DNA of 64,000 nucleotides, taken from contig JAWOEX010000035.1 in NCBI GenBank assembly GCA_046482545.1, positions 32,001 to 96,000 on the forward strand, read 5' to 3'. The notes under the pieces are model-generated. The model searched no databases. It was not told where the DNA came from and saw nothing but the letters and a program-made list of their open reading frames with translations. Positions 1 to 64,000 of the stretch are shown one piece after another; positions within the stretch are counted from its first letter, which is position 1, and every line of letters begins with the position of its first letter. Both the position numbers and the translations under genes were made by a program. Source of the stretch: Candidatus Thorarchaeota archaeon (GTDB lineage: Archaea; Asgardarchaeota; Thorarchaeia; Thorarchaeales; Thorarchaeaceae).

Positions 1-1011
1 GAGCAAATCGTCACGCTGATTCGGATAAACGCCGATGCCATCAACAAGGTCTCCTGCCACAAATAGATAACGGATATTCTGAACAATCTTCTTTTCGGAG
101 TCCTCTACATCAATGCCTCTAAGCCAGTCAATGAAACGGTCAAAATCATCTTCTAGAAACTCTTTGCTTCCGAAATGGAGGTCTGATATGAATGCAGCAT
201 AGACGGTTCGGTCTGCACGACCTGTTGTTGCGGCAGTAGGAATGTCGGGAAAGATAACATCCTTAGCAATCATTCTTCCATCTTGGTCTATATGGCCAGA
301 TAGACATGTGACTTCATCAAGCAACAATGCGTTACCTTTCTCAAGAAGCTCCTTGCCGTTCAACCCCTTTCGATTGCTAGGAATCACGCAAAGTATATCG
401 CCTTTAGGGTCTTCAATTTCAACAATCACGTTTCTTGAACGAGAAATTCGTTTGTTTTTGACCATCCCAATGACCTTGTGCACAGTTCTCCTGCTATGTC
501 GACCTCCATTTCGCAAGGACTTTCGATGACGGTTTTCCTTCCGTTCCCGGGCCTCAAGTGGTGAAATCGAATTTTTCGTGTCAATTCTACTCATGTAAAT
601 TTGCTTAATGCGGTTGAATCTATCGTTGAATAGATCAAGAAAGTCCTCAACGCTGCCTCCGGAGCCAACTGAGTCTCTATCCGGGTTCGTTATCACATTG
701 ATATTCCAAAGGGAATATCCTGCTTGCGAGTGATCTAGTTCTGCCCCAAGGTCATCAGAAGCAGGCTGGTTCGTATCAGAATCAGTCTTGGATGGGTCTT
801 CCTCCATTTCTGGTGTTGATTGTAGAACTTCTCTCAGGTGCTCTTGTGACAATACAGGGGGAGAGTTCTCGGGGGTATGGCTCACAATAATGGATTCAAC
901 AGCTGCTATTGGCTTTTTTAGCTCTAGGATGTACTCAAGGGCGTCCGGTGTTATCTGTATACCGGAACCAATAAGCCGTTTGAGCAGTGTGCGCCGAATC
1001 GTAGACGTCAA
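1..1011 (-). CDS. polD1: DNA polymerase D small (proofreading exonuclease) subunit DP1, truncated by window edge
   Basis: Not in the ORF track. Minus frame from TTG at 1011 (MTSTIRRTLLKRLIGSGIQITPDA) reaches the calcineurin-like motifs AAFISDLHFGS and YLFVAGDLVDGIGVYPNQ at the edge. Confidence 0.9.
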   Translation of the reverse strand, partial: MTSTIRRTLLKRLIGSGIQITPDALEYILELKKPIAAVESIIVSHTPENSPPVLSQEHLREVLQSTPEMEEDPSKTDSDTNQPASDDLGAELDHSQAGYSLWNINVITNPDRDSVGSGGSVEDFLDLFNDRFNRIKQIYMSRIDTKNSISPLEARERKENRHRKSLRNGGRHSRRTVHKVIGMVKNKRISRSRNVIVEIEDPKGDILCVIPSNRKGLNGKELLEKGNALLLDEVTCLSGHIDQDGRMIAKDVIFPDIPTAATTGRADRTVYAAFISDLHFGSKEFLEDDFDRFIDWLRGIDVEDSEKKIVQNIRYLFVAGDLVDGIGVYPNQRDDLL

Positions 1012-1189
1012 TGGTAAGCCACCTTCAATAACGAACCTAGTCTTTAAACATCTTTTCTGCTCTTCGGAACCATGGATTGATAACGATGTGGGTGTCTTCG
1101 AGGTGCAATTGATTCAGTATGCAAGTAAGGTAATAAACCACATCTCATAGAGTTAGTTTGGCGCCACCTATTCGAAAGGCTGATGGAAT

Positions 1190-2167
1190 ATGCATATTAG
1201 AAAACTGCAAAGAACGGGAGGGACGAGCGGTAGTTCATTCCTTGTGACTTTACCCAAGGAGTGGGTGTTAGCGAGAAACTTGAAGAAAGGCGACCCGGTA
1301 GTAATTGCAGAACGCGAAGATGGTTGTCTTATTGTTGACCCTCGTCTACCGATGGGGGTCGGGAAGCGCTCGACAGAAGTAGAGATAAAATCAAACCTAG
1401 CAAGGCAAGTAACTAGTAAGTATCTGCTAGGATTTGATAAAATCAAAGTTGTCAGCAGCAAGAAAATCACCAAACAGCAGAGAAATGAACTGAAGGATAT
1501 TATCAAGAGATTTGTTTCACTTGAAATAACGGAAGAAAATGACCATAGTATCATGATTCAGTGCTTAATTGATCCTTCACGCCTAGGAGTAGATAAAGCC
1601 ATCCGGCGAATGTATCTTATAGCATCTAGAATGCTTGACGATGCTTTGTTAGCATACATCGACGGGGATAGCGAGCTGTCTCAATCAGTTGTAGAACGAG
1701 ATGAAGAAGTCGATCGATTGTTCTTCCTGATTGTTCGAGAACTTCGTTCAACCATTCAGTATCCTCGTATGTCAGAGTCAATGGGTATTAGACCCGTTGA
1801 AGCACTGGACTTCCGACTCGCAGCCCAGTATATTGAGAGAATAGCTGATCTGGCTGAAGACATAGCAGTCCGTGTTGAGAAACCAATAAACAAAGAGATA
1901 GCAGAGAAAATACAGCAAGTATGCAAAGATGTCAAGGATATGTTAGACAAGTCGGTTTCGAATTTGTTCGATTTTGAAACTGAGAAAGTCAACAGGGTAA
2001 TTCAAGCGGAAAAGGAACTGGACGGAACTACAGCAAGAGTAAGAAAGGAACTAATGGCCGAATTAGAAGAACAGTCACAGCGGCATCTTTACATTGTAGA
2101 TATATTACAGCGGATAGGAGAGGCAGCAAAGGATATTGCTGATCTAGCATTACCAAATCATCAGTGA
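1190..2167 (+). CDS. phoU: AbrB-domain + PhoU-domain phosphate uptake regulator
   Basis: N-terminal RKLQRTGG..SFLVTLPKEW (AbrB/SpoVT); PhoU motifs ERDEEVDRL and ERIADLA. Confidence 0.88.
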   Translation: MHIRKLQRTGGTSGSSFLVTLPKEWVLARNLKKGDPVVIAEREDGCLIVDPRLPMGVGKRSTEVEIKSNLARQVTSKYLLGFDKIKVVSSKKITKQQRNELKDIIKRFVSLEITEENDHSIMIQCLIDPSRLGVDKAIRRMYLIASRMLDDALLAYIDGDSELSQSVVERDEEVDRLFFLIVRELRSTIQYPRMSESMGIRPVEALDFRLAAQYIERIADLAEDIAVRVEKPINKEIAEKIQQVCKDVKDMLDKSVSNLFDFETEKVNRVIQAEKELDGTTARVRKELMAELEEQSQRHLYIVDILQRIGEAAKDIADLALPNHQ

Positions 2168-3555
2168 GCGTTGATATATTGCTATTCGGAACAAGCGGGA
2201 TTAGAGGCGGAATAAAGGACAGAGTAACCACTGACCTTTCAATGAATTTGGGTCGTTCACTGGGAACATATCTAAGGGGTAATGGGAAAATAGGAGTCGG
2301 AGTAGATGCAAGAACATCGAATCAGATGCTAAAAAGCAGCTTTAAGGCGGGGATAGTATCGACCGGTGTAGACGTTGTGAACCTGGGTCTCGTTCCAATG
2401 CCCACAGCGGCCTATTGCAGTACAAAGCATGGAATCTCGGCCTCAGTAGTTATCACAGCAAGCCATAACCCACCGACTGATAACGGCTTCAAATTTTTTG
2501 TGAATGGGCGAGAAATGATTAAATCTGAAGAGGAACAAATCACAAATTTTCTGGAAAACAGGGAATTCCTGATAGCCCCATGGTCTGAAATAGGTCAATT
2601 TTCTACAATTAGTATCAGAAACGAATACTTGCAATATCTTAAGCAGTTCCTCATGAAGAGGGGGAAACGAGGAGACAGTATGCGAGTCTTGATAGATGCA
2701 GCAAATGGTGCAGCATCGATGTATACTCCGTATCTACTAACTAGACTAGGGTTTGATGTTACAACCTTAAATTCAAATCTTGATGGTCATTTTCCGGGTA
2801 GACCGGCAGAACCGTCCCCAGAAAATCTTAAGGATACTATGGCACTAGCAGAAGCCGCTCAATTTCCGGTAACACTCTGCCACGATGGCGATGGAGACCG
2901 AGTAGCAGTCATCGACGAAGATGGTAACTTCATTGATCAGAACAGAGTAATAGCTCTTTTTGCAAGGGAAGAAATCAAGCGGAAGGGAGAAGGGACTGTT
3001 CTCGTTTCTATCGATACCTCTAGTGTTATTGACGAAGTAGTCAAGAATGAGGGGGGACATATAGAAAGAGCACCACTGGGTTCCTTGCAGGAGAAATTTG
3101 CTGAGGGAGGTCACAACATTGTTTTAGCTTCTGAGCCTTGGAAGCCGATTTTCACCAGTCTTGGGCAATGGATGGATGGAATTGCTGCAGCTGCAAGAAT
3201 CGCCCAGATGGTAAAGGAGCAAGGAAAAGGAAGCTGCAAGGAATTGATGATGTCGATACCAGAATATCCGATGCTTCGAGAACATATACGATGCCCAGAT
3301 AGAATGAAGAAATGTTTCATGAAGAAGGTGAAGGGGTTTGTTCAGGAGTTTACAAACGTTGAGAGAATAATTGAGGTAGATGGCGTACGTCTGGAATTTA
3401 CAGACAACTCGTATCTTCTTATCAGAGTTTCAGGAACTGAGCCCAAAGCTAGATTGTACATTGGAGCAAGAAGTGAAAATCGATTGCATGATTTGAGTGA
3501 CGAAGCTAGGAAAATGATGAAGCGTGCCTTAGGTGAGTGTAAGGACGAAGAGTAA
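2164..3555 (+). CDS. glmM: Phosphoglucosamine mutase / phosphohexomutase family
   Basis: FGTSGIRG, catalytic TASHNP, metal loop DGDGDR, RVSGTEP; exact substrate not resolvable. Confidence 0.8.
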   Translation: MSVDILLFGTSGIRGGIKDRVTTDLSMNLGRSLGTYLRGNGKIGVGVDARTSNQMLKSSFKAGIVSTGVDVVNLGLVPMPTAAYCSTKHGISASVVITASHNPPTDNGFKFFVNGREMIKSEEEQITNFLENREFLIAPWSEIGQFSTISIRNEYLQYLKQFLMKRGKRGDSMRVLIDAANGAASMYTPYLLTRLGFDVTTLNSNLDGHFPGRPAEPSPENLKDTMALAEAAQFPVTLCHDGDGDRVAVIDEDGNFIDQNRVIALFAREEIKRKGEGTVLVSIDTSSVIDEVVKNEGGHIERAPLGSLQEKFAEGGHNIVLASEPWKPIFTSLGQWMDGIAAAARIAQMVKEQGKGSCKELMMSIPEYPMLREHIRCPDRMKKCFMKKVKGFVQEFTNVERIIEVDGVRLEFTDNSYLLIRVSGTEPKARLYIGARSENRLHDLSDEARKMMKRALGECKDEE

Positions 3556-3583
3556 TGACACTAGGGCGTCAGTTCATATAGAG

Positions 3584-3693
3584 CGCCGGGGATGGGAAAT
3601 CCGGAACCCATCCAGAGATAGGCTCTTTCGAACCCACGAGCCCAAAGGGCAACGGTTTTCGAGACCGTCTCCGTACCGCTAGGATACCCCGGC
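3584..3693 (-). tRNA. tRNA-Ser(CGA) with 29-nt BHB intron at 59/60 (intron 3598-3626)
   Basis: Acceptor GCCGGGG/CCCCGGC, anticodon loop CTCGAAA, long variable arm; removing the intron restores GTGGG-TTCGAAT-CCCAT. Confidence 0.93.
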
Positions 3694-3723
3694 TTTGCTG
3701 AGTTCCTGCATTCACCTATTATA

Positions 3724-4145
3724 ATAACCTGTTTCTTGCAATTGAGTGAACCCAGCTGAGGAAACTTCTGTGCTCCACCCTTCCTCTGCCGGCGACACCG
3801 CTACGAAGGTACCCGTAGGCCCTTGAGTCAGCAGGGACTTCGTCCGTATTCTTGTAGCTCGTTCTGGAATATCCGGGGAAATCATTCTTTCAAATCGTGG
3901 GGAACGGGTAACCTCTGCGCATACCCCTCTTTTACTTTGATTGCGGTCATAGCGAGTTTGTCCAAGTTACTTGCATTAATCCTCGTTCCACGCTTTCCCT
4001 TTAGTAATTCATCCTCGTGTTCCTCGATGACACCAAGAAAAGCAAGGATGGCGCAAGTATCACGGCCAACAATCTGCCTCAATTGCTGTTGCGTACGGTC
4101 TGTCATTGTCGAGTACTTGATTGGTACCTTGACACTGATATTCAT
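3724..4145 (-). mobile_element. Internally deleted TnpB-family element: N-terminal TnpB-like fragment (MNISVKVPIK..., internal stop) joined to the element right end
   Basis: 3724-~3835 matches the non-coding end of the TnpB remnant at ~40155-40274; the reading frame continues past a TGA (HDLKE*FPRIFQNELQE) and then breaks. Confidence 0.6.
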
Positions 4146-4319
4146 TCCCTGATGACCGTTTTCGATAAAATGAAGAGTATTCAGCAATAAGTGCATAGAC
4201 TGCATTTTGTTATCATTTGCTGCTAGGAACAAATACTTCGTTGGTTGTATGAGTGAGTCATATCACTCATCTCTATGGCTTCCCAAGAACTAGCATATGT
4301 TCCGCGGTGAGTCAATTAG

Positions 4320-4440
4320 TGCGGAGGGCGAGATTTGAACTCGCGGACTCCTACGAGATTATCCTCAGTTGAGGGAATTTGTACCTCAGCCAATTTGGAT
4401 CCTAAGTCCAACGCCTTTGGCCTGGCTTGGCAACCTCCGC
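4320..4440 (-). tRNA. tRNA-Leu(TAG) with 36-nt BHB intron at 43/44 (intron 4359-4394)
   Basis: Acceptor GCGGAGG/CCTCCGC, anticodon arm TTGGA-CTTAGGA-TCCAA, T-loop TTCAAAT; central helix ATCC/GGAT with AAA and AAT bulges. Confidence 0.93.
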
Positions 4441-4513
4441 TTGTTATGTGCGGACTGCACACTCCAAAATATAACCGTTTTGAAAGGGAGGGGGGGACAG
4501 GACGAATCAGTTC

Positions 4514-4610
4514 CTCCAGATGGACCTTCGTGGCGGTGTCGCCGGCAGAGGAAGGGTGGAGCACAGAAGTTTCCTCAGCTGGGTTCACTCAATTGCAAGA
4601 AACAGGTTAT
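4514..4610 (+). repeat. Solo right-end/omegaRNA-like fragment of the TnpB element (MITE-like)
   Basis: 4524-4610 is an 87-bp inverted copy (1 mismatch) of 3724-3810; TCCAGATGGACCT is also shared with ~39983. Confidence 0.8.
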
Positions 4611-4737
4611 AAGGACATGTCATAACGTTTTTATGAGGACCGCAGGATGTCGGCAAGATTGTTAGTTGAGAATCAGTACGTAGTATTGAGATTCTCCAAC
4701 TACTCAAACATCCTATCACTGAGGGTGCGATATCAAG

Positions 4738-5376
4738 ATGTCATCTAAGGGTAAAAAGTCGGCCGGAAGAACAAGGGACAAGTGGCGACAAAAGGATTGG
4801 TATGAACTCACTGCGCCAGATTATTTCGACAATAAGAATGTCGGAAGCACACCGGCAAGCAATCCTGATTTGGTAATAGGTCGCACCGTTACTCCGACTC
4901 TTTATGACTTGACTGGAGATTTCGATCAGATTCATGTCAAGCTGCGATTCAAGGTTTTTGAAGTAAAAGGCAAAGAAGCCCGTACCACCTTCCGCGGGCA
5001 TCAATGGAGCTCTGATTATCTCAGAGGTTTGGTCAAGAGGGGAACGTCAAGGATAGATTGGATTGGGCCCATTCTTACAAAGGACGATTATTTGATGCGA
5101 ATATCAGTGATTGTCTTCACAATGACTCGCGCGAAAAGTAGTCATAAGCATGCAATACGGAAAACAATTGAGAGAATAATTCGCGCACATGCTAAGAAGC
5201 ACAGCTTCGAAGAGCTTGTACAGAAAGTGGTAATGGGCGAGTTGGCGGCTGAGGTTTATGATGCTGTCAAGACAATAATACCAATCAGGCAGTGCAATAT
5301 TCGCAAGAGCAAGGTGCTTAAGGGACCAAAGGAAGTCAAAGAAAGAAGAGAAAGACTTCGCAGGAAAGAGGAGTAG
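4738..5376 (+). CDS. rps3ae: 30S ribosomal protein S3Ae (eS1)
   Basis: DKWRQKDWY..AP, GRTV..TLYDLTGD, DYLRGLVKRGTSRID. Confidence 0.95.
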   Translation: MSSKGKKSAGRTRDKWRQKDWYELTAPDYFDNKNVGSTPASNPDLVIGRTVTPTLYDLTGDFDQIHVKLRFKVFEVKGKEARTTFRGHQWSSDYLRGLVKRGTSRIDWIGPILTKDDYLMRISVIVFTMTRAKSSHKHAIRKTIERIIRAHAKKHSFEELVQKVVMGELAAEVYDAVKTIIPIRQCNIRKSKVLKGPKEVKERRERLRRKEE

Positions 5377-5460
5377 TCAAGCTATATCACCCCATCAGTA
5401 TCTCAATCTGAATGGCACCCCGAGGTTGCGCCAGAACAATGGATTCGTGATGAAAGACTG

Positions 5461-5835
5461 TTATTTCCGTTGCATGGCTGTTTCAATTATTTCTAGTGCT
5501 TCCAATATGCGGAGGAGAAGGGTCACCAGTTGCGTAAGGGATTCTACTGTTTGATGCTGTTCAATACTCTCTCCAACAAGTTTCATCTTTCCAACGAGTG
5601 TGCTATGCAAGGTGGTTAGTATATTAGGAGATTCAGAGAAATCATTGGACTGAGATAGGGTAGGTTGCCCACCACTCTGTTCAGCGAATTGCTGGTCACA
5701 GTTGGCACAGTAGATTTTGTCGCCTACCTTCAGCAATGGGGAACCGCATTTGGGACAAGGCTGTGCAAGCATGCTTGCTCCTTTCCTAAGCAATTCGGCC
5801 ATTTTTCGTACAGCGGGGGCATCTCGATCAGACAT
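5461..5835 (-). CDS. UPF0148 / Sjogren's autoantigen p27-like Zn-ribbon protein
   Basis: MAELLRKGASML..CPKCGSPL..CANC. Confidence 0.85.
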   Translation of the reverse strand: MSDRDAPAVRKMAELLRKGASMLAQPCPKCGSPLLKVGDKIYCANCDQQFAEQSGGQPTLSQSNDFSESPNILTTLHSTLVGKMKLVGESIEQHQTVESLTQLVTLLLRILEALEIIETAMQRK

Positions 5836-6006
5836 GTGATTTCTCGTCTCACAAGAGAAGGATTAGCTTGATATAGATATAAGGAAATCCCAATAGGAAG
5901 TGTATTGCCAGAGGTACAGTATTCATACAGAAATGTTGATATGCTGACGGCCAGTGACATGATTTTGTTGTTTGCACTCGGTACGTGCACCATGATAAGT
6001 TGAGAG

Positions 6007-6279
6007 GTGAGTCCATTGGACCCCGAAACAAAGAAAAGCATTGATCATTCTATTCACCTGCTTAAGCAGATTTCAGAAGATTCCTCGGTTCCACGTAATA
6101 TAAGACGTGCAGCCAATGAAGCGATTGCTATACTCGAAGGCGAGACAGATTCTCCTGCCGCAAAGGCACAGAATGCAATTTCAGTTCTCGATGAACCGAG
6201 TCAAGACCCTAATTGTCCTAATCATGCCCGCACGAAGATATGGCAAGTCTCAAGTCTGCTCGAACCCATTCGAGACTAG
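6007..6279 (+). CDS. UPF0147 family protein
   Basis: D.SVPRNIRRAA, DPNCP.HART.IW; typical divergent neighbour of UPF0148. Confidence 0.88.
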   Translation: MSPLDPETKKSIDHSIHLLKQISEDSSVPRNIRRAANEAIAILEGETDSPAAKAQNAISVLDEPSQDPNCPNHARTKIWQVSSLLEPIRD

Positions 6280-6365
6280 TCCCAATATCATCTACAGGAA
6301 TCTGTGTTGTAGGCTGCCTGCAACATCATAGTGCTCCCGGCGCCTCGTTAGGTAAGTGTTCAAAT

Positions 6366-7817
6366 ATGGCTGAAAAAGTGAGAATCAGAGGAATCTACTC
6401 ACAATCATTAGCTCAAATCCTTCTACAGAATCACTTTGAAATAGTACAGCCTTCCCCTGATGTCGCTAGGCGTTTTGGACTTCCGTTTAGAGATGATATA
6501 CCTGATATCGATATCTGGGACAGAAGTGACCTCCAAGGTATTGTTGCTATAGCATACGAGTCCCTACTCAACAAGCTTGCACATGTACTTCGGAGAAGAC
6601 TTGGCTGGATAATCACACGTACTCCTAGAGTGGCCAAGAGCTCGATATACAAAGGTAAGGTGGTAGGAAAGGACAGACGAACAGGACAAATGAAAGTGGA
6701 CTTGGGTAAAATGTGCGGATTGTTACCAGAAAAGGGAATCAAGCCAGATTCATTCAAGATGGTCCAAGTTAGGGCGCACGATTATGGCCGAAAATCGCCG
6801 GTGCTATCAACCAATATTACTGTACCAGGTAAGGTTGCGGTCCTACTCCCTGAACCAGTTGTGCGGATTAGTACCAAAATCAAGGACGAGAAGAAACGTC
6901 GTTATTTGACAGCGCTTGGTAAGCAGCTGCGACAACATACGGAAGGATGGGGCATCCTCTGGAGGACAGCAGCAGCAAAACTAACTGAAAAGGAGCTTAG
7001 AGATGGCGTTGATGACCTTTTGGATGTCACACAAAGGATATATGCAGATTTCGAAGAGGTAGATGGTCCTGGACGTTTGTTTGAGGGAACAAGTAATGCC
7101 GATATAGAGTTCCCAGCTGAAGTAAAGAAGGCTCTTGACGAGACCCGGGGCAAAATTAGACCCACCATGAAACATCACCATTTCTACAAGAGCGCGAGTT
7201 ACGGTCCCCTAGTAGACTTCGGTGAATTAATCATCGAGGAGAGACCTGAAGAGCAAGACTACATGACATCAAAGCTGGAAAGAGTGGTATCAAGAGATAT
7301 GCCCAAGGTGAATGATTCCATAAATATTGAGCATGTCAAACTCGACGGGAGAAATATTGTTCTATCTCGGGGGATAGTAACAGAAGTCAATACTGGAAGT
7401 TTAACAGTACGCCGGAAGTTTAGATACACTAATCGGAAGTTAAAACTAAATCGGAATCATTCAGAAGACGTAGATGTGTCGTGTACAGAAGGCGATTATG
7501 CTGTTACCAAAGTAGTCCCCGGAGCACAGACTCTAGTTACGAAGTATTATTCGCGTAATGGCAGATTGAAGGGAGCCTATGTAAATCTCAACACCGCTGT
7601 CGAGGTATATCCGAGCAGCAGTGACGATCCAAGTCGGGTTCGTTACATAGATTTAGAGATTGATATTGTGAATCCGATTCAAAGCAAGGCAAGGATAATA
7701 GACCAACATCTCCTCAAGCGGGCTGTTGAAAGGGGGTTCATTACGCAGAAGATGGCTGCAAAGGTAGAAAGAAAGGCTAGAATAATATTTGAAGGTATGA
7801 AGAAGAGCAAAGAATAA
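6366..7817 (+). CDS. fau-1: FAU-1 / AU-binding ribonuclease (RNase E/G-like N-term + DUF402)
   Basis: Start re-set to ATG 6366 (KVRIRGIYS.AL); GWGILWRTAA, HHFYK, YVNLNT.VE, RYIDLEIDIV. Confidence 0.85.
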   Translation: MAEKVRIRGIYSQSLAQILLQNHFEIVQPSPDVARRFGLPFRDDIPDIDIWDRSDLQGIVAIAYESLLNKLAHVLRRRLGWIITRTPRVAKSSIYKGKVVGKDRRTGQMKVDLGKMCGLLPEKGIKPDSFKMVQVRAHDYGRKSPVLSTNITVPGKVAVLLPEPVVRISTKIKDEKKRRYLTALGKQLRQHTEGWGILWRTAAAKLTEKELRDGVDDLLDVTQRIYADFEEVDGPGRLFEGTSNADIEFPAEVKKALDETRGKIRPTMKHHHFYKSASYGPLVDFGELIIEERPEEQDYMTSKLERVVSRDMPKVNDSINIEHVKLDGRNIVLSRGIVTEVNTGSLTVRRKFRYTNRKLKLNRNHSEDVDVSCTEGDYAVTKVVPGAQTLVTKYYSRNGRLKGAYVNLNTAVEVYPSSSDDPSRVRYIDLEIDIVNPIQSKARIIDQHLLKRAVERGFITQKMAAKVERKARIIFEGMKKSKE

Positions 7818-7836
7818 CGGAATTGTACAGATATTA

Positions 7837-8076
7837 TCATTCTATCTGTTCGGTCGTCCTTAAAGAAAGATCAACAGCACCCATCAAATCCTCAAACGTG
7901 TATCGTAAGCTGTCAATACCTCTGCTGCAATCAATCGAAAAATGAACTGAAGTCTCCTTATATATTGATTCAATACTCAAGCCTGAAGGAAGAGGTTCAT
8001 TATCGGGGCGAACAGCATTGAGAGTCCTCTGAGCTGCTTCAGTATTCGCAAACTCAAGATGTATTTCCAATTTCAT
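7837..8076 (-). CDS. pcc1: KEOPS complex subunit Pcc1
   Basis: ~80 aa with AVRPDN and SLR.TFEDL; follows rps15-DHH as in the conserved archaeal cluster. Confidence 0.8.
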   Translation of the reverse strand: MKLEIHLEFANTEAAQRTLNAVRPDNEPLPSGLSIESIYKETSVHFSIDCSRGIDSLRYTFEDLMGAVDLSLRTTEQIE

Positions 8077-9379
8077 TATGTAACAACTCGGCGATTTGTG
8101 AGGGGTCCACTCCGCCAAATAGTCGGAGTGAATATGGAGAGGTAGACTTGATTCTAAATTTCACATCTCTTAATGTCGCAAGGATTGCGTTTAACGTGTA
8201 TACCTCCCTATCCCATACCAATTCTGTATGGCAATCAGAGACTAATAGCAAAAAATGGTTCGGTTCGAATAGACCAGCATCAAAGGCAATGCGTCCAATG
8301 TCAGCCAACACGGTCGGCTCTACGCCCAAGTCTCGGACAATCACACAATTATCTTTGGATTCCAGCTTCCCTTCATCCGCTTTTTTTGTGAGCAAATGAA
8401 AACCACTAGTCGTGGTCTTGCAAATTTCGATATGAGACTCTATGAGAGAATGAAGAAGACGCGAGCGATCCCCGATACAAACGGATGCAGCAATGCCAAG
8501 CTCAAGAATCTTCCAGCAGGTCTTCAGTAGTGGAAGAAGTGAAGATATGAACCGAACAGGTGTATCTTCATCCTCGTGTAGAAAGATATAGTCTTTACCA
8601 AATGCCTCTTTGATGAATTTCAAGGGCAAATTACGAATAAGAATCTCGTTTATTCTCTCTTTCTCATCATTAGAAAGGGATATTATGGGTTCGCCACGTT
8701 TGGAGAGTGGAATATTGGCATCTGCTATAAGCTTCTCACAGGATTCTGCAACACCAGTTAAACCTGGCAAATAGGGATAGATACTGTATTGTAGAATATC
8801 TCTTGCTGAAAGATGATTAATGCCAAAAAGCCTCAGACCCTTTCTTTGTTCTAAAATGCCCTCATCGAGAGCAATCTGAAGAATCTTATTACTCTTAGTG
8901 GAAGGAGTCAAGTCCCTCCATTTCTGTACCAAGGCTACGGCAGCTGCAAGCTGTATATGCCAACGGTTGAGAGATACAATCTTATCTGCAAAAGCGCAAG
9001 AAACAGACGCGAGAGACTCAATGGAGCCCAAGCATTTGGATGAGAAGTCTGATGATGTATCACATCCTAGGAAAATATATCGGCAATCAGAATCCCCTAG
9101 TGAACCATGGATTTCAGTCCCCATAACAACTGTGAGTGATGCCCCTAGTTCTTGAGATATATCTGCAATAGAAGTAACATCTGAAATGGGCTCAGCATAA
9201 GTCAATGTAAAAGGCGTATGATTCTTCAAGTATGACCTACAAATTAGAGATGATGCGATGATGGACTCTGGGCGCGGAGAGGTAATGATTAAAGTTGTTT
9301 CATTACCACTAAGGTCTAAATCCGCCCATAAATCATCTAATTGTTCCGTGCTGAAATAGCCATCAGAGTAGTCAATCAT
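8054..9379 (-). CDS. RecJ/GAN/Cdc45-like DHH-family protein, catalytic motifs degenerate
   Basis: Position between rps15 and pcc1; family-like segments LRLFG, S.YPYLPGLTG, GIAASVCIGDR; no DxD or DHH motif visible. Confidence 0.7.
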   Translation of the reverse strand: MIDYSDGYFSTEQLDDLWADLDLSGNETTLIITSPRPESIIASSLICRSYLKNHTPFTLTYAEPISDVTSIADISQELGASLTVVMGTEIHGSLGDSDCRYIFLGCDTSSDFSSKCLGSIESLASVSCAFADKIVSLNRWHIQLAAAVALVQKWRDLTPSTKSNKILQIALDEGILEQRKGLRLFGINHLSARDILQYSIYPYLPGLTGVAESCEKLIADANIPLSKRGEPIISLSNDEKERINEILIRNLPLKFIKEAFGKDYIFLHEDEDTPVRFISSLLPLLKTCWKILELGIAASVCIGDRSRLLHSLIESHIEICKTTTSGFHLLTKKADEGKLESKDNCVIVRDLGVEPTVLADIGRIAFDAGLFEPNHFLLLVSDCHTELVWDREVYTLNAILATLRDVKFRIKSTSPYSLRLFGGVDPSQIAELLHNEIGNTS

Positions 9380-9413
9380 TTCAGACGAATTGATGATACG
9401 TGGTGTGATAAGG

Positions 9414-9875
9414 CTAGCGCAACAGAACGGCCGCCTTTTCAGGGGAGTATTTCCAGTCTGAAGGTAACACACTCTTCTTTTTATAATATTTCGAGAGCCG
9501 ATGAATCTTACTCTCTGTCAGCTGTAGATTGCGTTTCGCTACATTGTCCCGTTTGTTATCTTCAAGATGCCTGTGGATTGAAGCTGCCTTTGCTATCAGA
9601 TTGCGAAGATCCTCTGGAACATCGTGTGTCAAGTCGTTCTCTTCTAATATCGCGGTGATTTTATTTCCGGTTATGACCTTCACCAAGGGGATACCATACT
9701 GATCTCTGAGAATTACCCCTATCATAGATGGGGAGTTGCCAGCTTTAGCCAATTCGACAATCTTGTCTTCGACCCATTCTGCGTCTTTATTTTCATTCAA
9801 CCATTCAGGAACACGCAGAGTGGATGGGCGCTTGCTCGCAGATTGCCCTTTTCGCCTTGTGTGCATCCTTGCCAT
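9414..9875 (-). CDS. rps15: 30S ribosomal protein S15 (uS15)
   Basis: MARMHTRRKGQS.S.RP, IGVILRDQYGIP, ESKIHRL; start re-set to 9875. Confidence 0.96.
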   Translation of the reverse strand: MARMHTRRKGQSASKRPSTLRVPEWLNENKDAEWVEDKIVELAKAGNSPSMIGVILRDQYGIPLVKVITGNKITAILEENDLTHDVPEDLRNLIAKAASIHRHLEDNKRDNVAKRNLQLTESKIHRLSKYYKKKSVLPSDWKYSPEKAAVLLR

Positions 9876-10006
9876 AGTAGTTTCCTCTGAGTCAGTCAAT
9901 TCCCAAAAACGGGTCTGGTAATTCCTCTTGGAGACAGATATAAACCTTCTCTTGTACACGGGAGTTTTTGTAGGATAGGTGGTTAGATGGATGAAAATTT
10001 GAGGGT

Positions 10007-10636
10007 TTAGTGGTATCTTCCACGTTCCCTAATACTCCTCGCCCTAGAGAAGACTTTGCTAGACTGGGCGCCTACAGCCTGACTGTAGCCATCCATTGTG
10101 GCCTTGAACATAAAATCTTGGCAATTCCAATGTGTTGTTTCAAGTGCACGCCTGATAAGATGGAGATCCACCCCCTTCATTTCAATAGTGGCATTCTTTT
10201 CTGCAAGCCCAAAATCAACAAACCATATTTTGAACGTAGAATCTACAATAATATTGCTAGTTGTTGGGTCTCCATGAACCACATTTGCTCTATGCATCAT
10301 CCCCATGAAGTATCCAAATGTTCCGCATAAAGATGCTAGTTTCTTGCTGGATAGATTTCCTACGAGCTCTTTGAGCTGTTGCCCTTCAATATAGTCCATT
10401 ATTATACTATGATTTGCTATGTCTATGGAATATACAGCAGGTGTGGGTACACCTAATTGGCGAACGTAGGTCAACATCTTACATTCTCTAGAGGTTCGCC
10501 TAGAGCGAAGGGTTCTATCAATCTCGGGCAGAAGATACCCTTTCTCTGGTCGAGATTTCATTACAAGTGTCTTACCCCATTTTCTGATTTTATAGACGCA
10601 CGATTCTGCTCCCCGGGCTATAATTTCCTTTGTCAT
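10007..10636 (-). CDS. bud32: KEOPS kinase Bud32
   Basis: RGAE, HGDPTTSN, DFGL, RGRY C-terminus. Confidence 0.95.
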   Translation of the reverse strand: MTKEIIARGAESCVYKIRKWGKTLVMKSRPEKGYLLPEIDRTLRSRRTSRECKMLTYVRQLGVPTPAVYSIDIANHSIIMDYIEGQQLKELVGNLSSKKLASLCGTFGYFMGMMHRANVVHGDPTTSNIIVDSTFKIWFVDFGLAEKNATIEMKGVDLHLIRRALETTHWNCQDFMFKATMDGYSQAVGAQSSKVFSRARSIRERGRYH

Positions 10637-11632
10637 TTAATCCTCCCTCCGCCACATTATATCCTGTTCGTCAGTTCGCCATCGGGGAAGAACTTGAGAT
10701 TCTCTTACCCTGAGCCTATCTCCAGCAAGATGTTGCAGTATACCCGTCCAAGCAATCATGGCCCCTTGGTCCCCGGCAAGTGATTTGGATACTCTATAGA
10801 AATCTATGTCATGCCGTTCTGAAACACCTCTAAGAATTGATGTTAGCCGTTCATTCCTAGCAACACCACCTGTGAGCAGAAGCTCCTGTTTCTTGGTGTG
10901 TGCTATAGCTCGCTCAGCAATTTCTGCAATCATTCCGAAGGATGTTTCTTGTACACTGAAGCAGATATCATTCATAGCGACATTTTCGGTGTGCAATCTT
11001 GTTGCAGCTGTCAGCATACCGGAATAACTCACATCCATGCCCTTTACTGAATAAGGGAGTTCGTAGTATGATAATCCATCTCTCGCGTAAGTCTCAATAG
11101 TTGGGCCGGCTGGAAATTTCATGCCCATCTCGCGGCCAAGAGTATCAAGCATATTACCCAAGGCTATGTCTAGGGTCTCGCCAAAGGTTCTATACCTACC
11201 ACCAGCATAGGCAATGACCTGTGTGTTCCCTCCGGAAACATACACTGTTACGGGATCTTCGAAACCAGATTCCAGACATCCAATCTCAATATGAGCAACA
11301 CAATGATTCACTCCAACTAGAGGAACATCAAGGCTAAGAGCTAGCGTTCTGGCCATAGTTGCTGTTGTCCTCAAGCAAGGACCCAATCCAGGGCCTCTTG
11401 AGAAAGCAACCATATCAATATCAGCGGGTCGTTTCGCAGCTCTCTTTAAGGCTTTAGCAATCAATCCGGGGCCTACGCGAGAGTGATGCCTACTGGCTTT
11501 TCGAGGGTGTATGCCGCCTTTTTCGGGAGTAAGCATATCCCATTCATTCGATAAGACTTGTCCGTCATCAGAGACAACTCCTGCACCGAATGAATGTGCA
11601 GTGCCCTCTAAACCAAGACACACTATAGGCAT
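10637..11632 (-). CDS. kae1: tRNA t6A threonylcarbamoyltransferase Kae1
   Basis: GLEGTAH, GPGLGPCL, NHCVAHIE, VSGGNTQ, GETLD. Confidence 0.96.
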   Translation of the reverse strand: MPIVCLGLEGTAHSFGAGVVSDDGQVLSNEWDMLTPEKGGIHPRKASRHHSRVGPGLIAKALKRAAKRPADIDMVAFSRGPGLGPCLRTTATMARTLALSLDVPLVGVNHCVAHIEIGCLESGFEDPVTVYVSGGNTQVIAYAGGRYRTFGETLDIALGNMLDTLGREMGMKFPAGPTIETYARDGLSYYELPYSVKGMDVSYSGMLTAATRLHTENVAMNDICFSVQETSFGMIAEIAERAIAHTKKQELLLTGGVARNERLTSILRGVSERHDIDFYRVSKSLAGDQGAMIAWTGILQHLAGDRLRVRESQVLPRWRTDEQDIMWRRED

Positions 11633-11926
11633 CGAATCATCTCTCGAATATCAGCACAATTTTTCAATCTTAAAGATTGAGTAGTGTTGAAATAGGCAGG
11701 CGTCATTATCCAAACATGTAGTTATAGCTATGCGGAATAAGTCATACCAAGATATCGGAATGATTCATGTTTTTTGTTTCTGATTTTCAGAATCTGTGCC
11801 ATTGAACAGCAAATTGATAACTCATGTGAGTTTCTCACAACAATTTTGCCAACTTTTTCCACAGAGACTGTAGTTACAAAGAGTTTATATCATCCTCATT
11901 GAGCCACTGCAACGAGGAGAAAATCG

Positions 11927-12157
11927 GTGCCCCAAGAGCAGAAGCCAATACGGATTCTACAACAGTCAATGAATACGATTATCTCTGTAAAGCTAAAGGA
12001 TGAAAGAATTTTCAGAGGGCGCCTTAATACATGCGATCCATACATGAATATGACGCTTACATCAGCCGAAGAACTTGAGGGGAAAGAAGTCAAAGCAAAA
12101 TACGGGCAAGTATTGATACGTGGTAATAATATTCTATGGATTCAGCTTGATGAATGA
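11927..12157 (+). CDS. Sm/Lsm archaeal protein
   Basis: Sm1 G.L...D.YMN..L and Sm2 IRGNNI. Confidence 0.92.
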   Translation: MPQEQKPIRILQQSMNTIISVKLKDERIFRGRLNTCDPYMNMTLTSAEELEGKEVKAKYGQVLIRGNNILWIQLDE

Positions 12158-12165
12158 AAGTTAGC

Positions 12166-14193
12166 TTAGTGGGAGGATTCTCTGCGATACCGTTCTACCA
12201 ATTCAACTAGCCGGTCTTCACGTTTCTGTCTGGCTTTCTCGTGAACATCTTTCTTGAAGTTTGCCATGTTCCTTTCAAATCTGCTACGATCAATAAACGC
12301 AAACTCATCTACACGTCTCAGCTTAACTTCGTCAGCTCTAATGACTGGAATTTCAGCTTCAATTAGTTCATTCTCAGCCAAATGTGATAGCGGTGTATCT
12401 ATAATAACAGCACGAATACCTTTTTCAGCCAATATATGAGCTGTTTGGGGGCCTGCACCAGAGGCATCATCAAAGAGAAGTACATCACCACTTTTGAGAG
12501 GGGCTACCTCCTTGACATAGTTTTGAATGCTCTCCTGCGTGAATTTCTCAATTCTCTTGACAGCGAGCATATCCCCGCGCATTTCAAGCCGCTTAACCCC
12601 TCTAAGCTTAGAGAGCAGGTCCTCGAGGTCCTGAATCTTCTCCTCTAGTTTGTGAGTTCGCTGTCTTGACCGCTTAATTTCGGAGCTCTTTTTGGCAATC
12701 TTTCTATCCCGCCTGACCTTCCAGTAGTTTTGTTTGCTGATGATGTCAAGGCTGTGAGATAGCTCATTCTCCTTGAATCGAAGAAAATCTACTAAGCTCT
12801 TCAAATCTTCGACCCTTTGTTCAAGACTTTCGTTTTCGTCTTTGAGTTCCTTATAGCGTTCCCTGAGAGAGTCAAGGGTTTCTTCAGGCATCTGTTCGAT
12901 TTCTTGAGACTCTGGGGGGGCTTCTTCTTCAGCTTTTTCTTTTGTAAGCCTTGCAATTGCCTCATTCATAGGAGTTCCGCGAATGACCATTGCTTTCAGA
13001 TGGTCTCGGTCTACCTCTAGACGCTCATCTCTTACCTTGCGATCAATCTGCCGCAACTTCGGAATTATGCTTCGATATGCAAATACAGCCGCCGTTAGAG
13101 CATCTCTTTCGTGAGCATTACTGATGTTCACGCCGTCACCAAATTCCCGGGCTATTTCGTTCTTTTCAGCGACGGGGATATTGCTGTTTGGAGTGAACAA
13201 GTCTGCGTTCACTGTGCTGGATATTTTCTTCACCATGTTTGGTACAGGCGTAACATCACTTGCAACCATTACCGGCGTTCCTTTGGAGTAGACCATTCTG
13301 ATAATATCAGCCCGCGTTAGGGCCTTTTTACTATCAAGAAAATGAACCTTTCCTCGCAAGGTCAATAAGCAGATTGCGGCAGTTGTGCCTGGATCAACCC
13401 CCAATATGAAATACTGAGTTTTTGCTTCTTTGGGAGCTGGCTGTGGTTCAAGCGGCACGAATTCAGTCTGTTTGCGGATTGGGGCTACGAGTACTTTGAA
13501 ATCACCACTATGTTTTGAATCAACGATGCCGCGAACAACGTGCAACGGTGCGTATGCGACTATTCTTGAACTCGCATATCCGAAATCAGCCTCTCTTATG
13601 CTAATGTCATATTCGATTTCAGATTTCGTGAGGTTGGACTCGATTTCCCGCGTCATTTGCTGAATCATCGACTGTACTCTTCGCCTGAATCGGTTGGCAC
13701 TCTGTCCACCCCTTCCGGGTCTGCGTCCCCTCACAACTTGGATTTCTGTCTGCGCACTAAAACACTCTAAGCTGTACCCAACTCCCTGTGTTGCTAGTTG
13801 AGCAGAAATCCTAGCTGCCTCTAATGGAGACGGCTTCCCAGAAAGGGGTATGTCGTGCTGCCTTGCTAATCGTTGCAGTGTCACTTGACGAGGTGGTACT
13901 CCCGTAACTTGAATCAATTTGGTCGAAGGAGGAAGATCTTCTATCAGATATATGACGGATTTGCTGTCAGGTATAATTTCAAATATATTGTCAGTGCAAA
14001 GCCATTTAGGACGGATTTCATTAACCAGATTCAGCATTGAACGGCGTGATATCTCCTCATACTCATTCAGTACTGTGCCCTCTCTCATGATGACACATGC
14101 ATATTTGGCTGGAGTTCGGGAACGAGGGCTGTGAAATGGAAGGATATCAAAGCCCATAACGAACTCGCTCTCAGTATCCATGTACTTTCGCAC
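12166..14193 (-). CDS. DUF460-family protein (RNase H-like domain + coiled coil)
   Basis: GFDI, DNIFE, GGQSANRF.R, GVDPGTT, HERDAL.AA, long coiled coil; start may be 14181. Confidence 0.85.
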   Translation of the reverse strand: MRKYMDTESEFVMGFDILPFHSPRSRTPAKYACVIMREGTVLNEYEEISRRSMLNLVNEIRPKWLCTDNIFEIIPDSKSVIYLIEDLPPSTKLIQVTGVPPRQVTLQRLARQHDIPLSGKPSPLEAARISAQLATQGVGYSLECFSAQTEIQVVRGRRPGRGGQSANRFRRRVQSMIQQMTREIESNLTKSEIEYDISIREADFGYASSRIVAYAPLHVVRGIVDSKHSGDFKVLVAPIRKQTEFVPLEPQPAPKEAKTQYFILGVDPGTTAAICLLTLRGKVHFLDSKKALTRADIIRMVYSKGTPVMVASDVTPVPNMVKKISSTVNADLFTPNSNIPVAEKNEIAREFGDGVNISNAHERDALTAAVFAYRSIIPKLRQIDRKVRDERLEVDRDHLKAMVIRGTPMNEAIARLTKEKAEEEAPPESQEIEQMPEETLDSLRERYKELKDENESLEQRVEDLKSLVDFLRFKENELSHSLDIISKQNYWKVRRDRKIAKKSSEIKRSRQRTHKLEEKIQDLEDLLSKLRGVKRLEMRGDMLAVKRIEKFTQESIQNYVKEVAPLKSGDVLLFDDASGAGPQTAHILAEKGIRAVIIDTPLSHLAENELIEAEIPVIRADEVKLRRVDEFAFIDRSRFERNMANFKKDVHEKARQKREDRLVELVERYRRESSH

Positions 14194-14330
14194 TCAGTAT
14201 ATTCCTTGATTGTTTGCTATAAAGGCTTAACATGACTTCATAGGTGTACTCAAAGATGTTGCCTTCACAAACAACAACTATAATAAAGTGAGGTTTAAAC
14301 AACTTGCCAGATTCACATGAGGTGCGATAA

Positions 14331-14615
14331 GTGCCAGAAACACTAGAAATAACCGACGACGATGATATCCTAAGAATAGCGAGCGCACTTTCTTCAGGCA
14401 CACGCCTAGAAATACTGCAGTTTCTGTTGCAAAAAGAACAAGATGTTACAAGGGTTGCAAAACATCTCAGCGGTACGGAAGCCAATGCAAGCGCACAGAT
14501 AAAAATCCTGCAAGAAGCCGGTCTTCTAGATTACCGTCATGAACCTGGACAACATGGCCTAAAGAAAATCTCTTGGACATCTGTTGATGAAATCGTGATT
14601 GATTTGACTCCCTGA
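14331..14615 (+). CDS. ArsR-family winged-helix regulator
   Basis: ALSS.TRLEIL..L, ANASAQIKILQEAGL; GAGGTG SD before GTG start. Confidence 0.85.
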   Translation: MPETLEITDDDDILRIASALSSGTRLEILQFLLQKEQDVTRVAKHLSGTEANASAQIKILQEAGLLDYRHEPGQHGLKKISWTSVDEIVIDLTP

Positions 14616-14644
14616 ATGCGGCGATTGCTCAACGTGATTCATTG

Positions 14645-16171
14645 TTACCGATCTGCTTCTCGGACAGCATCTATAAGATTGGTGATTTTTCCCGTCGGGT
14701 CGAAATGGCGTTGTCTTATCTTTACAAAAGTTGGGACACTAACAACCTCGCCAACCATTAGAGACTCTCCAACTTCCAAGGAGGTTATTGCATCAAGAGA
14801 AGCTCGGTCAATGCCTTCGCTAGTGCGCCCAATATGATCGAGGTCATACGGATTGCTGCATCTGAAAATCGCCTGATTGGTACATTGACTGAGAACGGTC
14901 GTTGACAGTTTAACAGGCCGCTGAGAGATGAGACAGAGAAGTGCGAAGAATTTGCGTCCTTCCCGTGCGATTGTCTCTATTCGATCTTTTGGAATCGCTA
15001 TTTCTTTGCGGCTTTCAGGACAAAACTGATGAGCTTCTTCCAAGACCAGCAAGAAGGGAGGTATCCTGCCGGAACGTCTAAGATAGAGCAGCTGATTGGC
15101 TAGGTAGGATACAAGGATTTGCTTCTTCTTCAGACTTACAAAATCACTGAGGTCAATCAGGAGAAGTTTGCCGGGGCGAATGACCGTCTCGATTTTGGGA
15201 GTGGGTTCTTTGCCGAAGAGAGCGGTCTCATCCAGATTAAGTAGCCAGCCAATAAGTGCCTCTTTTGTGTTCGTATTGATATTATTGTCTTCCCGCACTG
15301 TGGTAATGACATCGCTGAGTGTGTACCCTGTCCGTGAATGACTACGCATTTTGGAAATCACTTTGCGGAGTTCACGACGTTGAACAGAACTCATTCCAGC
15401 GATGAGAGCCGCAATAGCATCAGCACTCAGAGATACTACCGGAATTTGGAAGTGAGATGCTCTGATGTGTTCTACGTCAGGATCTAAATTTGGTTTGCCA
15501 AGGTCCGCCCCGTTCATTTCCTTCAGGTACGAATACTCACCATGTACATCAACGACCACGACGGCAAGCCTTCCCTCCTCTTTGGTTCGAGAAAGTAGCT
15601 CCTCTAGTAGTACCGAAACAAAGTATGATTTACCTGCTCCACTCATTGCCAAGATTGCCAGATGTTTTGATAAGAGACGGTTCATTGAAGGCGCGAACTT
15701 TAGATTATGATGCCCAAGGGTACCAAGATTGAGACCATTCTTTCTATCCAGTTTGAGAAAATCGTTTAGAATTTCTTCGTCAACCCTTGTCACACTGGCT
15801 CCTGGGGCGACCGCTGAATAGGGGCGAATTGTCCGGTTGTTAGACCAGAATCCAATCACCTGCGTTTCAGCGATTGTATATTGCCAACGATTGGTTGGAA
15901 ACATTGAGCGAAGCGATTGACCGCGTGATTGATACTCGCGTACAGCCTCTGCATGTTCAAAATAACGATTTGTTCGTACGAGGTCATGTACCCGAGCGAT
16001 TACAGTTACGCCTTCTTGTACAACAGAGGAGACAAATTCTCCCCGCCGGACAGAAGGTGTTTCATCCTCGAGAACGAAATCAAATGCATTAACACTAGGT
16101 CCATTGCTTGTGCAGACGACTGTTCCAAGTTTTGTGTTTATGGGAGTGTACTCCATTTCATGAACCACCAA
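14645..16171 (-). CDS. herA: HerA bipolar helicase/translocase
   Basis: HAS barrel, HLAILAMSGAGKS, DVHGEY, LEEAHQF, REGRKF, SQRP; overlaps nurA. Confidence 0.9.
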   Translation of the reverse strand: MVVHEMEYTPINTKLGTVVCTSNGPSVNAFDFVLEDETPSVRRGEFVSSVVQEGVTVIARVHDLVRTNRYFEHAEAVREYQSRGQSLRSMFPTNRWQYTIAETQVIGFWSNNRTIRPYSAVAPGASVTRVDEEILNDFLKLDRKNGLNLGTLGHHNLKFAPSMNRLLSKHLAILAMSGAGKSYFVSVLLEELLSRTKEEGRLAVVVVDVHGEYSYLKEMNGADLGKPNLDPDVEHIRASHFQIPVVSLSADAIAALIAGMSSVQRRELRKVISKMRSHSRTGYTLSDVITTVREDNNINTNTKEALIGWLLNLDETALFGKEPTPKIETVIRPGKLLLIDLSDFVSLKKKQILVSYLANQLLYLRRSGRIPPFLLVLEEAHQFCPESRKEIAIPKDRIETIAREGRKFFALLCLISQRPVKLSTTVLSQCTNQAIFRCSNPYDLDHIGRTSEGIDRASLDAITSLEVGESLMVGEVVSVPTFVKIRQRHFDPTGKITNLIDAVREADR

Positions 16172-17318
16172 AAGGATTTCGAGATCGTCTTTTGTTTAGC
16201 GTTGAATAGGTAAGCCCTGATAGTGCAATGAGACGGTCAACTATCAAATCAGTTTCCGATTTACTTATTTTTGCCCGGGCATCGGCTTCTAGAATCGGCG
16301 TGGGAACACCATATTCAGGATGTTGCCATGAAAGCGGAAGAATAGCAGAGAGTGCTTTCTCCATCTTCTTCAAATCACCCTCTTCATCTAGGAGAATCTC
16401 AACCCGAATAGGGAGATCGTCTTTCGCTGTTTTTAGATATGTAATCCAAATCGAGGAAATCCAAGATGATAAGCCATCAGTCGCGCCTCGGGTATCATTT
16501 GCTAGTTCTGTGGAGAAGGGGAAGGCAAAGGTGCGTTCACCTTCCTCCAGAAAGGTATCAAGGATGTCACAATCTCTGGAGATTTTTAGCAACCATCTGT
16601 AGTCTACACCCTCCATAAGCTCGAAAAGAGTAGAATCCTTGAGAAGGTGAGGAAGAATTTCTCCGAGTATTCTGACAATCCGTATTGATCTACTATCTTT
16701 GATGATACCCAATAGAATTGTCCGTTTTTTGGTAACGTTATGAAATAACTGGCGATATAATGCAATAACTTCTTGAAATTTGGCATAAGCCATTGATTTC
16801 CGGTTTGGACGGTCCCGGGGATGAAAAACAAGAGAGCCGTCCATAAGCACAAGATCTGCATGATATTCCTCAATTAGGCCGATAGCAACCCTTAGTTCGC
16901 TCGCTATACGCTCAAGCGATGCAATTTGGTCAAGTTCCGATGTAGATATTTTCTGTGTGAGAGGTCTAACTTCTGGATTTGGGAATGGCTGAGGAAAATA
17001 TTCTACATTTGGTCCTTCTTCGAATCCAAATCCAAATACTACTCCAATACCTCGAGTGAATAGGAGATCCATTGAACGGAATCGTTTTCGTACTAACCCA
17101 CCATCAACCCCTGCAACTTTCAGACCTGAAAGGCGAGTTGGTTTTACTTTCTTGATTAGACTTGTTTCAGGTAGTCCGGCAGAAACTGAAGGAAATCTAG
17201 CTAAGTCAATGTCTTCTTTCATTCGACTCATAGCTGCCCCGAATCCCCTGCGAGTCGTCTCAACCCGCTCTATTTCCTCAACTAAATCGGCTAAAGCACG
17301 ATCAAGAGATTGATCCAT
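16158..17318 (-). CDS. nurA: NurA 5'-3' nuclease
   Basis: AGVDGG, LMDGSL, GIIKDS, YGVP.PILEAD. Confidence 0.88.
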   Translation of the reverse strand: MDQSLDRALADLVEEIERVETTRRGFGAAMSRMKEDIDLARFPSVSAGLPETSLIKKVKPTRLSGLKVAGVDGGLVRKRFRSMDLLFTRGIGVVFGFGFEEGPNVEYFPQPFPNPEVRPLTQKISTSELDQIASLERIASELRVAIGLIEEYHADLVLMDGSLVFHPRDRPNRKSMAYAKFQEVIALYRQLFHNVTKKRTILLGIIKDSRSIRIVRILGEILPHLLKDSTLFELMEGVDYRWLLKISRDCDILDTFLEEGERTFAFPFSTELANDTRGATDGLSSWISSIWITYLKTAKDDLPIRVEILLDEEGDLKKMEKALSAILPLSWQHPEYGVPTPILEADARAKISKSETDLIVDRLIALSGLTYSTLNKRRSRNPFGGS

Positions 17319-17320
17319 AA

Positions 17321-18997
17321 CTACTTGCCTCTCCTTTTTCTTTGTTGTAGCGCAGCCTTAATGAAGTGAACGTAGAGTGGATGGGGTTCGTCGGGGCGAG
17401 ATTTGAATTCAGGATGGTATTGAACACCAATCCAGAAAGGGTGGTCATCTATTTCTACAGCGTTTATTATGCGCTTGGTCTTATCATAGGCAGAAACAAC
17501 CAGCCCTTCACGCCCCATCTTGTTCACATATCGATTTATGAGATGGAATCTGTGTCTGAAACGTTCTCGTGTTCTGGACGCATTGTATACGTTGTGAAGA
17601 TGAGTTCCCTCTACAATCAGGACTTCTTGGCCTCCAAGACGCATTGTTCCGCCTTTGCTTTCAATTGTCTTCTGTTCATCCAAGAGGTCCACAACTGGAT
17701 AGAGACTTTCTTCGTCTACTTCGGTAGTATGAGCACCCTGCCAACCCATAACCTCACGTGCAAAGGCAACTATACCTAATTGAGCTCCATAACATATGCC
17801 CAAAAAAGGAATTTTTGATTCAAATGTGGCTGCTGCTGCATTTATCATGCCCTCAACACCACGTTCACCAAATCCAGGAGTCAACAGAACACCATCTACC
17901 GAATCCAGGTCATCCTCAATGGATTCCTTGTCGTAGCAATCTTCTGTTTCAATCCACTTCCGTTCAACCTTGGCACCAAGTGTAGCAGCTGCATGCGACA
18001 GAGCTACATTTATGCTCTTGTAGGAGTCACTTAATGTGGTATATTTTCCAGGCATTCCTATTACGACTTTCTTAGTTGGTGTTTCGAATGACCGCACTAT
18101 CTCTCTCCACATATCTGTATGAGGTTCTCTCGGTTCCATGCCCAGATGATTCATCAAAATATCGCCAAGGTTTTGGTCCTCAAAGAATAGTGGTAACCGA
18201 TAGATAATAGGGATATCAGGATTCGAGATCACTCGCTCTTGAGACACATTGCAGAATAATGCAATTTTGTTCTTCTCGGAATCTCCTAGTTCGCTTTCGG
18301 CCCTACAGACTATCATATCCGCTTGCAGACCCAACCCCTGCAGTGTCCGTATACTATGTTGAGTAGGTTTTGTTTTGAACTCCCCCGTTGATTGAAGAAA
18401 TGGAACGAGTGTGACATGGACAAAGGCAACTCGATCTCTACCAACGTCAATGGCCAGTTGCCTAACTGCTTCGAGAAATGGCATTGCTTCAATGTCACCT
18501 ACAGTTCCTCCTATTTCCACAAGAAGAACGTCGGGGATGGGTTCGTTTCTAACTACATCCCATATTCTTGATTGAATCTCATCAGTAACATGGGGAATGA
18601 TTTGAACAGTTCGACCCAAGAAGCTTCCTTTTCGCTCACCCAAAATTACAGACGTATAGATTTGTCCTGAAGTTATATTCTGGGAAGGATGAACTTCCAT
18701 ACCAGTAAAGCGCTCATATGTCCCAAAATCTAAGTCAATCTCGGAAATCTTGAACTCAAAATCACCTGCTGGACTGAATATCCATGGCTTATCAGTAACA
18801 AAGACTTCGCCGTGCTCAATTGGATTAAGAGTTCCAGGATCAATGTTAAGATATGGATCGATTTTTATTATTCGAATATCGTAGTCCCTAAACTGAAACA
18901 GTTTTGCCAGCGATGCCGTTGTAACGCCTTTACCAATTCCTGATAGTACTCCACCTGTCACGAATACAAAACGTGTTTCAGAATCTTGGTCGCTCAA
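17321..18997 (-). CDS. pyrG: CTP synthase
   Basis: [35 protein letters not shown]. Confidence 0.97.
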
Positions 18998-19117
18998 ATG
19001 AATATCCTCACATTCAGGAAATAAGGGAATATGTATTCCCTGATTTTGTACTCGCTAACCCCTGGGGGGGTTTAAGTTATTCGTTGATTATAGACACTGC
19101 GGCCTAGAGTGAACTCT

Positions 19118-19696
19118 CTAACTGGGAGAAACAAGCAATTTCGAACGCATAGCGTTATCGAAAATCATTTGGAAAGCCTGCATAATATTTGTTCCATCAA
19201 GTGCAATACTATGCAATACCTCAACTGAGTTTGGTATCCCAATTTCTCTTCGAAATTCCGTTTCGTGTACTGTATTCGGTAAATCCTGTTTGTTCAGACA
19301 AATTACAATAGGGAGGGGGGTGTCTTGTAAATCAAGCATTGTATTTAGTTCGTCCCAGCTTGCTATATTGTCATCTAGTAGATGCCTCTGTGAATCTGCA
19401 ATGAAGATGAGACCATCTGTCCCTACAAGCACAATCTCTCTTGTTGATTTATAGAAGTCCTGTCCCGTTGCAGACCATATATGGGCGTCTATTGTCCAGT
19501 TATTGTCCAAAAGGAAGGAGATTGAACCGTAATCACAAAACATAGTTCGGCCGACAGTATTCTCTATTGATGTCAACTCCTCAAGATAATCAAATGCCGA
19601 GAAGAGCCAACGGATTGCAGTTGTCTTACCACTCATGGCGGGACCATAGAAGACAATCTTTAATGAAATCGTTTTGGAGCCATAGTCGACTATCAA
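19118..19696 (-). CDS. MglA-like small GTPase
   Basis: KIVFYGPAMSGKTT, GRTMFCDY switch I, SATGQ, NKQD. Confidence 0.85.
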   Translation of the reverse strand: MIVDYGSKTISLKIVFYGPAMSGKTTAIRWLFSAFDYLEELTSIENTVGRTMFCDYGSISFLLDNNWTIDAHIWSATGQDFYKSTREIVLVGTDGLIFIADSQRHLLDDNIASWDELNTMLDLQDTPLPIVICLNKQDLPNTVHETEFRREIGIPNSVEVLHSIALDGTNIMQAFQMIFDNAMRSKLLVSPS

Positions 19697-19721
19697 ATGT
19701 AAATCACCTTGCTCATCATTA

Positions 19722-20645
19722 TCATGTTCCTCCCCCCCACATACTATCTACCCAAGCTCCAAGACCAGAGAATCTACCATTTCTCACACAATCAGAGAAA
19801 TCCTCATGCCACTCTGCATGTATGAGCCTTAGAATAGAATCTATATCTCCATACTTCCAGCCAATTGCCTCACAGAGACTTCTATCAGTTAGAGTTATGG
19901 AAGCGCCCATCTCTCTAGCGAGTCTAACTCTGGAGAGTATTGTAGCTGCTCGTCGCGCAGCATGAATGTATTTGTTTACCTCTTCCTTAAATACATCGCT
20001 TGTCAGTTTCTTTGCCTCGTCTTCCAATTGCAGGACAATTTGCATTATCTGAGGTGATACATTCAAGTCACGAAGCGATTTGCTGAGGAGTCTGCGAATT
20101 CGTTCAAGTGATTGTTTTCTCTTGATGGATATTTTCTTCACAATACTCCTTTCGAGTTCCAAGTTTCCTTCTGGATGCTTGGCGAGCGAGAATGTCATAA
20201 CCGAGGGGGATTCAACTAGTATCGTCCCAACATTGCCACAATGTTCCAAGGCTTTCTCTCTGATAACTGAGTGAGGGTTCGTGCTTGCGGAAGCCGGCAA
20301 AGAACCTGCAGTAGGAAGGGCAATCATCCAACTTGAGAAATTAGATATCCGTTCAACTAGCAGTTCGACATTAGAAGAGAAACAACAAAAAACACTTCTA
20401 TCTACTTCGGTATTGTGCTTTTCTTCGTCCCATATCGCCCGGAATTCGTCTTTGGCAGTGAAATCTCGCCAGAAGACCATCTGGTGTCGTTGCGGACAGA
20501 GAAGTGCTAGGCTCGATACCAAATCGTCAAGCAATTCGGAATCGTAGCCTCTGACCAAAAGAGGAATCCGGTTAAAAATGCAATTCAAAGCGTATGGGAA
20601 TTGACCATCAAAAATTTCGATTAGTTCCATCACAGAATAGGTCAT
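19722..20645 (-). CDS. Hypothetical protein, possible cDENN-like domain
   Basis: ALNCIFNRIPLLVRG..ELLDDLVSSLALLCP resembles the cDENN alpha/beta start; translationally coupled to the roadblock gene. Confidence 0.45.
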   Translation of the reverse strand: MTYSVMELIEIFDGQFPYALNCIFNRIPLLVRGYDSELLDDLVSSLALLCPQRHQMVFWRDFTAKDEFRAIWDEEKHNTEVDRSVFCCFSSNVELLVERISNFSSWMIALPTAGSLPASASTNPHSVIREKALEHCGNVGTILVESPSVMTFSLAKHPEGNLELERSIVKKISIKRKQSLERIRRLLSKSLRDLNVSPQIMQIVLQLEDEAKKLTSDVFKEEVNKYIHAARRAATILSRVRLAREMGASITLTDRSLCEAIGWKYGDIDSILRLIHAEWHEDFSDCVRNGRFSGLGAWVDSMWGGGT

Positions 20646-21589
20646 TAATCTCGCCTCGCTACAGTCAATTGGCTATCAGATTTCTTGGAGAAAAGCAAGT
20701 CTCGCAAGTCGTCAGGTAGCGTAGGCCTATTAACGGATGCAGATTCTAAAGCTTGTCTGAGTTCCGAGATATAATGCTTCAGAAGGAGCCGCATAAGGCC
20801 TAGTTTCTGTCTTTCCTTTGAAACCCAGAGACTAAAGACGCCATGTGGAACATCGTAAATGAAATGATGCCGTTCGTTGGTTTCACAGAGCACGGTATGG
20901 AGCTTGCTGTTTCGCAAGGTACGAATGACCTGCTCTGAGGCATCATGAAGTGCAAAAGACATTGCAGCAAGTCGATTGCTCGTGAAACCGTCTAGTGATA
21001 TCCGAACTCCGCCACTCAGTGCCAAGAAAGTCGAATCAACGTGAGATATATTATCATGAACTTGTCGAAGGATGCCTTTTAGCTCAGAAGTCTGTTTCCG
21101 GGTTAGTGATATGACTTCCCGGTCAATTCGTTGGCCGTCTTCTTTGCGTTCAGCAACTGCAAAACCCCGAAGTACATGACGGGTTTCATCTACACTAAAG
21201 GATCGCAAGGGAGGAAGAGAACCATCCATTTGTTCCTTTAGGAGATATGATATTCGAGAGAGAGTACTGCGCATCTCAATGAATAGGGCAGCTAAATTGA
21301 CTCTGGGGGCCGTTGTTATTGTTAAGAAGTAATCAGGATTATGGGGCAGAGAAGCCAAGAATACCTTCGACGTATCTGATTCCATCAACAGATATTTGAA
21401 ATCTCTGTGCACTAGTCTAACAACACCAAATATCCCACACGCCGCAGAAGCTACTGCAAATACCTCATCTTTGCTAAACCAAATACCGGCACTGGCTACT
21501 GGCAATCCATCTTTCTGTATGAGGACGACATTTTCCACTCCAGTAATCAACCGGATATTCTGTAGCGAATCATTGAGTTCGTCAGTCAA
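20645..21589 (-). CDS. Tandem roadblock/LC7 (MglB-like) domain protein
   Basis: GVENVVLIQKDGLPVAS..NLAALF and a second repeat STFLALSGGV..KLGLM. Confidence 0.8.
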   Translation of the reverse strand: MTDELNDSLQNIRLITGVENVVLIQKDGLPVASAGIWFSKDEVFAVASAACGIFGVVRLVHRDFKYLLMESDTSKVFLASLPHNPDYFLTITTAPRVNLAALFIEMRSTLSRISYLLKEQMDGSLPPLRSFSVDETRHVLRGFAVAERKEDGQRIDREVISLTRKQTSELKGILRQVHDNISHVDSTFLALSGGVRISLDGFTSNRLAAMSFALHDASEQVIRTLRNSKLHTVLCETNERHHFIYDVPHGVFSLWVSKERQKLGLMRLLLKHYISELRQALESASVNRPTLPDDLRDLLFSKKSDSQLTVARRD

Positions 21590-21764
21590 GATTTTGGCTC
21601 CGAACTGGTGTGTAGTTCAAAGTAGACTTTTCGACAATGGTATTTAATCACCACACAGTAGATGGAAAGAGAAATCACGCGGGAATCGTCTATGGGAACC
21701 TTAAACGAATATGAGAGAATGGATTACCAACAATATGAAATATCGTCAATTCGCTAAGAAATAA

Positions 21765-23090
21765 CTACATGTGAATCAGAGCAGCATCGGGAACCTCTTG
21801 GAAAATCTCTCTGGCAGCATGGCCGACTTCTGTTCTATGTTCATCAGTTGTATATACACGTATTACATCAAGATAGACCTTCATCATTTCTGCAATATTG
21901 GAGTAATCGGATAAATTATGGGAGTGTCGCTTCCCGTCAATCAATTCAAAGATATTTACTTCCATTGGATTTAGTTGATGAGGGTTATAGGGTACAGATG
22001 GTAGTGTAGGGACATCAACGATTACTTGAGAGGGAAGGACATCAGCAATTGAAGCGATATCTTCCTCTATGCTTCCTCGAACTTTCGGTTTTGTCAGAAT
22101 CTTTGAAACAAAATGATCTTTCGTGTGTAAGACTTTCTCAAATGCAGATTTATACAGAATCCGGTCATCTAGGAGGTTGATAAGTTCTGTAGCCTCTTGA
22201 GCAGCAGGCGAATTCGTTTTATCAATACGGCGTATTTGAGACAGCACGGAATCGTCATGGAGTACCAAGAATTCCTGAGGTGTGGAAAAACTGGTCAATC
22301 CGAGAATCCGGTCAGCAGCCTTCATCATCTGGATAAGCATGATCTCAACGCTTCGAACAGTCTTGTGATAGTATACATTTAGAAACATCTCATATCTTGC
22401 AACTAGGAATGATTCCAAGGCACCTCTAGCGGCCAAATCAAATTCAATCATGCCGTTATCAGAAACAAATATACTGGTAACTAGACGATATATATCTACA
22501 AGTCCGTAATTCACTCCACAATAGAAAGAGTCGCGTATGAGATAATCCATCTTATCCGAATCTACTTGTCCTGCAACAATCCCGCTCAGAACTGCGTCTA
22601 TCTCATTATTTGCTCTTCCTCGTACTAAATCACAGATTCGTTCCTTAGAAGCAGTGCTATCATCCAAGATATCCCCAATTTCACTCTCCCTTATTAGCCA
22701 TTCTGTCACATCTTCATGATTTAATCCACGTTTTTCACCGAGCACCTCTTCGAATACATGACTAAATGGACCATGGCCCAAGTCATGAAGAAGTGCAGCT
22801 ATCCTGACCTCTTGAAGTGTGTCCTCAGACAAATCCATCTGGTTAATGATTCTTCTACCGATTAGACCTGCTACATACATTACACCTAATGAATGACTGA
22901 AACGAGTATGCTCTGCAGTAGGATAAACAAAATGGCCTCCCGAGAGCTGTTTCACATATCTGAGCCGTTGAAAAGCGACTGTATCAATAATTTCCGTTTC
23001 AGTATCTGTGAGACTAATGAAACCATGAACTGGGTCGTTGATGTCAATAGCAAACTCCAAGATAGAACGCTTCCTACGGTTTAGGTTCAA
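21765..23090 (-). CDS. HD-superfamily phosphohydrolase (dNTPase/SAMHD1-like)
   Basis: DPVHG, FQRLR.VKQL, HTRFSHSLG, LLHDLGHGPFSH, DKMDYL.RD, VYYHK. Confidence 0.9.
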   Translation of the reverse strand: MNLNRRKRSILEFAIDINDPVHGFISLTDTETEIIDTVAFQRLRYVKQLSGGHFVYPTAEHTRFSHSLGVMYVAGLIGRRIINQMDLSEDTLQEVRIAALLHDLGHGPFSHVFEEVLGEKRGLNHEDVTEWLIRESEIGDILDDSTASKERICDLVRGRANNEIDAVLSGIVAGQVDSDKMDYLIRDSFYCGVNYGLVDIYRLVTSIFVSDNGMIEFDLAARGALESFLVARYEMFLNVYYHKTVRSVEIMLIQMMKAADRILGLTSFSTPQEFLVLHDDSVLSQIRRIDKTNSPAAQEATELINLLDDRILYKSAFEKVLHTKDHFVSKILTKPKVRGSIEEDIASIADVLPSQVIVDVPTLPSVPYNPHQLNPMEVNIFELIDGKRHSHNLSDYSNIAEMMKVYLDVIRVYTTDEHRTEVGHAAREIFQEVPDAALIHM

Positions 23091-23817
23091 ATGACCTGAT
23101 TTTTCTTATGAGAGTCTCGGTCGTTTCTAGTTCAGATATACATAGAGGAACATGGATACTATCAGCAATTTTGACTGCTAAAGGATCCAGCTCTTCTACT
23201 CCTTGAATCACAACAACTGCAGGTTTGACTGCAACTGATGTACCAATTTGACTTGCTTTTATAGCTACCATGGGAGACCTCCCAGTAGATACATTGGTGA
23301 GAATAGCTGCTCTTTGTGTGGTTCCCCCATACAAACGAAGCAGTTGTTTGGGAGTGAGATTGACAATCGCCTTTACGCTATCCAAAGCCGTGTAACCATA
23401 TATTTCACGGTCAAGTAGGTTACTGTGCGTTAGAATCTTACAATCTAGTTGATCCACTAATAACCTAGCAGGAATTGGAAATCCAAAATCACAACTGTCC
23501 AGAAGTGCGTCCGAAGCAATCTCTGGAGCTAGAAGCTTTTCAAAAGCCATTGCAATCCGGCTACCGTTTTTTGCATCTATGTCGATGAGACCCTCAACGA
23601 ATCGGCGTATAGTACCAACACGTGGCGATTTTCGTCTGCCACTTTCATAGTCACTGATAACGGAGGGGGATACATCCAGATGCTCTGCAAGGTTCTTCTG
23701 CGAAATCTGAAATTTTTCCCGCCAACGTTTCATCACTGCTCCAGGATTATTTTTAGCTAGACATATTTCTCCGGCCATTGCTTCAGCTAAGCGATGGAGC
23801 GTGTCTCCTGGTTCCAT
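23074..23817 (-). CDS. XRE-HTH transcriptional regulator (conserved archaeal family)
   Basis: SPSVISDYESGRRKSP; C-terminal TGRSPMVAI. Confidence 0.85.
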   Translation of the reverse strand: MEPGDTLHRLAEAMAGEICLAKNNPGAVMKRWREKFQISQKNLAEHLDVSPSVISDYESGRRKSPRVGTIRRFVEGLIDIDAKNGSRIAMAFEKLLAPEIASDALLDSCDFGFPIPARLLVDQLDCKILTHSNLLDREIYGYTALDSVKAIVNLTPKQLLRLYGGTTQRAAILTNVSTGRSPMVAIKASQIGTSVAVKPAVVVIQGVEELDPLAVKIADSIHVPLCISELETTETLIRKIRSFEPKP

Positions 23818-23949
23818 GTTATCTAACAGTCAGGGTATTCAGATAAGACTTTTGTAGTGTGGAAGAAGGGTTGTTTTGTAGGTCTCAAGGGAGTATGACA
23901 ACCAAAGGACTCAAAGAGGTATCAGAGATTCATCATCTTGGTTTTGTTG

Positions 23950-24720
23950 ATGTTCTGGACATTCATTGTCGGTACAGCTGGTTCAGGAAAGTCTATGTTA
24001 GCAGCATCGATGGAAAAATGGCTAACATCTTCTGAGATGAGTGTGACCATTGTAAATTTGGATCCCGGCGTTGAATCTACACCATATACAAGTGATGTTG
24101 ACATACGCGAGTATGTAGATTATTGGCAGTTAATGGAGAAATTCAATCTGGGACCAAACGGAGGGTTAGTAGCGTCAATCGATATGGCGGTGAACCAAAT
24201 TGAAAATCTCAGACAAGAAATATTGGACATGGGAAGAGACTATGTTATTGTAGATTGCCCAGGCCAGATGGAACTTTTTGCGTATCGTAATTCGGGACCA
24301 TTGATGGTTTCAAGCTTGAAAGGTCAAGATGTTGGCCTTTCGCTCTATCTGTTAGACTCAAATATTGCTCGGACTCCCAAAGGGTACCTGTCTTCTATGT
24401 TACTTGGTGTGTCTATCAATATCCGTTTTGGGCTCCCTCAATTGAGCATACTCAGCAAGCCAGATATTCTCACACAAGACGAAGTTGACCGAGTAGTGGA
24501 ATGGTCAAGTAATCAGTTCATGCTAGAAGAGGCTGTTGACGCTTCCACGCAAGGATTAGTCCGGCAATATTCTAGGTCAATACTAAGGCTTCTTGATGAT
24601 ACACAGAGAGGAACAAGAGTCCTTCCGGTATCCGGGAAAATGATGACCGGTATGGAGCAGCTATACGGGGAGATGCAGCGGATATTCGCTGGAGGAGAAG
24701 ATTACAGCCCAGGATGGTAG
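23950..24720 (+). CDS. GPN-loop GTPase
   Basis: GTAGSGKS, NLDPG, LGPNGG, DCPGQMELF. Confidence 0.93.
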   Translation: MFWTFIVGTAGSGKSMLAASMEKWLTSSEMSVTIVNLDPGVESTPYTSDVDIREYVDYWQLMEKFNLGPNGGLVASIDMAVNQIENLRQEILDMGRDYVIVDCPGQMELFAYRNSGPLMVSSLKGQDVGLSLYLLDSNIARTPKGYLSSMLLGVSINIRFGLPQLSILSKPDILTQDEVDRVVEWSSNQFMLEEAVDASTQGLVRQYSRSILRLLDDTQRGTRVLPVSGKMMTGMEQLYGEMQRIFAGGEDYSPGW

Positions 24721-24729
24721 GATGAGCAA

Positions 24730-25755
24730 TTGCAAGAGTCGTTTGTATTTCTAAGTGGAGAGAACCAATCTCTTGGAAGAAATGAAGTAGAAGCACTATT
24801 AGAAATGCGAGGGGGAACACCAGATATTTCGTGGTTTGGCAGACTAGGAATTTTTGAGGGCGAGGAAAGTCAAACCAAGTTTCTCCGAAATCGAGCTGCG
24901 ATGATCAAGCATAATGGGGTAGTCATCGCCAAAGTCAAAGAGTTTGCTGAAGGAATCGAGCAGATTCCAAAATCGGTAATAGAATCCGTGATTGGGGCTG
25001 ATGAATCATTCCGCATAAGAACACACTCGCTGGATTGGAAAAGCAACATGAAGGTAAGAAAGGAGCTTACTACTCTTCTTGGTGATAGGATACAAGACGT
25101 GACAGGAGCAAATGTGTCCTTGGACAACCCAGACGTGGAATTTCGACTGTTTTTGGTGAAGGGCATGACCATTGTCTGCAAATCTATGAAGTCCATTTTG
25201 CGGCGGCATCTTGTTAAGAAACAGCCTCAAAGACTAGTCTCATTTCATCCTTCAGTTATGAACGCGTTAGTAGCAAGGGCGATGTGCAATCTGGCCCAGC
25301 TCAAGAAGAATGAGATGATGGTTGATCCGTATTGTGGTATAGGAGGAATACTTTTTGAAGCATCACAAATAGGGGCCAATGTCGTGGGGATGGACATCGA
25401 ATGGCTACGTTTACGAGGAGCCGTGAAGAACCTCTCTAGTTTGAAAAATGCAAAATTCAACATCATCCAAGGGGATGCTCAATTCATCCCTGTCAGAGGA
25501 TGTGACAAAATTATTACTGATCCACCATATGGTCGAGCCAGCTCGACATATGGAGCTGAAGCTGAAAATCTTGTCTCTTCGCTATTCGAACAGATACCTA
25601 AGATTCTTGCCGAGGACGGTAAAGCCTGTGTTTGTAGTAGTAGCGAAATGCAGCTAGGTGAGCTAGCCGAGAAAAGAGGTTTGTCTATTGAAAGAAAGGT
25701 CAGTATCAGGGTTCACCGTAGCTTGACTAGAGAAATAGTTGTACTAAAGAGCTAA
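24730..25755 (+). CDS. trm11: tRNA G10 N2-methyltransferase (THUMP + MTase; Trm11/TrmG10)
   Basis: LSGEN, DPYCGIGG, TDPPYG, VHRSLTR. Confidence 0.88.
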   Translation: MQESFVFLSGENQSLGRNEVEALLEMRGGTPDISWFGRLGIFEGEESQTKFLRNRAAMIKHNGVVIAKVKEFAEGIEQIPKSVIESVIGADESFRIRTHSLDWKSNMKVRKELTTLLGDRIQDVTGANVSLDNPDVEFRLFLVKGMTIVCKSMKSILRRHLVKKQPQRLVSFHPSVMNALVARAMCNLAQLKKNEMMVDPYCGIGGILFEASQIGANVVGMDIEWLRLRGAVKNLSSLKNAKFNIIQGDAQFIPVRGCDKIITDPPYGRASSTYGAEAENLVSSLFEQIPKILAEDGKACVCSSSEMQLGELAEKRGLSIERKVSIRVHRSLTREIVVLKS

Positions 25756-26186
25756 GCACGGACTACATCCCCTTTTTCGGTCCGTGGAGAAAACCATCGC
25801 AGGAAGTCATCGAATTCGCTCCGGCTCACAAACGACAGATGAAGCCTTATGGAACCTAATGAGGGCTTATGCTGTGTTTCATCAATTATTCTTAGTCTGC
25901 CTGAGTACGCAGCCTGTTTATCTAGAAGGATATCACTCTCAAGAGATTCGAGATTGCGAATCAGTCTCGTTCGCACAACATCAAGAATCTGCAAGTCATA
26001 GATTAAATCCCGGATTAAGTCAACCGTGCTACGTTTCTCTGAAACAAAAAGCAATGTCCTCAGATGATCTTCCGAAGTAGTTTCGAAAGAGTGATTTCCA
26101 AACAAATTTGTTACTGCAGCTTTTACTCGCTCAATTTCTTCGGTTGGAAAGACCGGACAGTCAATTCTGAGTTTCAATCGATCCAA
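25752..26186 (-). CDS. UPF0201/DUF54 RNA-binding protein
   Basis: VFPTE..ERVKAAV.NLF, KQAAY.G, WFSPRT.KG. Confidence 0.85.
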   Translation of the reverse strand: MDRLKLRIDCPVFPTEEIERVKAAVTNLFGNHSFETTSEDHLRTLLFVSEKRSTVDLIRDLIYDLQILDVVRTRLIRNLESLESDILLDKQAAYSGRLRIIDETQHKPSLGSIRLHLSFVSRSEFDDFLRWFSPRTEKGDVVRA

Positions 26187-26719
26187 AGCTCCTCTATCCT
26201 CTTTCTGGCTAAACTGCGGATTTCTTCAACTGTTCCTTCGTTGACCAGCATTATGTCACTTAGCGCAATTACCCCACCAAGACCAACTGATATCTCTCTA
26301 AAATCTCTCTCTCTGAAAGACTCTTGGTCTATAGGTGCATCCTTTCGGCCGCGATTCTGTAGCCTCTCGAACCTTGTAGAAGGAGATGCATGAACACAGA
26401 GAATTTTTACGCTCTCGGCGAATTCCTCAAAGACTTCAACTTCCGAAAGGCTTCTACAACCTTCAATTGCAACCAGATTGGATTCTATTCCTTCCAGTTT
26501 GGAAACACACCTTTTTGCTACTGCTCCAGGACCATCTTGTTGACGCATATCAAGCATTACGCTTTTCGTGTTGATGGAATCTGGTTTCAACCCCCGCCGT
26601 TTGGTCTCTGTTCTGATGACATCACCCATCACAATAACAGGAACCCCAACTTCACTGAATTCGTTAGCCACTTCGGTCTTTCCAGAGCCAGGCATCCCGG
26701 TAATCAATATTAAGTCCAT
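26174..26719 (-). CDS. UPF0200 P-loop kinase (dephospho-CoA kinase-like)
   Basis: TGMPGSGK, MGDVIR, RGRKDAP, RD.RE...GLG.VIA. Confidence 0.85.
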   Translation of the reverse strand: MDLILITGMPGSGKTEVANEFSEVGVPVIVMGDVIRTETKRRGLKPDSINTKSVMLDMRQQDGPGAVAKRCVSKLEGIESNLVAIEGCRSLSEVEVFEEFAESVKILCVHASPSTRFERLQNRGRKDAPIDQESFRERDFREISVGLGGVIALSDIMLVNEGTVEEIRSLARKRIEELWID

Positions 26720-26970
26720 TGCATTTTGTCTCCACTAGGATAGTCATCGTCTAGAGGGTAGTTCAAGAGAGTAAATACCATTCCTATTTTGTGTTGTATT
26801 CCTAATGGGTTTTAAGAATCAGGTATATCGGCAGCATGTTAAGTTGTTAGATATATCGGATCAAACATCCCTCTCAAGGAGAAGACATAGAGTAGTAACA
26901 GAATAGGATGGGCTCAAGGTTCACAAACACTATTACCCCCAAGATTCGTTCTTGGAAATGGTGATATGAT

Positions 26971-27549
26971 TTGAGTGATTCAGTACGAGCCTTCCTTAGC
27001 ATAGATATTGAGAATGCAGACCTACTTTCGAAAATAAGTAGGATTCAATCAAAGCTCGACCAAGATGCTGCAAAATTGAAACTTGTATCGCGTGAGAATA
27101 TTCACTTTACAATCAAGTTTTTTGGTGATACATCTCTAGCAAGGCTTAAGCAGATAGAGGACAACCTTGAAGGTACATCCTTTGAGAGTTTTACAATTAG
27201 ATTAGAGGAGGTGGGTGTGTTTCCGAATCTTCGACATCCGAAAATCATATGGATTGGTGTCACAAAGAATTCCAAGAGACTTCAGAGATTGAAGAAGAAA
27301 ATAGATGATAGCATTAGAAATCTCGGATACAGACCGGAGCATAGAGAGTATACACCACACGCAACAATAGCCAGGGTGCGTCACGTAAGAAATAAGCGCG
27401 ATATTGTGAGTTCCATTGATAGTCTATCAGATGTGACAATTGGGGAGATGGTTGTTAGTTCTGTTAGGATGAAGAAGAGTACGTTAACCTCTTCTGGTCC
27501 AATATATGATACTTTGTGGGAAATTAGGGCAAGCAGCAAGAAAGCTTGA
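26971..27549 (+). CDS. thpR: RNA 2',3'-cyclic phosphodiesterase / 2'-5' RNA ligase (2H family)
   Basis: Two HxT motifs (HFTIKF, PHATIAR), S.LT..GPIY. Confidence 0.92.
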   Translation: MSDSVRAFLSIDIENADLLSKISRIQSKLDQDAAKLKLVSRENIHFTIKFFGDTSLARLKQIEDNLEGTSFESFTIRLEEVGVFPNLRHPKIIWIGVTKNSKRLQRLKKKIDDSIRNLGYRPEHREYTPHATIARVRHVRNKRDIVSSIDSLSDVTIGEMVVSSVRMKKSTLTSSGPIYDTLWEIRASSKKA

Positions 27550-27556
27550 GAAAGGA

Positions 27557-27661
27557 TGGTGGGCCGGGCGTGACTTGAACACGCGGTCTCATGCACCCCA
27601 AGCATGAATCAGTTTGGCCACCTGATAATATCAGGTAGATACCAAGCTAGACTACCGACCC
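27557..27661 (-). tRNA. tRNA-Pro(GGG), CCA encoded, with 28-nt BHB intron at 21/22 (intron 27612-27639)
   Basis: Anticodon arm CATGC-TTGGGGT-GCATG, T-arm CGTG-TTCAAGT-CACG; central helix TTGG/CCAA with TAT and ACT bulges. Confidence 0.93.
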
Positions 27662-27765
27662 AAGAGTATGATTCATGCGGTAACTAGAGGGCAAGATAAA
27701 GATTGCCTCTTCATCAAGGTGTCACTTGTCTTTAATTCCTGGTAGGAAGGGAGATTTCCGAGTTG

Positions 27766-27781
27766 TAGAACACGTGTTCTA
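27766..27781. promoter_or_regulatory. Perfect 16-bp palindrome TAGAACACGTGTTCTA, putative operator
   Basis: Intergenic, between divergent tRNA-Pro and HDAC genes; variants at 61229, 61569 and 61784. Confidence 0.55.
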
Positions 27782-27866
27782 AATTCACGTACTTTTGTGT
27801 TTTGCAATATGAAATATATGTAATTCATAAGACAAGAATGGAAAGGCATATTGGCGGAAACTGATC

Positions 27867-28922
27867 ATGTCTACAGGCATCTTCTACCATCCAGTATATG
27901 AGAAACATGTTCTAAGCCCGGGTCACCCAGAAAGACCTGAACGTGTAAAGGCCGCAATTGACCGCTTAGAAAGCGAATCCCTATTGGGCAAGGACAAAGC
28001 AAATCTTGTCAAACCGTCCAGAATAGATTTGGATTCTGTTTACAATATACACGATAAAGAGTACATTATGAATCTCAAGCGGAAATCCGGTCATGGTAGA
28101 GGGTGGTTCACACTTGACACTTCAGTCAATGAATATACATATCAAGCGGCTTTACTAGCCGCTGGGGGAGGAATTGATGCAGTAAAGGGAGTACTTGATG
28201 AATCGTACAAAAATGCATACGTAGTCTGTAGACCCCCGGGACATCATGCAGAACATGCGCGCGCGATGGGCTTCTGTTACATAAACAATATCGCTGTAGC
28301 TGCAAGCTATCTAGTTACTGAAAGGGGAATTAACAGGGTGTTAATATTGGATTATGACGCTCATCATGGTAATGGCACACAGAACGCTTTCTATTCTGAT
28401 GACAGGATTCTATACATCGGCATTCATCAAGATGGGAGAACTCTCTTCCCTGGCTCGGGTTTCCCAGAAGAACTTGGGCGGGGTAAGGGAGAAGGCTATA
28501 ATGTCAATCTCCCCGTGTATCCTGGGAGTGGAGACCAATCCTATTCGGTTGCCTTTGAGGGTGTGATTAATGACCTATTCGAAGTATACCGCCCAGAATT
28601 CCTTCTAGTTTCAGCAGGATTCGACTGCCATTACAAAGACAGATTGACTAACCTTGGCCTTACCCTGTCAGGAATTGCTGATATCAACTCAAGACTAGTG
28701 ACACTCGCCCGAAAATATACCGGGGGGCGCATTGTCTACTTTCTGGAAGGTGGTTATGAGCTAGATGTTATTGGAAGCGTGTCTTGCAATTTGGTGAGAG
28801 AACTGCTCAGATTTGAGGTAACACCAATGGAAGAAAGACACCAAGAAAAGGAAAAAACTATCAATTATACAAAAACACTAGTCAAAAATGTCAGAGATAG
28901 TCTAAAGGGATTACTATTCTAA
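27867..28922 (+). CDS. Histone-deacetylase-family (class II-like) Zn amidohydrolase
   Basis: HPERPER, RPPGHHA, GFC, DYDAHHGNGTQ, SAGFD, LEGGY. Confidence 0.94.
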   Translation: MSTGIFYHPVYEKHVLSPGHPERPERVKAAIDRLESESLLGKDKANLVKPSRIDLDSVYNIHDKEYIMNLKRKSGHGRGWFTLDTSVNEYTYQAALLAAGGGIDAVKGVLDESYKNAYVVCRPPGHHAEHARAMGFCYINNIAVAASYLVTERGINRVLILDYDAHHGNGTQNAFYSDDRILYIGIHQDGRTLFPGSGFPEELGRGKGEGYNVNLPVYPGSGDQSYSVAFEGVINDLFEVYRPEFLLVSAGFDCHYKDRLTNLGLTLSGIADINSRLVTLARKYTGGRIVYFLEGGYELDVIGSVSCNLVRELLRFEVTPMEERHQEKEKTINYTKTLVKNVRDSLKGLLF

Positions 28923-28972
28923 TAGTAGATCCTTCACTGAACATTGTGATTATTCAGTATGAATGATGTGGT

Positions 28973-31900
28973 TCAACTCTGTGCTCTCTTAACCTTTCCT
29001 TCGCGAGGATTAAAGAGGATTCCTTCAGCTATGAGTTTCTCCATTACTTCCATAGCGCGCTCCCTTGAAAGGCCCATTTCTGAGACTCTTTGAAGTAACG
29101 CTTCTTCGCTAATAGTTGATGAGCCCTCTGACTCCAAATCTTTCATAGCCTTGAGGATTATGTCTGAAGAACTCCGCTGGGCCGCACTCATCGTTGATAC
29201 AAGCCGGTCGATGTCGATTTTTCCAGTAATGCTGTCTAGAGCTACCATACGAAGTGATTCTTCCATTAGGCGAACTGCAGCTTGAGCATCTTCTTTTGTC
29301 ACCTTAGATCTTAAACCCATCTTTGCTCTGGCCTCAGCCAGCCGGACAAGCGATTCAAGCTGACGTGCCGTAATTGGAACCGGGGCGTCGCCGCCTTGTG
29401 CACTTTTTCGAAGGTCAACATAAAAATTCTCAATAACTTCAGCAGCCTCTGCGGTTAGTCTTGGAATTACATATCTATTTGCGTAGCCAATGTATTTCCG
29501 TAGAAATTCGGGATCGATGGGTGGAACACCTTCTTGACTTTTCGTCTTCTTGAGTTGGTGCATTCCCAATATGAACTGTGCAAGTTCGCGATCCTGCTCT
29601 GCTTCTACTGTGTCTACAAGAATCCATAACAAGTCAAATCTCGATAGAATTGTGAAAGGTAACTTGATGTTGTCCTGAACTGAAAGTGAAGGTTCATACC
29701 TACCAAGTGATGGATTTGCGGCTGCAAGTATCGAGGTTCGAGCATTCAATGTGGCTACAATACCGGCTTTTGCGATGCTAACAGTATTGTGAAGAACTAA
29801 ACCTTGTGATATGAAACTCCTTGTTGGCTCCACGGTTATATCGTATACCCAATCCGTTTTGTACTTTCCACTATTCGGAACCTTTTCGATTGATTTTACT
29901 TGCAACCATCTAAAGGAACATAATTTTTCCAAATAATCGATTTTATTCTTAATTTGACGTAAATGGAAAGTATATCCGTGTTCCAATTTTGATAAGGCTT
30001 GTAATCGTCGTTCATCAGAGTAGCCCCCTCGTTCGTAGTAGTCAATGGTTCCTCTTGTTGTTCCTGCAATTTGTGCAATTCGGCTCTGGGTGTAACCTGC
30101 TAGTTTTCTTAGCCGCCTAACATCTGAACCAACTTGAAGACCCAGCAGCTCTTTGTAATTCTCTTTCAAGATTTTGAGATAGTCTTCAACGACTTCAATG
30201 TTAATACTATAATCATACTCAATATGCTGATACAAATAGCCATCACAATTAAGCCCCATTGCTCTAAGACAGTCTTTGATAGTATTTGCTACTTGACCTG
30301 GCAAATTGTCTCGCTTACGATTGGTTCGTTTACTTCTCAAAATCAGCTTGTTGAGTTTGAACCTATATTTTTTCAATTTGTCATTTTTGTTCCCAGAGAT
30401 TATCACCGAGGCGAAGTTTTCGAGACTATCCCCCCTAATATACACTTTATAGCGGGAACGAGATTTTTTTCCATTGCTGTACTCATACTCTTCATTGTGT
30501 ATTCGAGTGTGTATTCCAAGAGTTAGTAGTAGATTTTGATAGTCATGGGCAAGACCCTTAGAATTCGTAGAATATGCACAGGTTTCCGTTTCTATTGAGC
30601 CATTTCCACTGAATGCAGCATTAAGGAAAGCTATTCGAATCTCTTCTGGACAAGCAAATAGTAGCCTCGGTATTCGTTTCTCATAACTGTTTCTCATCAA
30701 GTTGGTAAAATTAGATTCTAAGTAGTCAAACAAGCTGCGAGAAATAATTCGTATAGTTCTGTTTTCTTCAGTACAGTCCAAGGGTTCTATATGAAAAGCA
30801 GATTCTATAACATCAATCATATGAGAAATAATGGTTGGTTCACCATTACTCAATCCAATCTCAGCAGCAGACCCGTCATAGGAACATCCCTCTGTAGCTA
30901 GGTATCCCAAGAAATATGCTAAAGAGGGCGTAATAGTATCTGGAAGATGAACAGGTTTGTGACCAGAATCAAAATCCACATCAAGAGAGATTTCATCAGC
31001 CTCATAGAATACTTCTCTAGGAGATGGTACAAACTCACCCACACTTAGTTGTGAGGCATTAACAGTAGTAATTCCAAAATCATAGACGAACATGGGATGT
31101 TCTGGTGTTACAAGTACAGATCGCCCATTGGAAAACCGGATTTTGTAGAAATAATCTGGTGCTTTATGACGGCTCAATCGATTGATATTAATGGGTTTGA
31201 GTACCTCGAAATCAGTTGATAATATAGGAATACTCTCAGAAAGGGGTAGGATCTCACAGTTAACTCCATCCACTATTCTTTCATGATTTTGTTCAAATCT
31301 CTTATCTACAAATTCACCTATATTGACCAGAGTACCATTTGCAAGAGTAATTTCAGTAGAGGGATGGTAAGAATGCTGTTCCATCGCCTCATGAATTGCT
31401 GTTCTATCATTTGGATCCATTTTGTCAAACTCGTCAATACATGCAATTCCTTGATCAGCCAAGACCAAGGCTCCTGCTTCCAAGGTCATAGCGCCAGTAT
31501 CAGTATCATGAACAACGGCAGCCGTTAGTCCAGCTGCACTCGTACCTTTTCCGGATGTGTAGAGGCTTCGTGATGCCAAGCTTGAAACAAATTTCAATAT
31601 TTGGCTCTTGCCAGTGCCTGGGTCACCAATCATAAGAATATTCGATTTCCCTCTTAGTCGTGTTCCGTCAGGAAGAGTCTTGCCAACACCACCAAACAGG
31701 AGGAGCGCAATTGATTCTTTGATACGTTCATGCCCGTGGATAGACGGAGCAATTGAAGCATAAATCCTCTCATGGACGTATGGGTCTTCCGCCAAATCCC
31801 TAATTCTGTTTTCATCTTCTTCGGTGATATCCACTTGCTCATATTCTTTCTCTGCTATTTCGATACCAACAGCATCAATATGGACATTGAATGTCGCTAG

Positions 31901-32632
31901 ACGGCCTCGGCGCCTTGAAAAATCGGGGGAAGTCTGAAGGATGCCAGTTATCCTGACCAAATCTCCAGGCCTCGATAAGTCGACAATATCACCCTCCAAT
32001 ATTACATCCACTGATCGTGGCATTTGCCCAGGAGGTAATTCCTCAGGAGATTCTTGAATTCGAACTTTTTGCCAATCTAAGAAACGCGACTTGCTCGGTA
32101 ATAACCTCATTGAGGTTTTCTTTCCGCATACAGTACAGAGGGGAGGTTCGGTATAGCGCCCATCTTCTTGGGTTTGAGGAATTTCTTGTCCACATATCCG
32201 GCATTTGAATACCGCTTCTACAAGAAGGGGCTTCACTTCGCTTGCACGCATCATGAGACCACTTATCTGGATAAGGCGACCGATATGCTTAGATCGTAAA
32301 GCCCTCAAAGCAACATGTTCAGGATAATTCACGATTCTTGCTCTTATCATTCCTGGAGGGAGTCTCTGTACATAGTCAGGGTCTTCTACTCTCAAAACGG
32401 AAATCAGCGCATTGTCAGCTGTTTCTAAGAAAGAAGCAGGATCTTCAGCAGCAAGAACCATGAATACATTATCAAAAGTTGATAAGTCCTCAAAATCAAT
32501 AGTCAGACTCGTTTCATCATTTATACTCATCTGTTGGATTCTCGACCAATATACTAGGTTGCCATGTTCATCCTTGTATGTTCTAAGGAATTCCTCGAAT
32601 CGATCCTGTGGACCTTCTTCGTAAGTGGCCAT
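28973..32632 (-). CDS. mcm: MCM replicative helicase (690-aa extein) with one intein
   Basis: Zn finger, GDPGTGKSQ, IDEFDKM, SRFD, ITARQLE. Confidence 0.96.
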   Translation of the reverse strand: MATYEEGPQDRFEEFLRTYKDEHGNLVYWSRIQQMSINDETSLTIDFEDLSTFDNVFMVLAAEDPASFLETADNALISVLRVEDPDYVQRLPPGMIRARIVNYPEHVALRALRSKHIGRLIQISGLMMRASEVKPLLVEAVFKCRICGQEIPQTQEDGRYTEPPLCTVCGKKTSMRLLPSKSRFLDWQKVRIQESPEELPPGQMPRSVDVILEGDIVDLSRPGDLVRITGILQTSPDFSRRRGRLATFNVHIDAVGIEIAEKEYEQVDITEEDENRIRDLAEDPYVHERIYASIAPSIHGHERIKESIALLLFGGVGKTLPDGTRLRGKSNILMIGDPGTGKSQILKFVSSLASRSLYTSGKGTSAAGLTAAVVHDTDTGAMTLEAGALVLADQGIACIDEFDKMDPNDRTAIHEAMEQHSYHPSTEITLANGTLVNIGEFVDKRFEQNHERIVDGVNCEILPLSESIPILSTDFEVLKPININRLSRHKAPDYFYKIRFSNGRSVLVTPEHPMFVYDFGITTVNASQLSVGEFVPSPREVFYEADEISLDVDFDSGHKPVHLPDTITPSLAYFLGYLATEGCSYDGSAAEIGLSNGEPTIISHMIDVIESAFHIEPLDCTEENRTIRIISRSLFDYLESNFTNLMRNSYEKRIPRLLFACPEEIRIAFLNAAFSGNGSIETETCAYSTNSKGLAHDYQNLLLTLGIHTRIHNEEYEYSNGKKSRSRYKVYIRGDSLENFASVIISGNKNDKLKKYRFKLNKLILRSKRTNRKRDNLPGQVANTIKDCLRAMGLNCDGYLYQHIEYDYSINIEVVEDYLKILKENYKELLGLQVGSDVRRLRKLAGYTQSRIAQIAGTTRGTIDYYERGGYSDERRLQALSKLEHGYTFHLRQIKNKIDYLEKLCSFRWLQVKSIEKVPNSGKYKTDWVYDITVEPTRSFISQGLVLHNTVSIAKAGIVATLNARTSILAAANPSLGRYEPSLSVQDNIKLPFTILSRFDLLWILVDTVEAEQDRELAQFILGMHQLKKTKSQEGVPPIDPEFLRKYIGYANRYVIPRLTAEAAEVIENFYVDLRKSAQGGDAPVPITARQLESLVRLAEARAKMGLRSKVTKEDAQAAVRLMEESLRMVALDSITGKIDIDRLVSTMSAAQRSSSDIILKAMKDLESEGSSTISEEALLQRVSEMGLSRERAMEVMEKLIAEGILFNPREGKVKRAQS
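29786..31372 (-). mobile_element. 529-aa intein with LAGLIDADG homing endonuclease and inserted XRE-HTH
   Basis: AMEQH|SYHPSTEI...VTPEHP...VYDITV...VLHN|TVSIAKAG; LGYLATEG and FLNAAFSGNG blocks; AT-richer than the flanks. Confidence 0.92.
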
Positions 32633-32731
32633 TAAGTCTTACCTCTATTGTATTACGTGTTATGGATGGAACTGGATTTGCAGCTGCTCCGCATTACGCT
32701 AATCATGCGTTTCTGTATTTAAGCACCCGTG

Positions 32732-33298
32732 TTAGTCGCTCCACTCTCTAACCGACCGTCTCCAAGCAGATATTAGATCTACTAATTGTTCACAAAGCCA
32801 TCTTTCTTCCATTGTCATTTGATTCCGTTTATCTTGGTATGCACCGGATTTAGCCACCCGAATTATCTTGGAAAGTCTGGTCTCTATCAATGAGGGAATC
32901 ATGCGCTCCATTTTTTCAATTTCATCAAAACTGCGAGGATCCAATGATGTCTTATCGCTCTGAAGACGTGTCATTTTCCGTTCAAGTGCCGCGTAGAGAT
33001 GCGGATGAAACGATTGTAGTTTGTACGGATGCCTATCTTCCGCACGGTATTGGTTTTGAAGCCGTCTAACAGACTCTAATGCATCTTCTGGCGCGATATC
33101 AACGATATCGGTTGAAACCAGTTCTTCAATTATCCAATTGGGGAGGCTGGCTTCTTCACCCGCCCTGAATGGTCCAATCTGGCTATCGCCAATTGTGATT
33201 TTTTGGAAATCCTGACGAAAGATACATCTACGGCTCGCATTAAGAAAGAGTATCAAATACCTCTGTACCATTCTCCTAGTAGTATCATCGGTAGTCAT
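32732..33298 (-). CDS. GINS subunit (Gins23/Psf2-like)
   Basis: N-terminal B domain IGPF..G...LPNW, RLSKIIR.A, MTMEE; directly upstream of mcm. Confidence 0.8.
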   Translation of the reverse strand: MTTDDTTRRMVQRYLILFLNASRRCIFRQDFQKITIGDSQIGPFRAGEEASLPNWIIEELVSTDIVDIAPEDALESVRRLQNQYRAEDRHPYKLQSFHPHLYAALERKMTRLQSDKTSLDPRSFDEIEKMERMIPSLIETRLSKIIRVAKSGAYQDKRNQMTMEERWLCEQLVDLISAWRRSVREWSD

Positions 33299-33555
33299 AT
33301 TGCTTCACACAGAGGAACACACAATCATATCTTTTCACATAGAGGGATAAAGCCATCGTTCTCGCGATGGCTTTAAGTTGGGTAAATTCATCAAGGATAA
33401 TGGGTGGAACTGAGGTCCTTCCGGTTGAATGTGCACTGTAGAAAACAATAAACCAAAAAGCAAGATGAGAATCCGTAATCAGGGCTAAGGATTCGAATAC
33501 GACGTGAGATAGTGTTACCATGCTGTGAGTTTGGTTTCACCACCAAGGAGACAAT

Positions 33556-34521
33556 ATGATGGAGCTTGACCTTTGGACTGAGAAATATCGCCCACAGACG
33601 CTTTCCGAAATCATAGGGCAGAAATCGGTTGTAGAACGACTAATGCGATTCGTTGAGAATGGGGCAGTACCCCATTGCCTTTTTGCAGGACCACCTGGAA
33701 CAAGCAAGACTACAGCGGGGATGGCAATGGCTAGAGACTTGTTCGGAGATACCTTTAGCCGTAATTTCATGGAACTCAATGCAAGTGATGAAAGAGGAAT
33801 CGATGTAGTAAGAAATCAAATAAAGAGCTTTGCAAGATCAATACCTTCAGGTGATGCACCTTTCAAAATTCTCGTCCTGGATGAAGCTGATCATCTAACA
33901 GGCGATGCCCAACACGCTCTTAGACGCACAATGGAATCATATGCAGGTTCATGCAGGATGATTTTGATTTGCAATTACTCCAGTCGAATAATACCTCCTA
34001 TTCAGTCAAGATGTGCAGTTTTCAAGTTTTCACCACTAGATGATGAAGCCATCGCAGAGAGATTGGAGTATATTGCAGAAGAAGAGAAAGTCAGTACCGA
34101 AGAAGAAGGGATAGAGGCCATATTGTACTTGGCGAATGGGGACATGCGTGCTGCAATTAATCTCTTACAAGCAGCTTCCTCTACTGGCGAAAAGGTAACA
34201 GCCCCAATTGTTTACAGCATATCAGGTCGCGCGAGTCCAAAAGCAGTCCGTAATCTTCTGAAAATATCATCGGAAGGTAACTATGAGGAAGCAATTGATT
34301 CGATGAAAAGCCTAATCTACGAGAACGGCGTTTCACCAATTGATTTGGTTAGACAGATTCATCGGGAGCTTGTAGGCTTGGGCATGTCTAAGAACAAAAC
34401 AATGTCAACACTGGAGAAGGCAGCGGAGACAGAGTTTCGCATTGCTGAAGGTTCCAGTGGTGAAGTTCAACTTACAGCTTTGCTTGCATATATTGGATTG
34501 GGGAATCATACTGATGAGTAA
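33556..34521 (+). CDS. rfcS: Replication factor C small subunit
   Basis: WTEKYRP, GPPGTSKT, ELNASDERG, DEAD, QSRC. Confidence 0.96.
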   Translation: MMELDLWTEKYRPQTLSEIIGQKSVVERLMRFVENGAVPHCLFAGPPGTSKTTAGMAMARDLFGDTFSRNFMELNASDERGIDVVRNQIKSFARSIPSGDAPFKILVLDEADHLTGDAQHALRRTMESYAGSCRMILICNYSSRIIPPIQSRCAVFKFSPLDDEAIAERLEYIAEEEKVSTEEEGIEAILYLANGDMRAAINLLQAASSTGEKVTAPIVYSISGRASPKAVRNLLKISSEGNYEEAIDSMKSLIYENGVSPIDLVRQIHRELVGLGMSKNKTMSTLEKAAETEFRIAEGSSGEVQLTALLAYIGLGNHTDE

Positions 34522-35737
34522 GGAGAGCTTACCGTGGCCTGAAATGCATAGGCCAAGAACATCTGAAAAACTAGTAGGCAATCGTACAAGTATTAGAAAT
34601 CTGAAAGAATGGATTTTATTGTGGAAGAATAACGTGCCTAGGAAAAGGGGAGCGCTCTTAGTAGGGCCACCTGGTGTAGGCAAGACGGCAGCTGTAGGAG
34701 CTTTAGCTAATGACCTAGATATGGAATTAGTAGAATTTAATGCTAGTGACAAGAGGAATAAATCGAGTATAGAGAAACAAGTTTGGAGAGCCGCTACTCA
34801 ACAGACTATTGATGGTAGACGGCGATTGCTATTGCTGGACGAGGTGGATGGCCTTTCTGGCACCAGCGACAGAGGTGGAATTGGGGCGATTTCGAAGATT
34901 CTTGATGTCTCGGTTCATCCTATAGTAATGACCGCAAATGATCCTCAGAGCCGGAAGTTGAAACGCCTTCGCAAAAAAGCGCTTGTATTGCACTTCAAGC
35001 CCATTGAACCGAAAGATATGCTGGTAGTTCTCAATCGAATATCTTCAGTTCACAGTGGGGAGATAACCAAGAGCTCAATGAAGAAGATTCTGGAAAACTC
35101 TGAAGGGGATCTTAGGGCGGCGATATCAGACCTTGAAACAACTATGAAAGCGGGCGCTGTATCCGGTATTGATGATGTTGCACCAAGAAATGTAAGGCGT
35201 GAGATAGAAGACACACTAAGACGGCTCTTCATGAGTGCCGATTCAAAATCAGCAAGGAGGATTGTATCCCAAGGAGATGTGAATTATGATGACTTGCTGC
35301 TTTGGCTTGAAGAGAACTTGCACCTTCATCTTAGGAAGAAGCGTGAGCTAGAAGCGGGACTTAATGCAGTGTCGAATGCAGACCTTTTTCTGGGACGAAT
35401 AATGCGAGATCAAGAATGGAAACTACTATCGTATGTTTATGATTTCCTTTCAGCAGGGATAGCAGTAAGTCGAACAGAGACGCCATTTAGACGAGTGGAA
35501 TATTCAAGACCCTACTGGCCACTAATGGTCTGGAAAGGTAATAGAAGTCAGAAAAAACACGCGGATATTCTCTCACGAATATCAAATCTTTCAAGAGTAT
35601 CCAGAAGCAGAGTAATGAAAACCCATGGAGAAGCGGTAAGAACGATTCTCAGACGGAATCCAAATAGGGTGAAAGACTTCTCAAACTGGTTAAATGTGAA
35701 AAGTTCTAGTATTCAGAAAATGGCAAATCGCCATTAA
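34514..35737 (+). CDS. rfcL: Replication factor C large subunit
   Basis: PW.E.HRP, GPPGVGKT, EFNASD.R, DEVDG; start re-set to ATG 34514 overlapping the rfcS stop. Confidence 0.92.
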   Translation: MSKESLPWPEMHRPRTSEKLVGNRTSIRNLKEWILLWKNNVPRKRGALLVGPPGVGKTAAVGALANDLDMELVEFNASDKRNKSSIEKQVWRAATQQTIDGRRRLLLLDEVDGLSGTSDRGGIGAISKILDVSVHPIVMTANDPQSRKLKRLRKKALVLHFKPIEPKDMLVVLNRISSVHSGEITKSSMKKILENSEGDLRAAISDLETTMKAGAVSGIDDVAPRNVRREIEDTLRRLFMSADSKSARRIVSQGDVNYDDLLLWLEENLHLHLRKKRELEAGLNAVSNADLFLGRIMRDQEWKLLSYVYDFLSAGIAVSRTETPFRRVEYSRPYWPLMVWKGNRSQKKHADILSRISNLSRVSRSRVMKTHGEAVRTILRRNPNRVKDFSNWLNVKSSSIQKMANRH

Positions 35738-36548
35738 GATGGGCAAGGGTCTTGGTAACCCGGCTAAGCATGTCTTTGTAGTCGCGAATCTTGCCTCCAA
35801 TTCGATGGAGAGCGCTTATGTTTGGATGCATTTCGATTGGTATTACAGATTCCATCAATACGAGGCATTCCGGGGGTGCGGGATGTATGCCTCCAGAAAT
35901 ATACTTACCAGATAACAGTTCACCTACTATTGAAGGTTTTACATTGTGCTGTCCAATTTTAATCAGCAATGTAACGATTTTGCGAACCATTTTCCATAAG
36001 AAGCTTGTTCCCTGTATATCAATAGTGAGTAGACCAGTATGATTTACTACAGCAATATTCAGGACAGTAGATATATTGGTTCGATTGGGATTGGGCTTAG
36101 AAAAGCGTGAGAAATTATGAAGGCCTATCAACTGTTGGGCGGCATGCTGCATCTTTGGTACATCAAGCGGTTTGTTAGTTGACCAGTAGTATCTATAATG
36201 TCGAAAAAGAATATCATAACGTACATTGAAATTTGGTGGTGCTTCTACATGAGCCCAGAGAACTATATCATCAGGAAGTAATCGATTTACTTCTTCAATT
36301 GCCAAATTTTTGTCCGTTTGAATGAGTCCAATTTGGCCTAAGCTATGTACGCCACGATCTGTTCTTCCAGCAAGCTGTATCGTCTTCGTAGTATGGTTTT
36401 CGCCACTCCAATCGGAGAAGGCGTGTATAATTTCGCCTTGGATGGTTGCTAGCTTCGGTTGTATCTGCGAGCCATGGTACCGGTTTCCGAGATAAAAGAT
36501 GCGTACCAAATATCGAGACATTTGACACTCACCAGTCAGGACTGCCAC
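35706..36548 (-). CDS. truA: tRNA pseudouridine(38-40) synthase
   Basis: Y.G..Y.GSQ.QP, AGRTDRGVH, FLWKMVR. Confidence 0.93.
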   Translation of the reverse strand: MAVLTGECQMSRYLVRIFYLGNRYHGSQIQPKLATIQGEIIHAFSDWSGENHTTKTIQLAGRTDRGVHSLGQIGLIQTDKNLAIEEVNRLLPDDIVLWAHVEAPPNFNVRYDILFRHYRYYWSTNKPLDVPKMQHAAQQLIGLHNFSRFSKPNPNRTNISTVLNIAVVNHTGLLTIDIQGTSFLWKMVRKIVTLLIKIGQHNVKPSIVGELLSGKYISGGIHPAPPECLVLMESVIPIEMHPNISALHRIGGKIRDYKDMLSRVTKTLAHLNGDLPFSEY

Positions 36549-36820
36549 AAATCAATGAGATTCTTGATAGAGCGTGCTCTAAGGTCTTCGATTCTATATC
36601 GATATATTTTGATTCTGCCGAAAACTTTCTCTTCTACCAAGTCTGCTTCCATAAGGGCCTCCAAATGAGATTTTGTTGTACTGTGATTCAAGCTAACTCT
36701 TTTACAGAGCTCAGAGATATTTAGTTCCTGAGAGAGCGCGAGTTCCTTGATGATTTTGATTCTACCCTTAGACGAGAATACCTCCTCAATTGGCGGGTCG
36801 GTTTCATCATTAGTAGTCAT
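36536..36820 (-). CDS. ArsR-like winged-helix protein (cdc6-linked)
   Basis: FSSKGRIKI, ELNISEL, HL..L...LVEEK.FGRIKIY. Confidence 0.85.
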   Translation of the reverse strand: MTTNDETDPPIEEVFSSKGRIKIIKELALSQELNISELCKRVSLNHSTTKSHLEALMEADLVEEKVFGRIKIYRYRIEDLRARSIKNLIDLWQS

Positions 36821-36838
36821 AAGAAAGTCATGAGCCCC

Positions 36839-38035
36839 CTATTCATTCAGGAAATCGAGTAAAAATGCTTCTAGCATTCCTGCGGGTACATCTGATAGAC
36901 CAATTAGCGTTGTCTGTCCCCGTTGTCCTTCCCCGGATCGCTTTGTATCAATCACGCCATGTGCATTCAGGTCTTGAACCCACTCCCAAACTTGGGTATG
37001 AGATCGGGGATCTTCATCATACTCTTCACAAACTGTTCGGTACATCTCTTCCACTTCACCCATTGTCACATATGCACTCCGTACTTCCTTCAGTTGGCGC
37101 GCTGCTGCCAGCAGCAAAAGCTTGTTTTGTAGGGGAAGAGTTGAGAAAACCTCCTTTCGTAGCTCCGGATGTGTATCAGCTTTGGCCTTTCGTACGAAAT
37201 CAGGTATCACAACACCAGAACGTTCCGTATCAGCCTGCTTGCCAGCACGCCAGAGAATCTCTATGGCATATCTTGCATCACCACATCCAGAGGCTATGTC
37301 AGAAATGACCTGAAGGGTCTCCTCCATGACAGCATTGTCCTTGAAAGCCATCTCTGATCGCTGACTGATAATGTCATAGAGTGCTTCTGAATTGTACTTC
37401 TCAAAGCGTAGAATATTACGCTGCAAAGTACTAAGTGTACTAGAATCAAAGATGGAGTCATCTAGAGGTATGTCCCGACCAATACCAATTATCGAAAGTC
37501 GTTGGGGAGAATTGAGACGATCGTCATTCAATCGAGTCAAGTCGTAGACTATACTCCCACCTTTTTGGGTTATGAAGTAGTCGAGCTCATCGAGGATAAG
37601 TAGAAGATACCTGTCTTCAGAATCAAGGACATCCATTATTAATTGAAGAAGCTCTTCAGGTGAATGTCCTCTTCGAGGAAATTTTGGCTTGAATTCCTTG
37701 AGAATCCGTAAATAGACCAAGTATTTGCTCTTGTTTACCCTGCAATTCACATGGATTTTGTGTAGATGAATATTTCTTCTTCTTGCAGCACGTATCATTT
37801 GTTCTGCAAAGCGTTTTGCAACGGCCGTCTTTCCTGTACCAACGGGACCTTCAATTATGAATTTGTGACTCGTTTTTCCGGGCGACGTTATCAGGGTTTT
37901 GAAACTACGAGCTAGCCTTCGAAGCTCATTTTCTCGATGAGGGAGGGTCTCTGGTACATAGTCAATCGATAGATATTGCTCCGATTCGAATACTGTATGT
38001 CTACTTAGCTCGTCTTCAACAAAATCTAGCGGCAT
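36839..38035 (-). CDS. cdc6: Orc1/Cdc6 replication initiator
   Basis: DYVPE.LPHRE, GPVGTGKT, LDELD, GDAR.AI, C-terminal winged helix with RGQTT. Confidence 0.95.
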   Translation of the reverse strand: MPLDFVEDELSRHTVFESEQYLSIDYVPETLPHRENELRRLARSFKTLITSPGKTSHKFIIEGPVGTGKTAVAKRFAEQMIRAARRRNIHLHKIHVNCRVNKSKYLVYLRILKEFKPKFPRRGHSPEELLQLIMDVLDSEDRYLLLILDELDYFITQKGGSIVYDLTRLNDDRLNSPQRLSIIGIGRDIPLDDSIFDSSTLSTLQRNILRFEKYNSEALYDIISQRSEMAFKDNAVMEETLQVISDIASGCGDARYAIEILWRAGKQADTERSGVVIPDFVRKAKADTHPELRKEVFSTLPLQNKLLLLAAARQLKEVRSAYVTMGEVEEMYRTVCEEYDEDPRSHTQVWEWVQDLNAHGVIDTKRSGEGQRGQTTLIGLSDVPAGMLEAFLLDFLNE

Positions 38036-38251
38036 TACAGTCAGGAGACGCCGGGGCGCCAGTGCTTAAAAGCATTTTGAAGTTTATACGTTTAATCGTA
38101 TACTGGCATAGGAGGTGGGCGAAAGTATTGGTGGCGAGTTCCTCACTCAAGATCCATATCATCGTCGTACAGACTCATTGGGGTCATAACAGTCATCACT
38201 CGCCTACTAAATGGCAGAGATAACTCCCTTAAAGGTGACGAAGAACGAAAA

Positions 38252-38352
38252 TGGTGCGGCCGCCGGGATTTGAATTCCCGCGGAAAAGCTATTTCCGTCT
38301 CGGGTCGGAAGCTTGGGAAGCTTCAGTCCTAACCATGCTAGACCACGGCCGC
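38252..38352 (-). tRNA. tRNA-Gly(CCC), CCA encoded, with 24-nt BHB intron at 53/54 (intron 38275-38298)
   Basis: Acceptor GCGGCCG/CGGCCGC, anticodon arm GAAGC-TTCCCAA-GCTTC; central helix CCCG/CGGG with AGA and AAT bulges. Confidence 0.92.
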
Positions 38353-38649
38353 CAAAACGGGAAAACTTGGAATCATGATAAAAGCGTATCGAAAAACACC
38401 CGGCAATGGAGATAGATTTGAGGTAACGAGAACCCTACAAATGTAAGATAGAGAATATCAGAATTTGACGTTGAGCCTAGAGAAATAGAAATCTTACAGA
38501 ATCCTAAATAAATCGGTACATAGAAGTGTAGGATTTCTGTAAGATTCCCTGCTACTTCGTGTAGAAGACAGACCATCGTGTATGCACCAATTCGATATCC
38601 TACCCGCATAGTAGGGGTCTAGCCACCTACATTGAGTGTGTAGACTGTG

Positions 38650-39200
38650 TCATGAGCTTGACAGGTCTACAGCCTTCACACCTACCACCCGGTCAACTGG
38701 ACGGGGGGGCTTGATCCCTTTACTCTCTTTGAGCTTCTCGTCGAACATCGGGAACTCCGAGAGGTCAGCCCGACTAGAGAAGTCCTTGACCCTGTTCAAG
38801 ATGACATAAATGGAATGCAACTTCTTTGTATCACTATCATAGAGCTGCCTGCTCTCAATCAAGTAGCCAACATCATAAATGCTCAACCGTATATCATCCA
38901 ATTCCAGCAGTGTTTCCCCGAAATCGGATTCAATAAACCATACTCTCCAGCGAGTGTTGTCTTCTGGATACCGTTTCAAAGTTCTTTCAGGAGTAAAAAC
39001 GAGTTTGAGTTCTTGACCCACAGAGATTTCCAGTAGCTCCTCTGCCATCCGTGGGATGACAATGATTCCTGTCAACACCTTGTTCCTGTGCACAAAGGGC
39101 CTGAGTATGCTCAGACTGAACACACGGTTCTCTGTCTCGACATCGGTATACTCCACATCCTGGCACCTGTCCCATATCAAAATCTCGCCGTCTTCGGTAT
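38650..39200 (-). pseudogene. 3' fragment of an unknown gene, truncated by the TnpB remnant
   Basis: The last ~180 aa of ORF 38650..39414 read as protein-like; its first ~70 codons are the antisense of TnpB. Confidence 0.4.
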
Positions 39201-40274
39201 CGAGAAAGCTGCCTGCACGAGCTTGATTACTCCCCAGAAAGTCCGGGAGATTCGGTACTTCGTGCAGGAAGACAAGGTCGAACGCATCAAGGGGCTCGAT
39301 AATCTCGTCGCACAACTCCAGCATGAAATACATGCCCGGAAAAACAGTGCAAACCTCACGATGACGTAGCAGCAAGGCTACGGAAGCTAAAGGGCAAGCG
39401 CTATCGAGTGGCAAAGGAGTGCGACCGGTTTCTTGTCAGACAGATACTCGATTACATCACCGAGCTGCCTGAGCAATACGCCCTCTAGGTAGCTATCGGC
39501 CGGCTCAAGAACATCCGGCATACTGCTCGACGCGGCAACTACAAGGAGCGCAGGTTCCGGGGTATGATACACTCTTGGGCCTTCGCACGCATCACCAAGA
39601 GTCTCAAGCACAATCTCGAGCAACTTGGCTGGCCGGTTGAAGGTAAGGATGCACGGTTCCAAGTGGTACCGGAGAACTGGACCTCGATTATGTACTGGGA
39701 GTGCGGTAACAAGGGCAGGAGACCAAGGCAGGACCGCTTTACTGTCCGAGCTGTGGCAACCGGTGCAATGCAAACAGGAACGGGTCTATCAACATCGTAG
39801 GACGCCTCATTACGCTCACTTCATCTTTGTATGACCTGAAAGGAATAGGCAAGTGGGCTAGCGCAGTAGCGCGACGCGCTCGGCCGAAAGCCCGAGGAAC
39901 GTCTTCGACTTCTCGACGGAAGTCCTTACTTTCCAAACAAGTATATCATCAGGCTCTGGAGAGTCCGCGGCTGTTCACTATGTCCAGATGGACCTCCTCA
40001 GCTACGGCGACTGAGTTGAGGTAGGGAATCATGACCACGCCGTGGTAAAAACTGTGGAAGACCTCGCTGTTGCTAGGAGTGATGACCCGGAATGATGACA
40101 GGAGAAAGAAGGCAGGACCGCGGGAGGAATCCCATTCCGATGAACGTGGACAGAGCCTCAGCTGACCCGAGGGGCCATTGGGTAGCCTTGGGGGCGGTGA
40201 CGCTGGCAGGAGAAGGGTGGAACACAGAGGTTTCCTCAGTTGGATTCACTCACTCAACTGGAAGAACGGGTTAT
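39197..40274 (+). mobile_element. tnpB: Decayed TnpB (IS200/IS605- or IS607-type) element: RuvC half plus right end
   Basis: Across frameshifts (~39350, ~39740) and a TAG (39486): GIEKAAC..., VAIGRLKNI, HSWAFARI, VPENWTSIMYWECG, YCPSCG, NANRNGSINI; then the conserved right-end repeat ending GGTTAT. Confidence 0.85.
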
Positions 40275-40334
40275 GGCCAACATGTGAAGCCTTATGTGGC
40301 CCACATATTAAACCACTTTTTGGGTGTCCAAATA

Positions 40335-41462
40335 ATGTCTTCCAAGGAGCTTTCAGTGAAATTCTGGCAGGGCAACAAAGCTTGTGCTGAAGGGGCTATC
40401 TCTGCAGGATGTCGTTTTTTCTCTGGATATCCGATAACTCCTGCATCTGAAATTGCAGAAATAATGTCAGAGAGGCTTCCAGAAGAGGGTGGAGTATATC
40501 TTCAGATGGAAGATGAAATAGGCGCAATATCAGCGATAATTGGCGCGTCTTGGGGCGGAAGAATGTCAATGACAGCTACTTCAGGCCCCGGATTCAGTCT
40601 GATGCAAGAAAATCTAGGATATGCAATGATGACAGAGACGCCATGCGTTCTGGTAGATGTCCAGAGAGCAGGACCAAGTACCGGACAAGCTACTAAAGCG
40701 GCCCAAGGAGATTTAATGCAATCTAGGTGGGGTACGCATGGGGATCATGAGAGTATCGTCCTAGCCCCCAATTCGGCACAGGAGATGTATGAGCTTACCA
40801 TTCGGGCATTTGAAATTGCTGAAAAGGTAAGGCACCCAGTAATTGTGTTGTCAGATGAGGTAGTTGCACATTCTAGAGAAAGGGTACAGATTGACAATAC
40901 GATAGATAGGAGAGTATCACGAAAAATAGCCAAGAAAGGCGTTCTACCTTATGGAGAAGTAGATGATACAGGTCACTCAATTATGCCGAGATTTGGAGAT
41001 GGCCATAAACTGCTCATAACGGGATCAACTCATGATAGAGAGGGATTCAGGGAAACTGCAAATCCAGAGGTTCATGATGATTTGGTTCGTCGAATAACTA
41101 TGAAAATCAAAGATAGTTCTGAATTTCTAAAGGATGTAATTATCTCCGGACCCGAGACAGCAGAGTGGGGTATAATTTCGTTTGGATGTACTTCCAGAAC
41201 GGTAGAGCAAGTAATGGCAGAGAACGGGGAACAGGTTTCAATGAAATCTTTGAGGCTTAGGACAGTTTGGCCTTTTCCTGATGATGAAATGCTCGAATTT
41301 GCGTCCACTGTAGAGCACCTATTAGTTCCTGAGCTAAACTTAGGACAATTGAGTCGGGAAGTGTCACGAGCTGTTAAGGGGGTAGTGGATGTCGTTCCTT
41401 TGCGGAAAATTGGTGGAGGACGTGTAATAGAGCCGTCTGAGATAGTGGATATAGTGTCCTGA
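40335..41462 (+). CDS. korA: 2-oxoacid:ferredoxin oxidoreductase alpha subunit
   Basis: GNKACAEGA, GYPITPASE, QMEDE, TATSGPG, PELN.GQ; start re-set to 40335 because the upstream extension is IS end sequence. Confidence 0.92.
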   Translation: MSSKELSVKFWQGNKACAEGAISAGCRFFSGYPITPASEIAEIMSERLPEEGGVYLQMEDEIGAISAIIGASWGGRMSMTATSGPGFSLMQENLGYAMMTETPCVLVDVQRAGPSTGQATKAAQGDLMQSRWGTHGDHESIVLAPNSAQEMYELTIRAFEIAEKVRHPVIVLSDEVVAHSRERVQIDNTIDRRVSRKIAKKGVLPYGEVDDTGHSIMPRFGDGHKLLITGSTHDREGFRETANPEVHDDLVRRITMKIKDSSEFLKDVIISGPETAEWGIISFGCTSRTVEQVMAENGEQVSMKSLRLRTVWPFPDDEMLEFASTVEHLLVPELNLGQLSREVSRAVKGVVDVVPLRKIGGGRVIEPSEIVDIVS

Positions 41463-43741
41463 GTGCCCGTATAGGATGGTTCGGCTGCAGATTCGATATC
41501 CAAACCAGCAATGGCAATATATGTCTCCATCCATATGAATACTTGCGTAGAAATTGTCTGATTAAGTCGATAAGGATGACTGATATTGAGTAGAAGTTGA
41601 TGGTTACCTGGAGAAATATGAAGTGGTAATCTGATTTCAACTGTAGGAGTCTGGGTCAGATTCTTGAAGATGTTAGTTGCAATGTTTACACCTTCAATTT
41701 CTGCAGATAGATACACTTCGGATATACTAGTGTTATCATAACCAGCCGCTAGCAAATCAAATGATAGATTGTCGTCATACTTAGCATGTAATCCGGAAAG
41801 ACTTGCATTCATTCTCCCCAATACAATTAGTGTGAAATATACAGGGGCTTTGAATTTGCAGCTGGTATTTAGTGAATGATAATGGATTCTATGGGGGCCT
41901 AGAGGTGTGTCGATTGGTATATTGAAACTCAGATTGGTTGCCGAATTCATATGAACTTTGACGGATAGATTACAATCAATATCATAATTTTTTAGTTCAA
42001 CATTGATAGAAGCATTTGTTGATTCGGAAGTTACGAGGAAAGTGAAGAATGAGCTTGAATTTCGTAGAGACTCTGTAGAGCTATTTTGTAGCTGAAACTC
42101 TAGTGAATGGTAGAGTTGGATTGTATGCCAGTAGATTCCTTCTTCGGAGTATTGTGCGGGGGAAGCTGCCAATTGAAAGCAGAAGTCATATGAATCCGCA
42201 GAGTAGGATGAGCCAATCATCCATCTCAGGGTAGCGTTTCCATCTAAATCAGTAGACACCGTAGTCAAAGGATTGTTTAGATGGTCTGTTACGGTAATAT
42301 CAATATTAGATAAGGGCATATTGGACGGGTCTAGAACTGTCGTATTCATTACTATCTCGCTGTCCAAAAATGCTTGTGATGTATTATCTGTTCTAATGGA
42401 GGGAAGGAAGTAGGTGCTGAATCGATAGGAAAATGTATCATGCGCATAGTATATTGATTCATTAGAAGTGATACAAAGCGAGCTTGATCCCCACAGGGTT
42501 TTGGAAATTGAGAAATTATAGCGCAGAATTCCAAATTCATTTGTATGCAAGAGGGGTGTAGACATCGAATGGTTGTTGATTTTGAATTCTAAGAAAAGGG
42601 CATGGTTGCCAATGTTTTCATTGGCTACTGTATCCCGAATAGATAGGACGAAATCAGCACTCTTTCCTGCGATGGGTGTCTCTTCTAGTGAGACGTTGAA
42701 GTCTATAGGCCTACGTTCAGCTGTTATCATAAGTGTAGTATTTACGGGCTTGTACCGAAGGTTTGTGGCAGAGATATTAACCACATAGTTGCCAGGAGGT
42801 GCTTCGAATGGAATGGAGCAATTGTACATTCCATTTTGAAGTGCATTCATTGTTCCATTTGAAAAGGCAGTCCTCCATGTGAGTAGACTATCATTAATTG
42901 CATCGTTTCTTCCGTTTGTATGCTTAACGACTATGTCAGCAGAATCAGAATGCATTTTATCCGAAGACTGACAATAAACTGATGGGTCTGCTGATATTGT
43001 GGTAAGTGAGGAATTAGCAGGCAAAATAGTTACAGTGAACCAATCAGAAAAAGGTTCGAAGGAATCAGTGCCGTTGCTTTCCAGTGACAGGTTGTAATTT
43101 CCTGTTGGAAGAAAGGTATTATTGAGATTGAAATCAATTTGACCGGTACCATTTATGCAAGGAATCCAGTTGCTAACACATTGATTACCAGAGTCATGTA
43201 GTTTCGCCGAGACTGGTAGACCTTCCTGAAATATGTCTTGGTTATATCTAGAACCCAATCTGAATACAAATGTATGATTTAATCCATACTCAAATTCGAG
43301 AGGGGTGATTGGCGTGGCCAATAGCCGCCCTCGAGTAATATTGACTTGAATAGTCTCGCTTTCTCCATGGGTATATTTGTCATACATTTCGACATTGAAC
43401 ATGGCATGTCCACTGCTACCATTCACACCCGGGGAAATGGTGTCGGGAGTCAATAGACAAGATGATTGGAGTATTCTAGGTTCAGGAGAGGGAGGAATAA
43501 AATATGCGTCTTGATAAATCAATTCTGAAATCGTAGATACCGAAAATGAAACATGACACCATCCATCGCTTCCGAAATCTGCAGTAAGCTTGGCTGCCAT
43601 TTCAATTGTCTCTCCCACTTCGTAATCCAACTGGTCTGTCTGGAAGTAGTCCATTTGAAAATAGAAGGCTGATACAGGCATGATAAAAGCTAGAAGCAGG
43701 AGTGAAGAAACTTGAAGGGATAATACTATCTTGGATTGCAT
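41072..43741 (-). CDS. Secreted beta-rich (Ig-like repeat) surface glycoprotein
   Basis: Signal peptide (..PVSA|F), many NxS/T sequons, T(D/N)xxG repeats; the last ~130 codons overlap korA antisense. Confidence 0.7.
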   Translation of the reverse strand: MQSKIVLSLQVSSLLLLAFIMPVSAFYFQMDYFQTDQLDYEVGETIEMAAKLTADFGSDGWCHVSFSVSTISELIYQDAYFIPPSPEPRILQSSCLLTPDTISPGVNGSSGHAMFNVEMYDKYTHGESETIQVNITRGRLLATPITPLEFEYGLNHTFVFRLGSRYNQDIFQEGLPVSAKLHDSGNQCVSNWIPCINGTGQIDFNLNNTFLPTGNYNLSLESNGTDSFEPFSDWFTVTILPANSSLTTISADPSVYCQSSDKMHSDSADIVVKHTNGRNDAINDSLLTWRTAFSNGTMNALQNGMYNCSIPFEAPPGNYVVNISATNLRYKPVNTTLMITAERRPIDFNVSLEETPIAGKSADFVLSIRDTVANENIGNHALFLEFKINNHSMSTPLLHTNEFGILRYNFSISKTLWGSSSLCITSNESIYYAHDTFSYRFSTYFLPSIRTDNTSQAFLDSEIVMNTTVLDPSNMPLSNIDITVTDHLNNPLTTVSTDLDGNATLRWMIGSSYSADSYDFCFQLAASPAQYSEEGIYWHTIQLYHSLEFQLQNSSTESLRNSSSFFTFLVTSESTNASINVELKNYDIDCNLSVKVHMNSATNLSFNIPIDTPLGPHRIHYHSLNTSCKFKAPVYFTLIVLGRMNASLSGLHAKYDDNLSFDLLAAGYDNTSISEVYLSAEIEGVNIATNIFKNLTQTPTVEIRLPLHISPGNHQLLLNISHPYRLNQTISTQVFIWMETYIAIAGLDIESAAEPSYTGTQDTISTISDGSITRPPPIFRKGTTSTTPLTARDTSRLNCPKFSSGTNRCSTVDANSSISSSGKGQTVLSLKDFIETCSPFSAITCSTVLEVHPNEIIPHSAVSGPEIITSFRNSELSLIFIVIRRTKSS

Positions 43742-43856
43742 TATGTCACCTGTACTTGGTTTGTGTGCTCTCTAAAAAAGGCCACAAGCTGCTAACGACA
43801 AGTTTAATTCAGACCTCTAGGAGGAGTATTTGTCTCGATAATGGAGAGCTCTAGAA

Positions 43857-44222
43857 ATGGTTGTCAAACTTGAAAATGCCGTTATTGAATCGATGGAGGA
43901 AACTGAAACAAAGAATCTAAGGCTCTTAGAGATAACCTCAGAGGGCGGGAATGCAAGGTTGAGTCTTGAATTGCCAGAAGTGCTTTGTGAGACACTTGAC
44001 CAAGAGAAACCGATAGATGTACATATATCACCTAGAGAAACGAAAAAAGGAAGCCGGTCAAATATCTATGCCAAAGGCACGATTTTTAAGCTAGAAGACG
44101 AAGAAGAATTGAGAGTGGTAGGTTCCATTGGGGGTTTGAGACTGGTGGTTAGCATTGAGGATGCATCTTCAACTGAGAAGAGATCGTTTGAATCAGGAGA
44201 ATTTTACATAGCGATTTCATGA
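43857..44222 (+). CDS. rpo8: RNA polymerase subunit Rpo8 (RpoG/RPB8-like OB fold)
   Basis: 121 aa, YAKGTIFK...GSIGGLRL pattern of RPB8. Confidence 0.7.
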   Translation: MVVKLENAVIESMEETETKNLRLLEITSEGGNARLSLELPEVLCETLDQEKPIDVHISPRETKKGSRSNIYAKGTIFKLEDEEELRVVGSIGGLRLVVSIEDASSTEKRSFESGEFYIAIS

Positions 44223-44501
44223 TAATGCAGATGGAAAACAACAAGTAGCAAATATTCAGAGTAATTTACATTTTTCTGGTTCTTCATTTGAGTCCCTTCA
44301 ATTTGAAAGCAATTGCTAAGAATAGAGAAGCCGTCTGTGAGGGAAATACTTTCGGGTTACCCTCTTTCCCAGTAGGCCGTCTTTGACTGGTCTTTAACAA
44401 GTAGGTATATGCCTGAACGTATAATTCATCACATTATCCATACATAGAAGTTGTGAAAGCAAAAAGGGAATACAGTCAACTGGAACTAATCGGGAATTAT
44501 A

Positions 44502-45527
44502 TTGACAGACAAATCAGATAGTTCATATCAAGAACTTCTTGGCACTTGTCCTGATTGCTCTGGCACTCTCGGAACAAGTGAGGGTTACATCGTCTGTCTG
44601 AACTGTGGATTGGTAGTATCGAGGAAATACGTGAGTCCTTCCTATCAGATGGGACAACAGAAGTCCGATGACAGTCCTGATGCAGCAATGTATGTATCTC
44701 TAGGAAATAGAATGCATATAGTGGATGGGCTGGGAAGCTATATCGGCTTTCATAGAAACAAGTATTTCCGTGACTCAAAAGGAAGTGCTTTGCCAGGAAA
44801 GCTCCAGAAAAAATTCCACCGATTGAAGAGTGTGTATAGTACTAGAATCAGAATAGGTGACGATGAAGCCAAGTATCGAGCATTGAGAACACTGAATCGG
44901 GTTTCAAAGCTACTGATGATAAATGAACAGGTGCGAAATCGAACTGCTTACTTGTATAAGAAACTGATTACTGAAGCAAAGAACAAAATGACTAACAACA
45001 TCATTTTGATGGCAGTCTGCCTTCTTATGGCCGTTAGAGAATTCAAAGAGTGCGCCCCCATAACACTTGAGGAAATAGCAGAGACTTTTGAGAAATGTGG
45101 ACATAGAGTGAGTGTTCGAACCATAGTCAGAGAAGCAATTGACCTTCGCTCAGCGACAGGTTATGCTCCAAGGATTCGAAAACCCAGAGAATATGTACCG
45201 AGAATCCTTTCCATGTTAATGAATGACTCAGAGGTAATTTGGAGGCTCCAATCAAGAGGGTGGGAATTAAAGGAATATAAGAACAAATTGAGCAAAATTC
45301 TAATGAAAATTCTGAGAGGTTTTCCGTCTTCACGAAGAGGGGGTAGAGATCCGTTTATTTTTGCCGTTTCTGCAGCCTATGCAGCGGACAGAATCATAGC
45401 TATCAAAGTAGGAAAACAGGCAGTATTGACACAGAAACTCACTTCTAAAGCAACCGATGTGGCAGAGTATAGTATTCGGGATCATTTTGGAGTGATTAAA
45501 AAGTGTATCAGGATTACCAGCAAGTGA
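44502..45527 (+). CDS. Divergent TFB/TFIIB-family protein
   Basis: Zn ribbon CPDC..CLNCGLV, two cyclin-like repeats (ITLEEIA; GRDP..FAVSAAY..TQK...DVAEYSIR). Confidence 0.8.
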   Translation: MTDKSDSSYQELLGTCPDCSGTLGTSEGYIVCLNCGLVVSRKYVSPSYQMGQQKSDDSPDAAMYVSLGNRMHIVDGLGSYIGFHRNKYFRDSKGSALPGKLQKKFHRLKSVYSTRIRIGDDEAKYRALRTLNRVSKLLMINEQVRNRTAYLYKKLITEAKNKMTNNIILMAVCLLMAVREFKECAPITLEEIAETFEKCGHRVSVRTIVREAIDLRSATGYAPRIRKPREYVPRILSMLMNDSEVIWRLQSRGWELKEYKNKLSKILMKILRGFPSSRRGGRDPFIFAVSAAYAADRIIAIKVGKQAVLTQKLTSKATDVAEYSIRDHFGVIKKCIRITSK

Positions 45528-45676
45528 ACGTATCGTTCGGCGATTATACCCCACTAGGGGAACTGTCCCAAACGGACATGTGGGCCTTAAATCTGTTACC
45601 AAAAATCGATAATGGAAACTATGATTGACTCTCATATCCGAGAACCCAATTGGTTCATATCTTGATGTGAAAAGGA

Positions 45677-47347
45677 ATGGGCATTGAATCATACAACAAG
45701 AAAAGAATAGGAAGAAGTAGGTATGATGTAGTATTCCTAGAATGCCCTGAGGCTCGTTGTGTTGACTGTGAGAAGTACACAAGAGATAAGTGTGAAATTC
45801 TTACCCAGTGGCAAGAACAGACAGAACGTGACTCCCAATTAGTGATAATGGAAACGAGAAGGGGCTATATCCATCTTGCTCCGTCAGATAGGAAGCATGC
45901 GGCGAAGCCGCCATGGTTCACAGAAGGGTGGGGCTCGGTATATTTGGGGGATGGATTAAGACTATCTTCATCAGACATTGTGGAGATATATCGAGTAGGG
46001 CCTTATCTCGTATATTTCTCTGTGAATAATCATAACAAGATGCCGGTCCATCATGCAATACCTATGCTAAGAACACCTCTTGAGCATTCATTGTTTGAGG
46101 AGGTTTGTATGCGATTTCCATCCATGGAGAGAAAGTTCTCCTTCAAGCGAGAAGGATTAAATGAACGCCTAAGTAACAAAAAGGATGTCATCCTCGAAGA
46201 TCTTTCCGAAATCATTCCCGAGATGAATGAAGACACAAAAACTCGAATGTCCAAAATTGTTGCTCATCGCAAATCCGTTTTAGCACCTCTGTTTCCCTTG
46301 TTGTTTGATGAGGAAATTGAAGAAATCTATCTGAGCAGACCAGGCTCTCACATATACTTTGACCATCGTCGATTAGGGCGGTGTGAGACGAAGGTTACTT
46401 TTGACAAAAATGATGTGAGTCGGTTCATGACGTTAGTGCGTGCTGAGAGCAACTTCCATCTTGATTATGATAATCCATCGTTGAAGACTGAAATGGAGTT
46501 CGCAGATGTTCTTCTTAGGATATCAGCTACTATTCCCCCATTAAGTCCTGATGGGCTTTCGCTGGAAATCAGGCGAGCACGTTCAAAGCCCTTTACTATT
46601 GTGGATCTTTTGAAGAATGGAACACTGACCATGGAAATCGCCGCATTGTTGGTATCTGCTGCAAATGCTAGAACAAACATAACAATTACTGGAGAACCAG
46701 GAAGTGGAAAGACCACACTGTTGAACGCCCTTGATATGATGACACCTTCCCGATGGCGGAAACTCTACATAGAAGATGCTATTGAAAGTCGACTCTGGAG
46801 TGGCCACAAGCAGACAAGAATTAGGGTTCCTCCCTATGACGAAGGAGAGAGAAAATTGAGTAAGACAAATGAAATTGTGAAATGCCTTCATCGTTCTCCA
46901 GACTACGTGATTCTTGGAGAAATTCAAACAGCTGAACATAGCGCTGCTCTATTCCAAGCTATTGCAGCTGGGCTTCGAACAATGCAGACCTGCCACAGCC
47001 GAAATTCATCATGTTTGATATCCCGCTGGAGAGATTCCCATGGTATTAGTGAACATGAGATTGCACTTATGGATTTGATAATTACAATGAAACAAAGGGA
47101 ACCGGGAATTTCATATCGATATGTTGCAGAAGTTGCAAGAGTTCATCGTAGAAGGGAAAAGGGTTTGATACTCTTTGACGGTTTGAATATTATCTATGAA
47201 AAAGACGGTGAATCCGATTGCAGGAATATACTCAATTCCAATGAGAGGGAGCGTACTGTTACAGCTACTGCTTCAATGGAAGATGAGCTCGAAGTATTGG
47301 TAGATGGTTATCTTCGTAACTGGCCAAGGACGCTCCAAGAACTATAA
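45677..47347 (+). CDS. Type II/IV secretion (VirB11/TadA/ArlI-like) assembly ATPase
   Basis: RISATIPP, Walker A GEPGSGKT, Asp box IEDAIE, SPDYVILGEI, TCH. Confidence 0.85.
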   Translation: MGIESYNKKRIGRSRYDVVFLECPEARCVDCEKYTRDKCEILTQWQEQTERDSQLVIMETRRGYIHLAPSDRKHAAKPPWFTEGWGSVYLGDGLRLSSSDIVEIYRVGPYLVYFSVNNHNKMPVHHAIPMLRTPLEHSLFEEVCMRFPSMERKFSFKREGLNERLSNKKDVILEDLSEIIPEMNEDTKTRMSKIVAHRKSVLAPLFPLLFDEEIEEIYLSRPGSHIYFDHRRLGRCETKVTFDKNDVSRFMTLVRAESNFHLDYDNPSLKTEMEFADVLLRISATIPPLSPDGLSLEIRRARSKPFTIVDLLKNGTLTMEIAALLVSAANARTNITITGEPGSGKTTLLNALDMMTPSRWRKLYIEDAIESRLWSGHKQTRIRVPPYDEGERKLSKTNEIVKCLHRSPDYVILGEIQTAEHSAALFQAIAAGLRTMQTCHSRNSSCLISRWRDSHGISEHEIALMDLIITMKQREPGISYRYVAEVARVHRRREKGLILFDGLNIIYEKDGESDCRNILNSNERERTVTATASMEDELEVLVDGYLRNWPRTLQEL

Positions 47348-47474
47348 GTTGTAAGGAACTCTGTCTAAGGGGGATTATCAGCATGGGGGTATTCTGGGAT
47401 ATTGGGACAGTAATCGTCTTTTCTCAGTTGGGTTAAAATAGCAAATCGATAATCTTCTATCGAGGATATTGATA

Positions 47475-47681
47475 ATGACACAGAATAGCAACCCTCTGAA
47501 AGATAGTAGAGGCGGTCCACTTGTTGAAGAAAGTCTTTTGTTGGGAATAGCGGTAGTTACAGTCTCTATTGTAATTGCTGTTGTGCTTCAAGCTACTGGG
47601 TGGGCGCAGGATGTCATTTCAGAGCTTCTTGGTTTATTAGAAGACAGCTGGAGCAATCTTTCAGAGTTACTGAATCCTTGA
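47475..47681 (+). CDS. Small Flp/type IV pilin-like protein
   Basis: KDSRG|GPLVEESLLLGIAVVTVSIVIAVV: basic-Gly cleavage site, Glu at +5, hydrophobic helix. Confidence 0.65.
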   Translation: MTQNSNPLKDSRGGPLVEESLLLGIAVVTVSIVIAVVLQATGWAQDVISELLGLLEDSWSNLSELLNP

Positions 47682-47940
47682 CAACGGAAAGATGGTATGG
47701 CAGTAATCAAGCATATCCTTTGCTTTAATCCTGTTATTCTTTGTTTGACTTCAAATCTATTTTCCAGTTAGCTGTAAACTAGACTTGAGCTATTCATTAC
47801 GATAATGATGTTGCACAGATATCCTAGCTCAGCTCACCCAATATGCTGCTCTTGAGAGAGATCTTGAAAAGGAAGTCCCCTTGAGAAAGGCTTATTTGAG
47901 TTGTGAATGGTGCTGACCCGCTCCAAGCTGGTGCAAAGAG

Positions 47941-48050
47941 GCTCCGGTAGAAGTCGAAGGTGTTTACCTTGTGACTATCGAATGTAGTCCGGCCCAGCAT
48001 GGGGGACTCTCGATCCCCCGACCCGGGTTCAAGTCCCGGCCGGAGCACCA
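47941..48050 (+). tRNA. tRNA-Glu(CTC), CCA encoded, with 32-nt BHB intron at 10/11 (intron 47951-47982)
   Basis: Acceptor GCTCCGG/CCGGAGC, anticodon arm GGGGA-CTCTCGA-TCCCC; central helix CGGT/ATCG with AGA and AAT bulges. Confidence 0.93.
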
Positions 48051-48057
48051 ATTATTT

Positions 48058-50154
48058 CTATCCAATGAGATACTTTCTCCTGAGAGGAGGCAATAACACT
48101 AGTGAGAATGAGGAAACTATAGACAAAGCAAGGGGAAGCAAACCAACGCCACTCGAATTAGTAATGTCAAGAGAAGTTACCTCAATTTGGAGGATGCCAT
48201 AATAAGCTTGGATTCCTGAAGTAGAAGCTATATGGTATTGCAAGGTGTATGTACCAGGGAGAGTAGGGATGCGTAGTGAGAGTTCCAATATGCCACCAGA
48301 AATGGTTTGTGTGCTATGATTCTGACCTAGCCAGTTATAACTGGCCTGTAGTCCTTCAATTGTAGTTCCATTAAGAGCAACTAGCAATATGTTAACGGAA
48401 ATATGTTTTTCCAAAGGCTTTGTCTTAAATGTGACAGATTTGGGAACAATCGGTATAGTGTAGGAAGTATTAATGACAAATCTTCGTGTCCTTTGAAAGA
48501 CAAAGGCGGACTTATTTCCTTGATAGTATAGCGCCACGGAATGCTGACCTTCGCATTTCGGAATCTGAATGCTGACAGAAACCTCACCTCGCTTATTGCT
48601 ACGAGAAGCACCGTATTCTTTATCATTCACTAGTATCTGGATGTTTTTGTGGATGATTGGACCATAGAAATCAGTCAATGAGACGACAAACGACACGGTC
48701 TGACCGGGAATTGCGTAACCCATTGTACTACAATACAAGAAATCGAATTCAGGCTGAGACCAAACACATATCTGAAGAGGGCAGGTACGATTCTCCAAAT
48801 AGGGTGTATTACTAACGATAAGCAAGAGGTTTCTATATCCTAGTGGCTTTGTCGGAACTATAATGAAGAAATATTTTCCATTTTCTCCTGAGACTCCGGT
48901 GGAGTTTTCTCTTGAAATTGGATCGGTTATGAATACATTTTCAGCCTTAGCTGAACGATTCAGAAGATCGTAGATTGTTACGGTTAGTGTATTGGGTCTA
49001 TTAATGGTTAAGGAATTGTTTTCAGTAACTCTGATAAAACAGGGACTAGATATTATGATTTGTCTGGATAGGTTGGATGCATCATAACGTTCACTTCCAG
49101 AGTAGCGAATATTCATTGTATGTGGACCTAGCGCAAATGATTCGTTGAAGTGGATATGTAAGAGAACTGTTCCGGAATTGTTGGTCGATAATGTCTCATG
49201 GAGTTCATTATCAAAATCGACTTCAATAATTGCATTTCTTAGCAGTTCGTCTCCTGATGAAAGAGTGACAGATACATCTAGAGATGCATTTAGTGTACTA
49301 TGGATTGTTTCATCTTCAGAGATATCAATCTGAGTTGGCTTCTTTTCTAGTATGAACTCAACAGACGTTTGACTAGATTGGAAATACTGTGTAGAGTTTC
49401 CATCAAAGACTATGTCGAGTTGATTATAACCAAGCTCTGCCCAAGATTGATTACATGACAAAATAAATTGGAATAGGCCATTATTGTCAGTTAAACCTGA
49501 TTCAACTACTTCTCCGCTGCTCACGAGTTTGATTTGTTGAGAACTCAGGGGATATCCTGTGTCATCTATTAGACTCACAGACATATTGAACATATCATGA
49601 GGGTGTAACCGAGTATCGTGAATATTTGTTGTGATATTAGTAGATGATAGCACAGTCATGATTATCCATTGTGCTGAAGGTGATAGTCCTAAGGATTCAT
49701 TGCCTCGAAAAGTTATGTTTAGGGTAGTCTCTCCAATGGGATGGATAAAGGGGATTTGCCATTCAATGGATGCAAAACCTGTCTCGTCTGTCTTTGAGGA
49801 GCCGATGTAATAATCATATGTTTCATCAAAGAACTCAACATTTTGATTGGGAACAGGATCGCCATAGGTCCCATTTTGAAGAAGGTAGCATTCTATGGTA
49901 ATCGTCTCCCCCCGAGCGAAGGCTGGGTTTTCATTTCCCGAGACTAGGTCCGAGTTATGTGAAATCAAGATACAAAGGGATATGACCATTATAAGAACAA
50001 TAATTCGCTCTAACAAATCTAGATTTATGCTGGGCTTGCAAGGTTTGTTTTCAAACATATTCACTTTTCGACCCAGATTATGGTTTGTAGATGGTCTATT
50101 AACCTCGTATAATGTAACCTGACTCCATTGGCAGCTACTTGTGAATATGTACAA
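48058..50154 (-). CDS. Membrane-anchored Ig-like repeat surface protein
   Basis: N-terminal hydrophobic segment, repeated TDxxG...F/Y.G...Y units, C-terminal TM + RRK; true start probably downstream (~50058). Confidence 0.72.
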   Translation of the reverse strand: MYIFTSSCQWSQVTLYEVNRPSTNHNLGRKVNMFENKPCKPSINLDLLERIIVLIMVISLCILISHNSDLVSGNENPAFARGETITIECYLLQNGTYGDPVPNQNVEFFDETYDYYIGSSKTDETGFASIEWQIPFIHPIGETTLNITFRGNESLGLSPSAQWIIMTVLSSTNITTNIHDTRLHPHDMFNMSVSLIDDTGYPLSSQQIKLVSSGEVVESGLTDNNGLFQFILSCNQSWAELGYNQLDIVFDGNSTQYFQSSQTSVEFILEKKPTQIDISEDETIHSTLNASLDVSVTLSSGDELLRNAIIEVDFDNELHETLSTNNSGTVLLHIHFNESFALGPHTMNIRYSGSERYDASNLSRQIIISSPCFIRVTENNSLTINRPNTLTVTIYDLLNRSAKAENVFITDPISRENSTGVSGENGKYFFIIVPTKPLGYRNLLLIVSNTPYLENRTCPLQICVWSQPEFDFLYCSTMGYAIPGQTVSFVVSLTDFYGPIIHKNIQILVNDKEYGASRSNKRGEVSVSIQIPKCEGQHSVALYYQGNKSAFVFQRTRRFVINTSYTIPIVPKSVTFKTKPLEKHISVNILLVALNGTTIEGLQASYNWLGQNHSTQTISGGILELSLRIPTLPGTYTLQYHIASTSGIQAYYGILQIEVTSLDITNSSGVGLLPLALSIVSSFSLVLLPPLRRKYLIG

Positions 50155-50425
50155 ATACTGGACTTGGGGACAGCAGTGAAATCATCTCTGAAGAAAATGA
50201 TGGTTTAATCTCGTGAAAGAAGGGTATTACCTCAAAGTATGATTGATTCTTGTCATCTTCTAAAGGGAACTGGCGGGCAGTACGGTTCTTTCTCAAAATC
50301 ATTTGGTGACTTCATATTATGTAGTACTGCACATCCATACGGTTCGTTGATGGACATAGCTTGTAAACAACGGAGAGAAAAGGAAATGCAGATGGTTCTG
50401 AAAGCCTTGTGGGGTATCTTAAGAT

Positions 50426-53400
50426 ATGTATGTTAAGTTTTCAAAGTTGCTTAGGATTGCATGGCTAAGTTTAACCATATTTTCATTATTTTACTTTGTA
50501 ATCGCCTACGTTTTACCAATCATGGGCATGTTGCCGCTAGTAGTAGTTCCCATAAGATTTGTAATTGAGAGCCTTCTTCTTATATTGCCACCAATAACGG
50601 GAATCATTGTGGTAGGATTCAAAATCAAATCTCAGAAAGTATCAATTTCCATAGATGATGATATGTTTGCTGTACGATTGGATCAGGATATTGTGGCAAC
50701 TTGTGTTCTCCAGCTTAATTCTGTTGCCGGCTCTGTACATATAGATGAGAGCGGAGAATGCTCGTATGTAAAATCAGCACTTCTCGCTCTGCGTGAGGGG
50801 ATGGGAAATGATACAGCTATAGCCTACGAAGTAGGAACCATTAATCAACAACCCTTCATCCGCTTATTCATAACTGCACATGGGAATTCCATTGCAAGCT
50901 TGCGGCAGCATCTCCAGATTGAAGCTACGAGGTCAGAAGCCATCCTGCGAAGCACACTCAATACGGTTGAGATAGAAAGATTGGAAGGCGTGGAACTGAG
51001 GAAAGCTATTGAAACCATGCGAGATGGGAACTGTGGTGTATCAGGTCGAGGAGGAAATGACGCAGGAAAAGTATGCCAGAAAACAATTGCTATCAATGGC
51101 GAGCCAAGTATTAATTCTAGTGATGAAGCTACCCAGATAGGAACATTCCTAGTAGGCCTTCTAAGACAAGGGTACAATGCAAGTCTAACTTGTACATTTA
51201 GACCTTCAAGTTCTGGACGCGAAAAGGGAGTATTAGAAAAACAGTGGAGAAATATTCGCAGAAAGGAGCTTGAAAAGCGAGAGTCATTATCTGACCATGC
51301 TATGAAAAGAAAACTGCTGGAGGAATATCAAGAAATAGGCAATATTGACGCGTGGTTTCAAGCAAGCATCTATGTAACAATGGAAGCTGCTTCTGAGCAT
51401 GAGCTAAGACTTGTCGAAGAGGGAGTTAGTGGACTCGTAATGTCAATATGGGGTGAAAAGGGGACTCTGTCACTTGAATCAGTGAGGTTGGGGAAGAGAA
51501 ACTACTATCGGATATTAAGCAGACGGGGAGTGACAAGTATGAGGATCCATTTGAACAGACTTGTTGCCTATTTCAATACACCTGCCCAACAGCTCCCAGT
51601 AATAACAGGAAAGGCCGCCCCTCACTTTGCAATTCCAGAGAGAGAGGTTATTGATAATGAGTTAGTCGTTGGAAAGGCGGTATTCAATTCTCGATGTCTT
51701 GGTGACGTGGGTCTGAAAAAGGATTGGTTGCGAGAGCATATAGCTGTTATGGGCGCAACGGGTACTGGAAAGACCACGTTAGTGAAAAGACTAGTAACAC
51801 AGCTTAGCATTAAAACAGAAGTACCATGGTTGGTATTCGATGTAAAAGGCTCTGAATATGTTGATCTTCAGAATGCGGAGGTGGGCCCCATTACGGTTTT
51901 AGTTCCTGGCGCTGAAGATGATTTTGTGCTCAACTTGTTTACACCAGAAGGGGATGATCCTGAAAGACATGCGCACATAACTTTCGCGATAATTAGGGAA
52001 CTCCTGAATGAAAGAGATATCTCTGCTGAGCTTTCACCGGCAATGGAAAAGCTTTTGCGAGAAGCCGTAGAGAAGGTCGTTTTGGAAAAAGAAGAAAAAA
52101 CGGCAAGTTCTCTTGAACAGGTCATCGATGATGAAATCAATAATAATCGCATTTCCGAAATGACAAGAGACGCATTATTGAATCGACTTCAAGTTCTATT
52201 TAGGGAGCCACTGGCTACAGTTTTTGGTGCTGGAGAAAGAACATTGGAGATTTCAACTATACTGGATCAAAGAGTGATTCTGGACTTGAGTTATGTAGCT
52301 CGAATTGGAGGCATGGAAGCAGCAAGGCTCCTCTACAATGTTATTGTGAAAAGAGTCTTTGATTCAGCCATGCAAAGAGGGATAATGGAGGGGCTTCAAC
52401 ATGTAGTGGTACTTGAAGAAGCTTACAATCTAGTACCTGAGAGTTACACGAGAAATTCAGCCGCGGACATTACAACAGGAGAATCCATGGTAATGCTTCA
52501 AAGGGCAACAGGCCAAGGAGTTGTTGTTGTTTCAACTAGGCCAAATATATCGTCAAATATCTTAGCCAATACCTCTACAAAAATCACTTTTAGATTGCCG
52601 TATGATAGCGCTGTTGGTAGAAGATATCTTTCTTTAGATGACAGGCAAGAGGAATATCTACAGTCACTTGACGTCGGAAATGCGTTGATTAAACTACCAG
52701 ATGTTAGTGTTTTCGAAATCAAGACGTTATTGCCGGAATATCAGGAAAAGCCAATAGCAAGTGCTCAAGAGGTAAAAAGTGAAGAAGTCTGTGAAGTTGA
52801 TGTTTACGCTACTGAAGCTGTATCTCATGGAGTGGGAGAGGAAGTCTGCGAAGAGAGAGAAGAGGGGTCCATAAGAAAGGACCATATCCTAGGTGAGATA
52901 TCTGGATTGGTAACAGGATATGTTGCATCTCGCGATTTTGTAACACAGAAGCAGTTGGATCAATTTTTGGCAAGTTTCAACTGCAATGATATTAACATGA
53001 CGCGGAGTGAATTATTCGATGAGCTCATATCACTCTCCATTATTCAGAGAGAAGCATTACCAATTGTTGATGGCGGTTTTGTGTTTTCAGTGGCAGGGAA
53101 CACCAATCAGTCGATAAAGGCAGCAATATCACAATACATATTGGAAAAATCAGAGAATATACAGAAGTTTGAACACGACGGTTCAGAAGGGTCACCTGAT
53201 TTCGTTGTGGGAAGCAATGCTATTCTGATAGTTCCTGAGCGAATTAGAATACAATCGATTGAGCAGACGGTTGGAGCTATTAGAAATTGCATGATGAAAG
53301 TAGGTAACGCAATAGACAAACTATTTGTAATAGTAAGAGGGAGCATTGCTGCTGCGAAGGTTCGAGAAAGGATTGAGAATATTGATGGCTTTGATTTGGT

Positions 53401-54145
53401 AACCATAGTGCCGGCGTTTCAGAGTTCAATTGATAGAATGATTAGTACATGTACAGAATCTCAAACATCTAACGAGGGTTCGACCAGAACAAGAAACCAT
53501 GAAATTACTTCAGCTTTGGAAGAGCTCAATGGTGATATTGATGAATCCGCTGGAAGACTAGGTAAACGGGTATGGTTTGGATTATTGCGTGACTTTCTTT
53601 CTGTCTCGGGAGGATCAATTCGATGGAGTGATTTTCTTAGTTTCATTAATACAACAGCCATTCAATCGAAGAAGTCGCGTTCTGTTCCATTATCCAAAAA
53701 CGGAGGTTTGCAAGCTCTCATAGAGATGGTTGAGGAAGAACAATGCCATCTGTTTAGAGGGGGCAAAGATGTCGGTCTATCTGATTTGGGACCTGGTCTT
53801 TGGGTTCTTGGACCAATGGACTTCCAAAGCATTAGATCTGAGGCTTTAGATGTAATTAAGGAGAAGCTAGAAAGTATTGAGGGAGAAATATCCTTGAATC
53901 ATTATCCTTTTGACTTCTGTCTGGGAGATAAATCATATGCAATATTGCCTGAAAAAGATAGACTTGAACTGATAATTGATTGTCAGTCTGGAGTTGCCTG
54001 TAATTCATGCCAGTCACATGAAGCTATATGCATCTTAGGAGATTTACGCATTGTAAATGAGAAAACTGTTATACCCGGTAATGTCGTTATCAGATTGTGG
54101 GAAGAAGGTGTTTCCTCTATTCTTGATCGCCTTATTCATGGTTGA
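50426..54145 (+). CDS. Large membrane-anchored VirB4/HerA-FtsK superfamily ATPase
   Basis: Two N-terminal TM helices, HIAVMGATGTGKT, VFDVKGSEY, VLEEAYNL, STRP, NTSTKITFRL, ~450-aa C-terminal extension. Confidence 0.8.
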   Translation: MYVKFSKLLRIAWLSLTIFSLFYFVIAYVLPIMGMLPLVVVPIRFVIESLLLILPPITGIIVVGFKIKSQKVSISIDDDMFAVRLDQDIVATCVLQLNSVAGSVHIDESGECSYVKSALLALREGMGNDTAIAYEVGTINQQPFIRLFITAHGNSIASLRQHLQIEATRSEAILRSTLNTVEIERLEGVELRKAIETMRDGNCGVSGRGGNDAGKVCQKTIAINGEPSINSSDEATQIGTFLVGLLRQGYNASLTCTFRPSSSGREKGVLEKQWRNIRRKELEKRESLSDHAMKRKLLEEYQEIGNIDAWFQASIYVTMEAASEHELRLVEEGVSGLVMSIWGEKGTLSLESVRLGKRNYYRILSRRGVTSMRIHLNRLVAYFNTPAQQLPVITGKAAPHFAIPEREVIDNELVVGKAVFNSRCLGDVGLKKDWLREHIAVMGATGTGKTTLVKRLVTQLSIKTEVPWLVFDVKGSEYVDLQNAEVGPITVLVPGAEDDFVLNLFTPEGDDPERHAHITFAIIRELLNERDISAELSPAMEKLLREAVEKVVLEKEEKTASSLEQVIDDEINNNRISEMTRDALLNRLQVLFREPLATVFGAGERTLEISTILDQRVILDLSYVARIGGMEAARLLYNVIVKRVFDSAMQRGIMEGLQHVVVLEEAYNLVPESYTRNSAADITTGESMVMLQRATGQGVVVVSTRPNISSNILANTSTKITFRLPYDSAVGRRYLSLDDRQEEYLQSLDVGNALIKLPDVSVFEIKTLLPEYQEKPIASAQEVKSEEVCEVDVYATEAVSHGVGEEVCEEREEGSIRKDHILGEISGLVTGYVASRDFVTQKQLDQFLASFNCNDINMTRSELFDELISLSIIQREALPIVDGGFVFSVAGNTNQSIKAAISQYILEKSENIQKFEHDGSEGSPDFVVGSNAILIVPERIRIQSIEQTVGAIRNCMMKVGNAIDKLFVIVRGSIAAAKVRERIENIDGFDLVTIVPAFQSSIDRMISTCTESQTSNEGSTRTRNHEITSALEELNGDIDESAGRLGKRVWFGLLRDFLSVSGGSIRWSDFLSFINTTAIQSKKSRSVPLSKNGGLQALIEMVEEEQCHLFRGGKDVGLSDLGPGLWVLGPMDFQSIRSEALDVIKEKLESIEGEISLNHYPFDFCLGDKSYAILPEKDRLELIIDCQSGVACNSCQSHEAICILGDLRIVNEKTVIPGNVVIRLWEEGVSSILDRLIHG

Positions 54146-54969
54146 ATGATAGTACAGGTTGGGGTCTTTCCCGTTAAGAGAGCAGATAAGCGGCCAGAGA
54201 TTGTCAAATTGAAAATAGCGATTCTTGTATTTTGTTTTATATTAAATAATTCCTTTATTTTTTTATCCATTCCTCCCGTAACATCTACAGATGAGGAGGG
54301 GCCGGCGTTGGATAAGACTTCATCTCGGTCCTTTGATTGTATTACAGGTATTATTTTCGCGTCCGGGTTAAGATTGGGATTATCAGTGAAAACACCATCA
54401 ACGTCTGTCCCGATATAGACACCGCTCGGGTTGAGTCTATTAGCCAAATAGACTACAATTGTGTCACCACTTAGTATGGAAGCGCCTAGATGATCGTCAA
54501 AACATACATCGCCATGTGTGACTACCAAAAGGTTGGATTCCAATGCTTTTTCTATTAACGAACAGGGGAAGTGCTGGATGTGGTTATTCACAAGGTTTAC
54601 GAAAGCAAAGGGGGGGAAAATGACGGCCGGTAGGCCCATAGCTTGTAGAGATTGAATCACCTTCAAGGAAAGAAGAGACATATTATGACGGATTTCGGGC
54701 ACTCCAGCCAAGCGTCTCCGTTTTGGGGTTTTGATATCGCCAAAGCCGTATTTCCTCGCCGCTTGGTGACCATGTGCTCCACCGCCTAGTACAACTATCA
54801 TAGGACCTTTAGAAATACCGAGTTCTCGTCCTATGCGATTTATCCGATTCTTATTCACAGATGGAGGGGTTTCATCCTTATTCGTGATTACTGAACCGCC
54901 AAGCTTCACAATTGTAAGATGCTTCAAATGACTTGCCTGCCATGGATTTCTTTGAAAGAGAAAGTCCAT
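54136..54969 (-). CDS. ipk: Isopentenyl phosphate kinase
   Basis: [30 protein letters not shown]. Confidence 0.88.
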
Positions 54970-55082
54970 CAGGGGGCTTTTACTTTTTGTGTTTCCAATT
55001 AACCATCATGCATAAGACAAGCTTTTTATCCAGATTGAAAATGGTTGCAAAAGACACCTACCACGGCGGAGTGCGATATCAA

Positions 55083-55394
55083 ATGTCACAAAGAGCAAGA
55101 ATAAGGTTGTCAAGTACAAGTACTGAACATCTAGACGATGTATGCAGTCAGATTAAGCGCATTACGCGTAAGACAGGTGTTCGTATGGCTGGACCTATCC
55201 CCTTACCCACCAGAAGAATGGTTGTTCCAACTAGAAAAACTCCCTGTGGACAAGGTTCACAATCATGGGATAAATGGGAAATGCGGATACATAAACGCTT
55301 GATTGATATTGATGCTGACGAAAGAGCCATTAGGCAAATTATGCGTGTAAAGATACCAGATTCGGTATATATTGAAATAGAGCTTACTGGTTGA
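55083..55394 (+). CDS. rps10: 30S ribosomal protein S10 (uS10)
   Basis: [15 protein letters not shown]...[13 protein letters not shown]; start re-set to 55083. Confidence 0.96.
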
Positions 55395-55478
55395 CAGCGC
55401 GTATCCAATTCGAAGCTTCTTAGGCATACTAGCTTCACTACTCGAAGTCGATCAATAGGATTTTAGGAGAATTTCAGC

Positions 55479-57296
55479 GTGTGTGGCATTGTGGGCGTCG
55501 TCCAGAAACGTGGCGAAGTAGCACCTTTTCTTCATCAGGCGTTAAAACGGCTTGAATATAGAGGGTATGATTCAGTGGGCGTGACAACTATTGATGATGG
55601 TGTGCTTCACACTAAGAAGGACAAAGGAAAAATCGATGAAGTTCACAGACGACTGAATCTAGACGATTTGCCAGGAAAGATAGGAATAGGGCATACCAGA
55701 TGGGCTACACATGGAGTCCCTTCACTTCTAAATGCTCATCCTCATTTTGATTGTAACAACGAGGTTGCGGTTGTACATAATGGCGTGATAGACAACTTCA
55801 TGGAATTAAGAAAAGAACTGAAGAAAGATCATGAATTCAGATCAGAAACAGATACAGAAATCATTCCACATATGATTGAAGATTTGCTCAACGAAGGACA
55901 TGATTTGAAAGAAGCTATCGGACGCGTTACAACGAGAATAAATGGAACCTACGCGATTGTTGCTATGAGAGTTGACGAACCAAATCGTATAGTTTGCACA
56001 CGAGATGGTAATCCGTTGGTAATTGGAAAAGGGAAGGATGTCTCATACGTCTCATCAGATATACCAGCATTCCTTCCTATGACAAGGGACATGATTCTTC
56101 TGTTGGACGGAGAAATAGCTACGATTACTTCTCAGGATGTCGATATCGAAAAATTATCGGATGCGTCTAAAGTAGAAAGGGATGCGGTAAAAATCAGTTG
56201 GACCGCCGACCAAGCAGAGAAGGCTGGTTTTCCTCATTTTATGCTGAAGGAAATTCACGAACAGCCGGATGCGGTGCGCAATACCCTGCGGCTTCGAGAA
56301 GAAATCATTGAGAAAGCAGCAAAAATGATTCTTAGTTCCGAGAACATTTACGTAATAGCAATGGGAACCTCAGGTCATGCAGGAATAGCTTCTAGACATA
56401 TGTTTGCATCCATCTCAGGGATCGTTCCTGTTTTTGAATTGGCGAGTGATTTTGAAGATACTGTCTATGATACGTTATCAGAAGAGGATTTAGTACTCGC
56501 CATCACGCAGTCAGGCGAGACTACTGATACTGTCAGTGCAGCTAAATATGCAAAGAAGCTGGGAACGACTGTCCTAGCAGTGACAAACGTAGTAGGCAGC
56601 TCAATTACAAGAGTAGCTGACCATACAGTCATCACCCAAGCCGGGCCAGAAATCGGGGTGGCTGCTACTAAAACATTCATGGTCCAATTGACAGCATTGG
56701 CTCAGATTGCTATTGAGTTGGGGCGTCTCTCCGCTGTAAACGATGACTTCATTGAAACAAAAGAGACTTCTCTTTCCAATATTCCAGATGTAATATCTAC
56801 AGTCATAGCAACCGAGGAAGAAAAAGCAAGAAGAATAGCGGGGATTTACTACGATGCTCCAAGTCTCCTGTTTTTGGGACGAGGAATATCAAGAGCAACG
56901 GCTAGAGAAGGTGCACTCAAACTGAAAGAGATAGCATACAATCATGCAGAAGCATATAGCGCAGGGGAATCAAAGCATGGACCAATAGCCTTAGTTGAGG
57001 AGGGGTATCCAGTCATTTTTGTCGCGCCTCAAGACCAAACAAGAGATAGATTGATTGGTAACATAATGGAAATGAGAGCAAGAGGAGCGTCCATCATAGC
57101 AGTAATTGAGAAGGGCGATGAAGAGCTCGAGGATCTTTCTGATCATGTTTTTCAAATTCCGAGGGGGGTCGAACCGGAGTTTTCAGTGATGCCGTTTGTT
57201 ATACCTTTACAGCTATTTAGTTACTATATGGCTACAAGAAAGGGTTACGATCCTGACAAGCCACGTAATCTTGCTAAATCCGTAACGGTGCTATAG
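55479..57296 (+). CDS. glmS: Glutamine-fructose-6-phosphate transaminase
   Basis: MCGIVG, HTRWATHG, QSGET, KHGP, PRNLAKSVTV. Confidence 0.97.
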   Translation: MCGIVGVVQKRGEVAPFLHQALKRLEYRGYDSVGVTTIDDGVLHTKKDKGKIDEVHRRLNLDDLPGKIGIGHTRWATHGVPSLLNAHPHFDCNNEVAVVHNGVIDNFMELRKELKKDHEFRSETDTEIIPHMIEDLLNEGHDLKEAIGRVTTRINGTYAIVAMRVDEPNRIVCTRDGNPLVIGKGKDVSYVSSDIPAFLPMTRDMILLLDGEIATITSQDVDIEKLSDASKVERDAVKISWTADQAEKAGFPHFMLKEIHEQPDAVRNTLRLREEIIEKAAKMILSSENIYVIAMGTSGHAGIASRHMFASISGIVPVFELASDFEDTVYDTLSEEDLVLAITQSGETTDTVSAAKYAKKLGTTVLAVTNVVGSSITRVADHTVITQAGPEIGVAATKTFMVQLTALAQIAIELGRLSAVNDDFIETKETSLSNIPDVISTVIATEEEKARRIAGIYYDAPSLLFLGRGISRATAREGALKLKEIAYNHAEAYSAGESKHGPIALVEEGYPVIFVAPQDQTRDRLIGNIMEMRARGASIIAVIEKGDEELEDLSDHVFQIPRGVEPEFSVMPFVIPLQLFSYYMATRKGYDPDKPRNLAKSVTVL

Positions 57297-57367
57297 ATTA
57301 CGGCCAGTTGCCTGAGCGGATAAACCTACTAAATCATTTCCACATAGATATGCCAAATAATTTAGAC

Positions 57368-57802
57368 ATTCACACTATTTACGTATATTCACATCATAAA
57401 CATGTGAATGGCGCCAAGACTGTGAACAGCCATTGGTGAAAGGCACGGATATAGTTCTAAGAAGTAAATGGAGCACCCATAACTCTGCTTACTTATGTGA
57501 ATAAGGCCACCCCTTCGTTTCCACTGGAAAACAGCCACGAGCATTATGAAGTACTGTTATGGCTATTCACAAACCAGATAGCAAAGTGAATACTGGAACG
57601 ATTGGAGAAAACTGCGTAATATGCTATAGAAAGCCTATGACGGTTTTTCAATACTCATAGAGTGCTATAAGAGGTTATTTAACCATTTATATGGGAGCAG
57701 AAGGTTTTTGATGGGTATTTTGCGTTATACGACTACTATGCAGATATATACGATTCACATACTCACACTTATTTGCAGAGGATAGTGGGATAATGTGAAT
57801 CG
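57368..57802. repeat. Intergenic array of ATTCACA/TGTGAAT motifs around one ORB box
   Basis: Exact copies at 57368, 57387, 57403, 57496, 57565, 57753, 57794 plus variants. Confidence 0.7.
57509..57529 (-). promoter_or_regulatory. Origin recognition box (ORB)
   Basis: TTCCAGTGGAAACGAAGGGGT matches the archaeal ORB consensus including the G-string. Confidence 0.75.
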
Positions 57803-57841
57803 TTTCAGTATCAAGAGCTATGTGAAATATCAGAGGATTAC

Positions 57842-58471
57842 GTGATTAATTTGGAGAAGAGCGAGCGAACAAATTATGTGTACGAATTCACTTATAGCTC
57901 TGGCCCAGGTTCAAGGGAGATTTTTGAATGTAAATATGTTCAGCCAGATGAAGCTCTTAATCGGTTCAAGAAAATACTGAGACTGACAGAAAGGCCATTT
58001 GATTTCAAGATACTTGTTCATGACGAGGCTACCGGAGAAGAATCCAGTTTTCAGATAAGGGGTTCCGTGGATGAAATGTTCGAGAAATTCAAGGTATTCC
58101 TCGAGACAAGTACGGGTTATGAATTCCGTGCAAAAGAAGCAGCACAAGAATCGATACCCAGTGAAATTGAGTTCGATTCGATGAGTAATTTCGAAAAGAT
58201 GCAAATGATTATCTATGCGTCCTTTAAACACGGAAAATTCTCGTCATTGGATGTTGCAGAAATCTATGAGAGCACATTTAATGACAAAATGCCAAAGAGT
58301 ACTGCCTCAACATATCTTGCGAGAATGTGGGATGAAGGCAATGGTGATCTCGAAAGGTATGGGAATCGCACAGGATACACATACAGACTCAGAACTGAAT
58401 TGAATCAAGTTCAAAACGATATTAAGAAAGCTGAGAAGATTCTTTCTACGTTCCAAATTCACAGCGAATAG
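57842..58471 (+). CDS. Hypothetical protein with C-terminal winged helix
   Basis: FSSLDVAEIY......PKSTASTYLARM...G.LER.G....Y.Y. Confidence 0.7.
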   Translation: MINLEKSERTNYVYEFTYSSGPGSREIFECKYVQPDEALNRFKKILRLTERPFDFKILVHDEATGEESSFQIRGSVDEMFEKFKVFLETSTGYEFRAKEAAQESIPSEIEFDSMSNFEKMQMIIYASFKHGKFSSLDVAEIYESTFNDKMPKSTASTYLARMWDEGNGDLERYGNRTGYTYRLRTELNQVQNDIKKAEKILSTFQIHSE

Positions 58472-58501
58472 AAACTGTAGATAGTGTGAGATAAAGCCTA
58501 C

Positions 58502-59818
58502 CTATAGTTTCTTCCGTTGTTCATCAAATTCGATATTGTGTTTCTTCAATTGTTTCAAAATTGGTTCGTATATCTCGGGAATAGTCGGGCGAAACACACC
58601 ACTAAGATTGATTTTTCCCTGTAATATCATATGGCTGGCAATGGCCACCGGAAGAGCAACGGTCCTAGACATGGAAGAATCGCCACCGGGATGACCATAG
58701 TCAATTAGTGTGGATGTTATTTTTTCTTTCTCACCATCAAATTCAACAAGAAATTGGTGGCGCATCACTATCATGTCTCGCTCATTGGGTGCGTATTGGA
58801 GTTTCTCCTCGAATAGGTGACACAAGGCATCTAGTGGGGTTGTAGTGCCTGTGGGAATACGTGTATTTTCAAACAGACCAAGCCATTGTAGCCTGTCTAG
58901 GACGGGACTGTCCATCGGTAAGTCGGCAGATTTACTAACACTAAATCTTATACCTTCTTGATTTGAATTAATTAAATCCATGATCAGTTCTTCATAGGTC
59001 ATTTCATCCATGTCTCTTTCTTCAAGACTAAGGAGACCTAAATCAAAAATCGCCTTTAGCGTCTTGCACCACCCAGGATATCGGAGTGTCCCGCGGATCA
59101 TAGTGTTTGTCTCCGGAATGGAATAAATGTCAATGTAAGAGAGACTGTCTCTATTAGGATACCCTTCAAAAGTGCCCAGTCCTTGAATCTGCATTTGTTT
59201 GCACGTTCCGAAGAGTTCAGAAGCAGGGATGTGGACTTCTTCACCTTCGCGGAGGAAACGGGCATCGTTTGTCCCGGCGAGTAGAACACCTCTGGGACTC
59301 CAAGAAAGCTTGTAGCCAAAAGGATTGTCGTTAGCATCAGGGGCGGGCAAGCCACCTGTATAAGAAGTGAAGCTCTGGATTTTGCCATCTTGAGCGTGAA
59401 CCTGATCGATGATTTTCTTAGCGCTCATATGGTCTATGCCAGGATCTACACCACATTCATTCAATAGAATCACACCGGCTTCTTTCGCTTGCTCATCGAG
59501 AGCCCACATTTCATTAGATATGTATGAAGTGGTGCAGAAAGGGGTTTCATACTCTATTGCTATTTCTGCAGCCTGTACATGGTACGTGTAGGGCAAAAGA
59601 GAGCAAACTAGGTCAGCATTTGAGACCATTCTATCGAGCATTTGATGGTCGGTTTTGATGTTGAATTCTCGGGCTGCAGCATTATCATGCCCACTAACCA
59701 AGTTCACAGCTTTTTCTTTTGTTCTGCTAGCTACAATTAGGTTGTAACCGTGGTTACATAGATAGTCAACATAGGGCTTGGCAACAAGACCGGCACCTAA
59801 ACATAAGATTTCTTTCAT
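58502..59818 (-). CDS. Saccharopine dehydrogenase (glutamate-forming; Lys9/AASS-SDH-like)
   Basis: GAGLVA, SLLPY..H, ECGVDPGIDHM, GGLPAP, YK.SWSPRG, YPNRDS, RGTLRY. Confidence 0.9.
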   Translation of the reverse strand: MKEILCLGAGLVAKPYVDYLCNHGYNLIVASRTKEKAVNLVSGHDNAAAREFNIKTDHQMLDRMVSNADLVCSLLPYTYHVQAAEIAIEYETPFCTTSYISNEMWALDEQAKEAGVILLNECGVDPGIDHMSAKKIIDQVHAQDGKIQSFTSYTGGLPAPDANDNPFGYKLSWSPRGVLLAGTNDARFLREGEEVHIPASELFGTCKQMQIQGLGTFEGYPNRDSLSYIDIYSIPETNTMIRGTLRYPGWCKTLKAIFDLGLLSLEERDMDEMTYEELIMDLINSNQEGIRFSVSKSADLPMDSPVLDRLQWLGLFENTRIPTGTTTPLDALCHLFEEKLQYAPNERDMIVMRHQFLVEFDGEKEKITSTLIDYGHPGGDSSMSRTVALPVAIASHMILQGKINLSGVFRPTIPEIYEPILKQLKKHNIEFDEQRKKL

Positions 59819-59820
59819 TT

Positions 59821-61149
59821 TTATTCCTCCTTTAGATGATCCTTCAAATATTTGTATTGATCTGTTAGATTCCCTCTGTAAACAATGATAGCGTCCTTAA
59901 GCTCACGAGGAAGTTGGAGCTCACTATAGGATGTCGAAAAGTCAGTTGAAGCAAGGGGTGGGATAAAGGGGAGTAAGGTTTCGCTGAAGGAATATGAAGA
60001 TTCCTTGGGCAATTCTGCAGGCAGATTATCCACTGCAACTACGACAGGACCGTCTCCATCTACATCATGGATAATTCTATCGTCTTCTACAACGTATGTG
60101 AAAGCGGGGTTGTTCGGTTTAGTCGATGTTTCAGTGATTTCTATTCCCCCGTTTATATCACATGATATATCCCCAACAATCCTAAGTTTACGGTGACTAT
60201 CACTCCAATGTCGTTTGATGAACTCTTTTGTCAGAAGGCGAGGATACTTTTGACTCCAATATATGCAATTCATCAGAATCGTAAGGTGTGGTACGTAATG
60301 ATGGAATATACCTTCATAGGCTTCAGACCCCTTCTTGTAATAATCCTCTAAGTCAAACTCAGCGGTCTCAGCTATCGGTTTGACCATATGTTCTTCCTTG
60401 AAAACACACTTGTAGATTGTATGTTCCAGGGGTTCCAGATTACCCAAATCGCTTGGATTTACCTCTTTGTGTGGAAGAATGTCAAAAAGCTTCTGTGCTC
60501 CTGAAGAAACATTTCCATAACCTGCAAAACCAACTACAAACGGGAGTGTGGACTTGGGAAGACCCTGATCTTGTATTCGGCCAGCTAATTTGTTGAATTC
60601 GTTCTGTAAATCGTCGAGTCCGTCGCACTCAAGTGTTGGCTTAAGGTCGAGGAATGGGTTTCGATGGATTGCTTCGTATTTGAGTCGCTGGCCAAGCACT
60701 CGTAGTGTATCAGATATGCCAGCCATCCCGGCCCAGTTTCCAAAATAAACAAGACGAGCCCCGTTATCATCGACAATCAATTCATAGTCAAGAAGCGTTG
60801 CTCCAGTTTCAATTATGTGTCTGAGCATAGGCATATTATGTTCTTGACCTTTGATAGTATGACTGAAGTAGACATAGACTTTATCAGATTCGAAAATGGA
60901 GTTGGGCATTTCTTTGAGACCCAGAATAATCGATGCGTTGCCTCCCTTCACAGTAGAAATGGTAGCTCCAGCATTCTTGTATTCTTTGTCGCTGAAAATC
61001 CTTTGATTACTAGGTTCCACAACGAAGTTGATTCCTTCATCATCGATTAGTTTAGCTACATGTTCAGGAACTAGGGGGGTTCTAGCTTCGAAAGCTTTCT
61101 CTTCTTTGCGAATAGCGAAGATAACCATGTACTCACCCGCTTCCAACAA
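59821..61149 (-). CDS. Lysine-ketoglutarate reductase (AASS-LKR-like)
   Basis: E.RTPLVP, FSHTIKGQ..NM, DYE, GYGNVS.GA, DISCD, VDNLP.ELP. Confidence 0.85.
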   Translation of the reverse strand: MLEAGEYMVIFAIRKEEKAFEARTPLVPEHVAKLIDDEGINFVVEPSNQRIFSDKEYKNAGATISTVKGGNASIILGLKEMPNSIFESDKVYVYFSHTIKGQEHNMPMLRHIIETGATLLDYELIVDDNGARLVYFGNWAGMAGISDTLRVLGQRLKYEAIHRNPFLDLKPTLECDGLDDLQNEFNKLAGRIQDQGLPKSTLPFVVGFAGYGNVSSGAQKLFDILPHKEVNPSDLGNLEPLEHTIYKCVFKEEHMVKPIAETAEFDLEDYYKKGSEAYEGIFHHYVPHLTILMNCIYWSQKYPRLLTKEFIKRHWSDSHRKLRIVGDISCDINGGIEITETSTKPNNPAFTYVVEDDRIIHDVDGDGPVVVAVDNLPAELPKESSYSFSETLLPFIPPLASTDFSTSYSELQLPRELKDAIIVYRGNLTDQYKYLKDHLKEE

Positions 61150-61263
61150 ATCTTGCGGTCTACGGCATGTCGGCAGTTACAGTGATTTAACATTTTCCTC
61201 TCAATAACATAATACAGAACTTGAAATTTAGAACATGTGTTCCGGATGTTTGGATGAAATCAA

Positions 61264-61560
61264 ATGAGGTGGTTTTTGTTTCTATATGATTGCAACAGTT
61301 CGAAGGAAATGAATTCAAGAAGGGTTTCTTTTACAAAAAAATTGTATGGTTACAAATATAGATGGAACACGAAAGAAGGCTATAAGGAACAGAAAAAAAG
61401 TGGACTATTAGATTCGTGTATTGGAGCAAACAGAGTCAATGATTCCGCAATATTGATACCCGAAAATTGCTACGAAGAATGTCTGGATCTATTTCTCGAA
61501 TTTCAGGCTATACTACAATTCAGAGTATTTGAAGTGGTGAGAGAAATAGACAAACTGTAA
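61264..61560 (+). CDS. Small hypothetical protein, possible ferredoxin-like (Cas2/VapD-like) fold
   Basis: LFLYD...RR..F.KKLYGY...GLL......SAILIP. Confidence 0.55.
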   Translation: MRWFLFLYDCNSSKEMNSRRVSFTKKLYGYKYRWNTKEGYKEQKKSGLLDSCIGANRVNDSAILIPENCYEECLDLFLEFQAILQFRVFEVVREIDKL

Positions 61561-61568
61561 CAGGATTG

Positions 61569-61798
61569 GTTACACGTGTTCTAATGTTTGTATAACCCCC
61601 TTGTTTCAACTAGAAAAAATAAGAAGAAATGTGAAGGAATATGAGAAAGTATATATATAGGTTAGTGCATATTAATTCATCTGCATTTTTTAAAAGCATA
61701 GACAACAAATATTGGCTACTCCATTTTTTTAGTTCCAATGGAAATAGAGGGGAGTTAGGTACATATTACGTGTATTACAAATATAGAACACGTGTAAC
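61569..61798. promoter_or_regulatory. Candidate replication origin: inverted ORBs flanking an AT-rich unwinding element
   Basis: ORB TTCTAGTTGAAACAAGGGGG (-, 61596-61615) and TTCCAATGGAAATAGAGGGG (+, 61733-61752); AT-rich core; outer perfect 15-bp inverted repeat. Confidence 0.72.
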
Positions 61799-61886
61799 AA
61801 CTTTACTCGACCACCACAAGACTGATAGCGCAATATCATTTTCTCATCGCCTTGAGTTAGTCTACGGCTGGATCGGAGGCACCTAA

Positions 61887-63779
61887 TTGACAAAAGTAAA
61901 CCGGCTATTGAAAGACACACCTGGAAAGAAAGTCCTCTTGCTTGCTAATGAAGCCATTGCCAGAGGAGTTCTCGAAGCTGGAGTCCGACTGGTAGCGCTA
62001 TACCCCGGAACTCCTAGCAGCGAGATTGGAAATAATCTCACTAAAATGGCCCCACATATTGAAAACTTCTATTTTGAATTTAGTTCAAACGAGAAGGTAG
62101 CTTTAGAAGTAGCAGGAGCTGCTGCAATCTCCGGGTCTCGATCGATGATGGTTTGTAAAGGACCTGGCCTGAATGTTGCAGCTGATCCATTTTTCTCGTT
62201 GGCATATGTGGGTGTTCGAGCTGGCATGGTCATCGTTGTAGCCGACGATCCAAGCATGTGGAGTTCACAAAATGAGAATGACTCAAGATACTACGCCCTA
62301 ATGGGCAATATGCCAATGGTCGAACCTGCTGATCCTATTGAAGCAAAAGACATGCTTCACAAGGCCTATGAGTACTCTGAACGTCTTGATTTACCTTTCC
62401 TTCTTCGTACCACTACTCGTGTCAATCATACGCGTGCTCCAATAACCTACGATGAAATCCAAAATCGCCCTGAAACGGTATCATTCGAAAAAGATCCCTA
62501 TCGTTTTGTTCCTGTTCCGGCTGTAGCGAGGAAAAGACATCTTTGGCTTTTGGACCAAATCCAGAAAGCAGAAGAAATCTCCAATTCTTCAGACCTGAAC
62601 TTCTTCCACGGTGATGGTGAACTGGGTATACTCACTAGTGGCGTTTCGTATAACTATGTTCTCGAAGCTCTGTCGACGATGGACCTTGAAGCTGAGATAC
62701 TCAAGATTGGAATGTCACATCCTGTTCCTGATCAGAAGATTAAACAGATTCTTAGTCGGCATGGACGGGTAATTGTCGTTGAGGAGCTTCAACCCTTTTT
62801 GGAAACTCATGCCCGAAGAATTGCACATTTAGAAGGAGTTGATGTAGACATTCTAGGAAAAGAACAGGGCTACTTCCCAGAAGTATACGAATACAGTCCA
62901 AAAATTGTAATGAAAGCACTATCTAAAATCACGAATCAGCAACCGCCCGTTAATTGGGACGAAATTGACCATACCAAGAGCAAGCTGCCGGAACTTCCCC
63001 CCCGTCCACCCCTTTTGTGTCCCGGTTGTCCTCATCGAGCAACCTACTATGCAATTCGGACAGCTACTAGGGGAAAGGCTATCTATCCTTCAGACATTGG
63101 TTGCTATACACTAAGCATTTCCCCTCCATTAGAAACAGCTGACATCCTGTTTGATATGGGGTCCTCAATCACTACTGCTTGTGGAATTGCTCGTGTAACT
63201 GATCAGGATGTTGTCGCTTCTATAGGTGATAGTACTTTCTTTGCTTCTGGTTTACCTGGTATTGCAAATGCTGTTTATAATCAACACCCAATAGCTCTGG
63301 TTGTATTGGACAATCGCACTACTGCTATGACAGGACATCAGCCCCATCCTGGAACCGGTTTAACCGGCATGGGTGAACAGGTACCGCCACTAGATATAGA
63401 GAAAGTTTGCGAGGGTTTGGGTGTTCAATATCTGCAAACAGTTGACCCCTTTGGGTCACTTGCCAATCTTGTAGCAAGCATTAGAGAGATGTTGGATTGG
63501 GTACGTGAAAATCAAGCACCTGCGGTAATGATTTCAAAAGCCCCTTGTGCACTTCTCACAGCCGCAGAACGGAGAAAGACTGGAGACTATCCTTTACCGT
63601 ATTACATTGATGAAGAGATTTGTACAGGATGTAAACGATGTCTCAATCGGTTATCTTGTCCTGCTATGTATTTCGATTCAGAAATCGGGAAAGCAGCAAT
63701 CGACCAGAACCTCTGCAATTTCTGTGGGACTTGTGTAGATGTATGTCCTGTTGCAGCAATTATGCAGAAGGAGGAATAG
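61887..63779 (+). CDS. iorA: Indolepyruvate:ferredoxin oxidoreductase alpha subunit
   Basis: NEAIARG, YPGTPSSE, NEKVALE, CPGCPH, DIGCY, GDSTF, C-terminal 2x[4Fe-4S]. Confidence 0.95.
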   Translation: MTKVNRLLKDTPGKKVLLLANEAIARGVLEAGVRLVALYPGTPSSEIGNNLTKMAPHIENFYFEFSSNEKVALEVAGAAAISGSRSMMVCKGPGLNVAADPFFSLAYVGVRAGMVIVVADDPSMWSSQNENDSRYYALMGNMPMVEPADPIEAKDMLHKAYEYSERLDLPFLLRTTTRVNHTRAPITYDEIQNRPETVSFEKDPYRFVPVPAVARKRHLWLLDQIQKAEEISNSSDLNFFHGDGELGILTSGVSYNYVLEALSTMDLEAEILKIGMSHPVPDQKIKQILSRHGRVIVVEELQPFLETHARRIAHLEGVDVDILGKEQGYFPEVYEYSPKIVMKALSKITNQQPPVNWDEIDHTKSKLPELPPRPPLLCPGCPHRATYYAIRTATRGKAIYPSDIGCYTLSISPPLETADILFDMGSSITTACGIARVTDQDVVASIGDSTFFASGLPGIANAVYNQHPIALVVLDNRTTAMTGHQPHPGTGLTGMGEQVPPLDIEKVCEGLGVQYLQTVDPFGSLANLVASIREMLDWVRENQAPAVMISKAPCALLTAAERRKTGDYPLPYYIDEEICTGCKRCLNRLSCPAMYFDSEIGKAAIDQNLCNFCGTCVDVCPVAAIMQKEE

Positions 63780-63781
63780 AA

Positions 63782-64000
63782 ATGTCTGGTAATAATCGTA
63801 ATACAATTAACGTAGTGATTTCCGGAGTTGGAGGACAGGGTGTCTTGACCCTTGCAGAACTTTTGGCTAAAGCTGCGTTGAGCCAATCATACAATGTTCG
63901 AGTTGGGGAAATACATGGAATGGCTCAACGGGGTGGTCATGTCGTTTGTACTGTGCGAATAGGGTCGATGGCAAAGGGCCCAATCGTTGATGAAGGCTTT
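63782..64000 (+). CDS. iorB: Indolepyruvate:ferredoxin oxidoreductase beta subunit, truncated by window edge
   Basis: Not in the ORF track: SGVGGQG..., EIHGMAQRGG.V. Confidence 0.92.
   Translation, partial: MSGNNRNTINVVISGVGGQGVLTLAELLAKAALSQSYNVRVGEIHGMAQRGGHVVCTVRIGSMAKGPIVDEGF

Follow-up and report, generated by a model that had tools for sequence, protein, structure and literature searches.

Asgard archaea carry TnpB elements associated with a Cas1-like gene (aCas1). They were described as Cas1H-Asgard-1 and Cas1H-Asgard-2 by Altae-Tran et al. 2023, citing Makarova et al. 2020, and the available part of that text gives as their signature a variable stretch followed by GTTCACTCA downstream of tnpB (PMC10691335). 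Predictions of the family date from 2020/2023, and in the literature searched no experiments testing it were found. A second point of comparison is provided by enzymes with a shifted (alternative) RuvC-II Glu, for which DNA cleavage has been shown with TvTnpB and ApmFz2 (PMC10530073). According to Yoon et al., Fanzors and pro-Fanzors are defined by DPG together with the alternative Glu, and the TnpBs with D-hydrophobic-G and alternative Glu form a separate clade (PMC10711439).

The window analysed here is a stretch of 64,000 nucleotides from a Candidatus Thorarchaeota archaeon, in which an initial annotation had recognised a decayed tnpB with a rearranged RuvC-II site. The whole element extends from about 38482 to 40273. 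In the explanation that we consider highly probable as a whole, it is an inert, internally deleted derivative of a Thorarchaeota aCas1-TnpB transposon. Its features are as follows:

38476-38481, left of the element: CCTAGA, resembling the TCNNGA target motif (motif derived from paired ends)
38482..38570, + strand: element left end, AAATCTTACAG with an internal inverted repeat
38650..39203, - strand: 3' tail of the aCas1 giant gene, the remainder deleted (84% identity over 705 nt to the end of the intact element's 1655-aa gene)
39194..39203, no strand: deletion junction, 10-bp microhomology by comparison with the 8.36-kb intact element
39194..40095, + strand: tnpB 3' remnant, a pseudogene with Zn finger (frame translation and comparison with an intact copy)
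39860..40258, + strand: predicted scaffold of an omega-RNA, ~400 nt long and in part within the 3' end of tnpB (28-locus alignment, GTTCACTCA motif)
40244-40252: GTTCACTCA motif with one mismatch, following a short variable stretch
40258..40273, + strand: element right end, CTGTAAG-like and inverted relative to the left end, then GGTTA (recurring ends)

The left end is common to 30 copies in the genome, which differ outside that sequence, and the omega-RNA region has 55 genome matches of at least 200 nt. Alignment revealed 84% identity to two parts of the 8.36-kb element, which lies on the same contig; its positions 747-756 and 7249-7258 are joined in the window copy at the microhomology (9/10 identical). 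The deletion of about 6.5 kb took out most of the partner gene as well as the 5' half of tnpB, and with it the RuvC-I Asp codon at the junction. By comparison with an intact copy, the remnant also shows single-bp losses near 39349, 39741, and 39940, a Zn-ligand Cys changed to Tyr at 39693, and the RuvC-III Asp changed to Asn at 39773 (D436N), and a TAG stop is found at 39486, directly before VAIGRL. These lesions uphold the initial call of a pseudogene. The residues on which that annotation was built agree with the frame translation as well: the Gly of VAIGRL (GGC, 39498) and the Glu of VPENWTS (GAG, 39672) are 174 nt or 58 codons apart, with six residues between this alternative Glu and the first Zn-finger Cys position. 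The span given for tnpB (39197-39960) was correct at its start, whereas the real end of the gene is at 40095. Pfam searches with the remnant fragments gave no match. Because of the deleted RuvC-I Asp and the further lesions, the copy as sequenced cannot encode a nuclease or cut DNA; it would at most still supply the omega-RNA and the two ends, and nothing more.

One open reading frame in the region and part of another were rejected as real genes. A 254-aa frame (38650-39414) is a chimera of the giant aCas1 tail and antisense tnpB, and the N-terminal extension of a 456-aa frame at 40092 is read-through of element DNA. A tRNA-Gly(CCC) gene (38255-38352, - strand), missed by ARAGORN and found by Rfam, lies ~125 bp away from the left element end and has an apparent intron in the T arm. 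An orc1/cdc6 gene (36839-38035, - strand) lies just left of this tRNA gene and the element.

Intact elements are 7.7-8.3 kb long. Between their left and right ends they carry, in this order, a leftward giant gene, tnpB in divergent orientation, and an omega-RNA of about 400 nt. In the four intact or near-intact elements of the genome the divergent partner gene encodes a protein of 1410-1963 aa, and this divergent pairing was seen four times in this genome and at four of the related loci that were read. The partner had been expected to be either a Y1 or a serine transposase. It is neither; a Cas1-fold giant adjoins the four intact tnpB loci. No IS607-type serine recombinase was found beside any intact tnpB copy, and PF00239 was not found in the whole genome (98.9% complete). 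Likewise, no Y1 TnpA lies beside tnpB, and the only Y1 match of the genome (C24:6161) has no adjoining tnpB. In the 8.3-kb element only, a 224-aa ORF (L008:4367-5041, + strand) without Pfam or PADLOC match is found between tnpB and the giant gene. The giant is present in 44 of 76 same-family genomes and in 3 of 11 genomes of one other family, and many TnpB family members in other Asgard families stand without it.

The giant protein had no match in Pfam, PADLOC, or the PDB sequences, and only a fold search revealed its likeness to Cas1. When a structure model of the first 480 residues (pLDDT 81.5) was compared with 48,161 chains, the best 12 were all Cas1 or casposase (Z 12.9-8.9) and the next unrelated chain scored 6.3; the top Cas1 match had an rmsd of 3.6 with 178 residues aligned. 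Foldseek with the same model returned Cas1 for all of its top 16. The matched part of the giant corresponds to the helical catalytic part of Cas1. Among its conserved residues are E79 (39/40) and H174, D181, and D184 (40/40 each). An hhalign comparison with Asgard Cas1, though not significant (E 0.22), placed E79 on the Cas1 catalytic Glu. Based on the motif and this weak alignment, E79/H174/D184 may represent the Cas1 triad. The modelled fold thus argues for a Cas1-like catalytic domain at the N-terminus, as part of an overall explanation in which our confidence is high. Following this domain, a PD-(D/E)xK-like motif was read by eye. Separately, residues ~560-800 and beyond (L012:4589-8821) resemble a degenerate P-loop ATPase in their strands and motifs. 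In another Asgard family, open frames of 1325-1367 aa (G041:C5:121343, G041:C4:342074, G058:C9:5285) have a weak full-length Cas1 match and are possibly a second giant aCas1 type.

The left and right ends occur dozens of times in the genome. An identical TCNNGA hexamer flanks 14 of 25 paired short copies at left and right, and the 8.3-kb copy is flanked likewise; the central bases of the hexamer vary from copy to copy. These 6-bp direct repeats read as a target-site duplication. On the right flank of the window copy, the left TCNNGA-like motif is not repeated. In several copies (e.g., G000:C9, C18, C20, C28) the match between left and right flanks reaches 8-11 bp, and the seven bases after the left hexamer are common within subfamilies. 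The main element subfamily has TCNNGA sites; in one subfamily (L011 near 11230; L033; L034) the right end differs and, in a casposon-like manner, lies directly against a tRNA gene at its 3' end. Comparison of the copies revealed no TAM-like motif conserved upstream of this target repeat.

An alignment of the omega-RNA from 28 loci predicted 90 pairs, 46 of them with changes on both sides, and gave a covariation term of -10.9 kcal/mol; the fold is predicted from this alignment, scored without a phylogeny-aware test. Single-sequence folding was no better than shuffles (z 0.46 and -0.86), and Rfam returned only tRNA for the window. In the window, in the four paired copies, and in most same-family loci, the Glu codon is followed by the GTTCACTCA motif at a distance of about 575 nt, and the stretch preceding the motif is only moderately variable. 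Based on the Cas1-fold partner and the downstream GTTCACTCA, the window element matches, in the testable features given in the available part of the paper, the published Cas1H-Asgard-1 or -2 elements (PMC10691335). That the system is already described in this source was missed by the initial annotation.

A genome search with the remnant revealed seven relatives. Among these, four are intact tnpB genes (544-623 aa), a fifth has an open frame and lies next to other genes, and one copy lacks its 5' part. All seven retain the Gly and the alternative Glu. The 120 best database matches (65-100% identical) carry Thorarchaeota or Promethearchaeia names wherever named, in agreement with the Asgard host first proposed. 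In these homologues the RuvC-I Asp, the alternative Glu, the RuvC-III Asp, and all four Zn Cys are present in 120/120 and the Gly in 119/120, and the Glu is six residues before the first Zn-finger Cys in every case. The conservation of Gly and Glu in intact copies, named at the outset as the decisive check, therefore marks a family trait, and the nuclease-type site postulated for intact members is complete (D/alt-E/D). In an intact paralogue the positions are D241/G344/E402/D436, and its AlphaFold model (pLDDT 79.9) has the TnpB fold, in which the Gly is the last residue of the RuvC-II strand (E338-344) and the Glu comes after the following strand (E397-400). The same pattern extends to distant relatives in other Asgard families and to shorter TnpBs of 345-450 aa. 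In a set of 96 proteins, whose rows are not independent, the alternative Glu alone occurs in 68 and the canonical Glu alone in 28, and no protein has both or neither. By their residues, the intact proteins classify as alt-Glu (RuvC-II-rearranged) TnpBs, with Gly at the canonical site, the alternative Glu, and both Asp.

The neighborhoods of these relatives are varied. One intact tnpB (L010:5203-10176) adjoins an AbiEi/AbiEii pair and a radical SAM gene, with no giant gene, and the 5'-truncated tnpB (L009:8402-9307) is joined in the same frame to the beginning of a gene for an Lrp/AsnC-like HTH protein. Another Asgard family (G026:C1, G074:C1, G003) has about 10 or more intact 480-530-aa relatives per genome; at the three loci read there, neither a giant gene nor a transposase adjoins tnpB. 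Locus searches that started from distant TnpBs yielded little.

Taken together, very likely the window holds a dead deletion derivative of an aCas1-TnpB element whose intact members combine a Cas1-like integrase with an alt-Glu RNA-guided TnpB. The Cas1-like domain would integrate the element ends by a staggered cut at TCNNGA, and would also move the gene-less copies of about 550 bp in trans. TnpB would bind the omega-RNA and cut DNA using the relocated Glu, by analogy with TvTnpB and ApmFz2, and this cutting would most likely favor retention or spread of the element. An alternative is that intact members are catalytically altered RNA-guided binders, which target or regulate the aCas1 integrase without double-strand cutting. 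The unusual partner with its own PD-(D/E)xK-like motif, the large RNA, and the absence of a TAM-like motif next to the insertion site are in line with this, and the target repeats would complicate classical homing. However, the 120 homologues all retain the two Asp and the alternative Glu, the alt-Glu enzymes tested to date cut DNA (PMC10530073), and the insertions have only TCNNGA in common, with no sign of guide-matched sites. We therefore regard a binding role as unlikely and retain the cutting TnpB.

Less likely still is a reading in which Fanzors descend from the Asgard family or are its sister group, having reached eukaryotes by way of the archaeal host lineage. In its favor, the alternative Glu occupies the same aligned position, and all alt-Glu proteins fall on one side of the tree of Yoon et al. 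(PMC10711439). However, RuvC-I reads DLG or similar (D-hydrophobic-G) and in none of the family members read DPG, and pro-Fanzors are cyanobacterial IS607 elements (PMC10711439). The Asgard profile matched short Gly/alt-Glu TnpBs at E 3e-57 versus 1e-12 for a DPG set; this set, retrieved by its motif and validated by matching ApmFz2, includes proteins from giant viruses, fungi, and cyanobacteria. The nearest relatives of the family are shorter archaeal Gly/alt-Glu TnpBs, and the solved structures nearest to the TnpB model are Cas12f (Z ~19) and ISDra2 TnpB (17.2), ahead of ApmFz2 (15.7).

Trees were built from the RuvC core (about 230 columns, the three diagnostic columns removed) and left Fanzor1, TvTnpB, ISDra2, and Cas12f to comparison through PDB searches only. 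A quick tree needs at least five changes of state. In a first AU test with 96 rows, an Asgard plus DPG clade was not rejected (p 0.665), because the constrained search beat the under-optimised quick free tree by 15.6 lnL. As that test was made against the quick tree, thorough searches were run with 59 rows, excluding long, biased, and redundant ones. Here the DPG group joins typical canonical-Glu TnpBs (support 100/100), and forcing an Asgard plus DPG clade is 26-33 lnL worse, with p-AU values of 0.039, 0.020, and 0.070 under three settings. In the best trees the Asgard family is found among NAD-type Gly/alt-Glu proteins and Fanzor2 and pro-Fanzors elsewhere. A clade of DPG plus all NAD-type alt-Glu proteins gave p-AU values of 0.070, 0.024, and 0.046 with an incompletely optimised tree, and a single clade of all alt-Glu proteins was rejected (p under 1e-19), the latter result probably being driven by two viral-contig proteins. 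These TnpBs (L108, L187) combine DLG with Gly/alt-Glu and branch within typical canonical-Glu TnpBs, which suggests a further origin of the shifted Glu.

The link between the Asgard family and Fanzors is thus disfavored, by a tree rejection that is borderline, based on ~230 columns with a long DPG branch, and made with Fanzor1 unsampled. That the Asgard aCas1-linked proteins are sister to or the source of part of the Fanzors, such as Fanzor1, we consider very improbable; if it were so, the archaeal host lineage would have handed an RNA-guided nuclease on to eukaryotes. The shifted Glu is common among prokaryotic TnpBs and shows no special tie to Fanzors. Of the two possibilities first raised, relevance to Fanzor origins is not borne out, given the absence of DPG, the best tree, and the Cas12f structures, and on present evidence the family has no bearing on the question. 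Convergence fares better in that a separate origin fits, although not one de novo in this family: the Glu was probably inherited from a broad, mostly archaeal NAD-type Gly/alt-Glu group (of the TnpB2 or RIIr kind), and would have come neither from nor gone towards the Fanzor lineage. Finally, mere pseudogene decay as the source of the window Gly, an idea to which the many lesions might lend themselves, has virtually no chance, being refuted by the Gly (119/120) and Glu (120/120) of intact homologues and by the 68/28 split of the 96-protein set.

The window copy amounts to debris. Its family offers a useful lead, being a recently mobile Thorarchaeota transposon that seemingly pairs a Cas1-fold integrase with an alt-Glu TnpB. 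As this one genome provides four giant genes and four intact copies of tnpB, together with defined element ends and a target repeat of 6 bp, integration and TAM assays would be straightforward.

Compared with known systems, the element is closest to Cas1H-Asgard (PMC10691335), whose description in the available text shares the Asgard host, the divergent Cas1-like gene beside tnpB, the repeats at the ends, and GTTCACTCA; the window copy differs in being deleted and dead. The 6-bp TCNNGA repeat, the domain layout of the giant, and the RuvC-II state of the Cas1H-Asgard branches are absent from that part of the text. Casposons (PMC4046053) likewise have a Cas1-fold protein as presumed integrase and direct repeats at insertion sites. 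In contrast to them, the Asgard element has no family B DNA polymerase gene, its ORFs being the giant, tnpB, and at most the one 224-aa ORF; it carries TnpB and an omega-RNA, and its giant matches only the helical catalytic part of Cas1, fused into a much larger protein. Fanzor2 and the cyanobacterial pro-Fanzors (PMC10711439; ApmFz2, PDB 9B0L) share the alternative Glu position and the TnpB fold, but differ in their DPG, in a canonical site that is usually occupied by Pro, in the DRD of RuvC-III, and in their IS607 partners. With the alt-Glu TnpBs, as represented in the available parts of the sources by TnpB2 such as TvTnpB (PMC10530073), RIIr-5 (PMC10691335), and the D-phi-G/Ealt clade (PMC10711439), the family has in common the Gly at the canonical RuvC-II site, the Glu six residues before the Zn finger, and the D-hydrophobic-G of RuvC-I. 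RIIr-5 is described there with a Gly at the RuvC-II strand end and a Glu after the next strand, and a Natronorubrum IS200/IS605 example has the same Gly/alt-Glu/D-hydrophobic-G pattern. The Asgard proteins differ from these TnpBs in being larger (about 540-620 versus 345-450 aa), in having a Cas1-like instead of a Y1 partner, and in their RNA of ~400 nt.

Follow-up and report, generated by a model that had tools for sequence, protein, structure and literature searches.

A TFB paralogue, a pilus-type ATPase and a Flp-like mini-pilin linked across Asgard archaea, beside a membrane ATPase of predicted VirB4-like fold in Thorarchaeota

The locus described here (Table 1) belongs to a Thorarchaeota (Asgard) archaeon and lies in a window of 64,000 nt, the whole stretch of DNA that was analysed. 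An earlier note on this window had proposed that six genes, encoding two surface proteins, a divergent TFB, a pilus-type ATPase, a small pilin and a large membrane ATPase, constitute a single module for cell contact and DNA transfer, comparable to the Ups and Ced systems of Sulfolobales. All six genes were found where the note had placed them, and each is single-copy in the genome, but its gene list was incomplete: the open reading frame directly upstream of the TFB paralogue (TFBx), overlooked in the note, encodes the RNA polymerase subunit Rpo8/Rpb8.

Table 1. Features of the locus, with the platform and peptidase genes found on other contigs (C10, C23) of the same genome
Feature	Position	Strand	Remarks
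Ig889, secreted putative beta-sandwich surface protein	41072..43741	-	signal peptide, many N-glycosylation sequons
Rpo8/Rpb8 RNA polymerase subunit	43857..44222	+	121 aa
TFBx, divergent TFB/TFIIB paralogue	44502..45527	+	341 aa
ATPase556, TadA/ArlI/GspE-type type IV filament ATPase	45677..47347	+	556 aa, Pfam T2SSE E 1e-20
BRE/TATA-like element GGGTTAAAATAG	47430..47441	+	about 30-40 nt upstream of pilin start
Flp-like mini-prepilin	47469..47681	+	70 aa from TTG, 68 aa from ATG at 47475
tRNA-Glu(CUC)	47941..48050	+	between pilin gene and Ig698; non-canonical D-arm intron ~32 nt
Ig698, Ig-like (Big_3_5/MG4) surface protein	48058..50154	-	Big_3_5 E 2e-14
ATPase1239, FtsK/HerA-superfamily membrane-anchored ATPase	50426..54145	+	1239 aa, DUF87 E 1e-15
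TadB/C-type platform	C10:66754-68280		508 aa, T2SSF match
A24 prepilin peptidase, short, TadV-like	C23:362-871		Pfam Peptidase_A24 above cut-off

Gene order in the host family is Cdc6-POR-Ig889-Rpo8-TFBx-ATPase-pilin-tRNA-Ig698-ATPase1239-AAK-GlmS, and it is colinear in 12 of the 14 family loci sampled; in the two rearranged genomes the pilus genes and the Ig698/ATPase1239 pair still remain within ~20 kb of each other. The six-gene arrangement is seen in many genera and is therefore not due to chance. Colinearity by itself is no proof of a functional unit, however, because it extends to the housekeeping flanks: Cdc6, POR, AAK and GlmS are retained by family synteny as well as the genes of interest. 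As the earlier note had supposed, the locus is chromosomal rather than part of a mobile element, with housekeeping genes on both sides, colinearity across genera, and neither an integrase nor a shift in composition; the 64,000-nt window likewise contains no platform, peptidase, relaxase or integrase gene. An element integrated at the central tRNA-Glu gene was considered and rejected (only short chance repeats of the 3' part of the tRNA, no integrase, colinear across genera).

The identification of Rpo8 comes from a profile of 14 orthologues, which matches Schizosaccharomyces pombe Rpb8 (E 1.7e-5), Sulfolobus Rpo8 (~1e-4) and S. shibatae RpoG, and whose top five PDB matches are all Rpb8/Rpo8/RpoG chains. 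A genome-wide search gave no second Rpb8/RpoG match. In two families, f1 and the Odin-like f3, the gene adjoins TFBx. In TFBx itself a Cys4 Zn ribbon and a B-linker-like GLGSYI motif are recognisable, together with two cyclin folds and an HTH at the C-terminus; the Pfam models Zn_Ribbon_TF and TFIIB fall below their cut-offs (E about 1e-3), while residues 15-335 match the NCBIfam TFIIB model at E 5e-15. Identity is only 20-25% with the genome's own four canonical TFBs but 36-45% with TFBx orthologues in other Asgard classes, and a search with TFBx returned, among the matches listed, only Asgard-labelled proteins (mostly Thorarchaeota). Its B-reader has diverged, so TFBx may be unable to initiate transcription alone.

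ATPase556 begins 150 nt after the end of TFBx, in the same orientation. Its best solved relatives in a PDB search are Archaeoglobus fulgidus GspE2 (2oap), FlaI and CpaF, and its Walker A/B motifs, Asp box and His box are intact. The best NCBIfam match, TIGR03819 (E 1e-26), reaches 94 bits against a cut-off of 373, and the FlaI and VirB11 models score similarly. An N-terminal Cys4 cluster (C-P-x2-R-C-x2-C-x7-C) is conserved across the host family, and the protein lacks a C-terminal domain of roughly 80-100 aa that is present in other Asgard classes. The gene is single-copy, is present in 54 of 61 relatives, and encodes the sole pilus-type assembly ATPase of the genome; a second T2SSE match (C28:121051-122325) was discarded, as its neighbour is the tRNA-splicing endonuclease gene and no pilus genes surround it.

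In the mini-prepilin a charged leader is followed by the predicted cleavage site G|GPLVEE, which places Glu at +5, then by a single hydrophobic helix and by a tail that is acidic and amphipathic. Between genera the leader varies, whereas the predicted mature pilin hardly changes; the ATPases of the same genera are only 43-51% identical. None of 12 pilin members matched a Pfam pilin family, Flp_Fap included, at E values up to 10, nor did the mini-pilin have a sequence match in the PDB; with no pilin model matching, the designation "Flp-like" rests on size, motif and context. Of 201 Asgard genomes, 157 contain the pilin family; in seven further families its gene is at most 10 kb from the ATPase. 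The sequence GGG-N-TTAAAATA recurs at the same position upstream of the pilin gene in most of 14 genera, and this conserved BRE/TATA-like element is probably the pilin promoter.

A genome-wide search for a platform protein and a prepilin peptidase, neither of which the earlier note could see, finds both, on contigs other than that of the pilus ATPase. The platform scores 31 bits against T2SSF in the genome search and 27 bits as a called ORF (cut-off 25.2 bits), resembles two Odin-like membrane proteins, each matching one of its halves (E 2e-22 and 3e-12), and is single-copy in 33 of 36 host-family genomes; none of 14 host-family loci has a 4-5 TM platform-type gene within 10 kb of its ATPase. 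Short TadC-like membrane proteins with 3-5 TM helices follow the ATPase in other Asgard classes, where the platform gene comes directly after it in four loci (L028, L029, L030, L032) and after an intervening 140-aa pilin-like ORF in a fifth (L031); at L028 a homologous pilin also follows. The peptidase scores 38 bits against Peptidase_A24 in the genome search and 37 bits as an ORF (cut-off 26.5 bits), and carries both Asp motifs, D29 and GGAD88.

Across the Asgard phylum, linkage is kept only among TFBx, the TadA/ArlI-type ATPase, the TadB/C-like platform and the Flp-like mini-pilin, with Rpo8 also linked to this core in Thor and Odin-like genomes. Of 19 non-family genomes possessing both TFBx and the ATPase, 14 have the two genes within 10 kb of each other, and the same holds for 11 of 13 other Asgard families possessing both. 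This conserved linkage makes the TFB paralogue, ATPase and pilin, grouped together in the earlier note, a real conserved unit. A neighbourhood without function, in which unrelated genes are kept together by slow rearrangement of an origin-proximal cdc6 region, would fit the equal colinearity of the housekeeping flanks and the position of Cdc6, 6-8 kb away in the host family and in three other classes. We judge it very improbable, given that TFBx, ATPase, platform and pilin stay adjacent in 11 families whose flanks otherwise differ, that one genome carries two TFBx-platform-ATPase sets, and that the Ig698-ATPase1239 pair survives local inversions.

The core gene combination is not new. Operons of Rpb8, TFIIB, ATPase and membrane protein were noted in 2016 as "subclade 4D" in Thermoproteales (Pyrobaculum/Thermoproteus) by Makarova, Koonin and Albers (Front Microbiol 7:667, PMC4858521, section 14), who describe a PilB/TadA-type ATPase (arCOG05558) whose N-terminal domain is small and Cys-rich and which lacks a C-terminal domain, an adjoining membrane protein with 4-5 TM helices, and a TFIIB homologue (arCOG05559) with one cyclin fold; the description includes no pilin. 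Compared by that published description, ATPase556 is alike in its Cys-rich N-terminal domain and missing C-terminal domain, and the locus is alike in having the TFIIB homologue in the same gene string with the Rpb8/Rpo8 gene adjacent. The Asgard locus differs in its conserved Flp-like mini-pilin, in the two cyclin folds of TFBx, in its host, and in its platform, which in the host family is encoded at another locus but in other Asgard classes lies next to the ATPase. In Bathyarchaeota, one contig combines the ATPase and two membrane proteins with a TFB-like gene, pilin-like ORFs and an A24-like peptidase.

Following the 2016 authors on subclade 4D, the ATPase and its membrane partner could be a transcription-tied membrane device that is no longer a pilus machine, through which, for example, an envelope signal would control TFBx or RNA polymerase; the "pilin" would then be a membrane subunit. 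Several observations agree with this: the Rpo8-TFBx-ATPase linkage spans Asgard classes and, by literature (PMC4858521), Thermoproteales; TFBx is better conserved than ATPase556 (61-88% vs 42-72%); the N-terminal Cys4 cluster is atypical for pilus ATPases; the mini-pilin matches no pilin model; and the host family has lost both the platform neighbour and the C-terminal domain of the ATPase, which could reflect an altered function. We nevertheless regard such a device as quite unlikely, since the pilin has kept a prepilin-like leader bearing Glu+5, the genome has kept a cognate platform as well as an A24 peptidase in which both catalytic Asp motifs are present, and the Bathyarchaeota cluster includes several pilin-like ORFs together with a peptidase. 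Judged from sequence, these are the hallmarks of a working filament system.

The likeness to bacterial Tad/Flp (type IVc) and archaeal Epd-like pili extends over several components: a TadA/CpaF-like ATPase, a short TadV-like A24 peptidase, a TadB/TadC-like platform (split in two in several Asgard classes), and a very small pilin with a G|xxxxE-type cleavage motif. Unlike Tad/Flp pili, the Asgard genes include no Flp Pfam match and no TadZ, secretin or minor-pilin genes, and their linkage to TFB and Rpo8 is without bacterial counterpart. It would appear that Rpo8, TFBx, ATPase556 and the mini-pilin, with the remote platform and A24 peptidase, make up a minimal Flp/Tad-like type IV filament machine (set A). 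Cleavage of the prepilin at its predicted site would fall to the peptidase, after which ATPase556, docked to the platform, would assemble pilin subunits of ~50 residues into a filament that is thin and adhesive. For this set TFBx would serve as a dedicated initiation factor, comparable to the flagellar sigma factors whose genes lie among those for flagella. Counting against this reading, each set A gene apparently has its own promoter, so that the set would not be an operon.

Of the two Ig-repeat surface proteins claimed earlier, Ig698 holds up by its Big_3_5 match; a signal/TM segment lies at its N-terminus and a TM anchor at its C-terminus. The Ig-like call for Ig889 is weak: a CarboxypepD_reg match falls below cut-off, and its atlas look-alikes, archaeal Big_3_5 proteins with scores of 0.89-0.91, are leads only. 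Ig889 and Rpo8 are divergent and share a promoter region with conserved blocks. The last 130 codons of Ig889 run antisense to the 3' end of the POR alpha gene. Conserved dual coding was rejected, as 59% of synonymous shuffles stay open for at least 130 codons; the antisense frame (129 codons) is expected from the POR protein sequence and so is not a signal. The tRNA-Glu gene was recognised from its sequence and a partial Rfam tRNA match (ARAGORN calls tRNA-Glu(ctc) after excision of 30-38 nt), and it is a rearrangement breakpoint in relatives, the inversion boundary of one genome (G013) falling there.

Beyond this tRNA lie Ig698 and ATPase1239, a divergent pair that stays together through two rearrangements within the family (L025, L026). 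In the sister family f2 an Ig698 homologue (E 1.7e-18) is again divergent beside a relative of ATPase1239; co-occurrence of the two is limited to order level. Full-length orthologues of ATPase1239 occur only in family f1 (42 of 43 genomes), and in a plasmid-collection search the protein matched bacterial "ATP-binding protein" genes, through its ATPase domain only. Its relatives outside the host family have no conserved neighbours and lie 42-270 kb from the pilus ATPase or on other contigs. The synteny of the six genes thus bears out TFBx, ATPase and pilin as a unit and leaves the large ATPase unlinked outside the family, contrary to the idea of a single six-gene functional module.

ATPase1239 is predicted to consist of 2-3 N-terminal TM helices, a VirB4-like N-domain, the ATPase domain, and two winged-helix plus alpha/beta modules. 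Sequence models place it only distantly: the best NCBIfam match is CedD (E 4e-17, 62 bits vs a cut-off of 600), with 26 bits for CedB (cut-off 700) and 18.5 bits for the VirB4 model TIGR00929 (cut-off 643). With an AF2 model of residues 75-800 (pLDDT 78.6), the top Foldseek matches are full-length TrwK/VirB4 (E 1.7e-22 over ~800 columns), against 3e-13 for HerA and 3e-10 for the VirB4 C-domain alone; in VIA, 588 residues align with VirB4 at Z 21, the rmsd being high. DndH, VirB4, TrwB and HerA tie at Z 25-29 when the ATPase domain is compared alone, so this domain by itself cannot tell them apart. It is the VirB4-like predicted fold over the full length that upholds the VirB4/HerA-type assignment made earlier. 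Nor is ATPase1239 the housekeeping HerA, for a separate HerA-NurA pair lies at window positions 14645-17318; that HerA (508 aa, NurA adjacent) is 25% identical to ATPase1239 over the ATPase domain only.

The C-terminal 450 aa of ATPase1239 gave no match in Pfam or PDB profile searches. The model of this region (pLDDT 75) gave no Foldseek match at E <=0.001, and its winged-helix matches in VIA (Z 9.0-9.5) are near the tool's own background level. A C-terminal nuclease is not claimed, as the weak restriction-endonuclease/Can2-like VIA matches come with no conserved D...(D/E)xK motif; an upstream ORF (50239-50436) was rejected as a VirB2/VirB3-like partner, having no hydrophobic helix. The N-terminal TM helices recall VirB3-VirB4 fusions. 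Unlike the VirB4 proteins of type IV secretion systems (T4SS), ATPase1239 is unrecognised by sequence models, has no other T4SS genes nearby and carries the two C-terminal modules; its gene is chromosomal, is present in one copy and is inherited vertically within a single family. This architecture, a membrane VirB4-like ATPase with winged-helix modules, is uncharacterised. Ig698 and ATPase1239 (set B) would form a membrane-anchored VirB4-like translocase paired with a surface protein, most likely moving a polymer, probably DNA, across the membrane.

The six genes might still work as a single regulated system for cell contact and DNA exchange, the Asgard counterpart of TFB3-Ups-Ced, in which the pilus joins cells and ATPase1239 imports or exports DNA. 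They lie within 13 kb, with the colinearity noted above, and a TFB paralogue associated with pilus genes parallels the control of Ups/Ced by TFB3 in Sulfolobales (PMC11868833). As in Ced, a large membrane ATPase of the VirB4/HerA class is present; CedD is its best family-level match, CedB is also among its best NCBIfam matches, and the VirB4-like fold and winged-helix modules of the models would suit such a role. We consider this single system unlikely. Relatives of ATPase1239 outside the family are found away from pilus genes, and synteny within the family equally keeps unrelated housekeeping genes. The CedB and CedD scores lie so far below cut-off as to indicate a relation at superfamily level only, and the long C-terminal winged-helix region is an addition to the Ced plan; the pilin is Flp-like rather than UpsA/B-like; and TFBx keeps both cyclin folds, which TFB3 does not. 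The genome has no TrbL/VirB6 match (Pfam TrbL; model not built for CedA). ANTTTC, the Sulfolobus Orc1-2 damage motif, is not enriched upstream of the locus genes (0.14-0.60 vs ~0.34 expected per 120 nt) and is absent upstream of TFBx in the window. (As a separate observation, all 12 genomes examined have ANTTTC upstream of cdc6.) The analogy with TFB3-Ups-Ced therefore fails on these counts; of the module first proposed, the TFBx/ATPase/pilin unit and the VirB4-like ATPase fold remain, and the union of six genes is not supported. A bolder form of the proposal would give Thorarchaeota, and perhaps many Asgard archaea, a chromosomal, vertically inherited Ced/Ted-like "mating" apparatus, made of a TFB-controlled Flp-like pilus that draws cells together and a domesticated, membrane-bound VirB4-like DNA translocase, with winged-helix modules for DNA binding and an Ig-like surface protein as its partner; we hold this to be distinctly improbable.

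The reading we favour, and think somewhat likelier to be right than wrong, is that two separate conserved envelope gene sets are neighbours in Thorarchaeota, the minimal Flp/Tad-like filament set A and the translocase set B, which may or may not cooperate. As ATPase556 is the sole pilus-type assembly ATPase, these Asgard archaea can probably make no type IV filament other than that of the mini-pilin set, and this filament is a candidate for the cell contact needed by syntrophic Asgard lifestyles. The linkage of a TFB paralogue to a pilus-type ATPase is phylum-wide, occurs also on the Bathyarchaeota contig and, by literature, in Thermoproteales, and ties an envelope machine to the basal transcription apparatus; the pilin found here, absent from the 2016 description of subclade 4D, makes this link testable. 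ATPase1239, for its part, may be relevant to how genes flow in the lineage nearest to eukaryotes, and the "mating" apparatus, if real, would mean DNA exchange in the closest prokaryotic relatives of eukaryotes.

All six open reading frames picked out in the earlier note are found, at window positions 41072-54145, and the observation is confirmed; its interpretation as one regulated module of pilus, adhesins and DNA translocase is partly supported. The genes encode TFBx (a TFB paralogue), ATPase556 (a 556-aa pilus-type ATPase whose closest solved structures are archaeal GspE2, FlaI and CpaF), a mini-prepilin of 68-70 aa (the pilin), two surface proteins, and ATPase1239 (a 1239-aa protein with N-terminal membrane helices and DUF87/HerA-type ATPase signatures). 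The surface protein Ig698 has Big_3_5/MG4 domains and a membrane anchor at its C-terminus; Ig889 has a signal peptide and beta-sandwich signals that are sub-threshold only. The RNA polymerase subunit Rpo8 was absent from the earlier list. A profile built from 14 of its orthologues has S. pombe Rpb8 (E 1.7e-5), Sulfolobus Rpo8 (about 1e-4) and RpoG as top PDB matches, and the source genome contains no second Rpb8/RpoG match.

Features of the locus and its surroundings, in window positions
Feature	Position	Strand	Remarks
HerA-NurA pair	14645-17318		HerA of 508 aa, NurA adjacent
Arf/Ras-like small GTPase gene	19118-19696		typical of Asgard genomes
Ig889, last 130 codons	41072-41462		antisense to 3' end of POR alpha gene
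Rpo8	43857-44222		121-aa ORF directly upstream of TFBx
TFBx	44502-45527	+	Pfam TFIIB models E about 1e-3, below cut-off; NCBIfam TFIIB E 5e-15, residues 15-335
ATPase556	45677-47347	+	T2SSE family, E 1e-20
Pilin gene	47469-47681		encodes prepilin-like peptide
tRNA-Glu(CUC) gene	47941-48050		between pilin gene and Ig698; non-canonical D-arm intron, about 32 nt

ARAGORN misses the tRNA-Glu gene unspliced and calls tRNA-Glu(ctc) after removal of 30-38 nt, the precise point of splicing being ambiguous; breakpoints of relatives' rearrangements adjoin this gene. The overlap of Ig889 with the POR alpha gene occurs in all family genera. Selected dual coding was rejected as its explanation: 59% of synonymous-codon shuffles of POR keep the antisense frame open for at least 130 codons, so the POR protein sequence is enough to account for the overlap. 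Upstream of cdc6 (window 36839-38035), ANTTTC/GAAANT is found in 12/12 family genomes, with a mean of 1.08 against about 0.34 expected per 120 nt; these copies could be origin-recognition boxes or serve autoregulation.

The locus is chromosomal, as had been proposed. Among 14 loci of the source Thorarchaeota family (12 further genera and two congeners), the order Cdc6-POR-Ig889-Rpo8-TFBx-ATPase556-pilin-Ig698-ATPase1239-AAK-GlmS is retained in 12. Unrelated housekeeping genes (the flanking genes included) are equally colinear, so family synteny defines no functional unit. In the two rearranged genomes (L025 from G013, L026 from G017), TFBx and ATPase556 remain joined and Ig698 and ATPase1239 remain a divergent pair, and the position of the one group relative to the other differs. 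Mere neighbourhood near an origin, with which the shared colinearity is consistent, is a very improbable account of the whole, the pilus genes and the TFB copy being linked in other families too.

Homologues of ATPase556 occur in 54 of 61 relatives, in most as one match apiece. TFBx is 36-45% identical to its orthologues of other classes, versus 20-25% to the canonical TFBs of its own genome. Outside the family, 19 genomes have both TFBx and the ATPase; in 14 of these, from 11 of 13 families, no more than 10 kb separates the two genes, which in most cases are immediate neighbours on one strand. Of 201 Asgard genomes, 157 encode a member of the pilin family, and in seven further families its gene and that of the ATPase are no more than 10 kb apart. 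Rpo8 adjoins TFBx both in the source family and in an Odin-like family. In other Asgard classes the ATPase is directly followed by one or two TadB/C-like membrane proteins (at L031, a relative's locus, a 140-aa pilin-like ORF intervenes); in the closed Odin-like genome the order is ATPase, membrane proteins, then a 61-aa pilin homologue. One genome carries two TFBx-platform-ATPase sets, in a bin that may mix strains. For non-Asgard archaea, ATPase contexts come from one Bathyarchaeota contig, on which the ATPase is accompanied by two membrane proteins, an A24-like peptidase, four pilin-like ORFs and a TFB-like gene. The relatives' genomes are samples, partly incomplete, and absences hold for those searched. 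As the earlier note supposed, the pilus genes with the TFB copy are a real module, and an ancient one. Intein-containing genes for the A-type ATP synthase A subunit and the PolD large subunit lie beside two of the relatives' loci (L041 12622-16080, L027 4194-9047).

The leader of the pilin varies in length and sequence among genera; from G-G-P-L-V-E-E on, the protein is near-invariant across genera whose ATPases are merely 43-51% identical. From this motif, cleavage is predicted after the first Gly, which would leave Glu at +5, the position it has in Flp and type IV pilins. Pilin models do not match the pilin. A conserved element, GGG-N-TTAAAATA, lies 30-40 nt upstream of its start. ATPase556 has intact Walker A/B, Asp box and His box and an N-terminal Cys4 cluster conserved in the family, and lacks a C-terminal domain found in other Asgard classes. 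TFBx retains the Cys4 Zn ribbon, a B-linker-like motif, two cyclin folds and a C-terminal HTH, without a canonical GPEWR B-reader. About 45-55 nt upstream of its start (window 44440-44470), most genera (L013-L026) carry a block CTGAAAG-N3-5-GTTAGG, with no canonical TATA box accompanying it; the block may bind a regulator or serve as an atypical promoter.

The platform and prepilin peptidase that the earlier note did not see at the locus are encoded elsewhere in the genome: a 508-aa T2SSF platform on contig C10, beside an Nre gene, and a 169-aa A24 peptidase with both catalytic Asp motifs on contig C23. The two membrane proteins of the Odin-like genome correspond to the N-terminal and the C-terminal half of the platform (E 2e-22 and 3e-12), so it is the cognate platform, moved away in the source family. 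Of 36 family genomes, 33 have exactly one copy of it, and in none does it lie near the ATPase556 orthologue. ATPase556 is the genome's only pilus-type assembly ATPase; a second T2SSE match, adjoining a tRNA-splicing endonuclease gene, was rejected. The closed genome G027 (about 3.2 Mb, same family, completeness 86%) has the platform gene, and searches of it gave no orthologue of ATPase556, TFBx or Rpo8, which could be true loss or a missing segment.

A similar string, "subclade 4D", is described in Pyrobaculum and Thermoproteus (Makarova, Koonin, Albers 2016, PMC4858521, section 14). It comprises a membrane protein of 4-5 TM, the RPB8 gene, a TFIIB homologue, and an ATPase whose small N-terminal domain is Cys-rich and which has no C-terminal domain; the authors found no pilin and suggest a possible transcription-related role (PMC4858521). 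By gene content the Asgard set has the same genes one for one, plus the pilin. That it, too, serves a non-pilus role coupled to transcription is rather doubtful.

The large ATPase is distinct from housekeeping HerA, as had been surmised. The window has a separate HerA-NurA pair, and ATPase1239 is 25% identical to that HerA, over the ATPase domain only. Full-length orthologues are found in the source family only (42 of 43 genomes). Relatives in other Asgard classes are membrane-anchored proteins of 800-1400 aa matching residues about 220-780. Their genes are either on another contig than the pilus ATPase or 42-270 kb away from it, and have no conserved neighbours, with one exception: in the sister family the ATPase1239 relative again has a divergent Ig698 homologue (E 1.7e-18) beside it. 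With an AF2 model of residues 75-800 (pLDDT 78.6), Foldseek places full-length TrwK/VirB4 at the top (E 1.7e-22), ahead of HerA (3e-13) and TrwB (1e-10); for the ATPase domain alone, DndH, VirB4, TrwB and HerA are tied (Z 25-29). The C-terminal 450 residues (pLDDT 75) consist of two copies of one unit, in which a winged helix (Z 9.0-9.5) precedes an alpha/beta domain weakly like restriction-endonuclease or Can2 nuclease folds (Z 7-8.6); there is no conserved nuclease motif. ATPase1239 is probably a VirB4-like membrane-anchored motor with putative DNA-binding modules, which fits translocation of a polymer, likely DNA.

Such a motor beside pilus genes would suit a single DNA-exchange system, an unlikely reading on present linkage. 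The proposed parallels to Ups, Ced and TFB3 fail where tested: the best NCBIfam matches of ATPase1239, CedD and CedB, are far under their cut-offs, TFBx retains both cyclin folds, and ANTTTC shows no enrichment ahead of the genes of the locus. The proposed six-gene unit holds for TFBx, ATPase and pilin, linked across the phylum; ATPase1239 and the Ig proteins are joined to them only by neighbourhood, at family level for Ig889 and at order level for Ig698 with ATPase1239. It would appear, on balance, that the locus brings together two neighbouring sets of envelope genes: one a minimal Flp/Tad-like filament system under TFBx, the other a pair formed by Ig698 and a VirB4-like translocase.

Follow-up and report, generated by a model that had tools for sequence, protein, structure and literature searches.

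A conserved 5′ leader copy of the tRNA 5′ end probably makes an intron at position 10/11 of Thorarchaeota tRNA-Glu(CTC) spliceable

The tRNA-Glu(CTC) gene of this Thorarchaeota genome is interrupted at position 10/11 by a short BHB intron, and comparative data together with predicted folds suggest that a conserved decoy in its 5′ leader, which imperfectly repeats the start of the tRNA, probably makes this intron spliceable. The gene lies in the 64,000-nucleotide stretch of DNA analysed here (the window), in which we read the following features from the sequence.

47885–47898, + strand: putative BRE and TATA box, GAAAGG-CTTATTTG, whose spacing predicts a start at or next to 47920
47920–47931, + strand: leader decoy GCTCCAAGCTGG, a degenerate copy of the tRNA 5′ end (12-nt family consensus GCTCCGGACTGG)
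47932–47940, + strand: variable spacer that separates the leader decoy from mature G1 (decoy-to-G1 distance 19–25 nt in the family)
47941–47950, + strand: 5′ exon of tRNA-Glu(CTC), nt 1–10, of which nt 5–8 are the 5′ strand of the BHB central helix
47951–47982, + strand: intron at 10/11, 32 nt, with a hairpin core, the ATCG strand (47977–47980) and the AA bulge (47981–47982)
47983–48050, + strand: 3′ exon, nt 11–76 of tRNA-Glu(CTC), 68 nt, with the encoded CCA at its end
48009–48011, + strand: anticodon CTC
48023–48039, + strand: T arm
48040–48046, + strand: acceptor 3′ strand

The first-pass annotation had proposed a 32-nt insert after G10, leaving a 5′ exon of only 10 nt, and a splice motif with a CGGT/ATCG central helix between 3-nt bulges. 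All of this is found in the sequence: CGGT (47945–47948) pairs with ATCG, including one G-U pair, the bulges read AG|A and AA|T, with a cut expected after the second base of each, and the intron-side helix of AGTC with GACT is in register. Nucleotides 1–4 of the 5′ exon provide the exon-side helix strand and nt 9–10 are two bases of the 5′ bulge; in this genome the exon-side helix carries one bulged U, and the full hBHBh′ is obtained in a constrained fold. Once the insert is removed, a normal cloverleaf of 78 nt including the CCA is restored. Its 5′ end, which the same annotation had expected to be normal after cutting, is identical to that of the intron-less family orthologues L009 and L013, and matches that of the genome's own intron-less Glu(TTC) gene save for base 3 and one D-loop base. 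We rejected a split or permuted tRNA, as the exons are collinear, 32 nt apart and share one promoter.

A T-arm census and two targeted searches of the genome, which is 98.9% complete, identified this gene as its sole tRNA-Glu(CTC); they returned no second copy, including the intron-less one whose discovery the first-pass annotation had named as counter-evidence. The Glu(TTC) gene is intact and has no intron. ARAGORN called no tRNA in the window; its intron search miscalled the gene as Arg, and a relaxed-score run produced noise. Judging by its sequence, the gene is probably functional and carries a non-canonical BHB intron at 10/11, in agreement with everything that could be tested; this intron would be removed by EndA cleavage and ligation.

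The gene is flanked by a 556-aa P-loop ATPase gene on one side and a convergent 698-aa gene on the opposite strand on the other (window 41072–54145), a neighbourhood that also holds a TFB-like gene and a 1239-aa ATPase gene, all named by eye from translations. Other tRNA genes of this genome are interrupted as well. Within the window, Pro(TGG) has a D-loop insert (about 27557–27661, − strand; missed by ARAGORN at its default score) and Leu(TAG) an intron (about 4319–4440, − strand). Elsewhere, Arg(CCG) and Arg(GCG) have the same insert, ~32 nt long, in the D loop (G000 C26:212423–212972), and D-arm inserts occur in Asp, His, Pro(CGG) and Ser(CGA) tRNAs.

Using a pattern for the interrupted 5′ end, we detected the intron in 67 of 86 Thorarchaeota-family genomes, spanning 13 genera (65 of 86 with a stricter pattern), and in none of 314 genomes of other Asgard archaea when searching with a Glu/Asp-type pattern only. 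These orthologues fix the register of the junction. All four central-helix pairs form in 67/67 loci at 10/11 and in 0/67 at 8/9, 9/10 or 11/12, registers that could yield the same mature sequence and are thereby ruled out. The first h′ pair forms in 49 of the 67, so that many orthologous motifs are relaxed. Introns measure 26–36 nt across the family and always keep an RYCG end (ACCG, GCCG, ATCG or GTCG at intron positions −6 to −3). Their cores are divergent, with 66 distinct sequences among the 67 loci and a median pairwise score of 0.38. The predicted intron hairpin has a median z of −3.7 (−2.7 in this genome), lying below −2 in 59/67 loci. The exons are nearly invariant; where orthologues differ in the anticodon stem, compensatory changes are seen.

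Glu(CTC) genes without the intron occur in genera g4, g12 and g16 and in one genome of g8 (G024). On an RpoB tree this distribution takes four changes, the outgroup, a sister-family genome, having neither intron nor leader copy. G024 is nested inside a well-supported intron-bearing clade; the backbone of the tree lacks resolution, and its starred branches force only two changes. The most probable history is a single gain at the family base followed by some three losses, accompanied by decay of the decoy. One genome, G077, contains three different copies of the gene and is probably a mixed bin.

The genome encodes machinery suited to such an intron. One of its two EndA genes, alpha, shows the catalytic residues Tyr/His/Lys and best matches the alpha subunit of A. 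pernix; it carries the crenarchaea-specific loop, in which lysine K42 aligns to A. pernix K44. This loop and its lysine confer cleavage of non-canonical introns (PMC3241643). The product of the second gene resembles a structural beta subunit, suggesting an (alpha-beta)2 heterotetramer. RtcB and RNase P RNA are both encoded. A gene for a Trm11/TrmG10-like methyltransferase is present in the window (24745–25746, + strand; TIGR01177, E 3.6e-67, below the family cut-off), and the earlier suggestion that G10 methylation is blocked until splicing is a plausible one.

All 67 intron-bearing loci have the leader copy, with 0–3 mismatches; at the level of sequence comparison, the intron, its register and its co-occurrence with the copy are established. 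The copy is invariant at positions 1–3 and varies at positions 4, 6 and 7, and in this genome it starts 21 nt upstream of G1. A conserved CTTATYT box precedes it by 29–33 nt, counted from the first base of the box, in the intron-bearing orthologues, and the base directly before it is a pyrimidine in 65/67 loci. Ordinary archaeal promoter spacing would place the start of transcription about at the leader copy. From the distance to the TATA box and the pyrimidine-purine step, we infer that transcription starts at or next to the copy, here at 47920. Where the intron is absent, the motif has 2–7 mismatches and pairs more weakly, and in g4 it is also 3 nt closer to the TATA box; this weakened g4 copy is still predicted to compete. 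The duplex between leader and nt 66–72 is typically worth about −14 kcal/mol in genes with the intron, −13.2 to −6.4 kcal/mol in nine intron-less Glu(CTC) loci and a mean of −5.6 kcal/mol in Glu(TTC) paralogues. The decoy of this genome is among the weakest (5/7). Among 29 tRNA genes of the genome, two (Asp and Val-CAC) are preceded by a 6/7 match, which is about what chance gives, so the decoy is not demonstrable from this genome alone. The Asp case (G000 C28, about 146970–147040, − strand) is a chance-compatible copy of the 5′ heptamer 39 nt upstream of the gene.

We computed folds from the leader motif to the CCA for the 67 loci. Leader motif positions 1–5(7) are predicted to pair with the acceptor 3′ strand, nt 66–72, at a mean P of 0.96, and leader (G)CTGG with D-arm CCAG(C) at a mean P of 0.58. 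The overall shape mimics a cloverleaf, and the true acceptor stem has a P of 0.003. Two further candidate pairings were discarded: the leader as a splint on the D loop (AGTCCGG) for the exon helix has a P of about 0.003, against 0.96 for nt 66–72, and pairing of leader CTGG with the T stem is minor (mean 0.13). The competition between splice motif and acceptor stem that the first-pass annotation had anticipated is evident in the predictions. Without the leader, the acceptor stem dominates, at a median P of 0.98, leaving the central helix at a median P of about 0.02 (0.016), with some loci reaching up to 0.75; with the leader, the median for the central helix is 0.89. Part of this effect is unspecific, since a shuffled motif (median 0.35) or replacement of the first 7 nt (0.56) rescues the helix partially. 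The leader lowers the cost of forming the central helix in 66/67 loci. Here it is 1.6 kcal/mol with the leader vs 4.3 without, and the central helix of this genome has a P of 0.07 even with the leader. No compensatory covariation is seen, because the decoy, acceptor and D-arm columns hardly vary.

After splicing in silico, the decoy fold is still preferred by ViennaRNA, with a P of about 0.01 for the native acceptor stem. Splicing reduces the gap between decoy and native folds from a median of 8.0 to 5.6 kcal/mol (lower in 59/67 loci; here from 3.1 to 1.5). Release of the decoy would thus need tertiary contacts, modifications or irreversible RNase P cleavage, all of which lie outside the model.

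The association of intron and leader copy recurs outside Thorarchaeota. A scan across all genomes also gave matches in Bathyarchaeia. Among 401 genomes of Bathyarchaeia, 16 tRNA-Glu(TTC) genes have a 16–19-nt intron at 10/11, and all 16 have GCTCCG(G/A) 13–33 nt upstream; the central helix is predicted at a median P of 0.93 with the leader and 0.03 without. Two of 18 pattern matches (L185, L202) fell outside tRNAs by chance and were dropped, and L165, a Thorarchaeota g6-like gene on a 504-bp contig labelled Bathyarchaeota, was excluded as probably mis-binned. In eight of these Glu(TTC) genes (L186–L191, L197, L198) there are apparently three to four inserts, at 10/11 and in the D loop, anticodon region and T arm. 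In three others (L192, L193, L201) the 3′ acceptor strand is, as read by eye, interrupted too: an extra insert at ~70/71 has CCCG:CGGG as its central helix, so that both acceptor strands would be tied up in splice motifs.

In Freyarchaeia, a Thr(CGT) gene with an 8/9 intron listed in the part of PMC11291895 Supp. Data 4 that we compared (L211, G215:C1 about 1545250–1545425) also has a leader copy, complementary to nt 66–75 at the tRNA 3′ end; the central helix has a P of 0.36 with this leader vs 0.02 without. An Atabeyarchaeia His gene with an intron at 13/14, where the helix is clear of the acceptor strand, has no leader copy. These two cases serve as one positive and one negative control, not as a survey. 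We lean somewhat towards a general rule, in which introns that consume the acceptor strand (~8/9 to 10/11) would persist only with a 5′ decoy copy, a folding switch that orders EndA before RNase P. Such a switch would have evolved, probably convergently, in Thorarchaeota, Bathyarchaeia and Freyarchaeia and would decay on loss of the intron.

On balance, we consider it likely that the functional tRNA-Glu(CUC) gene contains a BHB intron at 10/11 that can be spliced through the decoy strand of its own leader. The transcript would start at or next to the leader copy. The splice motif would be built from nt 1–10, the intron and nt 11–17, with exon nt 5–8 pairing with the RYCG end of the intron and nt 1–4 with the start of the 3′ exon to give hBHBh′. 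Since this motif consumes the whole 5′ acceptor strand, the leader copy would take the orphaned nt 66–72 and CUGG the D-arm CCAG. Prediction and comparative evidence point to a resulting cloverleaf mimic with the splice motif looped out and the true acceptor stem blocked; the decoy probably also keeps RNase P from a premature cut at G1. An (alpha-beta)2 EndA, consistent with the genes present and with known chemistry, would then cut after G10 and before U11, and RtcB would ligate the exons. In the last and weakest step, the D arm would be restored, the true 5′ strand would displace the decoy and RNase P would remove the 21-nt leader.

The main alternative, which we regard as rather unlikely, is that the BHB forms unaided, co-transcriptionally or through breathing, and that the leader copy mainly restrains RNase P, protects the 3′ end or orders processing. 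The BHB region is indeed transcribed before the 3′ acceptor strand exists, in some loci the central helix forms fairly readily with no leader (P up to 0.75), and the persistence of the decoy fold after splicing in the model also counts in favour of this view. However, at equilibrium the acceptor stem wins in most loci when the leader is removed, and the copy goes with introns that have a central helix overlapping nt 1–7, being absent at 13/14. The two roles can also coexist, the copy both aiding splicing and acting on RNase P.

Another reading takes the upstream copy as the true 5′ end and the intervening 21 nt as a second, acceptor-stem intron. The direct repeat, the position of the upstream copy at the expected transcript start and the invariance of its positions 1–3 would fit, as would the 5/6 register, which gives three of four central pairs in 57/67 Thorarchaeota and 14/16 Bathyarchaeia loci. 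Those pairs, however, arise from the GC step itself, and the register would also require an untranscribed base. A full central helix, as expected for a 3/4-type acceptor-stem BHB intron between the two copies, forms in at most 2/67 loci in any register from 1/2 to 7/8. Covariation with the 3′ strand is seen for the downstream copy (C3-G70 in G006) and not for the upstream one, the upstream copy is variable at positions 4, 6 and 7, and RNase P RNA is encoded, all of which makes this reading improbable.

There is a still smaller chance that the upstream copy is a functionless scar that intron insertion left behind, through target-site duplication or slippage. tRNA genes are frequent integration sites, and the copy does directly repeat the first tRNA bases, but a scar would hardly be kept at 0–3 mismatches over 13 genera while the spacer and the intron core diverged, be weakened where the intron is absent, or recur in Bathyarchaeia and Freyarchaeia at different distances. 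Least credible of all is that the gene is a disrupted pseudogene whose transcript stays unspliced, tRNA-Glu(UUC) reading the GAG codons. The intact Glu(TTC) gene speaks for this; against it stand the nearly invariant exons, the compensatory anticodon-stem changes, the conserved promoter, the central helix in every one of the 67 loci and the hairpin in 59 of them.

The arrangement of hairpin intron, leader and decoy can be compared with several known systems. The short hairpin intron, the 3-4-3 motif and the expected removal by EndA and RtcB resemble what the text of PMC4090602 describes for archaea with (alpha-beta)2 EndA, such as Thermoproteales, and the crenarchaea-specific loop likens the Thorarchaeota enzyme to the broad-specificity EndA of PMC3241643. 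In split and permuted tRNAs (Nanoarchaeum, Caldivirga, Thermofilum; PMC3218864, PMC3978253) flanking transcript likewise helps to build a processable fold. There, however, the leader lies within the BHB and is cut off by EndA, whereas the Thorarchaeota leader lies outside it and imitates the 5′ strand of the tRNA itself, and its removal would fall to RNase P. BHB introns are also spliced in the D stem in Cyanidioschyzon merolae, but by a eukaryotic enzyme and with no decoy reported in the text consulted (PMC3728597).

Position 10/11 is, as first suggested, not among the commonly reported sites in the sources compared. The text of PMC4090602 names 20/21, 22/23, 25/26, 29/30, 30/31, 45/46, 53/54, 56/57 and 59/60 as well as an extreme 3/4, in a list ending in "etc." that does not name 10/11, and that text describes no leader decoy. 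Asgard tRNAs are rich in non-canonical introns, and those in the D arm often escape annotation, according to the portions consulted of PMC11291895 and bioRxiv 10.64898/2026.10.13.758758, which centre on Atabeyarchaeia, Freyarchaeia and Jordiarchaeia. "Thor", "Glu" and "leader" are absent from the main text of the latter. The tRNAscan-called rows compared in Supp. Data 4 of PMC11291895 do not contain 10/11, the nearest positions being 8/9, 13/14 and 14/15, and the leader copy of the Freyarchaeia Thr gene goes unremarked in that part of the table. Our literature searches returned no description of a leader decoy or of a 10/11 site; the position lists compared were those of these publications, and the intron position may be new.

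The 5′ leaders of tRNAs are usually seen as disposable, and here one seems to take the place of the acceptor strand for a time. This would explain how introns exist at sites whose bases are claimed by both the splice motif and the acceptor stem. For archaea, the system offers a direct in vitro test of whether splicing or RNase P cleavage comes first, in relatives of eukaryotes that include lineages with natural intron loss to serve as controls. In practical terms, it makes clear how annotation of Thorarchaeota genomes can overlook or miscall tRNA-Glu(CTC).

Follow-up and report, generated by a model that had tools for sequence, protein, structure and literature searches.

The intergenic spacer at positions 57297–57841 of the window (the 64,000-nucleotide stretch of Thorarchaeota DNA analysed here) is best explained, with a probability of about 0.6, as the flank, on the ORB1 side, of a single replication origin of oriC1 type, merged with the control region of a winged-helix (wHTH) gene that is conserved and linked to the origin. 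Comparison of sequenced loci shows that ORB1, an array of TGTGAAT-type heptamers and the wHTH gene belong together as a module that Asgard archaea and Nitrososphaeria have both kept. No description of this trio was found in the literature searched, including descriptions of the motif and of Asgard origins. The features of the locus are as follows:

57297–57841, unstranded: non-coding origin-flank and control module with ORB1, about ten TGTGAAT-type half-sites and the putative wHTH promoter; block order and spacing kept in 21 genomes
57368–57427, unstranded: block 1, nested inverted half-sites, ATTCACA 57368 and 57387 (plus), TGTGAAT 57403 (minus) and TGTGAAC 57421 (minus)
57410–57415, unstranded: GGCGCC of block 1, invariant among aligned relatives
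57496–57502, minus: TGTGAAT half-site, 4 bp from ORB1 on its G-string side; across 21 genomes five of its positions never vary and the other two hardly do
57507–57531, minus: ORB1, a full origin recognition box with G-string and presumed Orc1/Cdc6 binding site; sole exact core genome-wide, one of three full ORBs
57565–57591, unstranded: half-site pair ATTCACA 57565 (plus) / AGTGAAT 57585 (minus), starting 33 bp past the ORB1 core
57603–57609, plus: conserved TGGAGAA, possibly half a mini-ORB; G and A invariant in the family alignment
57610–57745, unstranded: spacer constant in length and variable in sequence, moderately AT-rich; distance from ORB1 to block 2 of 223–224 bp in the 20 genomes with both anchors located
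57753–57800, unstranded: block 2, putative promoter operator, ATTCACA 57753, ACTCACA 57761, TTATTT 57769–57774 and TGTGAAT 57794 (minus)
57842–58471, plus: wHTH gene, by open reading frame and predicted structure; 209 aa with GTG as start codon, or 206 aa with TTG at 57851
58502–61149, minus: two metabolic genes by Pfam, saccharopine dehydrogenase-like and AlaDH/PNT-like, which separate the wHTH gene from the ORB pair; syntenic in 20 of 20 family loci
61596–61615, minus: ORB2, full-ORB pattern match
61616–61732, unstranded: AT-rich spacer (74% AT), presumed unwinding element of the origin
61733–61752, plus: ORB3, inverted relative to ORB2, full-ORB pattern match

The spacer extends from the end of glmS (57296) to the start of the next open reading frame (57842), and the sequence-only reading described it accurately: it measures 545 bp and holds one near-consensus ORB and seven exact ATTCACA/TGTGAAT heptamers (57368, 57387, 57403, 57496, 57565, 57753 and 57794), including the two reported inverted pairs (57387–57409, and 57751–57760 with 57793–57802), and the wHTH gene, whose C-terminal half folds in the structure model as a winged helix, directly follows the array. 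Alignment with relatives adds degenerate heptamers at conserved places, namely TGTGAAC at 57421, AGTGAAT at 57585 and ACTCACA at 57761. The ORB core TCCAGTGGAAA, with its G-string on the minus strand at 57507–57531, occurs in exact form once in the whole 3,048,799-bp genome, within this spacer, and the full-ORB pattern (core plus GGGG) has three matches genome-wide, all inside 4.2 kb. The remaining 14 exact heptamer copies are scattered across the rest of the 64-kb window. The heptamer has a genome-wide density of 0.19 per kb, equivalent to some 0.086 copies in 450 bp, and the spacer holds its densest cluster in the genome, as the proposed motif enrichment would have it; the runners-up, with 4 and 3 copies, lie inside coding sequence, and a heptamer regulon was rejected on that ground. 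Within block 1, TGTGAATGGCGCC likewise has a single genomic occurrence.

Within the Thorarchaeota family, 21 loci spanning 16 genera were compared, that of the window included. ORB1 with its array, the wHTH gene, the two metabolic genes and the ORB pair follow in the same order in 21 of 21 genomes, and the three-ORB layout and synteny hold in the 20 related ones. Spacing within the module is almost invariant and the loci align block for block; the sequences between the blocks vary while their lengths stay constant, and a 22-mer of block 2 is nearly invariant. All 21 loci carry ORB and array in the same order and at the same spacing, and none of these orthologues lacks the two, contrary to the refuting condition set by the sequence-only reading; the wHTH gene is functionally tied to both elements. 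The separation of module and core is 4.1–4.4 kb in the genomes in which the ORB pair was found, and the wHTH gene lies 60–150 kb from cdc6-1 where both share a contig (about 60 kb in most, 59 kb here). The gene flanking block 1 is glmS in this genus and another coding sequence in other genera, and it runs into the module, so that block 1 serves no divergent promoter in this family.

The core of the origin appears to lie 4.1 kb downstream. All three full ORBs, with conserved core and G-string, are at this locus, and the inverted pair around an AT-rich element expected of an oriC1-type origin is found at 61596–61752, not within 57297–57841, which has a single ORB; AT content is 63% in the spacer near ORB1 versus 74% between ORB2 and ORB3. 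Unwinding probably does not start at 57.3–57.8 kb. A cdc6/orc1 gene adjoins oriC1-type origins, as it does in most other Asgard families and in Nitrososphaeria, but here cdc6-1 lies 59 kb and cdc6-2 19 kb upstream. GC and Z-curve skews along the 238-kb contig gave no clear turning point at 90–94 kb and did not locate the origin. Heptamers at the ORB-pair core are not conserved in the family; at the relocated cdc6-1 promoter, which carries GTAATACGTA..TTTAT and mini-ORBs, they form a palindrome in this genome that is not kept even within the genus. As the array is thus absent from both places, the Thorarchaeota family gives no support for a wHTH protein that acts directly where the DNA unwinds or directly controls cdc6-1.

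Loci beyond the family place the module in a wider context. In most of the other Asgard families sampled, and likewise in Nitrososphaeria, a shorter wHTH homologue sits in or beside a compact origin, usually adjoining the cdc6-1 orthologue, and both origin parts lie within about 1.5 kb of each other in most of these lineages; in their compact loci the two metabolic genes do not separate the wHTH gene from the ORB pair. Given this compact arrangement, the Thorarchaeota layout gives the impression that inserted genes have split the origin and that cdc6-1 has been moved about 60 kb off. A minus-strand ORB 170–415 bp upstream of the wHTH start codon recurs in many Asgard families and in Nitrososphaeria; several other Asgard families, and Nitrososphaeria too, also have a TGTKAA site next to ORB1. 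Five families (f3, f5, f15, f23 and f24) showed no ORB or few repeats near the wHTH gene with the patterns used. In Nitrososphaeria, where related loci were searched for with a five-row subfamily alignment, ORBs are interleaved with 7–13 TGTTAA sites between cdc6 and the wHTH gene. Nitrosopumilus genomes place the origin at this cdc6–wHTH locus (PMC5797428), and a marker-frequency map with a single origin is cited in PMC4010727. How far from the module the ORB pair lies, and on which side, differs between lineages, from 0.6–1.6 kb on either side to 4–6 kb, and the wHTH gene remains with the ORBs even in lineages where cdc6-1 has moved off.

That the wHTH protein binds the array, as the sequence-only reading supposed, is very probable because motif and recognition helix co-vary. 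Across 79 loci, TGTKAA sites number 14.4 per kb within the 480 bp upstream of the gene and 1.28 per kb in the rest. Proteins with the helix S-T-x-S-T-Y-L pair with TGTGAA (33 loci, against none dominated by TGTTAA), and those with S-[VI]-[VI]-S-T-Y-L pair with TGTTAA (14 loci against 1). Kin loci are not independent, and the 48 loci therefore count as no more than two or three events of co-variation between TGTGAA/TGTTAA and Thr versus Val/Ile, which has occurred independently in two lineages or more; the Val/Ile state has at least three origins on the protein tree, one of them within the Asgard clade.

The gene is far from the orphan it was taken for: it is single-copy and present in 158 of 201 Asgard genomes and in 134 of 201 genomes of the phylum containing Nitrososphaeria. 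The structure model comprises an N-terminal domain of two beta-beta-alpha units, a linker, a PadR/CopY-like winged helix and a C-terminal helix, the predicted fold of the C-terminal half being PadR/ArsR/MecI-like. Its best structural matches (Z 8.7, rmsd 3.6–4.4 over 91–96 residues) fall inside the generic wHTH range; the N-terminal domain searched alone reached Z 5.6 at best, with no informative fold match, and a PDB sequence search with the family profile returned weak ArsR/BlaI-type matches only. Weak profile matches to Penicillinase_R (22 of 40 homologues, best E 1.7e-6) and to CopY/TcrY (TIGR02698; 17 of 40, best E 1.3e-7) do not include the window protein, for which no match attains the curated cut-off of either profile. 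In BlaI/MecI/CopY proteins the wHTH comes first and a dimerisation domain forms the C-terminus, whereas here the C-terminal part is the wHTH. Likeness to Cdt1 or WhiP was considered and rejected: in a list of generic wHTH matches, Cdt1 C-terminal domains rank no higher than 24 and 38, and no Cdt1 family is among the Pfam matches common to members. Moreover, the model has one winged helix beside the beta-beta-alpha domain rather than tandem winged helices, and the half-sites are interleaved with ORBs rather than belonging to an origin devoid of them.

In the preferred reading, the wHTH protein, probably a dimer, would read TGTGAAT half-sites through its recognition helix, a step that is strongly inferred. 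Archaeal TATA-to-start spacing suggests that the TATA-like TTATTT at 57769–57774 is the wHTH promoter, an assignment that rests on one hexamer. The half-sites flanking this presumed box suggest autoregulation, and sites on either side of it and over the expected transcription start would allow the protein to repress its own gene. Those flanking ORB1 at fixed distances would seat it beside Orc1/Cdc6 on the DNA, where it might tune Orc1 occupancy at the origin flank or couple its own expression, and ancestrally that of cdc6-1 as well, to the state of the origin. It may thereby have a role in replication initiation, presumably as an accessory or regulatory factor and not as an initiator. It is tempting to generalize, though tentatively, that many archaeal oriC1-type origins have a third conserved component besides the ORBs and Orc1/Cdc6, a winged-helix factor encoded at the origin, whose own TGTKAA sites lie among the ORBs, inherited vertically since before the split of Asgard archaea and Thermoproteota, and acting with or against Orc1 in the licensing or timing of initiation.

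A purely transcriptional role is possible, if doubtful: the wHTH protein would do no more than repress its own gene (and, ancestrally, regulate the divergent cdc6-1), and ORB1 would be just an Orc1 operator on this promoter, with no effect on initiation. Half-sites bracketing a TATA-like box, the position of the module as divergent or upstream promoter region of cdc6-1 in many lineages, the fold of small repressors (PadR, CopY, MecI) and a genome-unique array, as expected of a dedicated autoregulator, are all in keeping with it. Some ten sites over 430 bp at invariant spacing nevertheless far exceed a simple operator; block 1 is kept although the flanking gene runs into the module, the wHTH gene stays by the ORBs even after cdc6-1 has departed, and Nitrosopumilus-type genomes interleave the sites with the origin's own ORBs. 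One ORB would do little for titration and the ORB pair varies in distance and side between lineages, both of which make it improbable that ORB1 and the array are a remote initiator-control locus, be it a datA-like titration or sequestration site or a loop anchor rendering the origin bipartite. Such a locus would fit the single strong ORB kept 4.1–4.4 kb from the core in relatives, the orientation that ORB1 shares with ORB2, and the proposal that an ORB cluster close to Haloarcula oriC2 exerts negative control on it (PMC4010727). Of the earlier idea of a bipartite origin joined with the site 4 kb away, what survives is that both belong to the same origin.

The second origin-like region of the sequence-only reading, taken as an independent origin with the wHTH protein as a WhiP-like initiator on iterons, now seems very unlikely. 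The wHTH gene does adjoin repeats and an ORB, and Sulfolobus oriC3 with whiP offers a precedent (PMC4010727), but the single ORB has no inverted partner, Sulfolobus needs both flanking ORBs (PMC12141716), the spacer is only weakly AT-rich compared with that of the ORB pair, and neither sequence nor fold gives a Cdt1/WhiP signal. Iteron/Rep systems combine direct repeats of about 17–22 bp with a Rep initiator beside the DUE; the motifs here are 7-bp half-sites in both orientations and at varied spacing, and no Rep-like protein is present. The proposed partition-type factor is unsupported too: the locus encodes no ATPase partner, and no other copy of the array exists in the genome. As for a structured RNA or small protein encoded by the conserved spacer, suggested by a length that is invariant across the family's genera, its probability is negligible: Rfam gave no match, RNAalifold on the 21 aligned modules paired only the invariant heptamer repeats (covariation term 0.02), and stops interrupt every frame on both strands in nearly all genomes.

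The locus resembles the oriC1-type origins of Sulfolobus, Pyrococcus and Nitrosopumilus (ORB1–3 and a DUE beside orc1-1/cdc6-1) in its ORBs with G-string, its inverted pair around an AT-rich stretch, a third ORB oriented as ORB2 and, in most relatives sampled, an adjacent cdc6-1 orthologue. It differs in that 4.1 kb and three genes separate ORB1 from the core, cdc6-1 is 59 kb away, and ORB1 is set in an array of a second motif foreign to the described origin anatomy. In the bipartite origins of B. subtilis and H. pylori, dnaA lies between two DnaA-box clusters; the arrangement here may be analogous in having initiator boxes on both sides of a gene, one cluster with the unwinding element, although the initiator system is another and the enclosed gene is not an initiator. 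BlaI/MecI/CopY and PadR repressors, whose operators consist of TGT-containing half-sites in inverted pairs as in the heptamer array, resemble the DNA-binding half in its predicted fold with a C-terminal helix, alongside the weak profile matches; here, however, the extra domain is N-terminal, reversing the order, no sensor or protease partner exists and the presumed target sites lie in an array on the flank of an origin. In Sulfolobales, WhiP and oriC3 also pair a non-Orc winged-helix gene with origin DNA, but WhiP is Cdt1-related and defines an ORB-less origin, whereas this protein joins one PadR/CopY-like winged helix to an unrelated alpha/beta domain at an ORB-bearing, cdc6-linked origin.

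Archaeal initiation is usually described in terms of ORBs and Orc1/Cdc6, to which the accessory UBP has recently been added for Sulfolobus only. UBP is an abundant nucleoid protein with more than 300 sites that binds one ucm inside the DUE of oriC1 through beta-hairpins, and no origin-side location of its gene is reported (PMC12141716). In both cases an origin that depends on Orc1 has a further protein that recognises a DNA motif of its own; they differ in that the wHTH protein is a winged helix with one site array, outside the DUE, and its gene adjoins the sites. Among the names seen, its family is always annotated at source as 'hypothetical protein'; this unnamed single-copy family is a concrete candidate for origin regulation in these lineages, some members of which are cultured, and the Thr versus Val/Ile helix set against TGTGAA versus TGTTAA DNA provides a ready specificity test. 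The gene may also be a practical origin marker for Asgard genomes without an adjacent cdc6. Five closed Asgard genomes have their best cdc6 no more than about 5 kb from it; in four of them, most of the few ORB matches genome-wide are no more than 1.3 kb from the wHTH gene, and in the fifth one of three lies 5.3 kb away.

The window is C28:32001-96000 of a 3.05-Mb genome in 45 contigs, an Asgard archaeon, since proteins closely related to its own carry the name Candidatus Thorarchaeota. The 545-bp spacer between glmS (55479-57296) and the winged-helix (wHTH) gene at 57842-58471 contains what the sequence-only reading had described there, a near-consensus origin recognition box (ORB) and seven exact copies of the heptamer ATTCACA/TGTGAAT. 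The sites concerned, together with those of the ORB pair 4 kb away, are as follows.

57507-57531, minus strand: ORB1, a full ORB (core TCCAGTGGAAA, then G-string)
61596-61615, minus strand: ORB2
61733-61752, plus strand: ORB3
61228-61243, 61566-61584 and 61776-61798: palindromes of type GGAACACGTGTTCC, also at ~13.4-13.9 kb in L023-L042, loci from same-family genomes

The exact ORB1 core occurs once genome-wide; when core variants are allowed and GGGG is required, the genome gives three full-ORB matches, these same boxes, all on contig C28. The heptamers fall within 57368-57800, the remaining 14 being scattered over the other 63.5 kb of the window; with a genome total of 582 (0.086 per 450 bp), the spacer array is the densest heptamer cluster, and the runners-up sit in epimerase-like and cysteine-desulfurase-like coding sequence. 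The observation of a heptamer array with ORB1 is confirmed, well past chance expectation.

The module is retained throughout the family. Of 24 genomes sampled from the same family, 21 have a single-copy orthologue of the wHTH gene (60-88% identity), and all 20 orthologous loci fetched keep an ORB ~320 bp upstream and heptamers at corresponding offsets. In the alignment, sharply bounded invariant blocks alternate with spacers of variable sequence and almost constant length, in this order:

1: nested inverted set of four half-sites with GGCGCC
2: CATAA
3: TGTGAAT, 4 bp, then the ORB G-string
4: ATTCACA and GTGAAT, 33 bp past the ORB
5: TGGAGAA
6: variable stretch
7: ATTCACATACTCACAYTTATTT, almost invariant
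8: TGTGAAT, ~18 bp after ATTCACATACTCACAYTTATTT
9: start codon of the wHTH gene

The ORB and the last block are 223-224 bp apart in all 20 genomes that yielded both anchors. GGCGCC (57410-57415), which adjoins the TGTGAAT at 57403, is kept in 20 of 21 family genomes, and TGTGAATGGCGCC occurs once in the genome; GGCGCC could be an extension of the half-site or a site for a second factor. As glmS is the upstream neighbour only within the genus, other genera having extra coding sequence there, the module travels with the wHTH gene. A structured RNA or a peptide encoded in the spacer was rejected: an Rfam search of the spacer gave no match, RNAalifold on the aligned modules paired only the invariant heptamers (covariation term 0.02), and stops occur in every frame.

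Binding of the array by the wHTH protein, proposed from the sequence at the outset, is strongly favoured by comparison across lineages. Over 79 loci, TGTKAA reaches 14.4 copies per kb in the 480 bp preceding the gene versus 1.28 per kb elsewhere, with at least fivefold enrichment in 64 of them, and the motif variant tracks one residue of the presumed recognition helix. Where the helix reads S-T-x-S-T-Y-L, the dominant variant is TGTGAA in 33 loci and never TGTTAA; where it reads S-[VI]-[VI]-S-T-Y-L, it is TGTTAA in 14 and TGTGAA in one. On the tree the Val/Ile state must have arisen three times or more: once within Asgard (family f7, whose sister family bears Thr) and twice within Nitrososphaeria. 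Since relatives are not independent, the co-variation counts as two or three events. This is the pattern expected if the helix reads motif position 4, so that TGTKAA half-sites are very probably the sites of the protein.

A second origin had also been suggested at 57.3-57.8 kb, or else one origin formed jointly with the site 4 kb away, and comparative evidence argues for the latter. ORB2 and ORB3, inverted around a 117-bp stretch of 74% AT, form a classical ORB-DUE-ORB core. The spacer holds a single ORB, and the variable stretch within it (57610-57745) is only modestly AT-enriched (63% vs 58% for the locus); no inverted ORB partner was found within 57297-57841. Because activity of Sulfolobus oriC1 needs both flanking ORBs (PMC12141716), and ORB1 has no such partner, a separate origin here is unlikely. 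The three-ORB layout recurs in related genomes with ORB1 4.1-4.4 kb from the pair; ORB1 is oriented as ORB2, and the wHTH gene plus two metabolic genes on the opposite strand lie between. The titration by an ORB cluster proposed for Haloarcula oriC2 (PMC4010727) and bacterial bipartite origins offer analogies for the distance of ORB1 from the core. The family comparison revealed no conserved heptamers in the ORB-pair region; palindromes of type GGAACACGTGTTCC, distinct from the heptamers, flank each ORB of the pair and are conserved across the family. A 98-aa open reading frame (61264-61560) ends ~35 bp from ORB2, and across the family the alignment of its 3' half shows a coding-like pattern, which suggests that a small conserved gene abuts the core.

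The one-origin reading gains from the compact loci of other Asgard lineages. The family profile matches 158 of 201 Asgard genomes sampled, and in representatives of ~20 families the homologues (140-175 aa) usually have a minus-strand ORB 250-415 bp upstream of the start codon, an ORB pair 0.4-1.6 kb away on either side, and an adjoining orthologue of the initiator gene cdc6-1 (47-61% identity), divergent ~450-700 bp upstream or tandem ~600-830 bp downstream of the wHTH start. Five closed Asgard genomes contain one to four full-ORB matches each; in four of these genomes no more than 1.3 kb separates all or most matches from the wHTH gene, the fifth has one of its three at 5.3 kb, and in all five the best cdc6 match is within ~5 kb. 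In most genomes of the window's family ~60 kb separates cdc6-1 from the wHTH gene; in some the gap reaches ~150 kb. Given this distance and the compactness elsewhere, the Thorarchaeota layout is best read as derived from a compact ancestral origin: two genes entered between the core and the wHTH gene, and cdc6-1 moved out. The ORBs are more tightly linked to the wHTH gene than to the initiator gene.

The linkage extends to a second phylum. One wHTH subfamily maps to Nitrososphaeria (ten loci): a minus-strand ORB with G-string lies 150-250 bp upstream in eight, most of the loci have several TGTGAA/TGTTAA copies, and a cdc6-1 orthologue adjoins in nine. In three of the genomes concerned the few genome-wide ORB matches fall at the wHTH locus, and of 201 genomes of the phylum 134 have one gene matching the family profile. 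In closed Nitrosopumilus-type genomes the cdc6-wHTH spacer (450-675 bp) combines an AT-rich stretch with ORBs among which 7-13 TGTTAA(C) sites are interspersed; N. maritimus has a single origin by marker-frequency map, as cited in PMC4010727. The gene lies within 0.3-3 kb of the sequence start or end in several closed assemblies of this phylum (G207, G371, G383, G389) and could serve as a practical origin marker. Co-occurrence of cis-module and wHTH gene at the origin is shown across two phyla, and the separate, supported Asgard and Thermoproteota clades of a quick tree fit old vertical inheritance.

The analogy with the initiator WhiP drawn in the sequence-only reading found no support. No Pfam or NCBIfam model reached threshold against the wHTH protein. 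The predicted model (mean pLDDT 83) has two N-terminal beta-beta-alpha units, joined by a disordered linker to a winged helix with a long C-terminal helix after it. Structural matches of the winged helix are to PadR, ArsR, MarR and MecI regulators (Z ~8-8.7), those of Cdc6, ORC and Cdt1 ranking no higher than other generic structural matches; weak profile matches are to Penicillinase_R (22 of 40 members) and CopY/TcrY (17 of 40). Structure search with the N-terminal domain gave no informative neighbour (best Z 5.6). Shorter homologues have the second beta-beta-alpha unit only, and the doubled unit of Thorarchaeota (residues 12-91, window 57875-58110) looks like an internal duplication or a family-specific N-terminal addition. 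The sole feature shared with WhiP/oriC3 is that a winged-helix gene lies next to an origin. In function the nearest parallel is UBP/ucm of Sulfolobus, where oriC1 requires a second sequence-specific protein (PMC12141716), although the two systems differ in fold, in the number and position of sites and in where the gene lies. A literature search of incomplete coverage found neither the wHTH family nor its motif described, and no account of Asgard origin anatomy.

Site geometry suggests what binding may do. A TATA-like TTATTT has two half-sites close upstream and a third ~20 bp downstream, at the expected transcription start, so that binding should repress the wHTH gene. Half-sites 4 bp from the G-string and ~33 bp beyond the ORB1 core would place the protein and Orc1/Cdc6 side by side on DNA. 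The many sites at fixed spacing, and a block 1 that is kept although no divergent gene is present, speak for a higher-order complex over a minimal operator, and the predicted complex may modulate either initiation or gene expression only.

The relocated cdc6-1 promoter carries mini-ORBs, with no conserved heptamer in the family comparison. A conserved GTAATACGTA..TTTAT box lies upstream (G000:C28:29831-30130, cdc6-1 locus L073; also loci L074-L095), and the two or three mini-ORBs without G-strings that follow it, immediately ahead of the start codon, suggest autoregulation by Orc1/Cdc6. Upstream of cdc6-2, a tRNA-like sequence (38254-38355, minus strand), on which ARAGORN and Rfam made no call, ends in an encoded CCA and has an insertion close to the T-arm.

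Follow-up and report, generated by a model that had tools for sequence, protein, structure and literature searches.

A probable chromosomal replication origin at a conserved inverted ORB pair remote from cdc6 in Thorarchaeota

The ORB pair, its AT-rich spacer and the neighboring array

The window analyzed here is a stretch of 64,000 nucleotides, positions 32001-96000 of contig C28, from the genome of a Candidatus Thorarchaeota archaeon (G000; 45-contig MAG of 3.05 Mb, 98.9% complete), and coordinates refer to this window unless a contig is named. The locus of interest is situated in a 326-bp intergenic region between orf98 (61264-61560, plus strand), a small gene encoding a Cas2-like (ferredoxin-fold) protein of 98 amino acids, and iorA (61887-63779). 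This region harbors ORB-L (TTCTAGTTGAAACAAGGGGG, 61596-61615, minus strand), composed of a mini-ORB dyad and a G-string, and ORB-R (TTCCAATGGAAATAGAGGGG, 61733-61752, plus strand), both scoring 28.4 bits and both with the G-string directed away from the AT-rich DNA between them. The original prediction had described two inverted ORB-consensus boxes with outward G-strings around about 115 bp of AT-rich DNA, and precisely this arrangement was recovered, with a spacer of 117 bp (61616-61732) and 74.4% AT as the predicted duplex unwinding element (DUE). Only 0.023% of genome windows match the AT richness of this spacer (mean 54.6%, SD 4.7, in windows of equal size), and the 50-mers of lowest stability within it (-51.8 to -53.9 kcal/mol) fall outside the 99.9th percentile of the genome. 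The occurrence of one- and two-base indels between congeners identifies the spacer as non-coding. Within the genus, the two ORBs, the TATATATATA centre and the two arms of the enclosing inverted repeat described below do not vary, versus an overall identity of 72-75% to each congener; ORB-L is conserved within the genus and the family, and ORB-R is invariant across three species of the genus. The mini-ORB core, TTCCAGTGGAAAC, which is followed by the G-string, is identical to that of the published euryarchaeal ORB consensus, GTTCCAGTGGAAAC-AAA----GGGGG (PMC1868953). The family ORB consensus obtained from our weight matrix is TTTCCAgTGGAAAcgAAGGGGTGT.

The candidate origin region turned out to be larger than originally noted. 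A third, canonical ORB (TTCCAGTGGAAACGAAGGGG, 57510-57529, minus strand), which at 38.3 bits is the top-scoring site of the genome, was placed in the 545-bp intergenic region between glmS and hyp209, separated from the ORB pair by four genes. Around it lie seven TGTGAAT/ATTCACA motifs, which form an array (57368-57800) together with GGCGCC and a GATTCACATACTCACACTTATTTG box. The third ORB was conserved in all 12 aligned loci, representing at least eight genera, and the TGTGAAT motifs are kept column by column across genera. Their cluster is the densest in the genome, with 7 copies in 600 bp versus a background of 0.19 per kb. A second TGTGAAT cluster, on contig C16, falls within an epimerase-like coding sequence and was dismissed as a chance occurrence. 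No RNA gene was detected in either intergenic region by Rfam at gathering thresholds or by ARAGORN.

The protein-coding neighbors of these sites are conserved but poorly characterized; neither hyp209 nor orf98 had a Pfam match, even at E = 0.01. hyp209 (57842-58471, plus strand) encodes a protein conserved next to the origin, in which an alpha/beta domain at the N-terminus is followed by a winged helix at the C-terminus. Its structural model (pLDDT 77.7) matched winged helices of the MarR/PadR/RosR type with E values of about 0.005-0.02. As the Foldseek matches were generic winged-helix proteins, with the Cdt1 C-terminal domain only one among many weak ones, we do not assign hyp209 to WhiP or Cdt1. 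The AlphaFold model of the orf98 product (pLDDT 92.8) shows a Cas2-like ferredoxin fold with a hairpin insertion, and its best compact structural matches were Cas2 proteins (TM about 0.5, rmsd 3.6-4.0 A). Since a word-indexed homolog search yielded only four proteins, orf98 homologs were taken from syntenic loci by tblastn, and synteny places orf98 with the ORB pair in several Asgard families. Saccharopine-dehydrogenase-like and AlaDH/PNT-like genes on the minus strand (58502-61149) lie between hyp209 and orf98 in the Thorarchaeota family; they seem to have entered the origin region by insertion, considering their absence from the compact cassettes of G025, G026, G128, and G030, which are described below.

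Flanking and dispersed copies of a palindrome

The ORBs had been reported to be enclosed by a perfect 15-bp inverted repeat, and its arms, GTTACACGTGTTCTA (61569-61583) and TAGAACACGTGTAAC (61784-61798), are indeed 100% complementary, with 200 nt between them. Both arms contain ACACGTGT and represent two copies of a dispersed palindrome, AGAACAYRTGTTCY. The left one is a half-degenerate copy (GAACACGTGTAAC) located just past the orf98 stop codon, and the right one precedes the iorA start codon by about 96 bp. In other genera, the copies on either side of the origin core are complete palindromes; the 15-bp inverted repeat of the Thorarchaeota genus is thus explained by a change of the outer half of each palindrome to GTAAC in mirror fashion. 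A third copy, GAACATGTGTTC (61231-61242), lies between the divergent orf98 and AlaDH-like genes, and in nearly all genera a third palindrome was found about 320-340 bp from the pair on the orf98 side.

Conservation of the intergenic motifs upstream of iorA in relatives had been proposed as a check on the origin assignment, and the ORBs together with the flanking repeat were found to be kept in at least 13 genera of the family and in two other families. The order palindrome, ORB on the minus strand, about 143 bp, ORB on the plus strand, palindrome was present in 20 fetched loci, which represent at least 13 genera, and the order orf98 stop codon, palindrome, ORB recurs in families f2 (G025) and f7 (G030 and G040). 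The palindrome has a narrower distribution than hyp209 and orf98.

In G000, the extended palindrome, (T)TTAGAACACGTGTTCYAAA, was located at about 10 intergenic positions, preceding start codons by 29-211 bp. The genes near these sites encode an FTR1 permease, a radical SAM enzyme, a pyridine-nucleotide-disulphide oxidoreductase, MetRS, and a histone-deacetylase-like (HDAC-like) protein, in addition to iorA and the divergent orf98/AlaDH-like pair, and have no obvious common function. The copy at the HDAC-like gene, GAACACGTGTTC (27768-27779), is located 94 bp upstream of it. In seven genomes from six genera (G010, G016, G007, G022, G004, G011, and G019) a palindrome was found about 30 kb from the single ORB, matching the HDAC-like site of G000 in position. 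All 24 sampled family genomes contained AGAACAYRTGTTCY, with 1-21 strand matches per genome versus 0-2 for the control. Such recurrence of one palindrome at several intergenic sites upstream of genes, kept in relatives, is what a regulon would show, and the palindrome is probably an operator common to the origin core and a set of promoters, bound by a dimeric DNA-binding regulator whose putative target at these sites is AGAACACGTGTTCT. The earlier proposal of an extra protein-binding site at the origin is supported by the conservation of the repeat around the ORB pair, but the site is not origin specific, given its roughly 10 occurrences per genome. Two known systems were considered and rejected. 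A ParB-parS centromere does not fit the neighboring genes, and no match to ParB_N (PF02195) was found in the 98.9% complete genome. An SOS operator of the LexA/Cheo-box type (GAAC-N4-GTTC) is at odds with neighbors that are not DNA repair genes, and the LexA DNA-binding domain (PF01726) likewise had no match in G000.

A further repeat, the heptad doublet ATATTAC-GT-GTATTAC (61763-61778), is situated between ORB-R and the right palindrome and is conserved in the genus. When the genome was searched for GTAWTAC-N2-GTAWTAC with at most one mismatch, 13 of the 14 doublets fell on C28 at 86-115 kb (window positions 54339-83346), mostly to the right of the ORB pair. This field of doublets looks like an origin-proximal, centromere-like element.

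Conservation of the ORBs and their separation from cdc6

The strict ORB pattern had three matches in 3.05 Mb, all inside 4.3 kb. A weight matrix trained on 55 ORBs of relatives, with G000 excluded, gave these sites 38.3, 28.4, and 28.4 bits, and no other site in the genome surpassed 16.9 bits. The scatter of ORB-like 20-mers at similar scores that would have spoken against an origin was therefore not seen. At the level of the family, the fixed pattern TCYANTKGAAAYNNRGGGG matched 65 of 81 genomes, usually at two to three sites, and the reversed pattern, used as a control, matched none of the 81. The usual layout comprises a minus/plus ORB pair 142-148 bp apart and one ORB 4.1-4.3 kb off. The sites are thus few per genome and their position is kept among relatives, as is characteristic of an ORB-type oriC.

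Most mapped archaeal origins are defined in part by an initiator gene next to them. G000 has two cdc6 genes, both on C28, and neither is found beside the ORBs. The gene that had been noticed originally, 23 kb from the ORB pair and lacking an ORB beside it, is the paralog cdc6-2 (36839-38035, minus strand); its distance is 19.5 kb to the single ORB and 23.6 kb to the pair, and both the strict pattern and the weight matrix agree that no ORB adjoins it. The second gene, cdc6-1 (C28:30131-31396), lies outside the window, just before its start, about 58-62 kb from the ORBs, and is adjoined by a convergent DP1 gene. Upstream of cdc6-2, we observed a GC-rich stretch resembling an intron-containing tRNA on the minus strand (38240-38360), not called by Rfam or ARAGORN, and a zinc-finger stretch similar to a TnpB/IS605-type remnant (39400-39900). 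In five other genera, a distance of about 20-21 kb separates cdc6-2 from the single ORB, and cdc6-1 is found 60-150 kb away, implying that the separation of the ORBs from cdc6 is old within the family. The absence of an initiator gene beside the ORBs throughout the Thorarchaeota family counts against reading them as an origin.

In other Asgard families, however, canonical ORB pairs directly adjoin a cdc6-1 ortholog. The encoded proteins are 49-61% identical to Cdc6-1 and only 28-32% identical to Cdc6-2. Seven genomes (G025, G026, G029, G099, G128, G030, and G040) possess a compact cassette in which cdc6-1, the winged-helix gene hyp209, and the ORBs are brought together, with hyp209 adjoining cdc6-1 in each, so that at the orthologous locus the initiator gene does stand beside the ORBs. 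orf98 is part of five of the seven cassettes, and tblastn detected no homolog of it in the fetched stretches of G029 and G099. DP1 is found beside cdc6-1 in G025, G026, and G128. The gene order in G025 is DP1, cdc6-1, eight TGTGAAT copies with an ORB, hyp209, orf98, palindrome, degenerate ORB, DUE, ORB, palindrome, iorA, which places the TGTGAAT copies between cdc6-1 and the winged-helix gene. In G026, a closed genome of 1.42 Mb, the order is orf98, ORB, ORB, hyp209, cdc6-1, DP1; the cassettes of G029 and G099 are similar except for the undetected orf98, and those of G128, G030, and G040 are similar with orf98 present.

Because the same ORBs and the same small genes stand beside cdc6-1 in these families, we consider the ORB pair of the window an ortholog of a cdc6-adjacent origin, and its separation from cdc6 a derived condition of the Thorarchaeota family. 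The cognate initiator is most likely Cdc6-1 rather than Cdc6-2, judging from its orthology to the gene beside the same ORBs elsewhere. The original description of a candidate oriC far from cdc6 was correct as to the distance; it is now better understood as a family-specific rearrangement in which the likelier initiator gene is one outside the window and not the cdc6 gene first noticed. Comparison of gene orders suggests that a single inversion of about 59 kb, from cdc6-1 to glmS, would restore the order of G025 and account for the separation. The third ORB (57510) formerly stood close to cdc6-1 and corresponds to the cdc6-1-adjacent ORB of other Asgard lineages; its present role is probably that of an accessory or regulatory site for the initiator. 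Directly upstream of cdc6-1 itself, two inverted mini-ORB dyads without G-string, GTTCCACTGGAAAT and GTTCCTATGGAAAC, were observed (C28:30084-30120; L001 8084-8120), and a similar pair of dyads occurs in G011 (G011:C2, about 443320-443352). These are probably autoregulatory sites that stayed with the gene after the rearrangement.

Replication polarity and readings of the locus

Cumulative skew had been proposed as a check on the origin assignment, and its raw form was of no help. In the window, on C28, and in G075, raw sliding-window and cumulative GC skew tracked the local gene strand and gave no clean extremum, and it was strand-corrected GC3 skew and gene orientation that switched at the locus. 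The single 2.58-Mb "contig" of G075 is a joined scaffold (4400 N in 400 kb sampled) with a gene order unfit for chromosome-scale use, and it was excluded; in G026, plus-strand third-position skew was confounded by gene orientation and was replaced by a comparison of leading and lagging genes within each strand. Presumed leading and lagging genes differed in GC3 skew on C28 (-0.003 versus 0.106; Mann-Whitney p = 2e-9) and in G011 (0.026 versus 0.077; p = 2e-4). A change-point scan that made no assumption on the locus placed the switch on C28 at 95 kb, the ORB pair being at 93.6-93.75 kb, with a V-shaped profile and a residual sum of squares reduced from 2.21 to 1.75; in G011 it gave a flat minimum at 355-390 kb. 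With respect to gene orientation, the cumulative plus-strand minus minus-strand coding content of G011:C2 (180001-580000; 400 kb, no N) had its global minimum at 380-390 kb, with the ORBs at 378-382 kb, and the corresponding minimum on C28 was a plateau from 60 to 110 kb. In G026 (20 points of 20 kb), co-orientation peaked at 0.599 with the origin placed at 580-640 kb (1 of 20 rotations), and the ORB pair of this genome is located at 622.7 kb. None of these polarity tests resolves finer than 5-10 kb, a scale at which the ORB pair and the 57.5-kb array are inseparable.

Replication polarity thus switches at the site, but with inverted skew: in contrast to the bacterial rule, it is C that is enriched in the leading strand, which becomes visible only when genes are split by strand. 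By bacterial convention, the sign of the GC3 skew, with the plus strand turning from G-rich to C-rich across the locus, would be that of a replication terminus. We consider a terminus very improbable, since ORBs, cdc6-1, and DP1 to our knowledge mark origins in every archaeon studied. Moreover, genes are directed away from the locus on both sides, a co-orientation expected at an origin, and inverted GC skew has been published for haloarchaea (PMC1868953); from these two observations we conclude that the locus is an origin and not a terminus. A mobile element bounded by the 15-bp inverted repeat, or a cruciform formed by it, in place of a protein-binding site, is still less probable, to the point of being nearly negligible. 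The perfection of the repeat and the 200-bp spacing would suit such an element; yet the palindrome also occurs singly at about seven other intergenic sites, each arm is itself a full palindrome in other genera, the enclosed ORB module is syntenic across the family, and no transposase gene lies between the arms.

Two further explanations were considered. In the first, replication would start at the 57.3-57.85 kb array under the action of the adjacent winged-helix protein, as at oriC3 with WhiP, and the pair at 61.6 kb would be a separate origin or a regulatory Cdc6 site. The array contains the top-scoring ORB of the genome, its TGTGAAT cluster has no equal in the genome and is kept across genera, a conserved winged-helix gene follows directly downstream, and the polarity switch is unable to separate sites 4 kb apart. 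We nevertheless regard initiation at the array as unlikely: its ORB is alone, without an inverted partner, its least stable 50-mer (-55.5 kcal/mol) is a weaker candidate for unwinding than that at 61.6 kb (-51.8 kcal/mol), and it is the close inverted ORB pair with an AT-rich spacer that is common to all Asgard cassettes examined, including those of G026 and G030, which lack TGTGAAT arrays. Alternatively, the ORBs could be transcriptional operators only, at which Orc1/Cdc6 paralogs repress iorA, orf98, and hyp209, in a relic origin that no longer fires. The location of the ORBs in promoter regions and the missing initiator gene would be in keeping with this, as would the growth of some archaea without their origins (PMC5663688, PMC11005403). 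A relic would be expected to decay, however, whereas the exact geometry of the pair and the extreme AT spacer are kept in 65 of 81 genomes, and present-day strand asymmetry and the switch in gene orientation are centered on the locus, which makes loss of origin function improbable.

On balance, the chromosome of this Thorarchaeota archaeon very probably has its replication origin in this intergenic stretch, in line with the earlier proposal of an Asgard origin: the ORB pair and its DUE occur only once in the genome, and the pair recurs in 65 of the 81 family genomes, is orthologous to cdc6-adjacent pairs, and coincides with the switch in polarity. The more specific joint reading, to which we assign a probability of roughly 0.8, is that 61596-61752 forms the core of the chromosomal oriC, that the initiator is likely Cdc6-1, encoded by a gene that has moved away, and that the core is flanked by palindromic operators. 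By analogy with the origins of Sulfolobus, Aeropyrum, and Pyrococcus, one Orc1/Cdc6 monomer would bind each inverted ORB, with the winged-helix side facing the 117-bp AT-rich element, at which MCM would be loaded and the DNA would melt. A rearrangement would have put the cdc6-1/DP1 block about 58-62 kb from the ORBs in the Thorarchaeota family. The flanking palindrome, present in the promoter regions of iorA and orf98, would most likely tie origin firing or incoming transcription to the state of a regulator.

It is tempting to speculate further that there was an ancestral multi-part Asgard cassette, comprising Cdc6-1, the winged-helix and Cas2-like proteins, the ORB pair with its DUE, and an extra ORB, and that in the Thorarchaeota family and some relatives a regulator clamps both sides of the DUE, gating initiation or shielding it from transcription, with the moved initiator acting in trans. 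We put this forward tentatively and with more doubt than confidence; if true, it would represent a cell cycle or metabolic checkpoint at the origin, undescribed in archaea.

In the literature searched, we found no earlier definition of an ORB/DUE origin core for Asgard archaea. In archaeal oriC1-type origins, such as Pyrococcus abyssi oriC, Sulfolobus oriC1, and Haloferax oriC1, ORBs surround a DUE beside cdc6/orc1. The Thorarchaeota locus shares with these the mini-ORB core with G-string, the inverted arrangement of the ORBs around an AT-rich DUE and, in other Asgard families, adjacency of the module to cdc6; the linkage of DP1 to cdc6-1 is likewise found in Pyrococcus and Haloferax. It differs in the distance of the initiator gene (20 kb for cdc6-2 or about 58-62 kb for cdc6-1), in a G-string that follows the dyad after only 3 nt, in the spread of three ORBs over 4.2 kb, in a second kind of palindrome flanking the core, and in its inverted skew. 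It is a classical ORB/DUE core with three variant features, namely, a family-wide separation from the initiator, a third ORB 4.2 kb off in a second array, and a flanking dispersed operator.

Global regulators bind inside bacterial origins, such as CtrA at Caulobacter Cori and Fis, IHF, and ArcA at E. coli oriC. The occurrence of the same short palindrome at the origin core and at scattered promoters resembles these cases by analogy only, as they belong to another domain of life and the regulator proposed here is a predicted one. The winged-helix gene beside an origin-type repeat array recalls Sulfolobus oriC3 and WhiP (reviewed in PMC4010727), although hyp209 has one winged helix and an unrelated N-terminal domain. 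C-enrichment of the leading strand is a feature in common with the inverted skew of haloarchaea (PMC1868953), in a different lineage and with a signal that requires strand separation.

A concrete oriC with exact candidate sites provides targets for work on Cdc6 and MCM and a reference for coverage-based estimates of the growth rate of Thorarchaeota in sediments. It also draws attention to conserved origin-associated genes, those for the winged-helix and Cas2-like proteins, across several Asgard families. The long maintenance of ORB geometry after loss of linkage to the initiator offers a natural test of action in trans, which shows whether such linkage is needed, and the flanking palindromes are a candidate regulatory input at an archaeal origin, of which few have been described.

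As the assembly is a 45-contig MAG, further origins elsewhere are possible, though no other ORB-like site in it exceeds 17 bits. Some family genomes (G021, G084, G052, and G074) carry a fourth ORB (TCCATTGGAAAC...GGGG), with no counterpart above 17 bits in G000. The one in G021 (L076 7203-7361; G021:C1:185201-185360) is located 140 bp from a palindrome and near GGCGCC and GTGAAT motifs, and this locus could be a second origin-like site.
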